A DNA stretch of 64,000 nt from Squalus acanthias (taxonomy: Eukaryota), in assembly GCA_030390025.1 (NCBI GenBank), contig CM059432.1, positions 29,638,001 through 29,702,000 of the forward strand, given 5' to 3'. The translations under genes and the position numbers were made by a program. This document shows, piece after piece, positions 1-64,000 of the stretch (its first letter is position 1; each line of letters starts with the position of its first letter). The notes beneath the pieces are model-generated. The model ran no database searches, had not been told where the DNA came from, and saw only the letters and a program-made list of their open reading frames with translations.

Positions 1-403
1 GCCTCACAGCGCCAGAGACCCGGGTTCGAATCTGACCTCGGGTGACTGTCTGTGTGGAGTTTGCACATTCTCCCCGTGTCTGCGTGGGTTTCCTCCGGGT
101 GCTCCGGTTTCCTCCCACAGTCCAAAAATGTGTGGGTTAGGTTGATTTGGCTATGATAAATTGACCCTTAGTGTTAGGGGGGATTAAATATGTGGGGTTA
201 TGGGGATAGGATGGGATATGTTAGGGGGAATTAAATACGTGGGGTTACGGGGGTAGGGTGGGATATGTGTACTGTGGGGATTAAAGCAGGGACAGGGTAC
301 TGGATTTGGATGATCAGCCATGATCGTATTGAATGGCGGAGCAGGCTCGACGGGCCGAATGGCCTACTCCTGCTCCTAGTTTCTATGTTTCTATGTTTCT
401 ATG
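1..403 (+). mobile_element. HE1-like V-SINE (tRNA-derived head, V domain, CR1/HER1-derived 3' tail)
   Basis: B-box GGTTCGAATC, V-domain TGTGTGGAGTTTGCACATTCTCCCCGTGTCTGCGTGGGTTTCCTCCGGGTGCTCCGGTTTCCTCCCAC, CR1-type tail ending in (TATGTTTC)n; 5' end cut by window edge. Confidence 0.85.
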
Positions 404-1544
404 TAATACACAAACAAGTTGAAATGCCAAACAGGGTGCAGATGGAACCAAGTGTGCGAGCTGTGTGATTCCAGAAAAAAGAAGATTGAGAGCCTGCTGT
501 CTCCTTAGCGAATACAAGCATTTACTTGAGCAGTTCATCACTACGTTAACAACGTGCAAATGTTTCCTTTCTCCTCAATAGGCTGAAAAGGATGAAGTTT
601 ATTTTTCAAAATAAAACAAAGAAGGAAGGCCAACAGCTGTTGATGTTCAGTCACCAGTTCCTGCTGGGACTTTTTACCACTTAGGTTTCTAACAGATGTT
701 TTCTGATACAAGCCAAGTGCACCGTTGAGGCAGCCAGCTAGGGAAGGAACACAGAGTTCTTTTTAAAAAAAAATGATTTTTTAAATACCAAAGGCCACAG
801 ATGCTTTGAGATATCAAGGTGAGGGCACACTGCTCTTAAAAACTAGATTACATCCCCATGCACATCCTCCACTCCTCTAACACTGGGCTGCTCCTCGTCT
901 CTTGGTTCCTCTGTTCTGTGAAGCTGTCAAACACTGACATTCTATGTTGTTTGATGAGTTCTTGCATTCAAGACTCATCAAACCTCTTTTGTGAGCAGAA
1001 ATTAAATGGTTGTTGTATTGGAGAATGCAGCAGCCATCTGTCATCTCTGCCAGTGAGATGCGAGACTCTCCGCATCCCCAACTTTTGAAGCCTGCAGGAA
1101 GAAACAAAGGTAAGTAAACATTTTCTATCACTTTCCACTCACCTCACATACTTACCTCTCCACACTTGCACCCATCACTTACCTTCACTTACCTTCACAG
1201 CGCACTTTTGCACCCCTCCGACCCTCGCAGACCCACTACTCGCGTCGGTGACCCTGGCGGGGTTCGCAGCCTTCGGGAAGCCCGCACTTGTGTGGGTAAA
1301 ATGGGGATAATCCTCTTATCTGCCTGTTAACTACCTGTTAACAGGCAGTTAAATGGCTGTAATCCCCTTCCCGCCTCCAAGGAGATGGAACCCGGCGCGG
1401 GTCGGCTACCCACCTCCTGGCAAGATGGCACGGAGGTGGGTTGGGGACGGGATGAACAGAATATTACTTCATTTTAATTGTTTTCCCTCTTTCTTCACTG
1501 ATGGGAGTAGAAATGATCTTAGAAAGGCATCATTGGTGCTAGGT

Positions 1545-1830
1545 GGCTAAATGAATCATATAGTGTGGTACTGAACTCTGTAAGCCAGGAAATCCCAGGT
1601 TTATTGCTTGACCTGTGCTGGGTGAGCAGATCTCACCTGGGGCAGCGGATGGGGATTTACAATTGGCCTGTGCCCTTGGGCTCACAGAGGAGGAGGCTAA
1701 AATCACCCTCTTTCCCACCCCTCAGCACTATTCAGTCACTCCTTCTGAGGACAGGATTGGCCTCAGTTGTGATGACCCTCACAGTCAAATAGCCTGCTGA
1801 CATTCACTGAGTCAGCTTACCCATGAAGAA
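1545..1830 (+). mobile_element. LF-SINE-like ancient SINE; related copies at ~2050-2150(-), ~21300-21990 (split by a DeuSINE), ~30280-30545(-), ~44980-45330(+), ~61250-61640(+)
   Basis: Recurrent motif GTGGTACTGA..CCAGGAA.TCCCAGGTT..TGCTGAGTTAGCTGATCTCAGC shared between copies; family name from recalled consensus. Confidence 0.55.
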
Positions 1831-3415
1831 TGCTCACACAATTTATTGCAATTACCCTTTCTTTTAAATTCTTAATGGCTTGACGATATGGATGCTCACT
1901 TCTGTGTGCAAACCCACAAACCACTTTACGAGGATAATGGTGCCGCTTTAAAGATAAAGTACAGGGGGGACTTTAAGCTCCATCTCTCCACCACCCCACC
2001 TCTTTTCCAGAGTTGAAGGGCACTCAGGCCAATTTTAACTCCCCACCGCTACGTTAGCTGAGATCTGGTAACTCAGCAATGAACCTGGGACTTTTCTGGC
2101 TTGTAGAGTTCAGTACCACACCGTATGGTGCACTTGCCCACCTAGCTCCGGTGGGTGGGGGGGGGGGGGGAGGGGGGAGTGTCAGAAAGTTGTGTGGGAC
2201 CATTGGAATGCAGAGCTCCTGGAATGCAACAGTAATCACTCTGAAGGGAAGATGAGTTACTAATACAGAAACTCCAGAGGGCTGGTTTTTTCCAACCTCA
2301 GCGGGTCCGGGGCGGGCAACGTTGGTGGCGTGTGGGGATCTCGCATCTGTCTCGATCCCGGCCTTCAACAAGATATTCCGATGATGGGCCTTGTTAAGCC
2401 CGCCCTGCGAGGTTCCCAGCCAATTAATAGGAAGCGGGTCTGATGACATCATTTGATGATGCTTCATCAGCCGGTTTCCTTAAAGGGGCCATGCCCAAAT
2501 TTATTTTGACAGTTCTGCTGTCAGTGTTCCGCAGCATTGAAGTGCTGCAAACACTGACAAGCACTGCACAAAGGTGCACGGCTGCACCCAGGCTCTCCCA
2601 TGACTCCCTCCATCTGTTTACGGAGGGAGTGGGCAGAAGACACCTCCCCAGGACACCAATGCAGCCTGGTTGCACATTGCACATGAGGGCACAAGCAGGG
2701 ATGTCATTGGGAGGACCAGGCTGCAGTGACACAAACCTTTCAATGATCTCAGTAGATCACGAAATGTTACTGCAAAGCCACATTCAACCTCATCCTGCTG
2801 TGCCACTCATCACATCCCCATCACTCTGCCTTCCCTACCCTACTCCTGCACATCCTTACTCACACCAACTTACCTTGCACCTCCACCCATCCCTCTCTAT
2901 CTACATTATCGCTTCCACATCTCACTAGCCATCCCTCAGACTCACCTTCATCCTACTGCAAGCATACCAACTAACAACACACAAGGGTAAGCACTTGGGT
3001 GGTTTAGCCAATGTTCATGTGAAGTTTCTGGTAATGTGTTGTCAAACATTGAAATCTTTATTTTCAACACTTTGCGTTCTTGGACAGATTTATGTGCAAC
3101 TTTGAAAGTGTCTTAGTGAGCTGCAGTGAATGGTGAGACATAACGTTCCCCCGCCCCCCCCCCCCCCCACCCACCCCCCACAATGGTGATGAGTGTGAAA
3201 GGAATGGCTTGGACATTGTAGGGATGCTTTATGGTGCTGGTGTGGGGTGGCACCATATGGCAGCCAATGTGTACATTTTTAAGTGAAGCTAATCTGAACA
3301 TGGTGAGTCCATCGCTGGCATCCCAGGCAGCAATGTGCATGGGTGATGATGCCCTGTGTCGAGTGCAGCATCAGTTGATTGCAGAGAAGGTTGGTGTGGA
3401 TGTTGGTGCTGCTGG

Positions 3416-4376
3416 TGTAGGACGTGTGGAATTACCCCTCACCCCATCCAACAGGTTATAGAGTTCAGACTTGAGACTTATGAGAAATTACACCAGACAC
3501 ACCGGTTCTGCCTTTAACATGTTATTGTTCCTAAGACAGATTCAAAACCCTAACCACTATTCGGGCAGTACACCAATAATATGACGAAAGGTCATCGACC
3601 TGAAACGTTAACTCTGTTTCTCTCTTCACAGATGCTGCCTGACCTGCTGAGTATCTCCAGCATTTTCTGTTTTTACACCAATAATATTACAAGAAATCAT
3701 ACATACAGCCACCCGTAGATGATCAGTCCAGAGTTGATTGTAGGCCATTTCCTTTTGACTGCAGCTCTTTGCCTTTTGACTGCAGCTTTTCGAGTTGAAA
3801 TGATCAGCCAGGCCCCGCCTTCTGACTGTTTTCCTTGCTTTTTTCAGTAAATCAATCATTCAGAGATGGTGAGATGTTCCTTTAATGTTCGACCCAAGTT
3901 GTTTGAGCTGTCAAACTTTCACACTCACACATCCTGCGTGGTTATCCGTTAGCTGCCTTTATCAAAGCCCAAAATTGTTCATTCACGCATAAAAGTTTAC
4001 AAAAGTGGCAGTAAACCACTTGGTCACATTTCACGTGTTACGTCGCATCCTGTATTTCAGAACTCAAAAGGTTTGACTCCTCCCCTTTAGCCACCAAAAG
4101 TCATTCTACAACCTTGTGGCCTGTTTTGTTGTAGACACGAAGTCTGCAAATCTAAGGGGGTTTGTTTATCTCTGTTGTCTATGACTACCCCCTGCAGTCA
4201 CAACCATGTTTGCTGCCTTTTAGTAAAGCACATCAAAGCACATTCCATGTCCACTTATCAGTGAAAGATCGTCTGTTCATTCACCAACTTTATTTCACTT
4301 TGACAAAACCTTTTGGTCTGGCAGAGCATTTTAATATATACCAAAATTAAAAATTAAGGGTCTGTGTATACTTACA
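3416..4376. mobile_element. Solo LTR
   Basis: TGTAGG...CTTACA termini, perfect 4-bp TSD CTGG (3412-3415, 4377-4380); flanks rejoin as continuous host sequence. Confidence 0.8.
3583..3673 (+). mobile_element. Short Penelope-like 3' repeat insertion starting inside the hammerhead motif
   Basis: Matches the 3' end of the 15383-15943 element; flanked by 14-bp direct repeat TACACCAATAATAT (3569-3582, 3674-3687). Confidence 0.8.
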
Positions 4377-5229
4377 CTGGTGTGCCTGGTAATGCTGGTG
4401 TTGGGGCTGATCATTTTGGGATTCTGAACCAAGGTGAGATTTTTTCAAGGGCACCGATACTGATGGAATAGATGGCAGGTGAGGTTGAGATGACAGAAGT
4501 AATCTGTCAATGTTGAGATGTTGTTCCAAGGAGGTGACAGTGGATAGACAGATTACTCCAAACACTTCAAAAGTGAATAAAGCTCAAAAGTGGATTCTAA
4601 ATACTGAAGGCTGAAGCTTCTGAGATTGGAAACTGACCAGCTGTAAAATGGCAGGTTTTAAAGCACTTTTGCAGCTGTCACCTATTGAAGGAAATGGAGA
4701 GTTGTTCAGAACCAAACATACTTACCTGGCGTGATCCCTGAGCAACAGGAACCTCGTGGAAAACTTGGGAAAATACTTTGGAACTGGGAAAATGGGGATT
4801 TAATTACTTTAAACACCCTCCTAACAAGCACAATTGAATGACCCGTCACTTAGTGCCGTGTCTGCAAAGCGCAGGCAGAACCGGCACCAGGGAAACTCAC
4901 AAGGAGGCGGGTTCAGAGCGGGATACCGGCCCGCTGTCAATCTTTTTGATTTTGACAGTGGACCCGCCTCCAAACCCGCCCTCTGAGCACCAGCAAAATT
5001 CAGCCCTCTGTGTGTACGACAGGTCCCCTGTCCTCATGGCATGACGACTTTCATCAGGATGACTGAGGACATTTGAGGTCATTTTTAAGATATTTCCATC
5101 ACAGCTTCTCTGGTGCCTTCCTATATCATCTAATCGCTCTTCTAAATGTTCCTCTCCTGTTCCTCTGAAGTGTGGAACATGCCATCCTTAATTATGTATC
5201 CTTAATGCTTTGAATTAAAGGCTGATTTT

Positions 5230-5605
5230 TTTAATTCATTCTCGCGTTGGGTGATGCCATTTAGTTGCCCTGAGAGGTGGTTCTTTCACTAGGTCACTTC
5301 AGAGGTCAGTTAAGAGTCAACCACACTGGTGTGGGACTGAAGTCACATATAGGCCAGACCATGTAAGGACGGCAGGTTTCCTTCTATAAAGGACATTAGT
5401 GAACCTGTTGGGTTTTTATGACAATCTGATAGCTTTATGGTCACTTTTTACTGATACCATCTTTTTATTTCTAGATTTTCTTTTAAACTGAATTCAAATT
5501 CTCAAACTGCCATGGTGGGATGTGAATTAATGTTCTCTGGATTTCTAGTCCAGGTGTTTGGATTGTGTTAGTCCAGTAACATAACCATGACAGAACCATA
5601 CCCAT
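5230..5605 (-). mobile_element. tRNA-derived SINE; second copy at ~40512-40860(-), head fragment at ~33020-33230(+)
   Basis: Minus-strand head GGGTAYGG..GTTATGTTACTGGACTA..AATCC..GAGTTCAAATCCCAC; body shared between copies. Confidence 0.7.
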
Positions 5606-5619
5606 GCACCTTCTATTCT

Positions 5620-8058
5620 AACTAGGGGCTAATACATAAATATATCAATGAGCTGGACTTAGGAATTGAGGGAACAATATCAAAATTTGATAAGGGCACC
5701 AAATTGGTGAGTGTTGCAAATTATAATGAGATTTATGAAAGTCTCCAGCAAGATATAGCAGGATGGGAAAATAGGTCGCAGGTGCAGTTTAACGTCGAAA
5801 AATGTTAAGCGATACATTTTAGAACTAATAACAGGGAAAGAAATACACTATAAATGGAAAGATTTTATATGAAGTATGGAGCAGAGGAACCATCCACTTT
5901 GGACCTAAGAAAGATAGATCAGAGTACTTTCTAAATGGTAAGAAGTTATGAACTGAGGAGGAGCAGAGATTTAGAGGTCATGTACAGAAATCACTAAAAA
6001 ACTAGTGGACAGGTACAAAAAAAATAATTTAAAAGCCTAATGGAATGTTAGCCTTTATCTCAAGGGGCTGGAATACAAAAATGTGTGGAAGTTATCCTAC
6101 AGTTGTATAAAGCCCTCGTTAGACAGCGTCTGGAGTACTGCATTCAGTTCTGGGCCGCGTACCTCAGGGAGGATATATTGGCATTGGAAGAGGTGCAGCG
6201 CAGATTCACCAGAATGATCCCGGGGCTAAAAAGGTTAAATCATGAGGAGAGGTTGCATAAACTCAGCTTGTATTCCCTTGACTATAGAGGAATAGGGGGT
6301 GATCTAATTGAGGTGTTTAAGATGATTAAAGGATTTGCTAGGGTAAATATAGAGAAACTATTTCCTCTGGTGGGGGAGTCCAGAACAAGGGGGCATAACC
6401 TTAAAATTAGAGCTAGGCCGTTAAGGGGTGATGTCAAGAAGCACTTCTTCACACAAAGGGCAATGGAAATCTGGAACTCTCGCTCCCAAAAAGCTGTTGA
6501 GGCTAGGTCAATTCAAAATTTAAAAACTGAGATTTTTGTTAGACAAGGGTAATGCAGTAGACGCATATTTAGATTTCCAAAAGGCCTTCGCTAAGGTACC
6601 ACATAGTAGACTCATGACTAAGCAAGCTAGCTACAAAACAGAAAATGGGGGGGGGGGAAATTTGGTTGCTTCGCGCCTCCCGTTACTTCCCTATGAGGGA
6701 GCTAATGGGTCACAAAGCAAGTAACGCCCGGGCGCAGCGATGTTTGCGCTGCTCGCGAAATTGACCAGACATTAGCGGCGGCGCTAAACACTACCGCCAC
6801 AATCTCCTGTACCCGCAGATCGTGACGTCAGTCGAGCGTGCAACACCCCGGTAGCGCCCCGGACCGGATATTGAGTGGCGCCCCCTGCCTTACCGCCCAC
6901 CGCTAGCAACGACAGGTTGAGTGGAATGTTTTGCAGTCGGGAAGGGACTGGGGGAGCGCTATTTAAAGGCGACCACTTCCTGACTTTTTTTGTCGGCGAC
7001 ATTTTTGCACCACGCATTCTGAGAGAGAGAGAGAGACTTCTGGAGAGATTCAACGCTGTGTGAAGGAGTTTTGGGTACTGAGCTGCACATTGCAGGTTCA
7101 TTTTGATTTGTCCTTCCTTGCATTGATTTAGAAGAGACTTTGGGGGGCTGCACTCTGAGCTCTTTCCCTGTGCCTCTCCATTGTTCTTTCCAGCAGAATT
7201 GATGTACAGGTCTCTCCAGGCCGAGATTCAAGGCTGCAATGAGCAGGGTGTGGATGGAGAGCAAGATCAACCCTTCCCTTTAAGAAGTGTCCGGCGCCAG
7301 TGTGTCTGTGTTCCATTGCTGACTGACATCACATGAGCTTCGCCAACGCTCTGAGTTAGCGCCTCGTTCCTCAGCGTTAGCACCTTAAGAGAGGTGTGTA
7401 GCGCCTGATTTAGCGCTCCAATCACCTCCAGGGGCGATAGAAGCCAAGTTTGCAGTCGGAAGTGATAATTAACACCAGGTGCTAAACTTTGCGCCCGGCC
7501 GATAATTGCGCCCCAAACGGGGCAATACCGAATTTCTCCCCCAGAGAGTAGGGGGTTAAAGGTCGTTACTCAGACTGGCAAAAGGTGGGAAGTGGTGTTC
7601 CACAAGGATTGGTGCTGGGACCACTGCTGTTCACCATTTACAGAAACATTTTGGACTTGGGAATTGGAAGTACAATTTCAAAATTTGCAGATGACACCAA
7701 ATTGGTGGTGGTGGGGTGGGGGGGTGCGTAGTTAAAACAGAGGAAAACTGCCACAAAATACTGCAAGATATTAATGAACTTGCAGAGTGGGTGTGTAATT
7801 GGCAAATGAACTTCAATATAGGTAAGTGTGAGGTGGTACATTTTGGTAGGAAGAATAAGGAGGCCACATACTACTTGGAAAATAAGTCGCTAAATGGAAT
7901 AGAGGAGCAGAGGGATCAGGGGTACAGATACACAAATCACTAAAAGTAGATTAATAAGACCATAAAATAAGCAAGCAAAACACTGGGGTTCATTTCTAGA
8001 GGGATAGAATTGAAAAGCAGAGAAGTTATGTTAAACTTATATAGAACCTTGGTTAGAC
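5620..8058 (+). mobile_element. Cluster of CR1 LINE ORF2/RT fragments; one is split by the Harbinger derivative at ~6650-7542
   Basis: Motifs LYKALVRxxLEYCIQFW, YLDFQKAF, SKFADDTK, FFTQR in the translated ORFs. Confidence 0.85.
6650..7542. mobile_element. Non-autonomous Harbinger deletion derivative (MITE-like) of the 47930-51551 element, in inverted orientation
   Basis: TIRs GGGGGAAATTTGGT / ACCGAATTTCTCCCCC. Colinear with both ends of the large element, with an internal junction at ~7153. Left end lies within a G-run, so it is approximate. Confidence 0.9.
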
Positions 8059-8600
8059 CAGGGGTTCTCAACTTTTTTGCTCCTGCGGCCCCCCTCCGAT
8101 GTTATAAAAATTCTGTGGCCCCTCTGTAACACAAGTATTTTTTCTGTATAAAATTAGTTATTAGTTATTAATAGAACTATTACACCTTACGTAAAAATAC
8201 GGGGTGGGGAGGGGGGGCCCGAAGAGAGGTCGCTCAGGGTTACTGCGGCCTGGGAGTAGGCTGCGACCCTGAACCGGGACAATTTCAAAAATAAAGCTGT
8301 CGGAACGGCTGGTATATGTCTGCTGCAGATGTGCTTCCCTTTTGTGTCTCGGAGCCGGCCTAACGGCTGTCTGCGGTTCTCTCCCACTCTGGCACTGTGA
8401 ACCAGTTTTCAAAAACCTGCCAAATCCGCCGCTCAACATTGGCTGGTGGGGGCGCTGGTGCGTGTGCGCACTGGACGCTCCCCCTCCGTCGAGTCATGGC
8501 TGCTCCTCTCGACGACTCTTAGTTTTACCGAAGAGTCTTTCCTCCCCAAAACAGCTAAGTATTTACTATATGTAGATACAATCCTCTTGACAAATTAATC
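8059..8600. mobile_element. One end of a hAT (Charlie-like) transposon
   Basis: Terminus CAGGGGTTCTCAACTTTTT preceded by GGTTAGAC, resembling the NTCTAGAN target; truncates the CR1; other TIR not found and right boundary uncertain. Confidence 0.5.
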
Positions 8601-9434
8601 CAATGACAGAGTAAACTGCAAAAAATTCTATGTTACATAGGTTGCACAAAAAAACCTTGCATCAGATCGGCACCAATCACCCAGTCTTTAAACGCTGCAA
8701 GTGGAAGGCAGTAATTGGCAAATGTGAGTAGTCAGTTCCTTTTCAAATATTTATAAAATTACATTTTATGGTCAGTGACGTAAGAAAACTACTAGGCACT
8801 TGGTCTAAGCGTTAAACAAAGCTTTAATCAACTGTTTTTCGACATGGAGATCTAGTTGTGTCCTTCACTAGTTCCTGTTGAGGAATGTCCTAAGCAAGCT
8901 GGGCCCATGCCCGAGTCTTTATACTCTCCCTGGATAGCGCCACCAGCAGGCCGCCCAGTATTACTTCATACATGAATGACAAGATTCATGTCAGTCAGTT
9001 TAAGTTTTAAATATTATGATGTAAACCTATAAATGAGACACACTCAGAATCACTAGGATATTCATCCTACTACTCTGATTACTACCACATATAATGCTAG
9101 TTCTATTACTGCAGGAGATTTTAAAATGTATCATTGTAGGAATACATTTTTAAAAATATTATTTTCCAATATTACTAATTACATATACAATACTGTCTAG
9201 ATAGCAAAATGAATGGTTTGCTCCACTCCCGGAACCCAGAGTACGATGGCAGGGGGAGTTCTCATCACCGTCTTAGACATGGGAGTGGATCCCGGAGCAC
9301 AACGACTCCAGGTAATGGTGCGTGATTGTAGTTCAGGCCTTGCGAAGCCTCGGGCTCCCGTATTCATCACACTAAAAAGAGAACACCTCTCGCGTCGGAG
9401 GCCTTGCAGACTCGAGCCACGTAGACTTTCAGTA

Positions 9435-9933
9435 GGAACATAGGAACAGGAATAGGCCATTCAGCCCCTCGAGCCTGTTCCACCATTCAATGAGATCATG
9501 TCTGATCTGCGACCTAACTCCATATACCCACCTTTGGCCCATATCCCTTAATGCCTTTGGTTAACAAAAAGCTATCAATCTCAGATTTAAAATTAACAAT
9601 TGATCTAGCATCGATTGCCATTTGCAGCAGAGAGTTCCAAACTTGTACCACCCTTTGTGTGTAGAAGTGTTCCCTAACTTCACTCCTGAGAGGTCTGGCT
9701 CTAATTTTTAGACTACGCCCCCTAGTCCTGGAATCCCCAACCAGCGGAAATAGTTTCTCTCTATCTACCCTATCAGTTCCCCTTAATATCTTGAAAACTT
9801 CAATCAGATCACCCCTTAACCTTCTAAATTCTAGTGAATACAACCCTAATTTTTGTAATCTCTCCTCGTAATTTAACCCCTGGAGTCTGGGTATCATTCT
9901 GGTAAACCTATGCTGCACTCCCTCCAAGGCCAA
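9435..9933 (-). mobile_element. CR1 LINE 3' fragment
   Basis: ORF 9514-9933 (ALEGVQHRFTRMIP...FYTQRVV), 3' UTR hairpin and TATGTTCC tail. Confidence 0.9.
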
Positions 9934-10656
9934 CCACTTTTCCCATTTTTTTTGGTGTGGAAGGCAATTCAGCTTTAAGAGCTGGAGACTCCCATTTGGG
10001 AATTCTTTTTAATGTTATTTTTTTTTCCAGAAAGCAGTTGAACTGTAAGGGCTAAAAATTGCATATTTTTACATCATGTTTTATTTGATTCATTTCAGAA
10101 GGTACTGCCCCTTTAAGAAAACGACAATGTTTTCTGAAATCACAGCCTTACTTTCAGAGAGACTGTCTAGCAGCAACGATGCTTGTGCCACGCTACATTG
10201 GAGCCTCCTGCTGGGACCAACATCACCAGAACGGCGTTCCACGGTGAGTTAGGCGCTGGGCTAATGCTAATTAGTACTCAGCGCCAATTTTTCGGTCCTG
10301 CCAGCGCCACCATTTTCGGCGGCCGTTAACACCCGGCTGCGGTGACACTGGCAGCTTTTGTGGCGGTCACCAATTACTAGGCCAGAGACTTTAGCTGATA
10401 GACATTTGGCTACAAGCTTTCTTTCTCCCAGCCTCACGGATATCTCAGCTGTCCTCCATGGCTATGTTAGAGTGTGGGGAGTGATTTCTCTGAGGACTTT
10501 ATGGCAGCTAATTGGATGAGATAATACTTTGAAACATACGGATTCTCACATAGCCAAAGTGCAAGAAAGGTATAAAAAGAGGGGTGATAGAATAGATACC
10601 TCAGAATTCGAAAAGGCTTGGCCATCCGATTCGTTCTAATGTGTGAATTCTCCGGT

Positions 10657-11477
10657 ACATAGGAACATAGCAACAGGAGTAGGGCATTCAGCCCCTCGAG
10701 CCCGTTCCACCATTCAATGAGATCATGGCTGATCTGCGACCTAACTCCATATACCCGACTTTGGCCCATACCCCTTAATACTTTTGGTATTAACCAGTGG
10801 AAATAGTTTCTCTCTATCTACCCTAGCAGTTCCCCCTAATATCTTGAAAAGTTCAATCAAATCACCCCTTAACCTTCGAAATTCCAGGGAATACAAACCT
10901 AATTTGTGTAATCTCTCCTCGTAGTTTAACCCTTGAAGTCTGGGTATCATTCTGGTAAACCTACGCTGCACTCCCTCCAAGGCCAATATATCCTTCCTAA
11001 GGTGTGGTGCCCAGAACTGCTCATAGTACTCCGGGTGTGGTCTAACCAGGGCTTTGTATAGCTGTAGCATAACTTCTACCCCCTTGTATTCTAGTCCTCT
11101 AGATATAAAGGCCAGCATTCCATTAGCCTTTTTGATTATTTTCTGTACCTGCTCATGACATTTTAATGATCTATATACCTGGACCCCCAAGTCTCTTTGG
11201 ACATCCACTGTTTTTAGTTTTCACCATTTAGAAAGTACCCTGTTCCATCCTTTTTAGGTCCAAAGTGGATGACCTCACATTTGCTTACAATGAACTCCAT
11301 TTGCCAGAGTTTTGCCCATTCACTTAATCTGTCAATATCCCTTTGTAATTTTATGCTTTCATCTACACTGCCTACAATGTCGCATATCTTTGTGCCATCG
11401 GCAAATTTGGATATAAGACTTTCTATGCCATCATCTAAGTCGTTAATAAATATTGTGAATAGTTGAGGCCCCAACAC
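10657..11477 (-). mobile_element. CR1 LINE 3' fragment, same subfamily as 9435-9933, with ~200-bp internal deletion
   Basis: LGPQLFTIFINDL...SKFAD, QRDLGV, LYKALVRP motifs. Confidence 0.9.
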
Positions 11478-11997
11478 AGTAAAAATGTAATCAATCGATC
11501 AATCGTTTCGTTCATTTAATGATGGAGGATTTTATTATTTTACACAACATTTTGTGTATTTAAGATAGTTTCTGACTATTAGCTGAATTTATGTTTATAC
11601 AATGGTTATGTTTATGCAATGTTCCCTCTAATTTTTTATTCGTACGCTCCTCCGGCGGCACGAGCTGGTGAGCGGCCTGTGCGGGACCTCGCGATTGGTG
11701 CACGACCGCGCAGCTCACCAAATCTTGTTAAGTGGCCCTCCAGCCCAAATAATTGTCCGCCAAGAAGGGTGGGAGGAGGCTCAGATGGAGCATAAACACC
11801 GGCATGGACCTGTTGGGACCAATAGCCTATTTTTGTGCTATAAATGCTATGTAAGACAAGGGTATTAAGGGATTTGGAACCAAGGCTGGTAAATGGAGTT
11901 AAGATAAAGATCAGCCATCATCTAATTGAATGGCGGAGCAGGCTCGAGTGGCTTAATAGCCTACTCATGTTCTTATGTTCCTTTGTAACCTTGATGA

Positions 11998-13696
11998 TGT
12001 AAGGGTTTTGACACGTGTGTGACACCGCCTGTGGCTCAGTGCTCAGCCTGGGTGCTAGTGCGAGGTTAGGCCTTGTTGCCTGTTCTGGTCTCCAGCCAGC
12101 CTGGGAGCACTAGACACCTGTGAGTGGTTCGACCCACTCGCCCTTACGGTTCTGACACTGGACTTAGATGCGAGAGCAATAATGGAGAGAAAACTCAGGT
12201 AGACCCGGTTGAATGGTACGAAATGGAAAATCTTTATTGCATATTATTCAAGATTACAAAATACATGTCATAAGCACAGATTAATGACAGTACAATCTTA
12301 CACGCAGTTATGTAACTAATTTTAGGGAAACGAGGAACGAACGACACATCGTAAATGGGGGCACACATTACAGTTATCCTTAAAACTTAAACCCTCCCCT
12401 ATCAATACCTGACCTTAACTAGATTTGTAGGATCGAGACTCATGCTCACCACTCGTGATAACTCGGAGAATTCCGAAAACTCTGCTCGGATGTTTTTACC
12501 GCAGCACCTGATCACCCACGTGTTGATCAGGGGTCTCCGTACCCCACTTGTTTACTCGTTTCTGCTCCGGCTAGCAGGCTGGACCGTCTGCTGTCATGAA
12601 GATCTGTGTTGTCCTCGGAGTTCCGACACGACTCGAAAAATAGTCTTCCTGTGCCCTCGCCCCGATGCGATAAAACTCGAAGAATGGTCTTCCTGTGCCC
12701 TCACGCCAGTTTGTAAAACTCAAAGAATAGTCTTCCTGGGCAAGGAAAATGTCTATTCGACCTACAGGCACGGTCGGGGCTTACTGACCGTGGCGATACA
12801 TATGGTCGTCTTCTTCTCTTCTCATCTCATCTCATCTCATCTCATCTCATCTCAGGCCTTCGGTTCCAACACCGTTTACCGACTTCTCGGGATGGTGTGC
12901 CCGTTTCAAGGCTTCACAGCCCGGTTCCACACAGATCTTCGCGGCAAGCCACGAGGCTGATCCTGGCGGATCAGAAAGTTCGATACAAGAGGCAGGAACA
13001 AGACGGCAAGCGAACCAGAGGATAAGAGTCAAGAGTCACGAGGCAGGCGGCAAGGAGTCAAGAGAGAGATGGACGGTTGGAGCTTACAGTTATAGTGCTG
13101 AAACTCCTCTTTTCCCGCCCAATCTTAATGTCTTTTCTTTTGTCAGAGTTTTGGCGCTCAAACTTCTTGTATAGGGTGATCTCCGTTTAATGGGTTTCGG
13201 GGATACTCGTAACTGCCTGAGTACCTGTTAATACTTTTCCCAATGTGTAACCGGTCAGTATTCTCCCTGGAGGGGTTTTGGGGCTTCCAAATGTTTTCTG
13301 TAACTACCCGCAAATGGCTCTCTCATCGTAGAGTCATGGGGATTTTGCATATTAATGTCTTTGGATGGGTTCTTGATCGCTTGGTACAATAGCCCTTATT
13401 CGCACCTGGGAGACCGATTCCAGTATTTATGTGTATACTGCAAACCCATAATGTCTTGTGTATTATCTCAAATGTGCTGAGTCTTGATCGATCTCGCACA
13501 AATGTTTATTGGAACGCCATCTTGTCTGCTTATCGAAAAGTCTAGAATGTTCTGCCACGAAGCGTGGCAGCCATTTTACAGGCTGCTTGTGTCCACTTTG
13601 AAAACCTGACAGCATTCTGCTGAAATAAAGCTGTTTGTACGAAACTATGTGTTTCCTCCTTATTTATAAAATCGCGATTATATTGCGAATTCTACA
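11998..13696 (-). mobile_element. Long (1.7 kb) solo LTR
   Basis: TGTAAG...TCTACA termini, perfect TSD ATGA (11994-11997, 13697-13700), CpG-rich. Orientation inferred from minus-strand AATAAA at 12233-12238 and TATA-like ~13089-13094. Confidence 0.8.
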
Positions 13697-13789
13697 ATGA
13701 GCAGATACAAAGGTCATCAAAAGTGGCAGAACAAGTAGATAAGGCCGTACTAAAGACATACAGAATCCTGAGTTTGTATTTAGAAGCAC

Positions 13790-15349
13790 GGGGGGAACTT
13801 TAACATCAAAGAGTGAGTGGGTTTGGGAGCGGGTGGGTAGTAAAATGCACTGAAATTGACAGCGTGTCGGGAAGCCAGCTCCAACCCGCCGACTTTCGCA
13901 TTTCACTGGCGCGCGTTCGGCAGCGTGCAAGAAACCTCCTCGGAAAGGTGAGTTACCAATTGAAAGCAATTAAGAGGTAGGTAAGACTTAGTTAAGAGGT
14001 CCCGCTGAGCAGAGTTTGGAGTGTCCTGTGCCCTCCGACGAGGACTCTCCACTGCTGTCCCTGTATCCACAAATCTGCTCTTGCTCACATGTGATCTGTG
14101 AGACACCAGGTGACAACACACCTATCTATCTTGAGGCTCTCACCGACGTGTGTTTATCTGCACTGGTGCATGGTGTGCAGGCATCCTGTGACCATGCACC
14201 CTCAGAGTTAGTGACCTCCTCTGAGGAGATGTCTTCCTCCTCCGGATCCACTGCCTGTGGGACACTTGATGGGCCTGTGGGAGATTAAAGACATGAATTA
14301 GAACAGTCATGGTAAGAATGTTTTAAGTTAACATTATGCACATGATCATATTTCACTGGCTGCTGGCATCAAGTCAACATGAGTGACTGTTGTATGCCAT
14401 GTGGATGTGTGATATTTAATACTGTCACCAGGTAGTTGGGAGCTCCTCGTCTCTCCATCTCCCACCGCCAGGAACGCCGACACTCCGCTTATCTCAGGTG
14501 CATCCGTCACTGCAGCTGTGAGTGTGGCGATGACTGGAGGGCCACCTCCGGTTCCCTGCCTCTCCCTGGTGTTCTGTGCTCTCTTCTCCTGCAAGGAGGT
14601 AATCAAGAGATCTTTGAGTGAGAGTCATGGAATGAGTGGAACAGATGGATGGACAACGTCTATTGAGGGTGACAATGAGTGAGAAGCGTGACGTTGCATT
14701 AAGATGAGGGTGAGTGTTAGTGGTAGATGGTCAGATGAGGTTGTGAGGAAGTGATGTGCAGGATTAGGCTTGGGAAGGCCGAGTGAGAGGGTTGGGGTGA
14801 CACACACATCAGGATGTAGTTGAATGTGCCATTGTACCTTTCCTGCCCTCATGAGGTCATTAAATCGCTTCCCTCACTGTATCCAGGAGTGTGGCTCCAC
14901 ACTCATGTTGCTAATCTCCTCTGCTATCTCTATCCATGCATTCTTCATCAGTGAGGCTGGCTTCTTCCTCCCATCAGTAGGGAATAAAACCTCCCTGCGG
15001 GCCCTTACACCTCGCAGCATGAGGTCCAGGGAGGCATCACTAAAGAGAGGGGCAGCTTTGGAACGCTGAGACTCCATTGTATGCAGCTAGCTATCTTTCT
15101 CCCACCTCACAATCCTTCAACTGGCTTCGTTGCAGTGTTCCTTTAAATACTTCAGCTGAAATAGACCCATGCGTATCATCCTCACGCCCGCTCACCCTAA
15201 TTGGTCGGGAAACCCGGAAGTCAGATGCAAATGTAGTGGCTGAGTCAAAAACCACTGACAGACGCGTTGCAACTACTTCCGGGTTTCCCGTGCGCTACCG
15301 GACCTCCCTCCACCCCGCTCCCAGCACATCGCCAGGTAAATATTCTGGC
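13790..15349 (-). mobile_element. Harbinger derivative carrying only a Myb/SANT gene, inserted in a CR1
   Basis: CR1 sequence resumes across the insertion (AGAAGCA|TAGAAT); contains the three-exon Myb pseudogene; left end resembles 57955-58090. Confidence 0.75.
14000..15077 (-). pseudogene. Harbinger Myb/SANT (MSANTD/NAIF1-like) DNA-binding protein pseudogene; exons 15077-14838, 14588-14429, 14274-~14000
   Basis: MESQRSKAAPLFSDASL...AWIEIAEEI...KRFNDL then EKRAQNTRERQGTGGGPP; GT/AG sites; in-frame stop at ~14874. Confidence 0.8.
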
Positions 15350-15382
15350 CATAGAATGCAAAAGCAAGAAGGTAACCTTGAA

Positions 15383-15943
15383 TAAAAACAGAAAATGCTG
15401 GCAATACTCAGCAGGTCAGGCAGCATCTGTGGAGAGAGAAACAGAGTTAACATTTCAGGTCGATGACCCTTCGTCAGAACTGGAAGAAGTTAGAGATATA
15501 ACAGGTTTTAAGCAAGTGGAGAGGCAGGGAAAGTGGGGAGGGGAGGAAAGAATAAAAAGGAAGGTCTGTGATAGGGTGGAAGGCAGGAGAGATTAAATGA
15601 CAAAAGGGATGATGGTGCAAGGCTGAAGGAGATGCAAAGGGACAATAAAAGAAACAAAAGATGGGTCTGGAGGAGGTGTAAATGGAAATAGCAGAATCAT
15701 GGGGGCCGAGGTTATGATCTGAAATTGTTGAACTCGATGTTGAGTCCAGAAGGCTGTAAAGTGCCTAAACGAAAGATGAGGTGCTGTTCCTCGAGCTTAC
15801 GTTGAGCTTCGTTGGAACAGTGTAAGAAGCCGAGGATGGTGAGGTCAGAGTGGGAGTGGAGCAGAGAATTAAAGTGACAGGCGGCCGGAAGCTCGGAGTC
15901 ACGGTTCCACAAAGTGGTCACCCAATCTGCATTTGGTGTCCCC
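15383..15943 (-). mobile_element. Penelope-like element 3' fragment (GIY-YIG C-terminus plus 3' repeat with hammerhead)
   Basis: HFNS...RKLEEQHLIFRLGTLQPSGLN; 14-bp TSD AAGGTAA(C/T)CTTGAA (15369-15382, 15944-15957) within a CR1. Confidence 0.85.
15445..15481 (-). ncRNA. Minimal type I hammerhead ribozyme motif (PLE-associated)
   Basis: AGTT-CTGACGA-A-GGGTC/ATC/GACCT-GAAA-TG-TT-AACT. Confidence 0.7.
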
Positions 15944-16250
15944 AAGGTAATCTTGAACTTGTACAACACCTTAGTTAGGCTACAGTTGAAGTATTGTGCA
16001 CAGTTCTGGTAACAGCGATGGAAAAGGTGCTGCATAGATTCATTAGGATGTCACCCAGGTTGAGGCATTACAGTTATGAAAAAAGACTTGAGAAGTTACG
16101 TCTTTTTTCACTAGAGCTGGGGATGTTACGGGGTGACTTAATAGAGGTCTTCAAGATTATGAAGGGTTATGATAAGGTAAATAGTGATAGTTTGATTCTA
16201 CTAGTCAGGTAACAAGAGGGTACAAATTTAAGAAAATCAGAAAAAGAATT
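15944..16250 (+). mobile_element. CR1 fragment, continuing 13700-13789 and 15350-15382
   Basis: LYNTLVRLQLKYCAQFW, RGDLIEVFKIM. Confidence 0.8.
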
Positions 16251-16385
16251 AAGGCTAGAAATTGCCAAGGCAGCATCCTGGAATTGGATCTGGGGCAGAG
16301 AGGAACTTCCATCCATCCATTAATGAACCCTTGACCCTGTCCCAAATCATGGGGTTAGGAGCATTAGCATATGTTGGGCAGGCAC

Positions 16386-17051
16386 TGTTAGAGTTCAAGA
16401 TCGAGAGATAGTGAAGGATTCCATTTTGTACAAAAAGAATCCATTTTTATTAGGTTCCATTTTATATTAGCTCGATAGTTAAAAACATAAAATTAAAAGA
16501 CTACAAATGTACAGTGTCTGTACAGAGGTCAGAGCAGCCTATTTTCTAGGCCAGGTTACGCATTGTTTACATTTAGTAATTAAGTTATTTGTAACTAACC
16601 ATAATAATACATTCTATGCGTTGCTAACCCGAAACACAGGACCATAGACGCCAGAAAGAAAGCCTTGAGGGATAGATGTTTAGAAAGCGTGGGACATTTT
16701 GATGGAGACTGGTACAAGTTATTACCGCAAAATGTGTGTAAAGGGTTATGGAATGCAGAGACCTATGGTTTAGTGCAAATAGAAACAGTATAAATGGGTT
16801 AAGATCATAGCCATAAGTTGGAAGAAATCAGAAGGAGAAAGAGAGAGAGAGCAAGTTGAGCTCAATTCGCTGTAACGTGCAATCTTCTGGGCAGCATCTT
16901 ATGTAATCTTGGTGTTGGCTGTGGGAATATCTGTTCATTCAATCCTTAATAAACCTCCAAATGTTTGACTCCATGTTCTGAACTCATTCTTGGCACATAG
17001 GCACAGGACTGCAGCCTTTGTCCATATTATTACAAAAATATATTCCCAACA
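16386..17051 (+). mobile_element. Solo LTR
   Basis: TGTT...AACA termini, TSD GCAC/GCGC (one CpG-type change), TATAAA at ~16788, AATAAA at ~16948. Confidence 0.7.
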
Positions 17052-17491
17052 GCGCCCAGTGTCATCTTCAGCATTACTGAGGAACCCACCTTGTTGGTGA
17101 GTTGGGGTGGGGGAGGGGTGGGTGGGGAGGGGAGGTGGGTGGAGGGGATGTTACAGCATTAAAATATTTGAATGCTATAATTTCAAAATGTTCCACTTGC
17201 CCAATGACAATCGATCACCCTGCAACCCTTTGCCATAGAAAAATCAGCCCTTTGAAATAACACTCGTGATCCTTCTTTGTACAGGCGTACATAGCACAGG
17301 AAAAAAGGGAGGTGGGGCTGACAGAAATTGTGGTGTGTGCCATCATCCCACCAGTCGCAACCCTGTTTGTGATGTTCGCACAGAAGGCAGCAGACACAAG
17401 AAGTCCTGCAGAAACTTGCTATGATTTTATGAGACGGAGGTTATTCGGCCCATCGCCACTGGGCTGCTCTGTTAAGGAGGGAGTTGACATT

Positions 17492-17715
17492 AAATAAAAA
17501 CAGAACATTTTGGAAACACCCAGCAGGTCAGGCAGCATCTGCAGAGAAAGGAAGGTAGGGTTAACGTTTCAGGTCGATGACCATTCATCAGTACCGGGAG
17601 CTGTTACAGATGAAGAGTTTATATGGAGGAACAGAGCCAGGGAAAAGGGGTCAGGGAGAGAAAAAGAGAATGGTGTGTGATTAGGTGGAGGATAGGAGAT
17701 GATTAAATGACAGCG
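17492..17715 (-). mobile_element. Penelope-like 3' repeat fragment with hammerhead motif at 17559-17595
   Basis: Homologous to 15383-15610; minus strand CTGATGA-A-TGGTCATCGACCT-GAAACGTT. Confidence 0.75.
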
Positions 17716-18864
17716 AGACCCATTCTTTAAAATAGTGTCCTGGTAACAGGATTCACTGTATGTTTAATCCATGGGACCGCTGCTGCTATTGGATACAGGT
17801 TAACATTTAGCAGTAAAGATTGATTTTAAAAAAGCAAATCAGCAGATTCGACACACAAATGGTTTTAAATCAATGCAGATTGGAGCCACGTGAATGGGCA
17901 TGTGGCAGTGTCTCTCCAAACTGTAAGGAATGTGCAGTGTGCACTAGTTAAGACATGCACTGGATCAAATTACCAATATGTATTGCTGAATATCATTGAC
18001 CTTGAATATAAACCTGTTTTTAAAAAAACCAAACTAGATTGAATCAGTGCTGATTCTGCTTTTAGCAACTGCTGTAATTATTCAGACCTTCTAAACCATC
18101 CTCACTTCAAGGGTGACGCTCTCAATTTGAAACACAAGGGGTAGAAATTGGACTTTCTTGTGTCCGTTTTATGGGTGTGAAAATAGGCGCAACGAGGGCC
18201 AATTCCGAAGACCAACATCCCACGTTCAAAAAACACATGAAAAACGACCGACCCGATATTGGGTTGGGAAATTTTTCAGGCGTCCCTGGAAGCCACATAA
18301 AAGAGGCATTAGTCGCCTTGCATATGTAAATGAGGGGCCTAATGGCTGTTTTAGGCCCCCTTGCATAAATTTGATATCGGAGCAGGAGACGGGCATGTGC
18401 CACTCGGAATTCTTAAGCGATCGCTGGCTGACTGCCATCAAAAGGTTTTGAAAAAATTAACTTGTTGCTGTGGAGCCTGGAGGAGCAGGAGGACTTCAAA
18501 GAAAGTAAAAATCTGGAGAGATGTAAAACGGGCTGCCGATTTGCTATCACCCATTTTACACCATTGCACAAAATCAAAATGACCCTCGGAGTGTGTAAAG
18601 AACCAAAGATGGATTGGTAGAAAGGGAAGCAAGAAATATCAGCAAGGCAGAGCAGGCTCCTTTGGCCCAGGGACCCACATGGGGCGGCTGGAGAAGGCTG
18701 TTCACTTGGTGGAAAATAAAATCCAAGCCAGAATAGAAAAGATTTTCAGCAATTTGGAACGACCTGTAATGCTGACCAGCAAAGAGCCTTCAAACAGAAG
18801 GCAGAAAGCCAAACTCTGAGGGGATCAGCTGAAATAATGGAAGAAAAAACTAGGTCGACACCTT

Positions 18865-19560
18865 GGGGGGAATTTTAACCCCAAAAAACAGTGTGTTGGG
18901 GTCGGGTGGGAGGTTAAAGAGGTAAAAAAACTGAATCCTGACCCCAACCTGCCACCAACCCACCTACTTTCGGTTTTAGCGGAGGCCTGGACAGGGGCGG
19001 GGTGGTGTGCGGGCAGCCAATTTATATTTAAATATTATAATGAGGCTGGCATACCTCATGGTGATCCACCATTTCAAATTTAACTCTCGCTGGCTGGGTT
19101 TCCCTGGCCTTGGGGATCCCGCCAGCTAAAGGGAGGCGAAGACTTCTGGATCCTGGAGGTAAGTGCCTTTCCACTTACCTGCTGGATCAAGCGTCCCTGC
19201 CTCACTCACCACCCCACGATCGAACCCCTCACCCCCGACCTTTTCAATCTTTCCCGACCTCCCCCCTCTGGACTCTGACCTCCCCGCTCTGGACTTCAAC
19301 CTCCCCCTTCCGGCTCCCGATCTTTCTCCGGCTCCCAACCACCCCCCTGATGCTCCTCTGGCCTGCCCCCTCCGGGCCCGATCATCCTCCGGCTCCCGAC
19401 CATAGCCTCCCCCCCTGCCCGATGCTCCTCCAGCCCCGATCATCCTCCGGCTCCTGACCACCCTAGCCCCCCCCCGATGCTCCTCTGGCCCCAATCGTCC
19501 TCCAGCCCCCAACCAACCCCCACCCCTGATGTTCCTCCGGGCCCAATCATCCTCCAGACA
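18865..19560. mobile_element. Harbinger-type MITE fragment with C-rich degenerate internal tandem repeats; related inverted copy at ~24970-25600
   Basis: GGGGGGAATTTTAAC terminus and subterminal GGGTCGGGTGGGAGGTTAAA shared with 25440-25597; CCCGATCATCCTCCGG-type repeats. Confidence 0.5.
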
Positions 19561-21353
19561 AGACAATGGTGACGTTGACTGAGACAGACAATGTTGTTCT
19601 CTTGGTGGATGTCAGCTGTAGGTCTTCAACTGGTTGCTGGCATATCTCCCAATAGCCTCCAGGAGGAGCACAGCCATCTGAGGTGATGACCAACAGAGCA
19701 AGATATTCTTGAGGCCTATCTGCAGTTAGAGAACTGACACTTTCTATGATGCCTCACTTTAAGAAGCTTCCAAGCTAGCCCATTCCATCTACTCATCCTT
19801 CTCCTCTTAATAACATAGGAATAGTGGGATTCTCAGTAAGACATCTATGTTCCCAATGCAAAACTGTACTTTCTGCAGAGCTGCCTAAACAGGGCCATAA
19901 AAGTCCTGACAAACCCTCCAGCGCATCAAACATCAAAAATCGATATACAGGCAAAGTGGAAGCGCACAAAAGGGTCTACTCAATGCAGTTTCTACCTCAG
20001 GGATACTACTCTGCGGCTCATACCATCATTTATATAGTAGTGGTAATAATTTGGATTGGGTTTGGGGTGGAAGTTGAGGGAAATGGAGTGGCAGGAGTTA
20101 GCCATACCTAATTGACCTCATTTAAATGTGGCGGGCACTGTAGGGGAATGGCACCATTTCTGAAAGTGAATTCTGGTAGAGTTTTTAACCAGCATAATTG
20201 AGACAAGGAGAGGCAGGAATACAAATATGTGGATGAAATTGAGAGATGTAGCAGCAAGGAAGCGTCAGGTAGTTAGTGGAAGGATGGCATTTCCCCACAT
20301 GATGAGAGGAAAAAAGATCCTCAGATGAGATAAGCTTAGCCATTTTCACACACTTCCTATGATGTGATTATAAAATGACTTTGGCAGAGAACTGGGACCT
20401 TTCTGGGATGGTACCACATGATGTGATGCATTTCCAAATACCAGCAAAAGTGGCTAACTTGAGTTTCTGGCGATGCCCATTAATTGGGCTTTGCTGAGTC
20501 TTAAACATGGGCACTTGGAATACAAAGTAGAATTTCTAAATTTGCTGATGACACCAAACTTGGGGGTGTGGCAAACAGTGAGGATGATACCAATCGACTG
20601 CAACAGGACATGGAAAGGCTAGTAGAATGGGCAGACAAGTGGTGAGGACCTGGAACTCGCTGCCGACGGAAGTGGTGGAAGCGGACACACTCAATGTTTT
20701 CAAGGGGAGACTGGATAGGCACTTGAGGGAAATAAACTTACAGGGCTACAGGGATAGAGCGGGGGAATGGAACTGACTGGATTACTCTGCAGGGAGCCGG
20801 CACGGACTCGGTGGGCCAAATGGCCTCCTTCTGTGCCATTATGACTCTATGACTTAAATCCCTGTCATATATGAAAGATTTATCATACAGTAAAAAAAAC
20901 ACAGTGCGGCTTTGAATTACATACATTTAGTACTCAGACACTCTAGTGATTTAATAAGTCTTTTCTTGGTTAAACACAAATATGTAATGAGGGACGTTCA
21001 TTGGGAATATCCTGCAGACATTTTCTAATTAGGGCTCAGTCCTCTACAGGGCAGTAACACATTCCAAGTTGTCGCTACAGTGCTTTGTTTTCCCTACGCA
21101 GCAGTAACTGTAGTTTCGGTAGTTAAAAAGTAATTAGCTGAGGATTCTGCAAATATCAGTCACAGATTGGAAATTGTATTAACTCTCTGAGGACTGCAGT
21201 AACATTCTTGCACAGTCAGAGGAAACATTCTAATGATTCTGAACTCAAGCAATGTTTTAAGTTAACTCACTCGATGGTTGAATGCATCATCTTGTATGGT
21301 GCTGATCCTCACAGACAAGAAAGGTCCCAAGTTCGATCCGTAGTGGATTAGCC

Positions 21354-21795
21354 ACGGCTCAGTGGTAGCACTCTCACCTCCTGAGTTAGAAGGTCGTGGG
21401 CTTAAGTCCCACACCAGAGACTTGAGCACAAAATCTAGGGTGACACTTCAGCACAGTACTGAGGGAGTGTTGCACTGTCAGAGGTGCCATCTTTTGGATG
21501 AGACGTTAAACCGAGGCCCCACCTGCCCTCTCAGGTGGGCGTGAAAGATCACATGGCACTATTTTGTAGAAAAGCAGGCGAGTTTTCCCCAGTGTCCTGG
21601 TCAATATTTATCCCTCAGCCAACATCATTATAACAGATTATCTGGACATTGCCACAATGCTGTTTGTGATACCTCATTGTGTGCAAGTTGGCTGTCACGT
21701 TTCCTATATTGCAACACTTCAAAAGTACTTCATTGGCTGTAAAGTGCTTTGGGATGTTCTGAGGTCAATATATAAATGCAAGATCTTTTTCTTTC
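21354..21795 (+). mobile_element. DeuSINE (SacSINE1/AmnSINE1-like); further copies at ~38925-39395(+), 43620-43990(-), 55413-55862(+), 56455-56910(-), 60180-60390(-), 61700-62040(-)
   Basis: tRNA head GGCTCAGTGGTAGCACTCT; Deu-domain GATGAGACGTTAAACCGAGG..TCAGGTGG.CGT.AAAGATC.CATGGCACTATT; tail TATATAAATGCAAG. Confidence 0.8.
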
Positions 21796-22402
21796 TATTA
21801 GCTGATCTCTTCTGGGGTTATGGTAAGATCACAACAATTCCCATCTGTGGGTATTAAGTGAGGGCAGGATTGGGCTTTGCTGTGGTGCCTCCTATGGTAA
21901 AATAGCCCATCAATATTCCCTGTCAAGGGTAGCACTTGGGTGAAGCAGTGAGGTTTTCAAGAACCTGTGGCACAGTCCCCCACCAAGAATATGACAGGGA
22001 CAAGGTACCTCTTTGTACCCTCTCCCCACCCACAGTGTCAGGCTAACTTTGTGATAGGAAAGACGCTGAGTGTATGAGACAGAATGATTTGAGGAGATGT
22101 AGCATCAAGGGCAATTCAGGTGGTTCCCCATAGGGTTAGAAGAAAAAACTTTGTCAGATAAGATAAGCTGAGCCATTTTACATATTTCCTATTACTTGGC
22201 AATAAAATGATACTCGTAGAGATCTTGAATGAGTCATTAGCCCAACACGGACTGTCCATGCTCAGGGTGAGGTCCGACGGCAAGTACTTTGGCGGGTAAG
22301 GTCATACAGGAATATACGTCAGGGGTGAGGGACTGTCAATGCTTAGGGTCAGGGACTGTTCAGGGACGATTGGGGTGTAAATAAGAAGTTTATAGGGGGT
22401 TA

Positions 22403-22599
22403 TGGACTGTCCATGGTTGGGGTGTAGATAGGAAGTGTATCGAGGTTAGGGACTGTCCATGGTTGGGGTGTAGATAGGAAGTGTATCGAGGTTAGGGACT
22501 GTCCATGGTTGGGGTGTAGATAGGAAGTGTATCGAGGTTAGGGACTGTCCATGGTTGGGGTGTAGATAAGAAGTGTATCGAGGTTAGGGACTGTCCATA
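22403..22599. repeat. 46-bp minisatellite, ~4.3 near-perfect copies
   Basis: Unit GGGACTGTCCATGGTTGGGGTGTAGATAGGAAGTGTATCGAGGTTA; degenerate units upstream to ~22249. Confidence 0.95.
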
Positions 22600-23807
22600 G
22601 TGTTCAATTTCCCTTACCTTGCTCTGACAATTAACTGCCTAAACCAGCATTGAAACACGATCCTGCAGAGGCAACCCAAACTGAGCCCAAATTGGAAAAC
22701 GAAAACAACAGAATTTGGACCATTTGGGACTGATATTTATTAAAGAATGTCATACCAAGCATACATTTTTCCATATTGTGTATTTTCTAGTCCCATAGTG
22801 AGAGATGCACACTGGGAAGAATCACAAATACAAATGTCTTTGCAGTTGCTATTATGGAGCACCTACCGTTTCCCCAAGGTTTAATACATACTCCAAAAAT
22901 ACTGTGTTTAATAAGTGATGCTTAATTTAGGATTTAAAGTTCTCTATACAAGAGAAAGATTCTGGTACATTATCCTCAGAGGGAAGCTTAGAGCCAATGT
23001 TGGTGAGAAGGCTGAACCATCATTCTAGATCAAAGCTTCAATAATCCATTTGTGGATGGCTGGACCGCTAATCCAGGACACTGGAAAGTCCTTTGGCAGA
23101 AGCCTAAAAGACCTCATCAGTAGGGACATTGTTCTGGAGGTTCATCTAATACATTTACTTGTTTGATTGGCAAAAGGGAGTAGAGGTGGTATTGCACAAT
23201 TACAGAATGCCAGTACGACCAGCAGTATCTGGGATGTATTTTAGATTGTGCGTGTGTTGGGGAGGGAACAGAATGCATGAGAAGTCAGCTTTAGTCCTGG
23301 CTTTGATAGTCATTGAACCCAACGCACCCCACAGAAGAGCCACAGCTTCAGATGTGCTATCAAATCATACAGGGGCTGATATTCCGTAAGGGGATCTGTC
23401 GGTCTCCCACCGCAATTCTGGCAGGAGACTGGCAGAACCCCCCGGGAAATGGTTACACCGGGTATTCCCCAATTCTAGGAGTTTCTTCATTGTCTTACAA
23501 GGGGGGAACTGCCGTCTGCCTCTTACAAGACAAATGACAAGCAGAGCGTGTTTCCACTCCTGCCCCACCGTTTGTGTGGTAGCCATTATGCCGAGCGAGT
23601 GAAGGCATTCCATTATTCACAAGTTTTTTGTGGGCCCCATCAGTAGGGTAAAGGCCAGGCAAATGGAAAAAGGGAATTTTTTTTTCTCGAAAATTTATGC
23701 TCAGAGGGCCAAGGAGGCAATTAGGTTTGTAGTGGGTGCAGGGGGAGGGGCAATAGTGGACAACCTTCCCCCAATGTCCTGCTACGCTCAAGACAAATGA
23801 ATTTCAG

Positions 23808-24402
23808 GAATGGGTGAGGTTATGCTACAACTGTACAGGACCTTGGTGAGACCACATTTGGAATATTGTGTGCAGTTCTGGTCACCTCACTATAGGAAGG
23901 ACGTGGAAGCATTGGAAAGAGTGCAAAGGAGATTTACCAGGATGCTGCCTCGTTTGGGGGGGAGGTCTTATGAGGAAAGATTGAGGGAGTTAGGGCTTTT
24001 CTCTTTAGAGCGGAGGAGGATGAGAGGCGACTTAATAGAGGTTTATAAGATGATGAGGGGGATAGATAGAGTGGATGTTCAGAGACTATTTCCTCGGGTG
24101 GAGGTAGCTGTTACAAGGGGGCATAACTATAAGGTGCATGGGGGGAGATATAGAAGGGATGTCCGAGGTAGATTCTTTACTCAGAGAGTGGTTGGGGTGT
24201 GGAATGGACTGCCTGCTGTGATAGTGGAGTCGGACACTTTAGGAACTTCAAGCGGTTATTGGATAAGCACATGGAGCACACCAGAATGATAGGGAGTGTG
24301 ATAGCTTGATCTTGGTTTCGGACAATGCTCGGCACAACATCGAGGGCTGAAGGGCCTGTACTGTGCTGTACTGTTCTATGTACTGTTCTATGTACTGTTC
24401 TA
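23808..24402 (+). mobile_element. CR1 LINE 3' fragment
   Basis: ORF 23810-24289 (LYRTLVRPHLEYCVQFWSP...FFTQRVV) and (TGTACTGTTCTA)n tail. Confidence 0.9.
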
Positions 24403-26171
24403 TGGGTCTTCAAACAGGCATTAGGACACCTATTGCAATATTCAAAGGGCCGAATGCCTGGTTTAGGCTGATGCTAGGGATGTTTCCTATGCTCTTCAGG
24501 CACGGGAGGTTGGGCCTCTAAATTGTACCTCTGTGTGCCCGTTTTTTGCTCAGCTCCCGCTTGCTGTCATATTTGCCTACCAAAATAACAGTGAATGCAC
24601 TGTCAAAGTACTTCATTAGTTGTAAAGCACTTTCAGATGCCTTGAGGATCTAAAAGGCACTATATAAATGCAAGTACGGTACTATCTTTCTTGTTTACAT
24701 AGTATTACACAGAATCTGCAGTACAGACACAGACCATTCGGCCCAACGGATCCATGCTGTTGCTTATACACCACACAAGCCTCCTACCATTGTAATTACC
24801 TCTTACCAACTTGCTCCCGTGCCCCTCTATTCCCTTGTCCCTCGTGTGTGCATCAAGCCTCTCCTTAAATGCATCAATGCTATCTGTTTCCTGTGTCATC
24901 AAATTCTATTTTAGAATCTTGATACCTTGCATCATTCTTGTTGCTGGCTTCTATACCCTCTTGAAAGCATGATGGGGGTTCTGATGGTGGGGTTCGAAAA
25001 CGGGGGGAGGGGGGGTTCCTATCACAGGGGGAGGCAGATGGTGGTCGGGGGAGGTTCCAATCGCGGGGTGGGGGAAGCAAATGGTGGTCGGAGGGAGCAG
25101 GGAGCAGATAGTGGTCGGGTGGATCCGATGTTGGTCGGGGAGCAGATGGTTGTCGGGGGTGGGGTCCGCTGGTGGTTGGGGGGGGTCCGATGCTGGGGGG
25201 GGGAGCAGAGAGGTCGCAGTGGGGGGGCGTTTACTAAGTAACTTGTTGGGCCTGGAGGAAACACTCCTGCTCCTCCAGGCCCACAAGCAGTGCTGTAAAG
25301 ACACTTACATCATGGATTCAGCCCTTCTCGCCTCCTTTCACCTGTCGGGTTTCCCAAGGCCTAGGAAACCCGACCGCTTGTGGTTAGACACTATAAAAAT
25401 AAAGGCACGTAGCCTCATTAAAATATTTAAATGACCAACCTGCCTCCTGCAAGCAGATTGGTTGCCCGTCCCTTGTCCCGCCTCCGTTTAAAAGCAGAAG
25501 TGGGCGGGTTCGAGGCGGGTTGGGTTCCTGTTCCAGATTTTCTGAATTTTAACCTCTGACCCGACCCTAACCCACCCGTTTTTGTGAGTTAAGATTCAGT
25601 TCTATGATCCTATGATAAGGTCCCCGGAAGATGCTCCTTCTTTCCACCTATGTTACTGCCACTTCCTAAGGTCACCTAGGGGAAGGTGATGGCTGGCCCC
25701 TGGAAAATGGCAGTAACAACACTGAGGTTGCCCATGGAGGGAGAGGGTCTTGCAGTGGCCTGCTCTCCCTCCGTTCTCTCCCCAGTGACTTACTTGTTGA
25801 AGGCCCTGGTCTTGGCTGAGGCCTTCAGTGAGTCTTTGGCACATTTTTTCCCTTTTAAGGTCCCTCGCCAGACCTTCTGGTGCTGCTGTGGATACTTAAG
25901 AGATATATAATGAGCCCCGAAACAGGAAAAAGGGTCGGGGCTGGGGCAGATATGGAGAGGCAGCAGAAATACCATGCCGCTGGAACTCTTGCCCAAAATG
26001 GCAATCTCCTACAATATCTCCAATATGCTGGCCTCCATCCTTCCACCTGCCCCACACTAAGTCCCGCTTATCTATCATTCCTGTCCTCACTGAACAACAA
26101 TGGCTCCTTGTCCTACAAAGTATTATATTTAAAATCCTCATCCTAGTCTTTAAATCGCTACACGTCCCCAC

Positions 26172-26376
26172 CAATGTTCCTCCTAATTTTTTTTGTGGGT
26201 GCGCGACCCCTTTAAGAGGCTGCATAGAAAAAAAATAGGAGCAGGAGTAGGCCATTCGGCCCTTCGAGCCTGCTCTGCGCGGCCCATTCACAGTAAACTT
26301 AACATTGGAAAAGCCAGCCCAGGCTGTGTGGGACCGGCAGAGAGCTGCGCAGCCGCACAGCTTAGAGGGAACGTTG
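26172..26376. mobile_element. hAT MITE, CAATGTTCCC family, with nested CR1 tail
   Basis: TIRs CAATGTTCC / GGAACGTTG; 8-bp flanks GTCCCCAC / GTCTTCAC. Confidence 0.7.
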
Positions 26377-26825
26377 GTCTTCACACCATCCTATTATTGC
26401 CTTACATCCCATCTCATATCCTTCAGCCCTCTAACTTTGGCCTTTTGTACCCCTAACTCTGTCACATGATTGGTGACAAAGCCTTCAGAAACCTTGACCT
26501 GACACTTTAAATCCTTCAGCCTCTCCATGTCTATCTCCACCTTCAAAAACCCTTTCAAAAACACTACGGCCGCGATTTTCCCAGTGGAATCGGGTTGACT
26601 TTTCGGCGGCTTCCGGTCCCGCTGCCGGCTTCAGCCGTTCCGAAATTACGATTTTAATTTAACTTGGCTTATTAAGCCCGCCGTGCGCGCTACCCGGCCC
26701 AATCAGTGGGTTCGGATGTGCTGCTCACCTCTGCTGACGTCTTCCATTCATGAGCTTTTAAGGGGCCCATGTGGCCTTTGGATTACATTTCCTTTATGCT
26801 GCTCCTGAAAACGGGTCTTTTGAAC

Positions 26826-28727
26826 ATGACTGCTGCAAAATCTAAGCCTGCTCCTCAATTTGATGATGACTCCCTCCATTCTCTTGTGGAGGGAGTAAGA
26901 GGGAGTGGAGGTTCTGTTCCCTCCCGATGGACGGAGGAAGCCTCCTCAGCACACAAAGGCAGTCTGGCTGCACATTGTTGAGGAGGTAAGCGCAAGGTCG
27001 TTGTGCTCACGCACCTGGGTGCAGTGCCGAAAAAGGTTCAATGATCTGCTACGCTCAGCAAGAGTGAGTATAACATCACACTTACCTTCAATCTGCTTTC
27101 CATCTGTTCTCATCACCAGCACTCTGCATTGTCAACCTTCTCCTCCACATCCCAACTTACCCTTACTTCCCTTGCACCCTTACCTATCCCTCTCTCTCTA
27201 TATACAGAATCACTTCACCATCCTACTATGCACCCCTCACACTCGCTCTCACTGTTATGCAATGACTACAACTAACAACACACAGGGAGGCACCTTGGTT
27301 TTGGCACCTCACTCCATCTTTGTCTCCCTTTAAGCTTCTATGTTATGGATTCTTCACACTCACTCCATCAATCTCACTGAAACTCCACTTGTGTCCCTCA
27401 TTACACGAAAAGAGAGCCCACAATAAGAGGGAGAGAGGGAGGACAGGAGGAGGCCCACCATCCCTGGTGATTTTAACAAACGCTGAGGAGGCTGCTCTCG
27501 ATATCGTCAGAAGTGCAGAGGAGCTGGAAGTGGTGGACGGAGAGACGGGCACAGTAGAGCAAGCTGGTGACAGAATAGATTTGCAACCCTCTCATTTCAA
27601 TTTCATGAGCAATTGATATGGCATCTGATGTTCATACAGATTGACTTCTGATCACCTGCACAATAGGATGTGTCTGCTACCTAAATATCACATGTCTAAC
27701 TCATGCCTTTACTCTCCCAAGGACCATCGAGAGCTCCCCTCCCCACTGTCCAGGAGGAAGAGCCGGACGACTCCTCAGAGGAACCTGCAGCCTCTGAGGG
27801 AGCAGCGTCACCAGAAATCAGCGCACCCAGCACCAGCGCAGCAATGCACACCTCGGTGGGTCCTTCGCGATGTAGAGTAGTGTTGTCGCTTGGGGTATCA
27901 CAGCTCACAAGTGAGCATCAGCAGATAGTGGAGACAGGGACAGCAGTGGAGAGTCCTCATCGGAGGTCGCAGGACGCTCCTAGCTCTGCTCTGCAGCAAT
28001 AAGACGCTGTGCCTCTGGGGCCATCCAGAAAGAGAGTGGTGCTGGAACCCCAGAAACAAGTGCAGGAGTCTCTGACAGGGTTTGCAGCCAGGGTAACTGT
28101 GAGTCTGCAGAGAATGGAGGAGTCCATCTCAAACATGAGCAATGCGGTGGTGCACTCAATGGTGCCGCCATGGAAAGGATGGCAACCTCCATGGAGGACA
28201 TAAATCGCCAGACTCAAATGAGCATGGTGACTCTTCTAAATAGATGGTCTGCTATGAAGGATAAATGGGCATCTATTGAGGAGAGGAACCAGTGGTTCAT
28301 GGGCATCCCTGTTATGAGGAATGTCAGTACAGGGACGGGTCCTCATATCCCCACTGATGTGCAGCAAGGTGCTCTCCAGCTACTTGCTAGCAGTGAAGTG
28401 CGGGTGACCCATGAGAGGGATGTTGGTGGTCGACAACAAGGAAGTGTGGGCTCCTCTCCAAGTGCTCACACTACCATGCCTCAGTGGAGCCCTCGGTCAG
28501 AGCCCCAGATTCCTCACCCAACTGAGATTGCCGTCTCAACCCCTGCACAGCTGCAGGAGGAGCAGACTGTTTCAGAGCCCGCCCACGCTCCCAAACCCAG
28601 AGGATGCTCGCTAAAGGCATCTAATTAGGCGCAGCATAGATGTGAGCAAGGTGCCTCTACATCTGCTGAAGCCACCGGCGGAGCACCACGTAGAAGCTCG
28701 TGTAAGAGAAAGTTAACACACAAATAG
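26826..28727 (+). pseudogene. Harbinger Myb/SANT protein pseudogene; exons 26826-27063, 27407-27566, 27722-28727
   Basis: KPAPQFDDDSL..VWLHIVEEV..RTWVQCRKRFNDL | EKRAHNKRERGRTGGGPP | acidic, Ser-rich and coiled region ending in basic RRSSCKRK; frameshifts, stops and one mutated acceptor. Confidence 0.8.
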
Positions 28728-28949
28728 TCACAAGGGTAGTCACTTGGGTGTTTTCATCTGATACAAATATTTTTCATCGTGATTATAAATGTAGTAAAGA
28801 AAAGCGATGGCAAAGATTCAAAGAGTTGGCCTATGTGTGCTCAGAAATGGAAGTTGCACAGTGAGGGGTCAGGGCACCTTTCATCTGTAATGATGGTGGT
28901 GAGAGTGATAGAAAACAACAGTTTATTGTACAGATGCTGTATGGTGTGT

Positions 28950-29260
28950 TAAGAAGGTCGGCAAGACATTCATTTCCATGTGCCAGCCATATGTGGTTGA
29001 TGCGTGAAATTACGCGAATCTGGCATGGATGAGTGCATCCTTGCCTCATGGCCAGCAATGTGCTCGCGTGCTGGTGGAATTGGCACATCCACTCCCGCAA
29101 GGCGTCCTTCATCTGCCGCCTCCTCATCCTCCTCCTCCTCCTCCTCCTCTTCCGAGGAGGCTGTGCGCTGAGCCACTTGTTCCTCAGGCAGCGCTAAGCC
29201 ACGCTGCTGTGCGATGTTGTGCAATTCAGCTAGTTGCTGAACCCGGCACAATCAGCTGGC
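28950..29260 (-). pseudogene. Harbinger transposase C-terminal remnant
   Basis: LHNIAQQRGL followed by an acidic poly-E tail; convergent with the Myb gene as in 47930-51551. Confidence 0.65.
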
Positions 29261-30549
29261 GTGTTTGTCGCACGACGGGCAACACGCTGAAAATGTTGTA
29301 AAATGGGAAGAGCCAGTAAAAAAAGGATTATCTAGGCAGTTAACAAGCTGTTAACTGCCTTAAGTGGCTCTCCCGCCGTTTGGTGTCGGGTCTGATCAGG
29401 ACTCGCAGACCCGACACTTTGCAAAGTTGCGTGGAGGCGGGATAGCGGCGGGTTGCGAACCCGCCATCAATCATTTGGATTTTAACTCCCGACCCCCCTC
29501 CAAACCCGCCCTCTGAGCGCCGGTAAAATCATGGCCATCTTGTTTGACCAAGCTTTCAGTCACCTCTCTTAACTCTTGCACCATGGCTCAGTGCCTTCTC
29601 CTTTATGCCTTTTATCTTTATTTCTTCTCCCTCTCTGTAAAGCACCTTGGGGCATTTTCTATGCTGAAGGCACTGTATAGATGCATGATGTTGCTATTGA
29701 CATCAGACTTGTACTGGAGAATACAAAGCCGGCTGGACTGGAACAGATTGGTCAATTTAAATCTGTCGCTAATTAAAAACATTTCTTAAATGCTTCTTCC
29801 CTGATGCAAAGTCAAAGCAATAATCTAACCGCACAAAGAGAGAGAGGAAAGAAAGAGATCACAACAGTAATATTGACAGTCATTATCTTTAGGTTCACAA
29901 AAGCATTAAAGCAGGTGCATTATTTTACCATTAAAATATTCCATCATACATTCAGAAGAAGGGAAAACAAAGCTCTTAGGCGTTTTTTTGTCTCTCCCTG
30001 GAGTTCTGCACAGATTGAGGACTAATGAATTTTTAACATTTCTAATAGCTGGTTGGAGCAGGAAGCGGCTGCCTTGGGACTGTGCTTCATGTCTTCCTGC
30101 AGTTGAATATCAAATGGATCAAACGGTGGGCTGCTTCACTAACAGCCAGCCTGGGAATTTAACCCAGGAATCAGTACTGTAACAGATTGGAGGGGCTTTC
30201 TCTCTCAGTTGGTTTACACAGGCTGTTTTCATAAACACGCACTGTTTTTTCTTCCATTTTGCTTTCTCCCTCCCACTGGGCTACAGTTCCACAGGATTGG
30301 CTGTGACTTATCTTCCGGCTATCCTACTAAGGTTGGGGAGGGGATTGTGGAAGACTGTGGTCAAGCCAGACCCTGCCCTGACTGGCTGTCCATATACATG
30401 GGCTTTCCAATGGGAATCATAGTACAGCGATCGGAAACAGGAATCCTGGCTGATTTTTTCCTACCCCAGTTATACTGAGAGCAATTGCCGCACCCTCATT
30501 TCATTGACTGAGATCAACTAACTCAGCACTGACCATATGAGCCATATAA

Positions 30550-32480
30550 CAACAGCAACTTGAATTTATATAGCGCCTTTAAGGTAGGAAAATGTCCCAA
30601 GGTGCTTCACAGGAACGTAATCAGACAAAATTGACACCGAGCCAAAGAAGGAGATGTTAGGATAGGTTGGTCAAAGAGGTAAGTATTAAGGAGGATCTTA
30701 AAGGGGGAGGGAGAGATGGAGAGGCAGAGAGCTTTATGCAGGGAATTCCAGAGCTTATTGCCTAAATGGCTGAAGACACAGTGGCCATTGGTGGGATGAA
30801 GGAAGTGGGGGATGCACCAGATTCCAGAGTTGGAGAAACACAGAGTTCTTGGAGGGTTGTAGGGCTGGAAGAGATAAGGAGAAGCGAGGCCATGAAAGGA
30901 TTTGAACACGAGGATGAGAATTGTAAATTGAGGTATTGGTGGACTGGGTGTCAATATAGGTCAGTGAGCACAAGGGTGATGGGCAATGTCCCCCCAAGCT
31001 GCACTGCCTCCTGTGTGGCCTGCCTCCCCCAATGCGCAGCCCATTCAAATTTTTGCACATGCACGGTATCTACAGTGTAAAAGCCGGTGAGCGGTCTGCA
31101 CGGGACCTTGCAGATGACTGCGTGGGCGTGCAGCTTAGTGGCAATATTGGTGATGGGTGAGCAGGATTTGGTGCAGGTTAGGATACAGGCAGCAGAGTTT
31201 TGGATAAGCTCAAGCTTATGGATGGTGGAAGATGGGAGGCCAGCCAGGAGAACATTGGAATAGTCGAGTTTGGAGGTAACCAAAGCATGGATGAGGGTTT
31301 CAGCGGCAGATGGGCTGAGGCAGGGGCGAAGACAGAGATGGATGTAGGTGGTCTTTCTGATGAAATGGGTATGGGTCGGAATATCAGTTCAGGATGAAAT
31401 AGGTGTCCGAAGTTGGAAATAGTCTGGTTCAGACTGAGACAGTGTCGGGGAGGGGATTAGAATTGGAGGAGAGAAAACTGAATTTGTAACAGGGACCGAA
31501 GACAATGGTTTTGTTCTTCCCAACATTTAATTGGAGGAAATTGTGGCTCATCCAGGACTGGATGACAGACAACACAGAGGCATTGGAGGGGTCAAGAGAG
31601 GTAGTGGTGAGGTATGGCTGGGTGAGAAGAGAAGCCGTTGCAGGAGATTCTCTGGCTATGATTGGATAGTTAAGAGTGGAGCCAGGCGAGGGTACTCCCA
31701 CTCAGCTGAACACGAAGGAGTGATGGTGGAAGAGGATGGTGTGGCCAATCGTATCAAAGGAAGCAGAGAGGTCAAGAAGGAGGAGGAGAGATAGTGCACC
31801 ATGGTCACAGTCACAGAGGATGTTACTTGTGACTTTGATTAGGGCCATTTCAGTGCTGTGACAGGGGAAACCTGATTATTAGAGAGGTTCAAACATGAAG
31901 TTGCGACAAAGATGGTCACAGATTTGAGAGGTGTCAACACATTCAAGGACTTTGGAAAGGAAAGGGAGATTGGAGATGGGGTGGTAGTGTGCAAGGACAG
32001 AGGGGTCAAAGGTGAGTTTTTAAAGAGTGGTGATGACAGGAGATTTGAAAGAGAAGTGGAACCATTTACAACATCAGTTAGCATGGAGACTGGGAAGGGA
32101 AGTTGGCTTGTAAGCAGTTTAGAGGGAATAGGGTCAAGAGAGCAGGAGTTGGGTCTCATGGACAAAATGAACGCATGAGGGGAGGTATGAGAGAAACTAT
32201 AGAAAAATGCAAGTCCAGGGCTAGGGCAGGGGGGAACCTTGGCATGGTGGCAAGGGAAAGGGAGGGATGCGGCAGAGGCAGGTGAACAGATGGTTTAAAT
32301 CGTAATAACAAATATGTCCATGAACTTCTCTCACTTGTGGTTGGAGGTGAGAGTGGGAGGGTCAGGGGAAAGAGGTTTAAGGAAATGGTTGTTAGTGAAG
32401 AAAAGTAGCTGGGGTTATCTTTCCATCCCAGGATGATCTCGTCGTTTTGGCAGAGGAAAGCAGGGCCTGCTAGTGCTTGA
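30550..32480 (-). mobile_element. L2 LINE fragment
   Basis: SCSLDPIP, FLQLNVGK, VTSKLDYSNVLLAGLP, IQNSAA, LWNSL motifs; L2-type 3' tail. Confidence 0.85.
30984..31149. mobile_element. hAT MITE nested in the L2
   Basis: CAATGT...ATATTG termini, perfect 8-bp TSD GTGATGGG. Confidence 0.85.
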
Positions 32481-32507
32481 TGTGGTGCAGCGACTTAATA
32501 CACAGTG

Positions 32508-33040
32508 GGACTGGGTGGTGTAGTGAGTTAGTACACTATCCTTTCACACTGTATGACTGGGTGGTGTAGTGAGTTAGTACACTGTCCTTTCACACTGTAT
32601 GACTGGGTAGTGCAGTGAGTTAGTACACTGTCCTTTCACACTTTATGACTGGGTGGTGTAGTGATTTAGTACACTGTCTTTAGTACACTGTCCTTTCACA
32701 CTTTATGACAGGGTGGTGTAGTGAGTTAGTACACTGTCCTTTCACACTGTATGGCTGGGTAGTGCAGTGAGTTAGGGTATGGTGGTGTAGTGCAGTGAGT
32801 TAGGGGATGGTGGTGTAGTGCAGTGAGTTAGGGTATGGTGGTGTAGTGCAGTGAGTTAGGGTATGGTGGTGTAGTGCAGTGAGTTAGGGTATGGTGGTGT
32901 AGTGCGGTGAGTTAGGGGATGGTGGTGTAGTGCAGTGAGTTAGGGTATGGTGGTGTAGTGAGTTAGGGTATGGTGGGGTAGTGCAGTGAGTTAGGGTATG
33001 GTGGGGTAGTGCAGTGAGTTAGGGTATGGTGGTGTAGTGG
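32508..33040. repeat. Compound minisatellite: ~46-bp units then ~28-bp units
   Basis: GACTGGGTGGTGTAGTGAGTTAGTACACTGTCCTTTCACACTGTAT ~5x, then GGTGGTGTAGTGCAGTGAGTTAGGGTAT ~10x. Confidence 0.9.
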
Positions 33041-33062
33041 TTATGTTACTGGACTAGTAATC

Positions 33063-33199
33063 TGTTCTGACGAAAGGTCATCGACCTGAAATGCTAACTC
33101 TATTTCTTTCTCCACAGATGCTGCCTGACCTGCTGAGTATTTCCAGTATTCTCTGTTTTTAGTTCAGATTTCCAACATTCACAGTATTTTGCTATTGTT
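33063..33199 (+). mobile_element. Short Penelope-like 3' repeat insertion starting at the hammerhead motif (33064-33098)
   Basis: GTT-CTGACGA-A-AGGTCATCGACCT-GAAA-TGCT-AAC; flanks CTAGTAATC / CTAGAAATC (TSD-like) inside a SINE head. Confidence 0.8.
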
Positions 33200-33523
33200 C
33201 TAGAAATCCAGAGGCCTGGATTACTAGTCTTAATCTTATTATAATTCAATATAGATTTTTTGTTCAAATAGCTCACTTTACAACATAAGGTTGGCGATAT
33301 GCCAGATTGAGGCAGTGCGACGGAGGTGAAAGGTATTAAAACTCACAGTGACACACAACTATCTCATGATTAGCACAGGATCATTGTGGTATTTACTTAC
33401 CATAAGCCATTGGGAAGTAACTGAACATAATTTGTAAAAAGGTAGTGGAGAGTGAAAAGATGAAGAAATTTCTTACTTTACTTTTGCCCATCCCTCAGAG
33501 GTTCCATCACTGAAGACACTGAC

Positions 33524-35368
33524 GGTAATCCAAAAGTCTTCTATAGGCATATAAATAGTAAATGGGTAGCAAGAGGGGGGGTGGGGCCGATTAGGGACCA
33601 AAAAGATGGCCTACGCATGGAGGCAGAGGGTATGGCTGAGGTACTAAATGAGTACTTTGCATCTGTCTTCACCAAGGAAGAAGATGCTGCCATAGACACA
33701 GTAAAGGAGGAGGTAGAGGAGATACTGGGTGGGATAAGAATTGATAAAGACCAGGTACTAGAAAGGCTGGCTGTACTTAAAGTAGGTAAGTCACCAGGAC
33801 CGGATGGGATGCATCCTAGGATGCTGAGGGAAGTGAAGGAAGAAATCGCGGAGGTACTGGCCATAATCTTCCAATCCTGCTTAGAAACAGGGGTGGGGCC
33901 AGAGGACTGGTGAATTGCAAATGGTACACCCTTGTTCAAAAAAGGGTGTAATGATAAACCCAGCAACTATAAGCCGGTCAGTTTAACCTTGGTAGTGGAG
34001 AAGCTTTTAGAAACAATAATCAGGGTCAAAATTAACAGTCACTTGGACAAGTGTGGATCAATTAAGGAAAGCCAGCATGGATTTGTTAAAGGCAAATCAT
34101 GTTTAACCAACTTGATCGGGTTTTTTGATGAGGTAACAGAGAAGGTTAATGAGGGCAATGCGGTTGACGTGGTGTACATGGATTTCCAAAAGGCGTTCGA
34201 CAAAGTGCCACATAATAGGCTTGCCAGCAAAGTTGAAGCCCATGGAATAAAAGGGACAGTGGCAGCAAGGATACGAAATTGGCTAAGTGACAGGAAACAG
34301 AGAGTAGTGGTGAACGGTTGTTTTTCGGACTGGAGGAAGGTATACAGTGGTGTTCCCCAGGAGTCGGTTCTTGGACCACTGCTTTTCTTGATATATATTA
34401 TTAATGACTTGGATGTGGGTGTACAGGGCACAATTTCAAAATTTGCAAATGACACATGACTTGGTAGTATAGTAAACAGTGAGGAGGAGAGTGATAGACT
34501 TCAGGAAGACATAGAGAGGCTGGTGAAATGGGCGGACACGGGGCAGATGAAATTTAACGCAGAAAAGTATGAAGTGATACATTTTGGTAGAAAGAATGAG
34601 GAGAGAAAATATAAACTGTAGGGTACAATCCTAAAGGGGGTGCATGAACAGAGAGACCTAGGGGTATATGTGCACAAATCGATGAAGGTGGCAGGGCTGG
34701 TTGAGAAAGCAGTTTAAAAAGTATACGGGATCCTGGGCTTCATGAATAGAGGTATAGAGTACAAAAGCGTGGAAATTATGATGAACCTGTATAAAACACT
34801 GGTTCGGCCTCAACTGGAGTATTGTGTTCAATTCTGGGCACCACACTTTAGGAAGGATGTGAAGGCCTTAGAGAAGGTGCAGAATAGATTTACGAGAATG
34901 ATTCCAGGGATGAGGGACTTCAGTTACGTGGATAGACTGGAGAAGCTGGGGATGTTCTCCTGAGAGCAGAGAAGGTTGAGAGGAGATTTGATAGAGGTGT
35001 TCAAAATCATGAGGGCTCTGGACAGAGTAGATAGAGAGAAACTGTTCCCATTAGCAGAAGGGTTGAGAACCAGAGGACACAGATTTAAGGTGATTGGCAA
35101 AAGAACCAAAGGTGACATAAGAAAAAACTTTTTTACTCAGCGAGTGGTTAGGATCTGTAATGCACTGCCTGATAGGGTGGTGGAGGCAGACTCAATCGTG
35201 GCTTTCAAAAGGGAGTTGGATAAGTACCTGAAAGAAAAACATTTGCAGGGCTATGGGGAAAGGGCGGGGGAGTGGGACTAGCTGAGGTGCTCTTGCAGAG
35301 AGCTGGCACGAGCTCGACGGGCCGAATGGCCTTCTTCCGTGTTGTAACCATTCTATGATTCTATGATT
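33524..35368 (+). mobile_element. CR1 LINE, 1.85-kb 5'-truncated copy with RT domain (stops and frameshifts)
   Basis: [56 protein letters not shown]; (ATTCTATG)n tail. Confidence 0.95.
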
Positions 35369-36682
35369 TATTCACTCAGTAGTAATGGACAATTAATATT
35401 CATCTTAAACTCCACTAAAACTTTAATAGACTATCAGTGGTTCGAGCTTCTACAAAAAAATCATAATTAAAGAGGGAATTCACCATCAAGGTTCCTTTGA
35501 AAGAGGAAGTTTCACTACCCAGACTCTTGTAAAGGAGGAGTCACTTCGGCATAGCAAAAGTGAAAAGTAATTCATTGTATGAAGTGTTCTGAGACATTTC
35601 TATATGATTAGTTGCATTGAAAAAGGAATGGAATATGGTTGTGAACAGGACATTGAAGGGATTGAAGTTTTGGATTGCTGTGGCAAAGAGTCAGTACCAA
35701 CACAACTGGTCGAATGGCCTCCTTCTGTCCGCTGAAACCCCACTAACTCATTAACATAGTTCCGCCCCTATGCAAAAGTTGCGCCAGTTCTGAACACATG
35801 TAAATTTACGCCCCAAATTTTAGGCACAGCAGGACGCAAAATCATTACTTCTGGTGTTTTATAGTGATATCGTTTTTTTAATATTTCCCCTTACTGAGAC
35901 TTGCGAGGTATTTTCTATAATCTTTGAATGCTTTTTTAGTGTCAGAATCTGTTACATTAAAAAGAAAAAAGCTTCCACAATTGCATTTTCCTGGTTTCCG
36001 CTAGGTTTTGCTGGTTTTCAGCGCAATTCACCTGAAATCGGCCAAACCTGCGCAAAAGATCGTGGAATTTCAAGCGCAAATGACGTCGAGCACAAACCGA
36101 GTTTCCGCGATCTTTTGCGCTAGTTTTGAAAAATCACGCGAGAAATTGGCCCCGCCAAAACAAAACTAGCAATGCCCCCAGATTGAATTAATCATCGTGG
36201 CAAATTTCTGCTAATTGTGCCCTGTTGCAGGCTTTCGAGGAGGCTCTTAAAATTAAGCTAATTCTTTTGGGTGCAAGGGCACCAATAGGCACGTTTTAAA
36301 AGCTTTAAATTATATTGCTTAGAAATTCGTCTCGGGTGGTGGCGAAACACGGGCAGTATCAGATCGGCCACCCGTTAGACACAGCGCCTGATATTCCGTT
36401 CTATTGCAATCAACGGAGTTGAATATCTGGTGCTGCGTATAACGGGCGGCCGATCCGATGCCGCCCGCTTTGCACCTCTGCCCGAGACGAATTTCTAGCC
36501 CTATCTTTTTTTTAAAATTTACTAAGATCCTGACCACTGTACACCAATATAACTAGTAAATGGTTCTGTACAGTTTTTTAAAGTCATTTTCAGTTATTTA
36601 AAATTGGGTTACTGGCAGGTGATGGACTAGACACTCGGATTAAAAACGCTTATTTTTTGTGAGAAGCCATTTTCAGCTGTAG

Positions 36683-37257
36683 AAACATAGAAACATAGAA
36701 ACATAGAGAAATAGGAGCAGGAGTCGGCCATTCGGCCCTTCGAGCCTGCTCCGCCATTTAATATGATCATGGCTGATCCTCTATCTCAATACCATATTCC
36801 CGCTCTCTCCCCATACTCCTTGATGCCTTTTGTATCTAGAAATCTAGCTATCTCCTTCTTAAATATATTCAGTGACTTGGCCTCCACAGCCTTCTGTGGT
36901 AGAGTATTCCACAGGTTCACCACCCTCTGAGTGAAGACATTTCTCCTCATCTCAGTCCTAAATGTCCTACCCCGTATCCTGAGGCTGTGACCCCTCATTC
37001 TAGACCCTCCAGCCAGGGGAAACATCCTCCCTGCACCCAGTCTGTCTAGCCCTGTCAGAATTTTATATTTTTCAATGAGATCCCCTCTCATTCTTCTAAA
37101 CTCTAGTGAATACAGGTCTAGTCGACCCAATCTCTCTTCATACGACAGTCCTGCCATCCCAGGAATCAGTCTGGTGAACCTTCGCTGCACTCCCTCTATG
37201 GCAAGTATATCCTTTCTTAGGTAAGGAGACCAAAACTGCACACAGTACTCCAGGTGT
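36683..37257 (-). mobile_element. CR1 LINE 3' fragment
   Basis: ORF 36786-37241; (TATGTTTC)n tail. Confidence 0.9.
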
Positions 37258-38644
37258 ATTATTCAAACTGCACCAAGTTACCACACTTAAATATATCAAG
37301 GAATATTTATAAAGCAATTTTTTTAGATTACATTCTAAAACGCTGCCCGATTGCACTGGTTCATGGCAGATTTAACATTCGGTGATATGCAAATGAATTT
37401 GAGTGGAAACTCGAAAGAGAAAAAAACACTTCTTAAAACTAGTGCAATTTTGGGCGCAATTTGCGTCAGGATGCCGATCGCCAATTGCAGCCGAACCAGA
37501 AACTCTACCCTGCTGTGCTTAATGTGCATAACTGATGGCTTGATGACTTCAGACTTTAATTTTAATAGCATTAATAAAATAAAGAGGTAAAGAGGGACTT
37601 ACAGAAGGAAGATGGTGTATGTTCCACGCTTTCCTCGGGTCAAGCTTGCTTATGCTGGTTTCCGCTTGTTTTGCACTGGTTTTTTATGCTTTTTATTAGC
37701 GTAAGCTAATACGATTCTCAGGAAATTTGTGCATAAGTTTCCATCAGCACGAGCGGCAAAAATCTCAGTGTAATTTCTATGTAAGCGCCAATCCAGGAAA
37801 TTCTGAGGCATTGTTTGATATAACCACAAACCGGGGACATTGAGTTAAGCTCAGAATAGAGGAGGTGAACAAACAGTTCAGATTTAATGGGCTCAAATTT
37901 CCTGGGCCTGGAGAGGGTGGAAAGCCTGCTTTACGCCCGTAGGCCCAGAATTTGGGGCATAACCCAGCTGCAACAGATTCCGCCCCGTTTACGATGGCTC
38001 TTTTAATTCCGGTTGGAGCTATAAGTGGATCTTCCGCCTACTCCTCCTGCCCCATCGGGGGCATGTTGGTCAGAAAATCTCAGCCCATTGCACATTTTTA
38101 AAGGCCTCAGTTGAACCCACACCAGCTGTGAAACTGGTGTGAGTCCCTTTGAGGCCTTCTGAGAGACTCTAAACCTTCACTGAAATGAGGAAATTGATCC
38201 CGGAGGAAGCGTGTTTAGAGGCAGAATGGCTCCTTTTGAAGCCGAAGACTGAAAGAAATTAATTTTTTTCTTTGTTCCCGTTGAGGCTCAGGGGACCTCA
38301 GGTCGAGTGGACCTGCCTTACAAGTTCGGATTGGGGAGGCACCAATGTTCTCTTTCATTTTTTTTGGTGCACGGCCCCTTTAAGGGGCTGCGAATCTCAT
38401 ATAAAATATCACGCCTGCGTGGTTTTTCCTATTTAAAAGCCGGTGAGCCGGCTAAATGGAACAGGTGCTGGTGGGCCACCCGAAGCTGGGATTTGGGATG
38501 GAGTAAATGACCCGAGGCTGGGATTTGGATGGAGTCACCGGCCTGGAAATTGAAAAGGCAGGGGTTCCGCTGCAAAGCACTTGTGCTGGTGGGGCGGAAC
38601 TCCGGAAATCTTGGGACCAACCACTTTACAGAGAGGGTGGTGAA

Positions 38645-38809
38645 CAATGTTCCCTGTAAGCTGCGCTTTGTTCTGCGTGGCCTGTTTCTTTTAGCGTGCG
38701 GTCCCTTTTAAATTTCCGCGCATGTGCGGTATTTACAATGGAGCCAGTGAGCGGCCTGCGCGGGACCTTTCCTATTACTGTGTGGCCACGCATCTTAAAG
38801 GGAACATTG
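38645..38809. mobile_element. hAT MITE
   Basis: TIR CAATGTTCCCT / AGGGAACATTG; TSD GTGGTGAA / ATGGTGAA. Confidence 0.85.
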
Positions 38810-41006
38810 ATGGTGAATGTGTGCAACTAACAGTCCAGGGATCAGTCAACATGTTCAAGAGTAGTAGTTTAAGAATAGTTTTTTGGTGAAAGAAGCAATT
38901 GAAGGATGTATTTTCTGAATTTAGCCTTGGCACATTGGTAGTCCTCTTCCCTCTGAGTTAGAAGATTGCGGGTTCAAGTCTAGAGATTTCAGCATATAAT
39001 CTAGACTGGCACTTCAGTGCAGTACTGAATGAGTGCTGCGCTGTCAGAAGTGCTGCCCTGTCAGAAGTGTTGTATTTTAGATTAGATTTTAAACTGAGGC
39101 TCTATCTGTCTGCTTAAGGTGGACATAAAAGATCCCATAGCACTATCTGAAGAAGAGTAAGGAAGTTATCCTGCTGTCCTGGCCAACATTTTTCCGTCAA
39201 CCAACACCACCAAATAGATTATCTTGGTTACTTTATTGTATTGCTGCTTGTAAGTTCTTGCTGTGCACAAATTGGCTGCTCTGTTTGCCTACATAATAAG
39301 AACCATTAAACCTCAAAAATGTGTTATCTTTGTAGGGCTTTGGGATTTTCTAAGGACATGAAAGGTGTCATATAAATGCAAGCTTTTTCTTTCTTTTAAT
39401 CAGGTCTGCCATAGATATCATCTCAGGTTCAGTGGCATCAGTCACTCCCATAAGTGGTGTGAGTGTCTTACTTTGACTCCCACTGCCGTCTATCTACTTC
39501 AGGTGCAATAATTAAGCAGCCCTGTGACCTGTACTAGATATCCATGTATTTTACATATGTATTTCTTCAATCTTTGAAGATGGACTGAGTTGAGGTGAGA
39601 TGAGGTTTGATGAGTGAGATTTATTTCAACTGACTAAGGTACAGAACAAGTTATGATCAAATTCCACTTTGTTCAATCAATATAACTTATCTTCATGGAA
39701 AGATATAAAATAAAGAACACGCCACATTTCCCCACATTGATGGGTCATCTTACTTGACTTTAACAAGAGGTCTTCTAACTGTATACCAGCATTTCTATCA
39801 TCTTTATCTCAGTGAAGGCCCTAACAGATTTTCCTATAACAAAACCTGAATGCCTTGACAGCCATCCTGTTTCAAAAGTCACTCTTCTTATTCTTCTGCT
39901 TCTTAGACAGGGATTGAAGAGATTTCCAACACGATAGGTAAGCGGTATCTTCAAATTACCTAGATAAGCTAATGAATTGTTTATTGTTTAGACTTTGGGA
40001 AAAACAATATCTAGTTAGCATATTAACTATCCTTTGTCTTGGTGCCCATTTTTTAAAATCTCGTGAGAATGCACATTGCATTTCAAGACTCAGCATTAAA
40101 AGTATGATTTTTCTAAATCCTTTTGGTGGATAAATGATAAGAAAATTCCAAACTGTGACAGTATACATAAGAACATTAGAACATAAGAAATAGGAGCAGG
40201 AGTAGGCGATTCGGCCCTTCGAGCCTGCTCCGCCATTCAATAGATCATGGCTGATCTTCTACCTCATCTCCACTTACCTACACTATTCCCATATCCCTTG
40301 ATATCCAAAAATCTATCAATCTTTGTCTTGAATATACTCAACAACTGAACATCCACAGCCCTCTGGGGTAGAGAATTCCAAAGATTCACAACCCTTTCTC
40401 CTCATCTCAGTCCTAAATGGCCAACCCTTTATTCTGAGTCTGTGACCCCTGGTTCTAGATTCCCCAGCCAGGGGAAACATCCTCCCAGCATCTACCTTGT
40501 CAATCCCTGATGCCGCATTTATTGCCCATTCCTAATTGCCTTTTGATACAACTGAGTGACTTGCTAGGCTATTTCAGAGGGCAGTTAAGAGTCAACCACA
40601 TCACTGTGGGTCTGGAGTCACATATAGGCCAGACCAGGTAAGGACGGCAGATTTCCTTCCCTAAAGGACATTAGTGAACCAGATGCATTTTATGAAAATC
40701 CGGTAGTTTCATGGTTACCATTACTGATACTAGCTTTTTATTCCAGATTTATTTATTAACTGAATTTAAATTCCCCAGCTGCCGTGGTGGGATTTGAACT
40801 CATGTCTCCGGATCATTAGTCCAGGTTTGGATTACGAGTCCAGTAACTACCCGTACCCATTATACTATGGGATGTTTTTGAACTTAGACACCAGCCAGTT
40901 GGACCACGAATATCTATTTCTGGTTCTGTAGATTCCCATGCGCCTGTATGCAAATACTTTTGGGGCACATTAAGCACTAAAGCTTCTGTTTAATCAATGA
41001 AGGAAC

Positions 41007-41250
41007 TTGCATGTGAATGGACAGTACCCAGGATCAGCACATCCCCATTGAGTTGTCTCTGGCTGCAGTGTTTTAATGCGATGCAGACATCACTGCAACC
41101 AAGGACACAGGAGAGTGAGTGCCAGCAAAGAATAGTGGTTTTGGTGCCTTGCCTAATCCAGGAATGGGAATGTGGTCAGAATGAGCTAGTCAGAAGTGTG
41201 CAGAATCACGATCATTTTGGTCTGCTGCACGCTACACAACTTACAAGGGC
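41007..41250 (+). pseudogene. Highly decayed Harbinger transposase fragment
   Basis: LHVNGQYPGSAH (cf. AVNARYPGSSHD), WFWCL (cf. WFRCL), IILVCCTLHNL (cf. IVVCCMLHNL), in the same order as in the 49936-51067 transposase. Confidence 0.6.
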
Positions 41251-41550
41251 CTCCACTGCGACAGTGGACATGGAATTCAAAGGGCTCCAACTGCTCGCAT
41301 CGATCAAAGGTGACAAAGCATTTGCAAAAGAGATTAGGGACAACTCAATTATCACCCACTTCATTTCAGGCAATATCCTGTGCCAAGACTGGAAACATTA
41401 TACACAGTCTGGCTGATACCAAGCCATAAATACTCACAATTGTACTAACCTTGTCATGCACATGAAACATTCCACATATTTTCATGTAACCACTGGAGAA
41501 TGGAATGAATTGTCTTTGGTAGGACCTCTCTTATTGTTACACCAACAACT

Positions 41551-41865
41551 TCTTTAAAAGGAGTCCTTATGGCAAGATTCTCTTTAAAAGAAGACCTGAT
41601 AGTGAGATTCCCTCTTGAAAAGTTCTATTATCAGGGCTCTCTTTAACAGGGGTTCTGATAGCAAGACAGTTCCTTAAAAGGGGGCCTAATGGTCTTTTTA
41701 AAAGATAGCCTGATAGAGAGATTTCCTCTTTAAAATTGATTTTGATGGTGAGATTCCCTCTTTAAAAGGTATCCTGATGGCAAAACTCCCGCTTAAACAG
41801 GATCCTGATGGCGAGACTCCTTTTAGAAAGGGCTTCTGATGGTGAGGTTCCCTCTTTAAAGGGGG
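41551..41865. repeat. Degenerate ~31-bp tandem array, ~10-11 units
   Basis: Consensus approx. TCTTTAAAAGGNNTCCTGATGGYGAGATTCCC. Confidence 0.75.
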
Positions 41866-42009
41866 TAACGAGCATAAGGAAGAAAAAAATTGAAGGGGAT
41901 AAAATAAAGTTTCTCTGTTGTTGAGCTGATGAATTTGCACAACTCCACCAATTGTTTACCCAGGAAGTTAACTCATTGCTGGCCACAAGCAACACACACA
42001 AAAGTAAAG

Positions 42010-42440
42010 CCTTTTTTGAACAAGGGTGTAACATTTGTAATTCTCCAGTCCTCTGGCGTCACCCCGGTATCTAAGGAGGATTGGAAGATTATGGCCAGTA
42101 CCTCTGCGATTTCCACCTTAACTTCCCTCAGCGTCCTAAGATGCATCCCATCTGGTCCTGGTGACTTATTTACTTTAAGTACAGCCAGCCTTTCTAGTAC
42201 CTCCTCTTTATCAATGTTTATCCCATCCAGTATCTCCACTACCTTCTCTTTAACTATGACTTTTGCAGCATCTTCTTCCTTGGTGAAGACAGATGCAAAG
42301 TATTCATTTAGTATCTCAGCCATGCCCTCTGCCTCCATGCGTAGGTCTCCTTTTTGGTCCCTAATCGGCCCCACCCCTCCTCTTACTACCTGTTTACTAT
42401 TTAAATGTCTATAGAAGACTTTTGAATTCCCTTTTATGTT
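42010..42440 (-). mobile_element. CR1 internal fragment, same subfamily as 33524-35368
   Basis: GPIRDQKGDLRMEAEGMAE..NEYFASVFTKE, KSPGPDG. Confidence 0.9.
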
Positions 42441-42846
42441 AGCAGGACAAATCCAATTACCGGCCTATCAGCCTACTTTCAATCATAAGCAAAGTGATGG
42501 AAGAAGTGGTAACAGTCCTAATAAAAAGCTGACACAGATAGAATGGGCAGAATGGCCTCCTTCTCTATTGGAAAATTCTATGGCACCTTTTCCACCATCC
42601 TGTAATCTCATTCAAGACGTATCTTGTGAGGAGTGCTGTATAAATGTAAATAGTAGTTGCTGCAGTCAAGATTTAAGCAGGAAGAAGACACCTCTCAATT
42701 CACAAGCATCATTATAAGACCATGTATTAAGGTGTGGACCATGTAGCCTAGGAAATATCACGATCCATAAAGCATACAGTTATCTGATTAAATATGTCCT
42801 TACAACAGTAAATCCTGTTCCCAACTAGATACTTATCCAGCTATTA

Positions 42847-43209
42847 CAGGAAACTCTCTTTTAACCGGCACCCAAATAACCGGAATCTCTCTTAACCGGC
42901 AAAATTCTTGAGTAGGTAACCGGGGTTTTCCTTCATCTCTCCTTTAAAAATAACTTTAAAAAAAACCCCGAGGCATTTGCCTTGTATCGGAGCATGTAGA
43001 TTGGGAGGGGAATGTGCAGCCCGGGTAGGCAGCGGACATGACAGATGGTCAGCTGGCGGTCCCCGGGGAGACGGAGCTCCGAATGCAGGCGCATGTCAGT
43101 GTGTACGGGGCTCTCGTACGTTGGGAGATATAACTCTCCGTTATCCGGACTTTTTGATTAACCGGCACCACGCCGGTCCCGTCGGTGCCGGTTAATAAAG
43201 AGTTTCCTG
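42847..43209. mobile_element. Tc1/mariner (Tigger/pogo-type) MITE
   Basis: ~26-bp TIR CAGGAAACTCTCTTTTAACCGGCACC / GGTGCCGGTTAATAAAGAGTTTCCTG with TA on both flanks; internal repeats of TAACCGG. Confidence 0.9.
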
Positions 43210-45859
43210 TATTTAGAACAATCAGCTTTGGCTTGAAATGTACACCACACGTCCACATCTTCTGTGCAGAGAAAATCAGCATCTAAGGGTAGACATTATG
43301 ATCAGTACAGTTCTGGTGCAGATACTTAAAGTAAACAGGCATAAAAACTAATCACAGAGCAGAATCTGAGGCCTGTTCATTTTTTCAGCTTTTGTTTTCA
43401 GTTTTCATTAGTGAAGAATATTCCCGGGAATTTTCAGGGTAGCGGTGTGGGGTGGGAGGGTGGGGGGGGGGGGGGGGGGAATCGGATCTTTTAAAAACAG
43501 ATACAAGTAGGAGGGAGAATTAAAAATGAAAATCAAAGAAAAACTGTGTGGGAGTGTATGTATGGGTGTGTGTGTATATATATATATGTGTGTGTGTGTG
43601 TGTATGCGTGTAAAGAAAAAAGAAAGACTTGCTTTTATATAGTGCCTTTCATGTCCTGAGGATATCCCAAAGTGAATTACAGCCAGTGAAGTACTTTTTT
43701 GAAGTGTAGTCGTTGTTGTAATATAGGAAATGTAGCAGCCAATTTGCACACAGCAAAGGCCCACAAACAGCAATGTGATAATGACCAGAATTCTGTTTTT
43801 ATGTGTTGGTTGAGGGATAAATATTGGCCAGGACACTGGGGAGAACTCCCCTGCTCTTCTTTGAATAGTGCCGTGGAATCTTTTACATCCACCTGAGAGG
43901 GCAAACTGGGCCTTGGTTTAAAGTCTCATCTGAAAGACAGCACATCGAAAAGTGCAGCACTCTCTCAGTACTACACTGAAGTGTCAGCCTAGTGTGTGTG
44001 TGTGTCAGTGTTCACTCAGCACATCCTTTAATTGTGGGTGTGTAAAAGTATTACACTTGAACTACTTAACAATTGAAATGCTTGGCATGGAGAGAGAACG
44101 TGGGTTTCTGGGAAGCGAAAAGCAGTATTTGCAGTTCAAATCCATCAAAAATAATGGGAGGATGTGTTTTTTTTAAATGAGGGAATAATGAAATGGCAAT
44201 AAAGGGAATGAGTTGAGGGGGGAAAGCAGAAATCTTTTGATAAAAAATGCAGACCCATTAATCATTTGATACTTGTGCCCTCCAATTCCAGTTTAATAAC
44301 CTGCTTACAGCCACATTATCCAAGCCTCTCAGCACTTTAATGAACTGAATCATTTCTCCAGGGAGTTGAGGGGGATGGGCTAGGCTAGGGGAGTTGGGGA
44401 GGGGGAAATTAAGAGAATTGAAAAATGACAATTTCAGGTCTTGAGCCGAAAGGGTGGAACAATCAGGATGACACATTTACCTATTACTGGATTCTTATTG
44501 CATTGATGGTTCCGTCCATTAAAATAAAATGGGGGAGGGGCAGAACAAGAAAAAATCTGGCAAATTAATCGCAACAATTTCCGGACTTGAGACTGTCGGA
44601 TGTGATAATTTAATAAGAGGCCCATTACTTCACGGGAATTTTAAAAATCGGCTATTTGCAATTTAGTTTGGAGCTTTAGTATTGGGAGAAAAAAAAATCA
44701 TCTTAAATATAGATGAGCTGCTTTAGCTAACTAAGGGAAGACTGATGTCTGTCAGACCAACCCAGGCCCTCATACAAGCACATCAGATTGACAGCTTACA
44801 ACCTACTTTTCTCAGTCTCTGCATTTTTTTTTCACAAGTGTTGTCCCACTTACTGAGACTTGGGGGAAAAAAATCTTCCATTCTCTTGAATTAAGGGAAA
44901 TAAACAAATTCATGCTTAAAAATCTTGCTAGAAATCGCGGAGTAAATAGAGAAAATTCTAATACGTTTGTCAAGGGAGCTTCCCGGATGGGTTAGTGGAT
45001 AAATACACTATGTGGTGTGATACTAAGTCATATGGAGCAGAAAGTCCCAAGATTGATCTCAGGTCAGATAGCATTCGGGTTGTTGAAATTAGCCTCAGTA
45101 CCCTTGGGCTCGAGAGGGGAACAATCAACCAGAGTTCCTGCTCCATATCGCCGTCCAGTGACCTCTGCTAGAAAGTCTACCCTTGTGGTCATTAGGATGG
45201 GATGTCCTACAGGGTCACATAGCCGGCTGATGCTTGCAGTCTCGGCTCACTTGACTACTTGCGTGAGACATCAAAATCTTGCCAGTACCAATGGAAAGGT
45301 GACTCAGTCAGAGTCAGTGCCGACAGCAGAGGAGAGAAGAGAAGCTGAGAGGAGAAAGCGGACCAAAAGAAAGAGCTAAAAAAGGGAAACAAAGGTCGCT
45401 CCAACCTGGTACTGCGGTCTATACGTAGATGCGTGTTGTAGACTGGGTCAACATCACCATAGAAGAGAAGCTAGGTTAATGTTTTGGGAGCAGGCCAGGC
45501 TGAGTTGGTGATGGACAGGGACTAAAAATGTGTGGCGTTAATGTGAATAAGCAGCAAAAGAAAAATGGAGCTTTCTTGGAGTTTTGCAAGCGCACTCCAG
45601 CTTCCGTTGTTGTGAACTGACATTTCAATCAATAATCTATTACTCCAGCCATTGGGATAGCGCACAATGCTTTGTTTAAATGGTAGGCTACAGCCATCCA
45701 AAAGATGCATATTTCCTGTAGAAATGATAGGACCTGTCATATAACGCAAGTGGGATGTATTTATGGCAATCAGCTGAAGCAGCTGCTTTTATGCAGTGTG
45801 TACCTCTCTCGCACTCTTGGACAGGAAATAAAATAAAGCTAGTTATCTTATACATTTAA

Positions 45860-47013
45860 ACCTTTATAAATCACTGGTTAGGCCTCAGCTGGAGTATTGT
45901 GTCCAATTCTGGGAACCACACTTTAGGAAGGATGTCAAGTCCTTGGAGAGGGTGCAGAGGAGATTTACGAGAAGGGATGAGGGACTTCAGTTATGTGGAG
46001 AGTCTAGTGAAACTGGGATTGTTCTCCTTAGAGCAGAGAAGGTAAGTGGAGATTGAATAGAGGTGTTCAAAACCATGAAGTGTTTTGATAGAGTAAATAA
46101 GGAGAAACTGTTTCTACTGACAGAAGGGTCGGTAATCAGAGGACATAGATTTAAGATAATTGGCAAAAGGACCAGAGGGGAGATGAGGTTAAATCTTTTT
46201 ACACAGCGAGTTGTTATGATATGGAATGCACTGCCTGGAAGGGTGGTGGAAGCAGAATAAGTAGTAACTTACAAAAGGGGATTGGATACAAACGTGTAAA
46301 GGAGAAATTTGCAGGGCTATGGGTAAGAGCAGGGGTGTGGGACTAATTGGATAGCTCTTTCAAAGAGCCAGCACAGGAATGGCACTGGAGAGGTACCACC
46401 AACGCTGCCTCCGCAAGATCCTGCAAATCCATTGGCAGGATAGGCGCACCAACGTCAGTGTTCTCGCTCAGGCCAACATCCCCAGCATCGAAGCTTTGAC
46501 CACGCTCGATCAGCTCCGATGGACGGGTCACATCGTCCGCATGCCCAATACGAGACTCCCAAAACAAGCGCTCTTCACGGAGCTCCGACACGGCAAGAGA
46601 GCCTCAGGTGGGCAGAGGAAATGCTTCAAGGACACCCTCAAAGCCTCCTTGAAAAAGTGCAACATCCCCACTGACACCTGGGAATCCTGGCCCAAGACCG
46701 CACAAAGTGGAGGAGAAGCATTCGGGAAGGCGCCAAACACATCGAGTCTCTTCGCCGGGAGCAAGCGGAAGCCAAGCGCAAACAGTGGAAGGAGCGCACG
46801 TCAACCCAAGCACCCCACCCACCCGCCCCTTCAACCGCCGTCTGCCCCACCTGTGACAGAGACTGTAGGTCCCGCATTGGACTCATCAGTCACCTGAGAA
46901 CTCATTTTTAATGTGGAAGCAAGTCATCTTCAGTTCCGAGGGACTGCCTAAGAAGAAGAAGAAGGATGGGCTGAATGGCCTCCTTCTGTGTTGTATGATT
47001 CTATGATTCTATG
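45860..47013 (+). mobile_element. CR1 3' fragment interrupted by an RTE insertion
   Basis: LYKSLVRPQLEYCVQFW; 3' UTR resumes at ~46965 with ATTCTATG tail. Confidence 0.85.
46380..46963 (+). mobile_element. RTE-clade LINE 3' fragment
   Basis: LERYHQRCLRKILQIHWQDR, QLRWTGHIVRM..RLPKQ, GGQRKCFKDTLK, terminal CxxC..H, (AAG)n tail. Confidence 0.9.
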
Positions 47014-48290
47014 ATGTGATTCCACTCTGAATTTAAGCATTCGGCCTCTCTCTGGAGGTGAGAGAGAAGAGAGACAAAGAGAGACAGACAGGCAGATAGA
47101 GGTTAAGCCATTAATAATGTTCTCAGTTAGACTTATATTTTGGTTTGGTGCCAATCCCCATTACCATTGCTTAACAGTAGATGTGTCGGATACTGTGATA
47201 GTCTGACAGTACTACATAGGATTACATAAGATATACAGCACAGAAACAGGCCATTCGTCCCAACCAGTCCATGCCGCCATTTATGCTCCACTCGAACCTT
47301 TCCTCAGCATTTCCTTCCCCCTCATATGCTTATCTAACCGCCCCTTAAATGCATCTATACTATTCGCTTCAACCAATACCTGTGGTAGGGAGTTCCACAT
47401 TCTCACCACTCTCTGGGTAAAGAAGTTTCTTCTGAATTCCCTAATTGATTTCTTGGTGACTATCTTATATTGTTGGCCTCTAGTTATGCTCTTCCCCACA
47501 AGTGAAAACACTCTCTCTGTATCTACTCTAGCAAAACCTTTCATGATTTTAAAGACCTCTATTAGGTCACCCCTCAGCCTTTTCTTTTCAAGAGAAAAGA
47601 GACCCAGCCTGTTCATTCTTTCCTGATATGTATACCCTCGCATTTCTGGTATCAACCTTGTAAATCTTCTCTGCACCCTCTCCAGTGCCTCTATATCCTT
47701 TTTATAATATGGCGACCAGAATTGTATGCAGTACTCCAAGTGTGGTCCAACCAAGGTTCGATCCAAAATTAACATAACTTCACTACTTTTCAATTCTATC
47801 CCTCTAGAAATAAATCCTAGTGCTTGGTTTGCTTTTTTTATGGCCTTGTTAACCTGTGTCAATACTTTTAGAGATTTTTGTATTTGTACTCGGAGATCCC
47901 TTTGCTCCTCTACCCCATTTAGATTCTCAGGGTAAGAAATTCGGTATCGCCCCGTTTGGGGCGCAATTATCGGCCGGGCGCAAAGTTTAGCGCCTGGCGC
48001 TAATTATCGCCTCTGACTGCAAACTTGGCTTCTATCGGCCCTGGAGTTGATTGGCGCGCTAAATCAGGCGCTACACACCTCTCTTAAGGTGCTAACGTCG
48101 AGGAGCGAGGCGCTACCTCAGAGCGCTGGCGAAGCTCAGGTGATGTCAGTTAGCAATGGAACACAGACAGACTGGCGCCGGCCAGTTCTTAAAGGGGAGG
48201 GTCGATGTTGCTGTCCAGCCACACCCTGCTCATTGCAGCCTTGAATCTCGGCTTGGAGAGACCTGTACATCAATTCTGCTGGAACCACCA

Positions 48291-49636
48291 ATGGATAGGC
48301 CCAGGGAAAGAGCTCAGCGCTTCAGCGACCGGGCCTTGGTGGCTCTGGTTGGCACTGTGGAGCAGCGACGGGCAGTGCTCTACCCACAGAGTGGCAGGAG
48401 GCCATTGCCCCGTGAATACAGAAGAGTCTGGAGGAAGGTGGCTCAGCACGTCTCCTCCAGGAGCCTGGTGCCCAGGACTCACACCCAATGTCGGAAGAAT
48501 TTCAACTACCTCACTTGGGTGGTCAGGGTGAGTGGCTGTTTTTCAATATCTCTACATCCCTCCATCTCAACTTCACTCTGTGCCCAAAGGGTTTAAAAAT
48601 CCCAAATACCCAGCACTCATCCAAGACCTATGGCCACCTCATAAAACACACACGCACATTCCACACCTTGCATACATTAAGGGCTATTCAACTATGGGAG
48701 GCACATCATGCAAGCACATGGCTGCACATTCACTCAGACGCCGTCTGTGTTTCCCGAGGGAGCCCATGCCGACACTGGGACCACGCCTTCCCTGGAGGGG
48801 AGCAGGGGGGTAGGGTCTGATGAGGCCGAAGCTCGGGGACCTAGCGGGCTGCAGCAATGCCATGGGGGTAGGGAAGCTCGGGGGCCATCTCCCCGGAGGG
48901 CAAGTAGGCAAGCTGCACTGGACTCAGAGGAGGACCGCGTCATCTCGGCAATGAATAGCCAGGCCTTGAGCATGTACACAGAGCTCATGGGTGCAATGGG
49001 AAGGGTGCCTGAAAGCATTGATGGACTGGCTAGGAGTGTGGAGCAGTCCGCTGCAGCACAGGCCGACGCAATGCAAAGGCTTAGTGCTGCAATTCAGTCA
49101 TTGGCTGGTGCCATCCAGTGTCAGACTGCTCTCATGCAGTCTCAGATTGATGTCACGCAAGCACTGACTGCTGCCATCCTCGCTGGGTTGGCCACATTGA
49201 CCCGGGCTCTCACGGTGCTGCAGCAGGCCAGCAATCTGTGCTCGAGCAGATTGCTCTGGATGCTGAGGTACTGCCCCGTGGGAGTGCCAATGTGTCGGTC
49301 GAGCAGGAAGGTGCTGTCCTCTCTCAGGATGACAGCATTCCTGCTCCCACCACTGGCACTTCCCCATTGCACTTGCCACCGCCTGCAACACAGCCAGCCC
49401 AGCCTGCTGCCGCCCATGCAGAATTGGAGCAGTCTGCAGTCGGGGCCTCCAGGCCCAGAGCTGGTCAAGGGAGTCCTTCAAGGGCATCTGTAGTCTCAGC
49501 ATCTGACATTCAGCAGCCTTCCACCAGCCTTGTTGCAGCCACTGGGGCCCCATTACGGAGGAGCAGTAGGAAAGGGGGGAAGTGCGCAGGGGATGGAGAT
49601 CACCCTCGAAGGACAAACAGTAGGAGGTCTAAATAA
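48291..49636 (+). pseudogene. Harbinger Myb/SANT protein gene; exon 1 48291-48527, downstream exon ~48759-49636 frameshifted
   Basis: MDRPRERAQRFSDRAL..VWRKVAQHV..RTHTQCRKNFNYL, donor AGG|GTGAGT; Ala/Gln-rich coiled-coil-like region and basic C-terminus. Confidence 0.85.
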
Positions 49637-49935
49637 ATGGTGGGAATGTTTGTAGTAAAGGTCGAGGTTCGTGTGATTACATTTGTTTACTGTTTTGCTG
49701 TTTATCTCCATCTTGTGAGAACCAGTTCTGTTAATTCATGATTTGTTGTGTTTGTTTCTAATTGTTTGTCCTGAATAAATGACACACACAGAGTTTGTTA
49801 AAGAAAAAAGTTGTTGTATTCTAAATTTACATTTTTGCCCTTTGGAATCATTCCAGCTTTGGCCGGCAATAGTGGGTGCGGGTTGCTTTCCATGATGTTG
49901 TTCTCCATGCCAGAAGCCATCTTCTGAGTAGGGGC

Positions 49936-51067
49936 CTAGAAGCGGCTTCTTATCAGCCGTTGATGGACAGCCCTTGCAGTGGCAACATTGTGCGCCTCCC
50001 TCCCACGTTGGTGCTGCTGTTGATCCTCCTCCTCAGGTGGTGCACCAATCCCCAGTGGCATTGGCTGGGTCCTCAGGATTGCCAGGTTGTGAAGCATGCA
50101 GCACACAACTATGAACAGGGAGACTCGCTCAGGAGAGTACTGCAGGGCTTCTCCTGAGTGGTCCAGACAGCGGAACCATTGCTTGAGCATGCCGATCATC
50201 TGCTCAATGATGTTCCTGGTGGCGAGATGGCTCTCATTATACCGCAGCTCAGCAGGGGTGTTGGGGTTACAGAGTGGTGTCATCAGCCAGGTGCAGAGTG
50301 GATAACCTTTGTCCCTGAGGAGCCATCCACTTGGGTGATGCGGTGCCTGGAAAAGGTCTGGCACACCAGTGTGGTGCAGGATGAAAGCATCGTGGCTGCT
50401 GCCAGGATAGCGGGCATTGACGGCGAGTATGAGCTGTGTGTGGTCACAGACCAACTGCACATTTAAGGAGTGGTAGCCCTTGCGGTTTCGGAATACCTCT
50501 GCATTTTCATGCGGTGCCCGCAATGCCACATGCGTGCAGTCAATGGCGCCCTGCACCATGGGGAAGCCCGCTATCCTAGAAAAAGCCACATGCGCATTCA
50601 TGCTGTTTGGCCCGGATCATGGGGAAAGAGATGTACTGGCGTCTCCTTTTATACGGGGCATTTGTCACCTCCCGGATACAACAATCGACAGCGAACTGGA
50701 AGATATTGGCGATGTCCCCAGTAGATGCTTGAAAGGAGCCGTTGGCATAAAAATTCAGAGCCACTGTCACCTTCACTGCCACCGACAGAGACATCCTGGT
50801 CCTCAATTGAGGCTGCAGATCTGGTTGCAGCAGGTGGCAGAGCTCAGTGACCACCTCCTTGCTGAAGCGCAGCCTGCACAAACACGGCTCCTCAGACAAA
50901 TTAATGTAGGAGAATTGTTCCCAGAATACCCTCGGAGGGTAAGGTCTCCTGTGCAGAGGCCTGTTGGCCCTCCTCCCTCTGGCCATGTTTGCCACTCTCT
51001 CTCTGTGTCTCTGCTGCCTCTGATTCTGCAGGTGCAGGACGACACCCCAAATCAATGCAGCCCCCAA
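49936..51067 (-). pseudogene. Harbinger (HARBI1-like, IS5-related) DDE transposase with one frameshift near 50600
   Basis: RLRFSK, GAIDCTH, NRKGYHSLNVQLVCD, YPGSSHDAFIL, LLRDKGYP, RNIIEQMIGMLK, CCMLHN. Confidence 0.95.
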
Positions 51068-52864
51068 AGTCTCTTCTAAATTGATGCAAGGAAGGTCAAA
51101 TCAAAATGAACATGCTAAGTGCTGCTCAGTACCCAAAACTCCTTCACACGGCTTTGAATCTCTCCAGAAGTCTCTCTCTCAGAATGCGTGGTGCAAAAAT
51201 GTCGCCGACAAAAAAAGGCAGGAATCGGCCGCCTTTAAGTAACACTCCCCCAGCCCCATCCCGACTGCAAAATGTTCCCCTCTACCAGTCGTTGCTAGCG
51301 GCAGGCGGAAAGGCAGGGTGCGCCACTCAATATCCAGTCTGGGGCGCTACTGGGGTGTTGCACGCTCGACTGACGTCATGATCTGTGGGTGCAGGAGATC
51401 GTGGCGGTAGTGTTTAGCGCCGCCGCAAAATGTCTGGTCAATTTCGCGAGCGGCGCAAACATCGCCACGCTCGGGCGCTAGTTGCTTTGTGCCCCGTTAG
51501 TGCCCTCTTAGGGCACTAACGGGAGGCGCTAATCAACCGAATTTTTCCCCCTTATTTTCCAAGTAATATGTGACCTCCCTATTTTTCTTAACAAAATGTA
51601 ATATCTCACATTTATCTGTGCTGAATTTCATTTGCCAATTATATGCCCATTCTGCAAGTTTATTAATGTCTTTTTGTAATTTGTTGCAGTCCTCCTCAGT
51701 ATTGACTATCCCCCCCCCCCCCCAATTTGGTGTCATCTGCAAATTTAGAAATTGTGTTTTTGATTCCAAAGGTAAAATCATTAATATAAATTGTGAACAA
51801 CAGTGGTCCCAGCACTGATCCTTGATGAATGCCACTTTCCACCTTCTGCCACTCTGAATAGCTACCCTTTACCCCTACTCTCTTCTTTCTGTCTTGAAGC
51901 CAGCTAGCTATCCATTCTGCTACTGACTCTGCATTCCCTGACCTTATTCATTAGTCTATTATGTGCTACCTTATTGAAGGCCTTTTGAAAATCTAGATAA
52001 ATTACATCTGCTGCATTACCCTTGTCTACTCTCTCGGTTACCTCTTCAAAAAATTCAATTAGGTTGGTCAAGCAAAACTTTCCTTTTGAAATCCATGCTG
52101 ACTATTTATTATTATATTTTTGGTTTCCAGATGTTCTTCCATTTTCTCCTTTAGTAGGGATTCCATTATTTTTCCTACCACCGATGTTAAGCTGACTGGT
52201 CTATAGTTCCCTGGACATGTTCTATCTCCCTTCTTAAATATGTATTACGTTAGCTATCCACCAGTCCTCTGGCACTACACCTTTTTCTAACGAATTACTA
52301 AAGATGTGTAGTAATGCCTCTGCTATCTCTTCCTTAGATTCTTTTAAAATGTGCGGATGTAATCTGTCCGGACCAGGGGTTTTATCCTCTTTGAGTTTCA
52401 TTAGTTTATTTAATATATCTCCTCATTTTACTTTAAATGCACTTATCTCATTACTAATTTCATCATCCGATGTCATCTCCACCTGCTCTATCTCCCTGGT
52501 AAATACTGTGCATGCAGTCTCCTGCTTTAATCCCGCATCCTTAGATGTGGAACCCATTATGTCCAAATCGAAGGATGAGTGCACTGTGCTAGTATTTTGA
52601 GCCAGGACAGAATTCCCCCCCTAAACCTCTCTGCCTCTCCACCTCCCTTTCCTGCTTTAAATCGCTCCTTAAGCCCCACCTCTTTGATCAAACCTTTGGT
52701 CACCCATCCTGATATCTCCTGCTTTTGACTGTTGTCTGTTTTACCTTACCCCCATTGAAGCGCCTTGGGATGTTTTTCCTACATTAAAGGCATGTATTTC
52801 CAGCATTTTCTGTTTTAGTTTCAGATTTCCAGCATCCACAGTATTTTGCTTTTGTATTAGTCTG

Positions 52865-54800
52865 TGCTGGTGTTTATACTCCACATGACTCTCCTTCCAT
52901 TCCATTTACCTCATCTCAGCTTTTCAGCATATCTTTCTATTCCCTCTTCTTTTATCTCCTCACCTAGTTTCCTTTTGAAAGCATTTAAGTTATTTGCCTC
53001 AATCATTTCCTGTGGTAGAGAGTTCCACATTCTAACCACTCTCTGAGTAAAGAAATTTCTCCCTATTTCCCTATTGGATTTATTAGTAACTATCTTGTAT
53101 TGATGGCCCCTAGTTTTGGATTCTCCCACAAGTGGAAACATTCTCTCCCCATCTACCCTGTCCAACACATTCATAACTTTAAAGACCTCTATCGGGTCAC
53201 CTCTAACTCTTCTCTTTTCTAAAGAAAACTGCCCCAACCTGTTCAATCTTTCCCGATAGCTGTAATCTTTCAGTTCTGGTACCATCCTTGTAAATCTTTA
53301 TTGCACTTTCTCCAGTCCTTCCATGACCCTTTCAGAGTATGGAGGCCAGAACTGTGCACAGTACTCCAAGTGCAGCCTCACCAGGGTCCTAAACAAGTTT
53401 AAGATAACTTTACTACTTTTGAATTCTATACCCCTAGAAATAAATCCCAGTGCTTTGTTAGCATTTTTAGTTGCTTTGCTGACCTGCAATGCTGCTTTTA
53501 ATGATTTGTTTACCTGTATCCCTAGTTCCCTTTGCTCTTCTACCCCATTCAGTCTCTTATTTTCTAAGATGCAGGAGATGTTTCTATTTTTCCTACCGAA
53601 GTGTATCATCTCACATTTATCTTTGTTAAAGTTCATTTTCCACTTAACTGTCCAGTCTGCAAATTTTCTAATGTCTTCTTGTATTATGTTGCATTCTTCC
53701 TCAGTGTTAGCTAGATTTACAAGGATGTTGCCAGGACTGGAGAATTTTAGCTGTGAGGAAAGATTGGTTAGACTGGGGTTATTTTCTTTGGAACAGAGGA
53801 GGCTGAGGGGAGACTTAATTGAGGTGTATAAAATTATGAGGGGCCTAGATAAAGTGGCTAGGAAGGACCTATTTCCCTTAGTAGGGGACATAGATTTAAA
53901 GTAATTGGTAGAAGGATTAGAGGGCACCACACTTTAGGAAGGATGTGAAGGCCTTAGAGAGGGTGCAGAAAAGATTTTACAAGAATGGTTCCAGGGTTGA
54001 GGGCCTTCAGTAACGTGGACAGACTGGAGAAGCTGGGTTTGTTCTCCTTAGAGCAGAGACGGTTGAGAGGAGATTTGATAGCGATGTTCAAAATCATGAG
54101 GAGTCTAAACAGAGTAGATAGAGAGAAACTGTTCCCATTGGCGGAAGGGTCGAGAGCCAGAGGACACAGATTTAAGGTGATTGGCAGAAGAACCAAAGGT
54201 GACAGGTGGAAAAACCTTTTTACGCAGCGTGTGGTTATCATCTGTAATGCACTGCCTGAAAGGATGGTAGAGGCAGATTAAATTGTGGCTTTCAAAATGG
54301 AGTTGGATAAGTACCTGAAGGAAAAAAATTTGCAGGGCTATGGGGAAAGGGCGGGGGAGTGGGTTTAGCTGAAGTGCTCTTGCAGAGAGCCGGCACAGGC
54401 TCAATGGGCCGAATGGCGTCCTTTTGTGCTGTAACCATTCTATGACTCTATAATTCTAGGGGAGTTGAGGAGAACTTTTTTCACCCAGAGGGTGGTGGGA
54501 GTCTGGAGCTCACGGCCTGAAAGGGTGGCAGAGGCAGAAACCCTCATCACATTCAAAAAGTACTTGGATGTGCACTTGAAGTGTTGTAACCTACAAGGCT
54601 ACGGACCAAGAGCTAGAAAGAGGGATTCGGCTGGATAGCTCTTTTTCGGCCAGCACAGACACGATGGGCCGAATGGCCTCCTTGTGTGCTGTAAATTGCT
54701 ATGATTCTATGATTCTATCCCCCAGTTTGGTATCATCTGCAAATTTTGATATTGAATTACTTGTTCCTAAGTCCAAATCATTAATGCAAATTATGAATTT
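52865..54800. mobile_element. Triple-nested CR1 cluster: minus CR1 (52865-53710, 54719-54800) containing plus CR1 (53711-54718) containing another plus CR1 (~53925-54455)
   Basis: ORF2 C-terminal motifs on both strands; each host resumes after the inserted tail. Confidence 0.8.
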
Positions 54801-57800
54801 GAGGAGTTATTTTTCATGTAAAGATTAGTGATGGGATCCACCTACCTGTTGTTAACTTCAGTAGTTAAGTTTTGTATACTGATGAAAGCAATGTAAACCT
54901 CACAATGCTCCATTATCAAGACACATCTTCCCCTGCACATTCCTCATAAATAGTTAAATTTAGCCTGTTCCTTTCCTCACATTTCCAAAGTATCCAGTAT
55001 GTGTGCTGCAACCACCTGAAGTGTCACCTGAGATCAGTGAGATTGATGGGTAGTTTTCAGTCTCACTAGCTGTGCGCAATGACAACTCTGCTCTGGAATA
55101 CCAAGAATAAGCATACCTCACACTGTCTCTTCACCATCCTCAAAGGGGTAACTCCCAAGGGAGTAAGTAATTCCTGGCACTGACTGCCAAGAGCATGGGC
55201 ATTCCTTGCCTCACCCTCCACCCCCCAGCCCTTCATTTAAAGCAGGCACAAATACCGTCCACAACCACAGCCCTACTATTAGCTGGGCAATGCATTGTCC
55301 CATTGAACAGAACTTGTCAATCATTGCCACTAGATCAGAGGGACCATTTTGACCAGGACTGACAATAGACTTCAGCCAATGGAAAAAAATCATTGAAGAT
55401 CATTTGTGTAGCATGGCTCAGTGGTAGCATTCTCACAGAAAGTGATGGGTTCAAGCCCACAGCAGGACTTGTAGTACATAACCTGGACTGACATTTCATT
55501 GCAGTACTGAGAGAGTACTGCATTGTCGAAGGTGCTGTCTTTCAGATGAGACGTTAAACCAAGGCTCTGTCTGCCTGTTCAGGTGGACATAAAGGATCTC
55601 ATAGCACTATTAGAAGAACAGGGGAAGTCTCCTGGTGTCCTGGCCAACATTTATCCCTCAACCCAAAACTACCAAAACAGATTAACTGGTCATTTAGCTC
55701 ATTGCTGTTTGTGGAGATTTGCTATGCGTAAATTGGCTGCTGCATTTGCCTACACAACAACAGTGACTAAAAGAGTTTCAGGAGTAATTCATAGACTGTG
55801 AAGCATTCTGTGACATCCGAAGGCCAGGAAAGTCCCTCTATAAATGCAAGTTCCTTCTTCTTTCTAATTGGCCACCCATGCATTGACCAGAATCCAGTAA
55901 TCCTGCATCACTCCCTAATGGCCCTCCTGTCCTCTCTGTGGACTGTGTCATAATCTTGATTGTTCCAGAGAGGCTTCAGTACCACTTTAAAGGCTCTCTT
56001 CTTTCTCCTAACAGCTCTGCTTTCCTTTACAGTTACCTTAACAGGTCATATCTAACTGAATGGGTGGCTAGCAGGCTCTAGCATCAGGCCACAGTGGTAA
56101 CAGACATGTGGGCGAACACAATGGAGCTCCCAATCCCCAGGTTTAGGCTACTTCAGAATTTGGAATTGCAACTAGAACACAGAAGTAGCCCATCAAGTCT
56201 GTTTCAGTGTTTTCCTCCACATAAGCCAGCTAGTTTCTCCTGCTCACTCCCCCTACCTTTAACATTTTCTTTTTCAAACAACTATCTAATTCTCTTGCAA
56301 AAGAATTTATGAAGTATGTCTCAATAACAGTTTGTAGCAGAGAATTCTAACTGCCCTCTGCGTAAAGAAAATTTTGTTTAAGGTCCCTTTGAATTCTTTT
56401 TGTGATTATTTTAACTGTGTGCTCTCTCATTACTGTATCAACAACCAGTAGAAAGAAAGGAACACTAGCATTTATATAAGCACCTTTCATGACCTCAGGC
56501 TGTCCCAAAGCGCTTTACAACCAATGCAGTAGTTTTGAGGTGTAGTCGCTGTTGTAATGTAGGAAACGCACCAGCCAATTTGCATACCGCAAAGTCCCAC
56601 AAACAGCAATGATATAACGACTAGATCATTTGATTTTTAGTTGTTGGTTGGGGATAAATATTGGCCAGGACATTAGGAGAAACTTGCCTGCTCTTCTTCA
56701 AAATAGTGTCATGGGATCTTTTACACCCACTTGAGAGAGTCTCGTTTTAACATCTCATCCGACAGATGGCACTTCTAACAGTGTAGCACTCCCTCTGTAC
56801 TCTACTGAAGTGTCAGCCTAGATTATATGCTCAAATCCATGGGGTGGGGCTTGAACCCATAACCTTTTGACTCAGAGGCGAGAGTGCTACCACTACGCCA
56901 CGGGTGACTAAAACCCAAATACCTCCGTGAGGTCACCGATTAACCTTCTCTGATTTAGTAAAAAAAAAGCCTGAACTTTTCAAGTCTCTCTTCATAAGTA
57001 TAACCCTGCATTCTTGGTAGTACCTTAGTGAATCTATGCTGCACATATTCCACTGCAGGTTTATATTTTGTAAAGTATTGTTGATTTCCGATGAATTTAA
57101 CTATTAAACAGGGTCTTGTTCTGTAATAGTGGGTGTAAATTAAAAGTTTAAGTAAGTTTCCCAGAATGCTGACTGGTATCTCAATGGCTGACGCTGTTAG
57201 GGCTGTTTCATGTAAATCACATAGGGGGAGCCAGTGATTTGATTTTCAGCAGACAACACAGAGATAAATACGGAGATGTGCCCTCTGTTCGTTAAGAAAC
57301 ATTAGGGTAAATTCTGTGAGGTCCCGGACAGCTGGCAAGGCCTCATACACTGCAGTTGGAGCACATAAAATCGGGAACGCATCCAATTTTCTGAGATGCA
57401 ATTTGGGACCAAATAATGAGGCCACACTACCAGCATGCAAAGCCTCATTTAAATATTAAAATCCAATGTAAACATTTTGACAACTGGATTTTACAAGTAC
57501 TGGGCACAAGGAGAGCCTTGGGAAAGAGCCTTAGAGAGAGATGGTAGGTTTTCCAATAAAAATGTTTTAATGGTTTTTGTTTTTAGTTTCGTGTACCCTT
57601 GACTCCTTGACTTTGCTGCCTAATTATCCATTTTTGCATTTTTTTTTCTACCAATATTTTCTTCATTATTCTTGGTTTCTGCTGGCTTTGATGTTCTACC
57701 TCACAAAGAGCAATATAGGTACATAGGAATTGCAAGATGAAAAAGGACCAAGGTCCATCTAGTTTGCCTTCGACCACCCTGGTAGTCGCATGCAACAATG

Positions 57801-58106
57801 ATAATGGAGTTGTTGACTAATCGTAGCAATCAATCTCTATTAATTAGTCTACAACATAAGGCGAGAAAAACCTCAGTAGTGGAGAGTTTAGGGAACCATA
57901 GGTCCACGTTTTTCCTCCATACTTACCACGGCATATCTCAAATTACTCATAAGTTGGGGGGGGCGGGTTTTAACCCAGAGGAGTGCGTGGATTTGGGCGA
58001 GTTTACAGGCTAAAAACCAGCAAAAATGCGAGCGCGTCGGGAAGCCAGCTCCAACCCACTGACTTCCGCATTTAACTCAAGCACGTTAGGCTGCTTGCAT
58101 CATCAC

Positions 58107-58251
58107 CAATGTTCCCCCTAATTTTTTTTTGGGTGCACGGTCCCTCTAACGGGCTGCGCGACACATTCAAAGTTTGCAGGCGCAAAATTTCACATTTGAA
58201 AAGCCGGTCCCAGGCTGTGCGGGACTGGCAGACAGCTGCACGGCCGTGTTG
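58107..58251. mobile_element. hAT MITE
   Basis: CAATGTTCCC left end; flanks ATCATCAC / GTCATCAC. Confidence 0.65.
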
Positions 58252-58254
58252 GTC

Positions 58255-59010
58255 ATCACCCCTCTCCATCCCTCTCCCTGGCAACTGTCTGAGCCTGAAT
58301 GAGACTATTCACAACCTTGGTGTCATATTTGACCCCAAGATGAGCTACCGACTACATATCTGCACCATCACTAAGGCTGCCTACTTCCACCTCCCTCAGC
58401 TCATCTGCTGCTGAAACCCTCATCCATGCCTTTGTTACCTCCAAACTTCCAATGCACTCCTGGCCGGCCTCCCATCTTCCACCCTCCATAAACATAAGCT
58501 GATCCAAAACCCTGCTGCCCGAATCCTAACTTGATCCAAGTCCCGTTCACCCATCACCCCTGTGCTCGCTGACCTACATTGGCTCCTGGTTGAGCAACGC
58601 CTCGTTTTTAAAATTCTCATCCTTGTTTTCAAATCCCGCCATGGCCTCACCCCTCCCTATCACTGTAACCTCCTCTGGCCCTGCAAGCCTTCAAGATCTC
58701 TGCGCTCCTCCAATTCTGGCCTCTTGCGCATCCTCGATTTTAATCACTCCACCACTGGCGGCCATGCCTTCAGCTTCCTGGGCCCTAAGCTCTGGAATTC
58801 CCAGCCTAAACCTCTCCGCCTCTCTACCTCTCTCCCCTCCTTTAAGACGCTCCTTAAAACCTACCTCTTTGACCAAGTTTTTGGTCATCTGTCCTAATAT
58901 CTCATTATGTGGCTCTGTGTCCAGATTTGTTTGATAATGCTCCTGTGAAGTGCCTTAGGACGATTTACAAAGTTATAGGTGCTATATAAATACAAGTTGT
59001 TTTTGTTGTT
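58255..59010 (+). mobile_element. L2 LINE 3' fragment
   Basis: NLGVIFD, LADLHWL..FKILILVFKS, LWNS..FKTLLKTYLF; L2 tail. Confidence 0.9.
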
Positions 59011-59035
59011 TGTGTTATGTAGGCAAAGGCATTTC

Positions 59036-60170
59036 ACTCCAGCAACACCCTACAAACAACTCTTGAATGCTGAATGTCCACACAACCAACAGGGTACCCT
59101 ACGTCGTCCAGTACTTCCCCGGAGTGGAGAAACTACGCCATGTTCTTCGCAGCCTTCAACATGTCATCGATGACGACAAACACCTCGCTAAGGCCATCCC
59201 CACGCCTCCACTACTTGCCTTCAAACAGCCGCCTAACCTCAGAAGTACCATCGTTCGCAGCAAATTACCCAGCTTTCAGGATAACAGCGACCACGACACC
59301 ACACAACCCTGCCACGGCAAACTCTGCAAGACATGCCAGATCATCAACACAGATACCACCATCACACGTGAGGACACTAACCACCAGGTACATGGTACAT
59401 ACTCATGTGACTCGGCCAACGTTGTCTACCTCATACGTTGCAGGAAAGAATGCACCGCGGCATGGTACATCGGCGAGACCATGCAGACACTGAGACAACG
59501 TATGAACGAGCACCGCGCAACAATCGCCAGGCAGGATTGTTACCTCCCAGTCGGGGAACACTTCAGCAGTCAAGGACATTCAGCCTCGGATCTGCGGGTA
59601 AGCGTTCTCCAAGGCAACCTTAGAAAACACACGACAACGCAAAATCATCGAGCAGAAACTGATAGCCAAGTTCCGCACTCATGAAGACGGTCTCAACCGG
59701 GATCTTGGGTTTATGTCACGATACATGACGTGATCCGGACTCGAGTCATCGTTGGCTTGTTCACAGATGTGATTCCCAGTAAAAAAGTAAAAATTTTAAA
59801 GCTTTTCGTTTTACATACAGACGGCAGCTTTTGACACGTTAGAACCCCTGCGACTACACCTCATTGTCTCAGTTGTATCTTGCTATGTCTTTGATGTGGT
59901 ACCTTCCTGGCTGACCTGATTAACTTTATCACACCTCGGCAGATAGTCAGGATGATTTAATTTAGTGGTCTGCAATTGTAAGGTACACATGCTTTGTTCT
60001 CTATCTATATATGCTTTGGCGATTCTGTATCTATTTACTTCACCTGAGGAAGGGGCAATCGATAGCTCCGAAAGCTTGTGATTTCAAATAAAACTGTTGG
60101 ACTATAACCTGGTGTTGTGCGACCTCTCAATTTTGTCCACCCCAGTCCAACACCGGCATCTCCGCATCAT
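59036..60170 (+). mobile_element. Penelope-like element, 5'-truncated, with GIY-YIG endonuclease and 3' repeat
   Basis: Linker CxxC, NVVYLIRC..WYIGET..LRQRMNEHR, PVGEHF; frameshifted tail EQKLIAKF..GLNRDLG stopping at ~59733. Confidence 0.9.
60040..60081 (+). ncRNA. Minimal type I hammerhead ribozyme motif (PLE-associated)
   Basis: TCAC-CTGAGGA-A-GGGGC/AATCGATA/GCTCC-GAAA-GC-TT-GTGA; stems I and II pair fully; palindrome AAGCTT replaces stem III. Confidence 0.8.
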
Positions 60171-62269
60171 GACCACCTTCGAATAATGCCATGGGATCTT
60201 TTACGTTTGCCTGAGATGGCAGGCAGGGCCTCGGTTTAACATCTCATCTAAAAGACGGTGCCTCCAACAGTGCAGCACTCCCTCAGTACTACAGTGAAGT
60301 GTCAGCCTGGATTATGCGCGCAAGTCTCTGGAGTGCACTTGAACTCATGACCTTCTGACCCAGAAGTGAGAGTGCTACCGCTGAGCTACAACTGATACAG
60401 TGCACTGTGCTTACTGCCTCCCCTTCCGCAGTGAAGTAGCTTGGGAACTGTGCATGATGAATCACGGGCAGGAACCTGCATTCAATCACCCTCATTGCAT
60501 ATTGCGTGGGAGTACTAGGTAGCTGCATCTCTATACTGTCAGCACTCAAATAAACTGCTCCAAAATGGCTGACAAACCAGTTCTAGCACCCTGCTTATCC
60601 ACTGAAATATAATCAGTCTTTAAACCTCCTGTACATTCCACAGCAACAGAATGACACATATCAGTTTTGCGCATAGGTGCATGTCTATTACTATTATGCC
60701 TATTCACGCGCTTGTATCCCGTGATTTTTAGGGAGCGTTTAGCAGTTGAAGCAAGAGAATTTGATATGTGTTTGGCGCCGTCTAAAATGTTAACCTATTA
60801 AGTCAGGCCTACAAGATCCTCTAACACCAGGATCTATTTTCCTTGCTGGAACTTGCCGTAGAGTCAACATGGTAGTAGGGTAAGAGATTCACAAGGTCAC
60901 AAGATATGTTCGGCCCACTTGATCTCAGAATAACAATCCTGCCATTTTCCCATTATACTACCTGGCTATTTCTTAAAAGAGTCCAACATCCTGTCCTGAC
61001 TTGTCCTTACCTAATAACGCATTCCAGCTGTTAATCACCGTTTGTGCGAAGAAATGTTTCTTGACATCTGTCCTAAACTGCCCTTTGCAATCTTGAACTT
61101 GTGCTCTCAGGTCTTCTGAGAAGGTTTGTTTTAGTTGTCATTGGAACTGATGCTTCCCAAAAACTTTGCTAGTATGATGATACTGTCTTTTGAAATTAAA
61201 AATTTATTGAGGGGGGTGGGGGGGTTCCTGTTAGTTAATAAATGCACCACCCAATGTGATATTAAGCCATACAGACCCAAAGGTTCCTAGTTTAAACTCT
61301 GGTCTGCACTGTTAGTTGATCTCAGCCAGGATGTCAGCAGAACTGCTACTGTTAGGGATGAAATCCAGTTAGGTCCTGGTGTTAGAGGATCTTGTAGGCC
61401 TGATTTAATATTTGGACTGCGCCAAATACATATCAAATTCTCTTACTTCAACTGCATAATCCAGTGATCCCTATTGGAAGTGCATGTGTATGAATGATGG
61501 GTGAGGACCATATTGGATTGAGCTGTGATGCTCCAAGCAATTGAGTTGCCTGTTATCTCTCATTGTTGGGCGAAGCTGTGGCTATTGGTTGATAATCGCT
61601 TGGCTGTGATCCAGAGGTTGGCCAGCACCCATGAAACTGTGGCCTAGCAAAGGATTGACATCTTTAGAAAAGAAAGACAGGAAATTATAATGGAATTTAT
61701 ATTATTGCGCACAGTAAGGTCCCACAAACAGCAATGAGATAAATAACTACATAATCTGTGTTGGTGGTGTTGGTTGAGGGATAAATGTCGGCCCAGACAT
61801 TGGGGAGAACTCTCCTGCTCTTCTTTAAATAGTGCCATGGGATCTTTTATGTCCGCCTGAGTGGGTAGACGGGACCTCAGTTTAATATCTCATCCGAAAT
61901 TTGGAAACTCCAACTGTGCAGCACTCCCTCAGTACTGTACTGTCAGTCTCAATTGTGTGCTTAAGCCTCTGGGGGAGAGCTTGAACCCATGACATTCTGA
62001 CTCAGACGCAAGAACGCCAGCACCAAGCCAAGGCTGACAGCTCAATCTATTAGAATATATCTATTACAAAACATGGATTATTTAAATGGAATAGATTTTT
62101 CTTTGTGTAGTTCAGTGCCTATTTTTATATTTGTGGCCATGCAGGAGCAGGAGATGAGCAGAAGACATCAGTCCAAAATATTGAGAATTTAGTTGTACAT
62201 AACAATATGTGAACTAAATGGTACAATTTTAAAGGGAGTTCCAAAACAGAGAGACCTGTTTTCTTTTCA

Positions 62270-64000
62270 TTTATTCATACACGGGAAGGCCAACATTTAT
62301 TGCCCATCTCTAATTGCCCTTGAGAAGGTGGTAGTGAGTAGCCTTCTTGAACTGCCAGTCGTGTGGTGAAGGTACTCTCACAGTGCTGTTAGGTAGGAAG
62401 TTGGTTACCGCCGCCGCTAACCTCCCGCTGAATTTCGCAGGAGGCGTCGGCGGCACCGCGCCCGGGCACTAGTTACCTTGCGTCCCGTTAGCACCTTGTT
62501 AGGGCGCCGCCGGCGATGACGTCATCGCCATGCGCAGCACCCCGCTCGCTGCCTACTTGAGTACTGGGCTCTTTTGCCGGCACACCGATCCCTGGTGGCC
62601 CAGCTGGGCCTCGGGTCGTGCTGCGCAAGGCCCCTCCCCTTTAAGAAGGGGAGGAAGGCCTGCAGTACTGCAGCGCGACGTGCCACAGCGCGTAGCGCCA
62701 CGATATTCCCTCGCAGCGCCCCAAGAGGGAGGCGGGGCGCATCCAGTAGCGCCCCGTTTCCCTCTTGGGGTGCTACCAATGAATTTTGGCCGCGGGGGGT
62801 GCTAATCTTTTTTGGGGGCACTAAAGGTAGCGCCCCGGCAAAGTTAGCGCCCCAAAGGGGGCGCGACTCAATTATTCCCCCTAAATGTTTAAGGTGGTGG
62901 ATGGGGCACCATTCAAGCAGATTGCTTTATCCTGGATGCTGTCAAGCTTCTTGAGTGTTGTTGGAGGTGTACTCATCCAGGCAAGTGGAGAGTTTTTATT
63001 TATTCGTTCATGGGATGTGGGCGTCGCTGGCAAGGCCAGCATTTATTGCTCATCCCTAATTGCCCTTGAGGAGGTGCTGGTGAGCCGCCATCTTGAACCG
63101 TTGCTGTACGTGTGGTGAAGGTACTCCCACAGTGCTGTCAGGGAGGAAGTTCCAGGAATTTGGCACAGCGACGATGAAGGAAAAGCGATATATTTCCAAG
63201 TCAGGAAGGTGTGTAACTTGGAGAGGAACTTGGAGGTGGTGGTTTTTCCCATGCGCCTGCTGCCCTTGTCCTTCTAGGTGGAAGAGGTCACAGGTTTGGG
63301 AGGTGCTGCCGAAGAAGCCTTGACAAGCTGCTGCAGTGCATCTTGTAGATGGTACATACTGCAGCCACGGTGCGCTGGTGGTGGAGGGAGTGAATGTTTA
63401 AAGTGGTGGATGAGGTGCCAATCAAGCAGCTGCTTTGTCCTGGATGGTGTCGAGCTTCTTGAGTGTTATTGGAGCTGCAAGTGGAGGTGAGAGTGACTGC
63501 CCTTGACATCAAGGTATGACTCCAGCCAGTGGAGAGTTTTCTCCTTGAATCCCACTGACTTCAATTTTACTAGGACTCCTTGATGCCACACTCAGTCAAA
63601 TGCTGCCTTGATGTCAAGGGCAGTCACTCTCATCTCACCTCTGGAATTCAGCTCTTTTTGTCCATGTTTGGACCAAGGCTGTAATGAGGTCTGGAAATGA
63701 GTGGTCCTGGTGGTACCCAAACTGAGCATCAGTGAGCAGGTTATTGGTGAGTAAGTGCCACTGATAGCACTATCGATGACTCCTTCCATCATATTGCTGA
63801 TGATTGAGAGTATACAGATGGGGCGGTAATTGGCCAGATTGGATTTGTCCTGCTTTTTGTGGTCAAGACATACCTGGGCAATCTTCTACTTTGTCGGGTA
63901 GATGCCAGTGTTGTAGCTGTACTGGAACAGCTTGGCTCGAGATGCAGCTAGCTCTGGAGCACAGGTCTTCAGCACGACAGCTGGGATGTTGTCGGGGCCT
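62270..64000 (-). mobile_element. Fragments of another CR1/L2/Jockey-group LINE (RT and 3' end)
   Basis: YRPI..L, KMMEGVI, KELNSRGEMRVTALDIKAAFD; 3' ends at ~62270 and ~62996. Confidence 0.8.
62401..62881. mobile_element. GC-rich Harbinger-type MITE related to the 47930 family
   Basis: Shares GCCCGGGCACTAGTT..CCCGTTAGC and TAGCGCCCC motifs with 51300-51551; right end CAATTATTCCCCC|TAA. Confidence 0.6.

Follow-up and report, generated by a model that had tools for sequence, protein, structure and literature searches.

The question raised by this locus is whether a hammerhead-like motif in the 3' part of a transposable element is a genuine self-cleaving ribozyme and, if so, whether the copy found there still cleaves. 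The motif lies at 60040-60081 of the window, i.e., the whole stretch of 64,000 nucleotides of Squalus acanthias DNA that was analyzed, and inspection of its sequence confirmed it as a genuine, intact minimal hammerhead of a Penelope-like element (PLE). Indeed, the CUGAGGA and GAAA core, the 4-bp stem I and the 5-bp stem II reported in an initial annotation can all be read there, together with an unpaired adenine, A60051, which that annotation had omitted. Stem II contains a single G·U pair at 60054/60067, its closing pair G10.1-C11.1 corresponds to G60052-C60069, and the loop II between its arms counts 8 nt. As also noticed initially, only GC stands between GAAA and UU, which gives the palindrome AAGCUU at 60072-77; there is thus no loop 3, and positions 15.2 and 16.2 (G60074 and C60075) are palindromic. 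The assignment to PLE minimal hammerheads and the predicted cut site after 60077, both already proposed, are supported by a descriptor of the core and stems, by the published consensus and by an 87% match of the neighboring open reading frame (ORF) to a shark protein. As a short RNA, the monomer folds into stems I and II with pairing probabilities of 0.95-1.0; the z-score of its folding energy is -0.99, so that this energy by itself is not significant. The distal part of an extended helix I varies among relatives, with variants at 60032-33. The features of the window are gathered in Table 1.

Table 1. Positions of the hammerhead motif, of its host element and of related or neighboring repeats in the window
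Feature	Position	Strand	Basis
Minimal type I hammerhead	60040..60081	+	sequence, fold, descriptor
Stem I, 4 bp	UCAC 60040-43 / GUGA 60078-81	+	sequence
Core C3-A9 CUGAGGA (60044-50) and unpaired 9b A60051	60044..60051	+	consensus CUGANGAH, Fig. S3 of PMC4209133
Stem II, 5 bp, GGGGC 60052-56 / GCUCC 60065-69	60052..60069	+	sequence
Second, centered palindrome of 6 nt within loop II, restricted to a subfamily	60058..60063	+	cofold
GAAA 60070-73, G60074, C60075, U16.1 (60076), U17 (60077)	60070..60077	+	numbering from PMC4209133
Extended helix I, distal 5 bp 60032-36/60086-90 past a 3x4 internal loop	60032..60090	+	minimum free energy fold
5'-truncated PLE ORF remnant: RT-EN linker and GIY-YIG endonuclease, without RT	59082..59733	+	tblastn, Pfam
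CX4CxxC zinc-finger-like linker motif, Neptune/Nematis type	59310..59336	+	translation; PMC8557442
3' untranslated end / pseudo-LTR of the element	59734..60172	+	depth drop, loose ends
Putative optional tail, about 40 nt, separating the two 3' end zones of the family	60128..60172	+	joints, loose ends
Copies of a second PLE family	3583-3674(+), 15383-15990(-), 17495-17700(-), 33061-33198(+), 52794-52855(+)		
Other copies of the presumed SINE-like repeat	21350-21800, 38920-39400, 43610-44000, 55410-55870, 56450-56910, 61705-62040		

The host of the motif is a PLE remnant whose ORF is about 87% identical to a Heptranchias perlo protein carrying RVT_1 ahead of the same region. In tblastn, residues 430-609 of this protein (P0001) match 59085-59624 with 86.7% identity, and its residues 608-643 match 59620-59727 with 88.9% identity, a frame shift lying near 59620-59625. 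Without frame correction, the ORF stops at 59684; the shifted end frame stops at 59731-33, and the motif starts 306 nt past this stop, in agreement with the approximately 310 nt downstream of the GIY-YIG ORF given at first, and 95 nt ahead of the element end. The Pfam GIY-YIG match on the remnant (E 3.6e-4, 21.2 bits) falls under the cut-off of 22.6. Thirty-three matches were obtained among 217 candidates, the best ten all being named shark proteins, which points to a shark-like host. The family joins a C-terminal GIY-YIG domain and a telomerase-like RT in one ORF, of which the present copy retains no RT part. The N-terminus of the ORF was found in none of 63 shorter candidate proteins and is also absent from three longer shark members (3 of the 25 listed). 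Many shark gene models bearing host-protein names (P0005, P0012, P0016, P0027, P0028, P0030-P0033 and P0041) contain pieces of the PLE ORF and are probably annotation chimeras or exonized repeats. In the RT-EN linker, a CX2-5CxxC motif has been assigned to Neptune and Nematis (PMC8557442), and its presence here provisionally designates a Neptune-like element, the linker motif being common to Nematis.

The 3' end of the element was located at 60170-72 by loose ends with unrelated flanks, and the depth beyond 60172 falls to 2-11%. A second zone of family ends consists of joints at 60128-60136, about 40 nt from the loose ends at 60170-72. An optional 3' tail of 30-40 nt is described for PLEs (PMC8557442, PMC11167929), and the two end zones probably fit such a tail, for which the evidence is weakened since depth is reduced, too, by the changes that the present copy itself carries at 60121-31. 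An ATG stands exactly at the long 3' end of the element (60169-60171), 91 nt past the cut site, and might serve as the start codon where copies stand in tandem. No target-site duplication of more than 5 nt accompanies the present copy. No second copy of the motif's family occurs in the 64-kb window, and no partial-tandem arrangement with an upstream pseudo-LTR (pLTR) was found, the copy being 5'-truncated and alone in the window. Such truncation is the usual state of PLEs (PMC4209133), and the lone 3' motif corresponds to the statement in the same source that "5' truncated PLEs show only 3' HHRs".

The shark motif agrees at every position with the consensus of the minimal hammerheads (min-HHRs) found in metazoan PLE pLTRs (PMC4209133). 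The shared features are a type I topology, CUGANGAH with position 9b, the G10.1-C11.1 pair, GAAA-N-N-U-H, palindromic positions 15.2/16.2, a short helix I, and a U-rich 5' and an AU-rich 3' flank; membership was assessed on U16.1, an H17 other than G, a helix I of 3-5 bp and the pLTR position, all present here. In the extracted text of Fig. S3 of this source, a hand count of the 56 rows gave U, C, A and G at position 17 in 24, 25, 6 and 1 cases, respectively, and G,C at 15.2/16.2 in five. The combination G-C-U-U is already printed in two of these rows (Philodina and Chrysemys), and a Petromyzon row has an identical UCAC/GUGA stem I. None of the 56 rows comes from a cartilaginous fish, which does not imply absence from print. 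In contrast to these min-HHRs as they are presented there, the shark motif has a centered 6-nt palindrome in loop II.

The Schistosoma min-HHR is not cleaved as a single copy, whereas its dimers and trimers are weakly cleaved (PMC4209133). The hammerhead of PAc, a Poseidon element of Anolis carolinensis, cleaves only with the element protein and, in the same report, is dispensable for insertion in vitro, no RNA-seq ends being seen at the cut site (PMC11167929). Of the dimer cleavage initially cited as established for PLE min-HHRs, the published cases are weak, and in PAc the protein is needed. As in PAc, the shark motif lies in a pLTR upstream of two 3' ends, which define a tail in PAc and putatively do so here; the PAc template is copied uncleaved, as may also hold here. 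PAc, however, is a Poseidon-clade element whose hammerhead contains the start of the ORF (PMC11167929), whereas the shark element has a CX4CxxC linker and a candidate ATG past the cut. Type I hammerheads of non-LTR retrozymes have been reported in one chondrichthyan genome, where they likewise sit in a PLE-derived repeat (bioRxiv 10.64898/2026.07.22.740005). As described in that report, such a retrozyme is a non-coding tandem array with one hammerhead per unit, and this identity was rejected for the present locus, a single copy joined to an endonuclease remnant. The role of PLE hammerheads in vivo is called unknown in the accounts consulted (PMC6155905, PMC6765202, PMC7761336).

The window includes a second PLE family, in which the descriptor also picks out a motif at 15477(-), about 250 nt past a GIY-YIG C-terminal remnant at 15918-15730(-). 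Four copies of this family bear a motif (3582+, 15477-, 17591- and 33067+). Their stems are unrelated to those of the first family and they have a CG-type palindrome; the arrangement is nevertheless the same. The core and both stems are kept in one of the four, the three others having a broken stem I, a change of U16.1 or a cut-off within the core, such decay being what dead copies would be expected to show. The copy cut off inside the core is that at 3583, flanked by a 13-bp target-site duplication (3570-82 and 3675-87). Three 3' ends of the family are short and two run about 37 nt further, one of the long ones belonging to a fragment without motif, so that the two classes of ends are clearer here than in the first family. 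No intermolecular pairs appear in the minimum free energy structure of a heterodimer of the two families.

Small PLE hammerhead variants with a very short palindromic stem III, for which cleavage as dimers was proposed, were reportedly described by Lunse, Weinberg and Breaker; the shark motif resembles them, by description only, in this very short palindromic stem III, and sharks may be covered by their work.

A chance resemblance without any ribozyme link would be compatible with several of the motif searches. The bare core pattern is matched in 39 of 100 shuffles, i.e., not above chance, the folding-energy z-score is unremarkable, and no Rfam hammerhead model is among the 14 matches obtained at E<=10 in a scan of 50000-64000, these models likely needing a helix III. 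However, of 1000 dinucleotide shuffles of the window, 4 pass the descriptor of core and stems, which was composed after the motif had been seen, and a single one passes when a palindromic helix III is also required. The motif is, moreover, at the expected place past a PLE endonuclease, and this is repeated in the second family, so that mere coincidence is hardly credible. In prokaryote genomes, used as a negative control, 33 matches to the core string were found and none of them passes even a relaxed stem descriptor; viral contigs gave no match. In metagenomes, a relative is encoded in one of 82 candidate stretches (L001, 51%), whose contig ends about 70 nt past the ORF stop, short of the motif distance.

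Variation among family copies was examined by comparing 59900-60260 with contigs of four runs from three organisms, two of them probably DNA (X1 and X17) and two probably RNA (X7 and X12), a comparison that favors close copies. The contigs placed in the four runs numbered 15,137, 3,378, 2,588 and 366, and the summed depth, which is not a copy number, points to a very abundant family. No core change is found in the four runs among the changes listed at >=3% within 60040-81. Those listed are 60054 G>A, which reaches 30-60% of depth and turns the G·U of stem II into an A-U with pairing kept, 60057 A>G in loop II, two indels at 60056 on the edge of loop II (4 nt deleted or 1 nt inserted), and 60042 A>G, restricted to the probable RNA runs. 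Three further changes were counted without position, namely T>A (X1), T>C (X7/X12) and C>T (X12), with none in X17, and the unplaced T>A of X1 could fall in the core. No compensatory double change was seen within the family in the four runs, the only stem change being single-sided, and at the 3% threshold the flanks show roughly as little variation as the motif does. A loose end reveals a related subfamily with a different N7 and a shorter loop II. An 81-nt contig matching the motif exactly, with a depth of 670, occurs in the probable RNA run X12. Depth rises across the motif as steeply in the DNA run X17 as in the probable RNA runs, and this rise is therefore not a cleavage signal; no ends at the cut site were listed for these runs, whose contigs would not reveal RNA ends. 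Between 59955 and 60107, eight A>G and two T>C changes reach 3.7-13.5% in X7 and 0.9-8.0% in X12, versus 0-0.6% in X1 and X17; this pattern, drawn from DNA and RNA runs of unmatched animals, looks like A-to-I editing of family transcripts from both strands, including A60042 in stem I.

The initial annotation had further suggested that the present copy could self-cleave by dimerizing through AAGCUU, a view that the folding predictions do not favor. The window offers no partner, and stem I is lost in longer contexts: its probability is 0.00-0.22 in all 15 contexts starting at least 60 nt upstream and 0.01-0.73 in six contexts with a short 5' part that reach 60130 or beyond. A double hammerhead with a 4-bp helix III has an energy of -20.1 kcal/mol versus 2 x -12.1 for the monomer ensemble, i.e., about 4 kcal/mol worse, and the probability of intermolecular AGCU pairing in cofolding is 0.00, or 0.07 with loop II blocked; these nearest-neighbor energies leave out the tertiary contacts of the core. 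Since an outer A14/U17 pair would tie up the cleavage-site base, the working part would be AGCU rather than AAGCUU, and from the known fold the productive intermolecular helix would be this 4-nt AGCU. Cofolding prefers instead a duplex through the loop II palindrome at 60058-63, which had been overlooked and dominates the predicted dimers, with stems I and II swapped and an ensemble energy of -34.7 kcal/mol (-25.2 when blocked). This palindrome is present in contigs of all three organisms and absent from the deletion variants and the related subfamily; a palindrome arises in 24 of 840 loop permutations and in 1.3% of the 8-mers of the window, a figure judged after the fact. As modeled, a dimer driven by loop II would leave helix III unextended, and the palindrome is a lead rather than a finding.

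The explanation that we consider probable is that the motif is a genuine minimal hammerhead in the pLTR of a dead, 5'-truncated Neptune-like PLE, where it is a passenger cleaving little or not at all, and that in the active family it takes part in a weak processing that depends on tandem copies or on protein. In that family, the ribozyme would be deliberately weak, being unable to close helix III alone. Two copies in a tandem precursor would swap their stems I and pair A15.1-G-C-U16.1 with the twin, so as to form a 4-bp helix III; alternatively, the element's protein would fold the ribozyme, the cut after U17 serving to process the precursor RNA. Reverse transcription would be primed 50-95 nt past the cut and continue through it. 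As the scissile bond lies within the genomic copy, whose priming would have occurred 3' of it, the template would have been uncut or religated there. The present solo locus would hold an intact passenger with, most likely, little or no cleavage. An engineered tandem would, with some reserve, be expected to cleave in vitro, whereas cleavage of the monomer in vitro is unlikely and a meaningful cleavage at the present locus in vivo is just as improbable.

A rather unlikely alternative is that the pLTR retains the motif chiefly for a structural or protein-binding role, and that even the active family could do without its cleavage or cleaves only marginally. It would accord with the spanning of the scissile bond by every genomic copy, with the normal insertion in vitro of PAc catalytic mutants and the lack of RNA-seq ends at their cut site (PMC11167929), and with the success of Naiad and Chlamys PLEs, which thrive without canonical hammerheads (PMC8557442). 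But in unrelated families the stems turn over whereas the catalytic positions and the palindrome persist, and the PAc hammerhead does cleave with protein, with rescue at C3/G8 in the same report (PMC11167929). It is also unlikely, to a slightly greater degree, that transcripts of the locus are cut after 60077 through AGCU pairing in trans with a family transcript, so that a host RNA is cut. Family copies in probable RNA runs, such as the motif-exact contig in X12, mean that partners in trans may exist, the core is intact, and CUU is a permitted site under the NUH rule and a working one (PMC2238771, PMC6908138), the U17 being that of 24 of the 56 motifs counted in PMC4209133. Against this stand the lack of a cis partner, the near-zero AGCU pairing, the loss of stem I in most contexts and the weakness of the published dimers (PMC4209133).

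The loop II palindrome could also be a dimer-initiation site at which two RNAs kiss or swap their stems II; the outcome would be either the nucleation of chains in which AGCU pairs with a third RNA, or an inactive duplex in which the ribozyme is trapped and thereby switched off. The predicted gain in energy, lost when loop II is blocked, the lack of any change listed at 60058-63 and the same loop in contigs of three organisms go in this direction. Nevertheless, the chance for one loop is 1.3-2.9% and the palindrome was spotted post hoc, with two G-C pairs only; 1.8-17.8% of depth lacks it owing to the 4-nt deletion, the related subfamily has a different loop, and the depth of the core is only 2-17% of that of the shared 3' part. 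A dimer formed by exchange of stems II would, besides, not extend helix III, and such a site is very doubtful. The corresponding broader proposal, that a shark PLE subfamily gained a kissing-loop dimer-initiation palindrome through which the amount of family transcript turns its min-HHR on in trans, by chains of at least three RNAs, or off, by a trapped duplex, is equally remote; if it were true, solo copies scattered in their tens of thousands could cleave host RNAs, with an effect depending on dose. In the preferred reading of a passenger ribozyme, the locus supplies a shark member of a class reported in 2014 from 40 animal species. For the role of PLE hammerheads in vivo, the present truncated solo copy is ill suited, and a tandem element of the same family, if intact, would be preferable; two small testable leads are the palindrome of loop II and what looks like A-to-G editing in transcripts of the family.

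Several repeats and one hairpin surround the element. Directly upstream of the PLE remnant, 58268-59007 holds the 3' part of a LINE-like repeat, which we take to be of the L2/CR1 type and which has a second copy at 30548-31457. The Rfam scan also pointed to a strong G+C-rich hairpin at 62713-62776, with weak microRNA model matches far under the gathering scores. Downstream, an abundant repeat, presumably SINE-like, is represented by seven copies in the window, the first at 60177-60386. At other loci, the 3' end of the element joins this repeat at 60177-83 and 60226-30 (12 of the 15 joints listed), two narrow zones that possibly reflect an insertion preference or a microhomology artifact.
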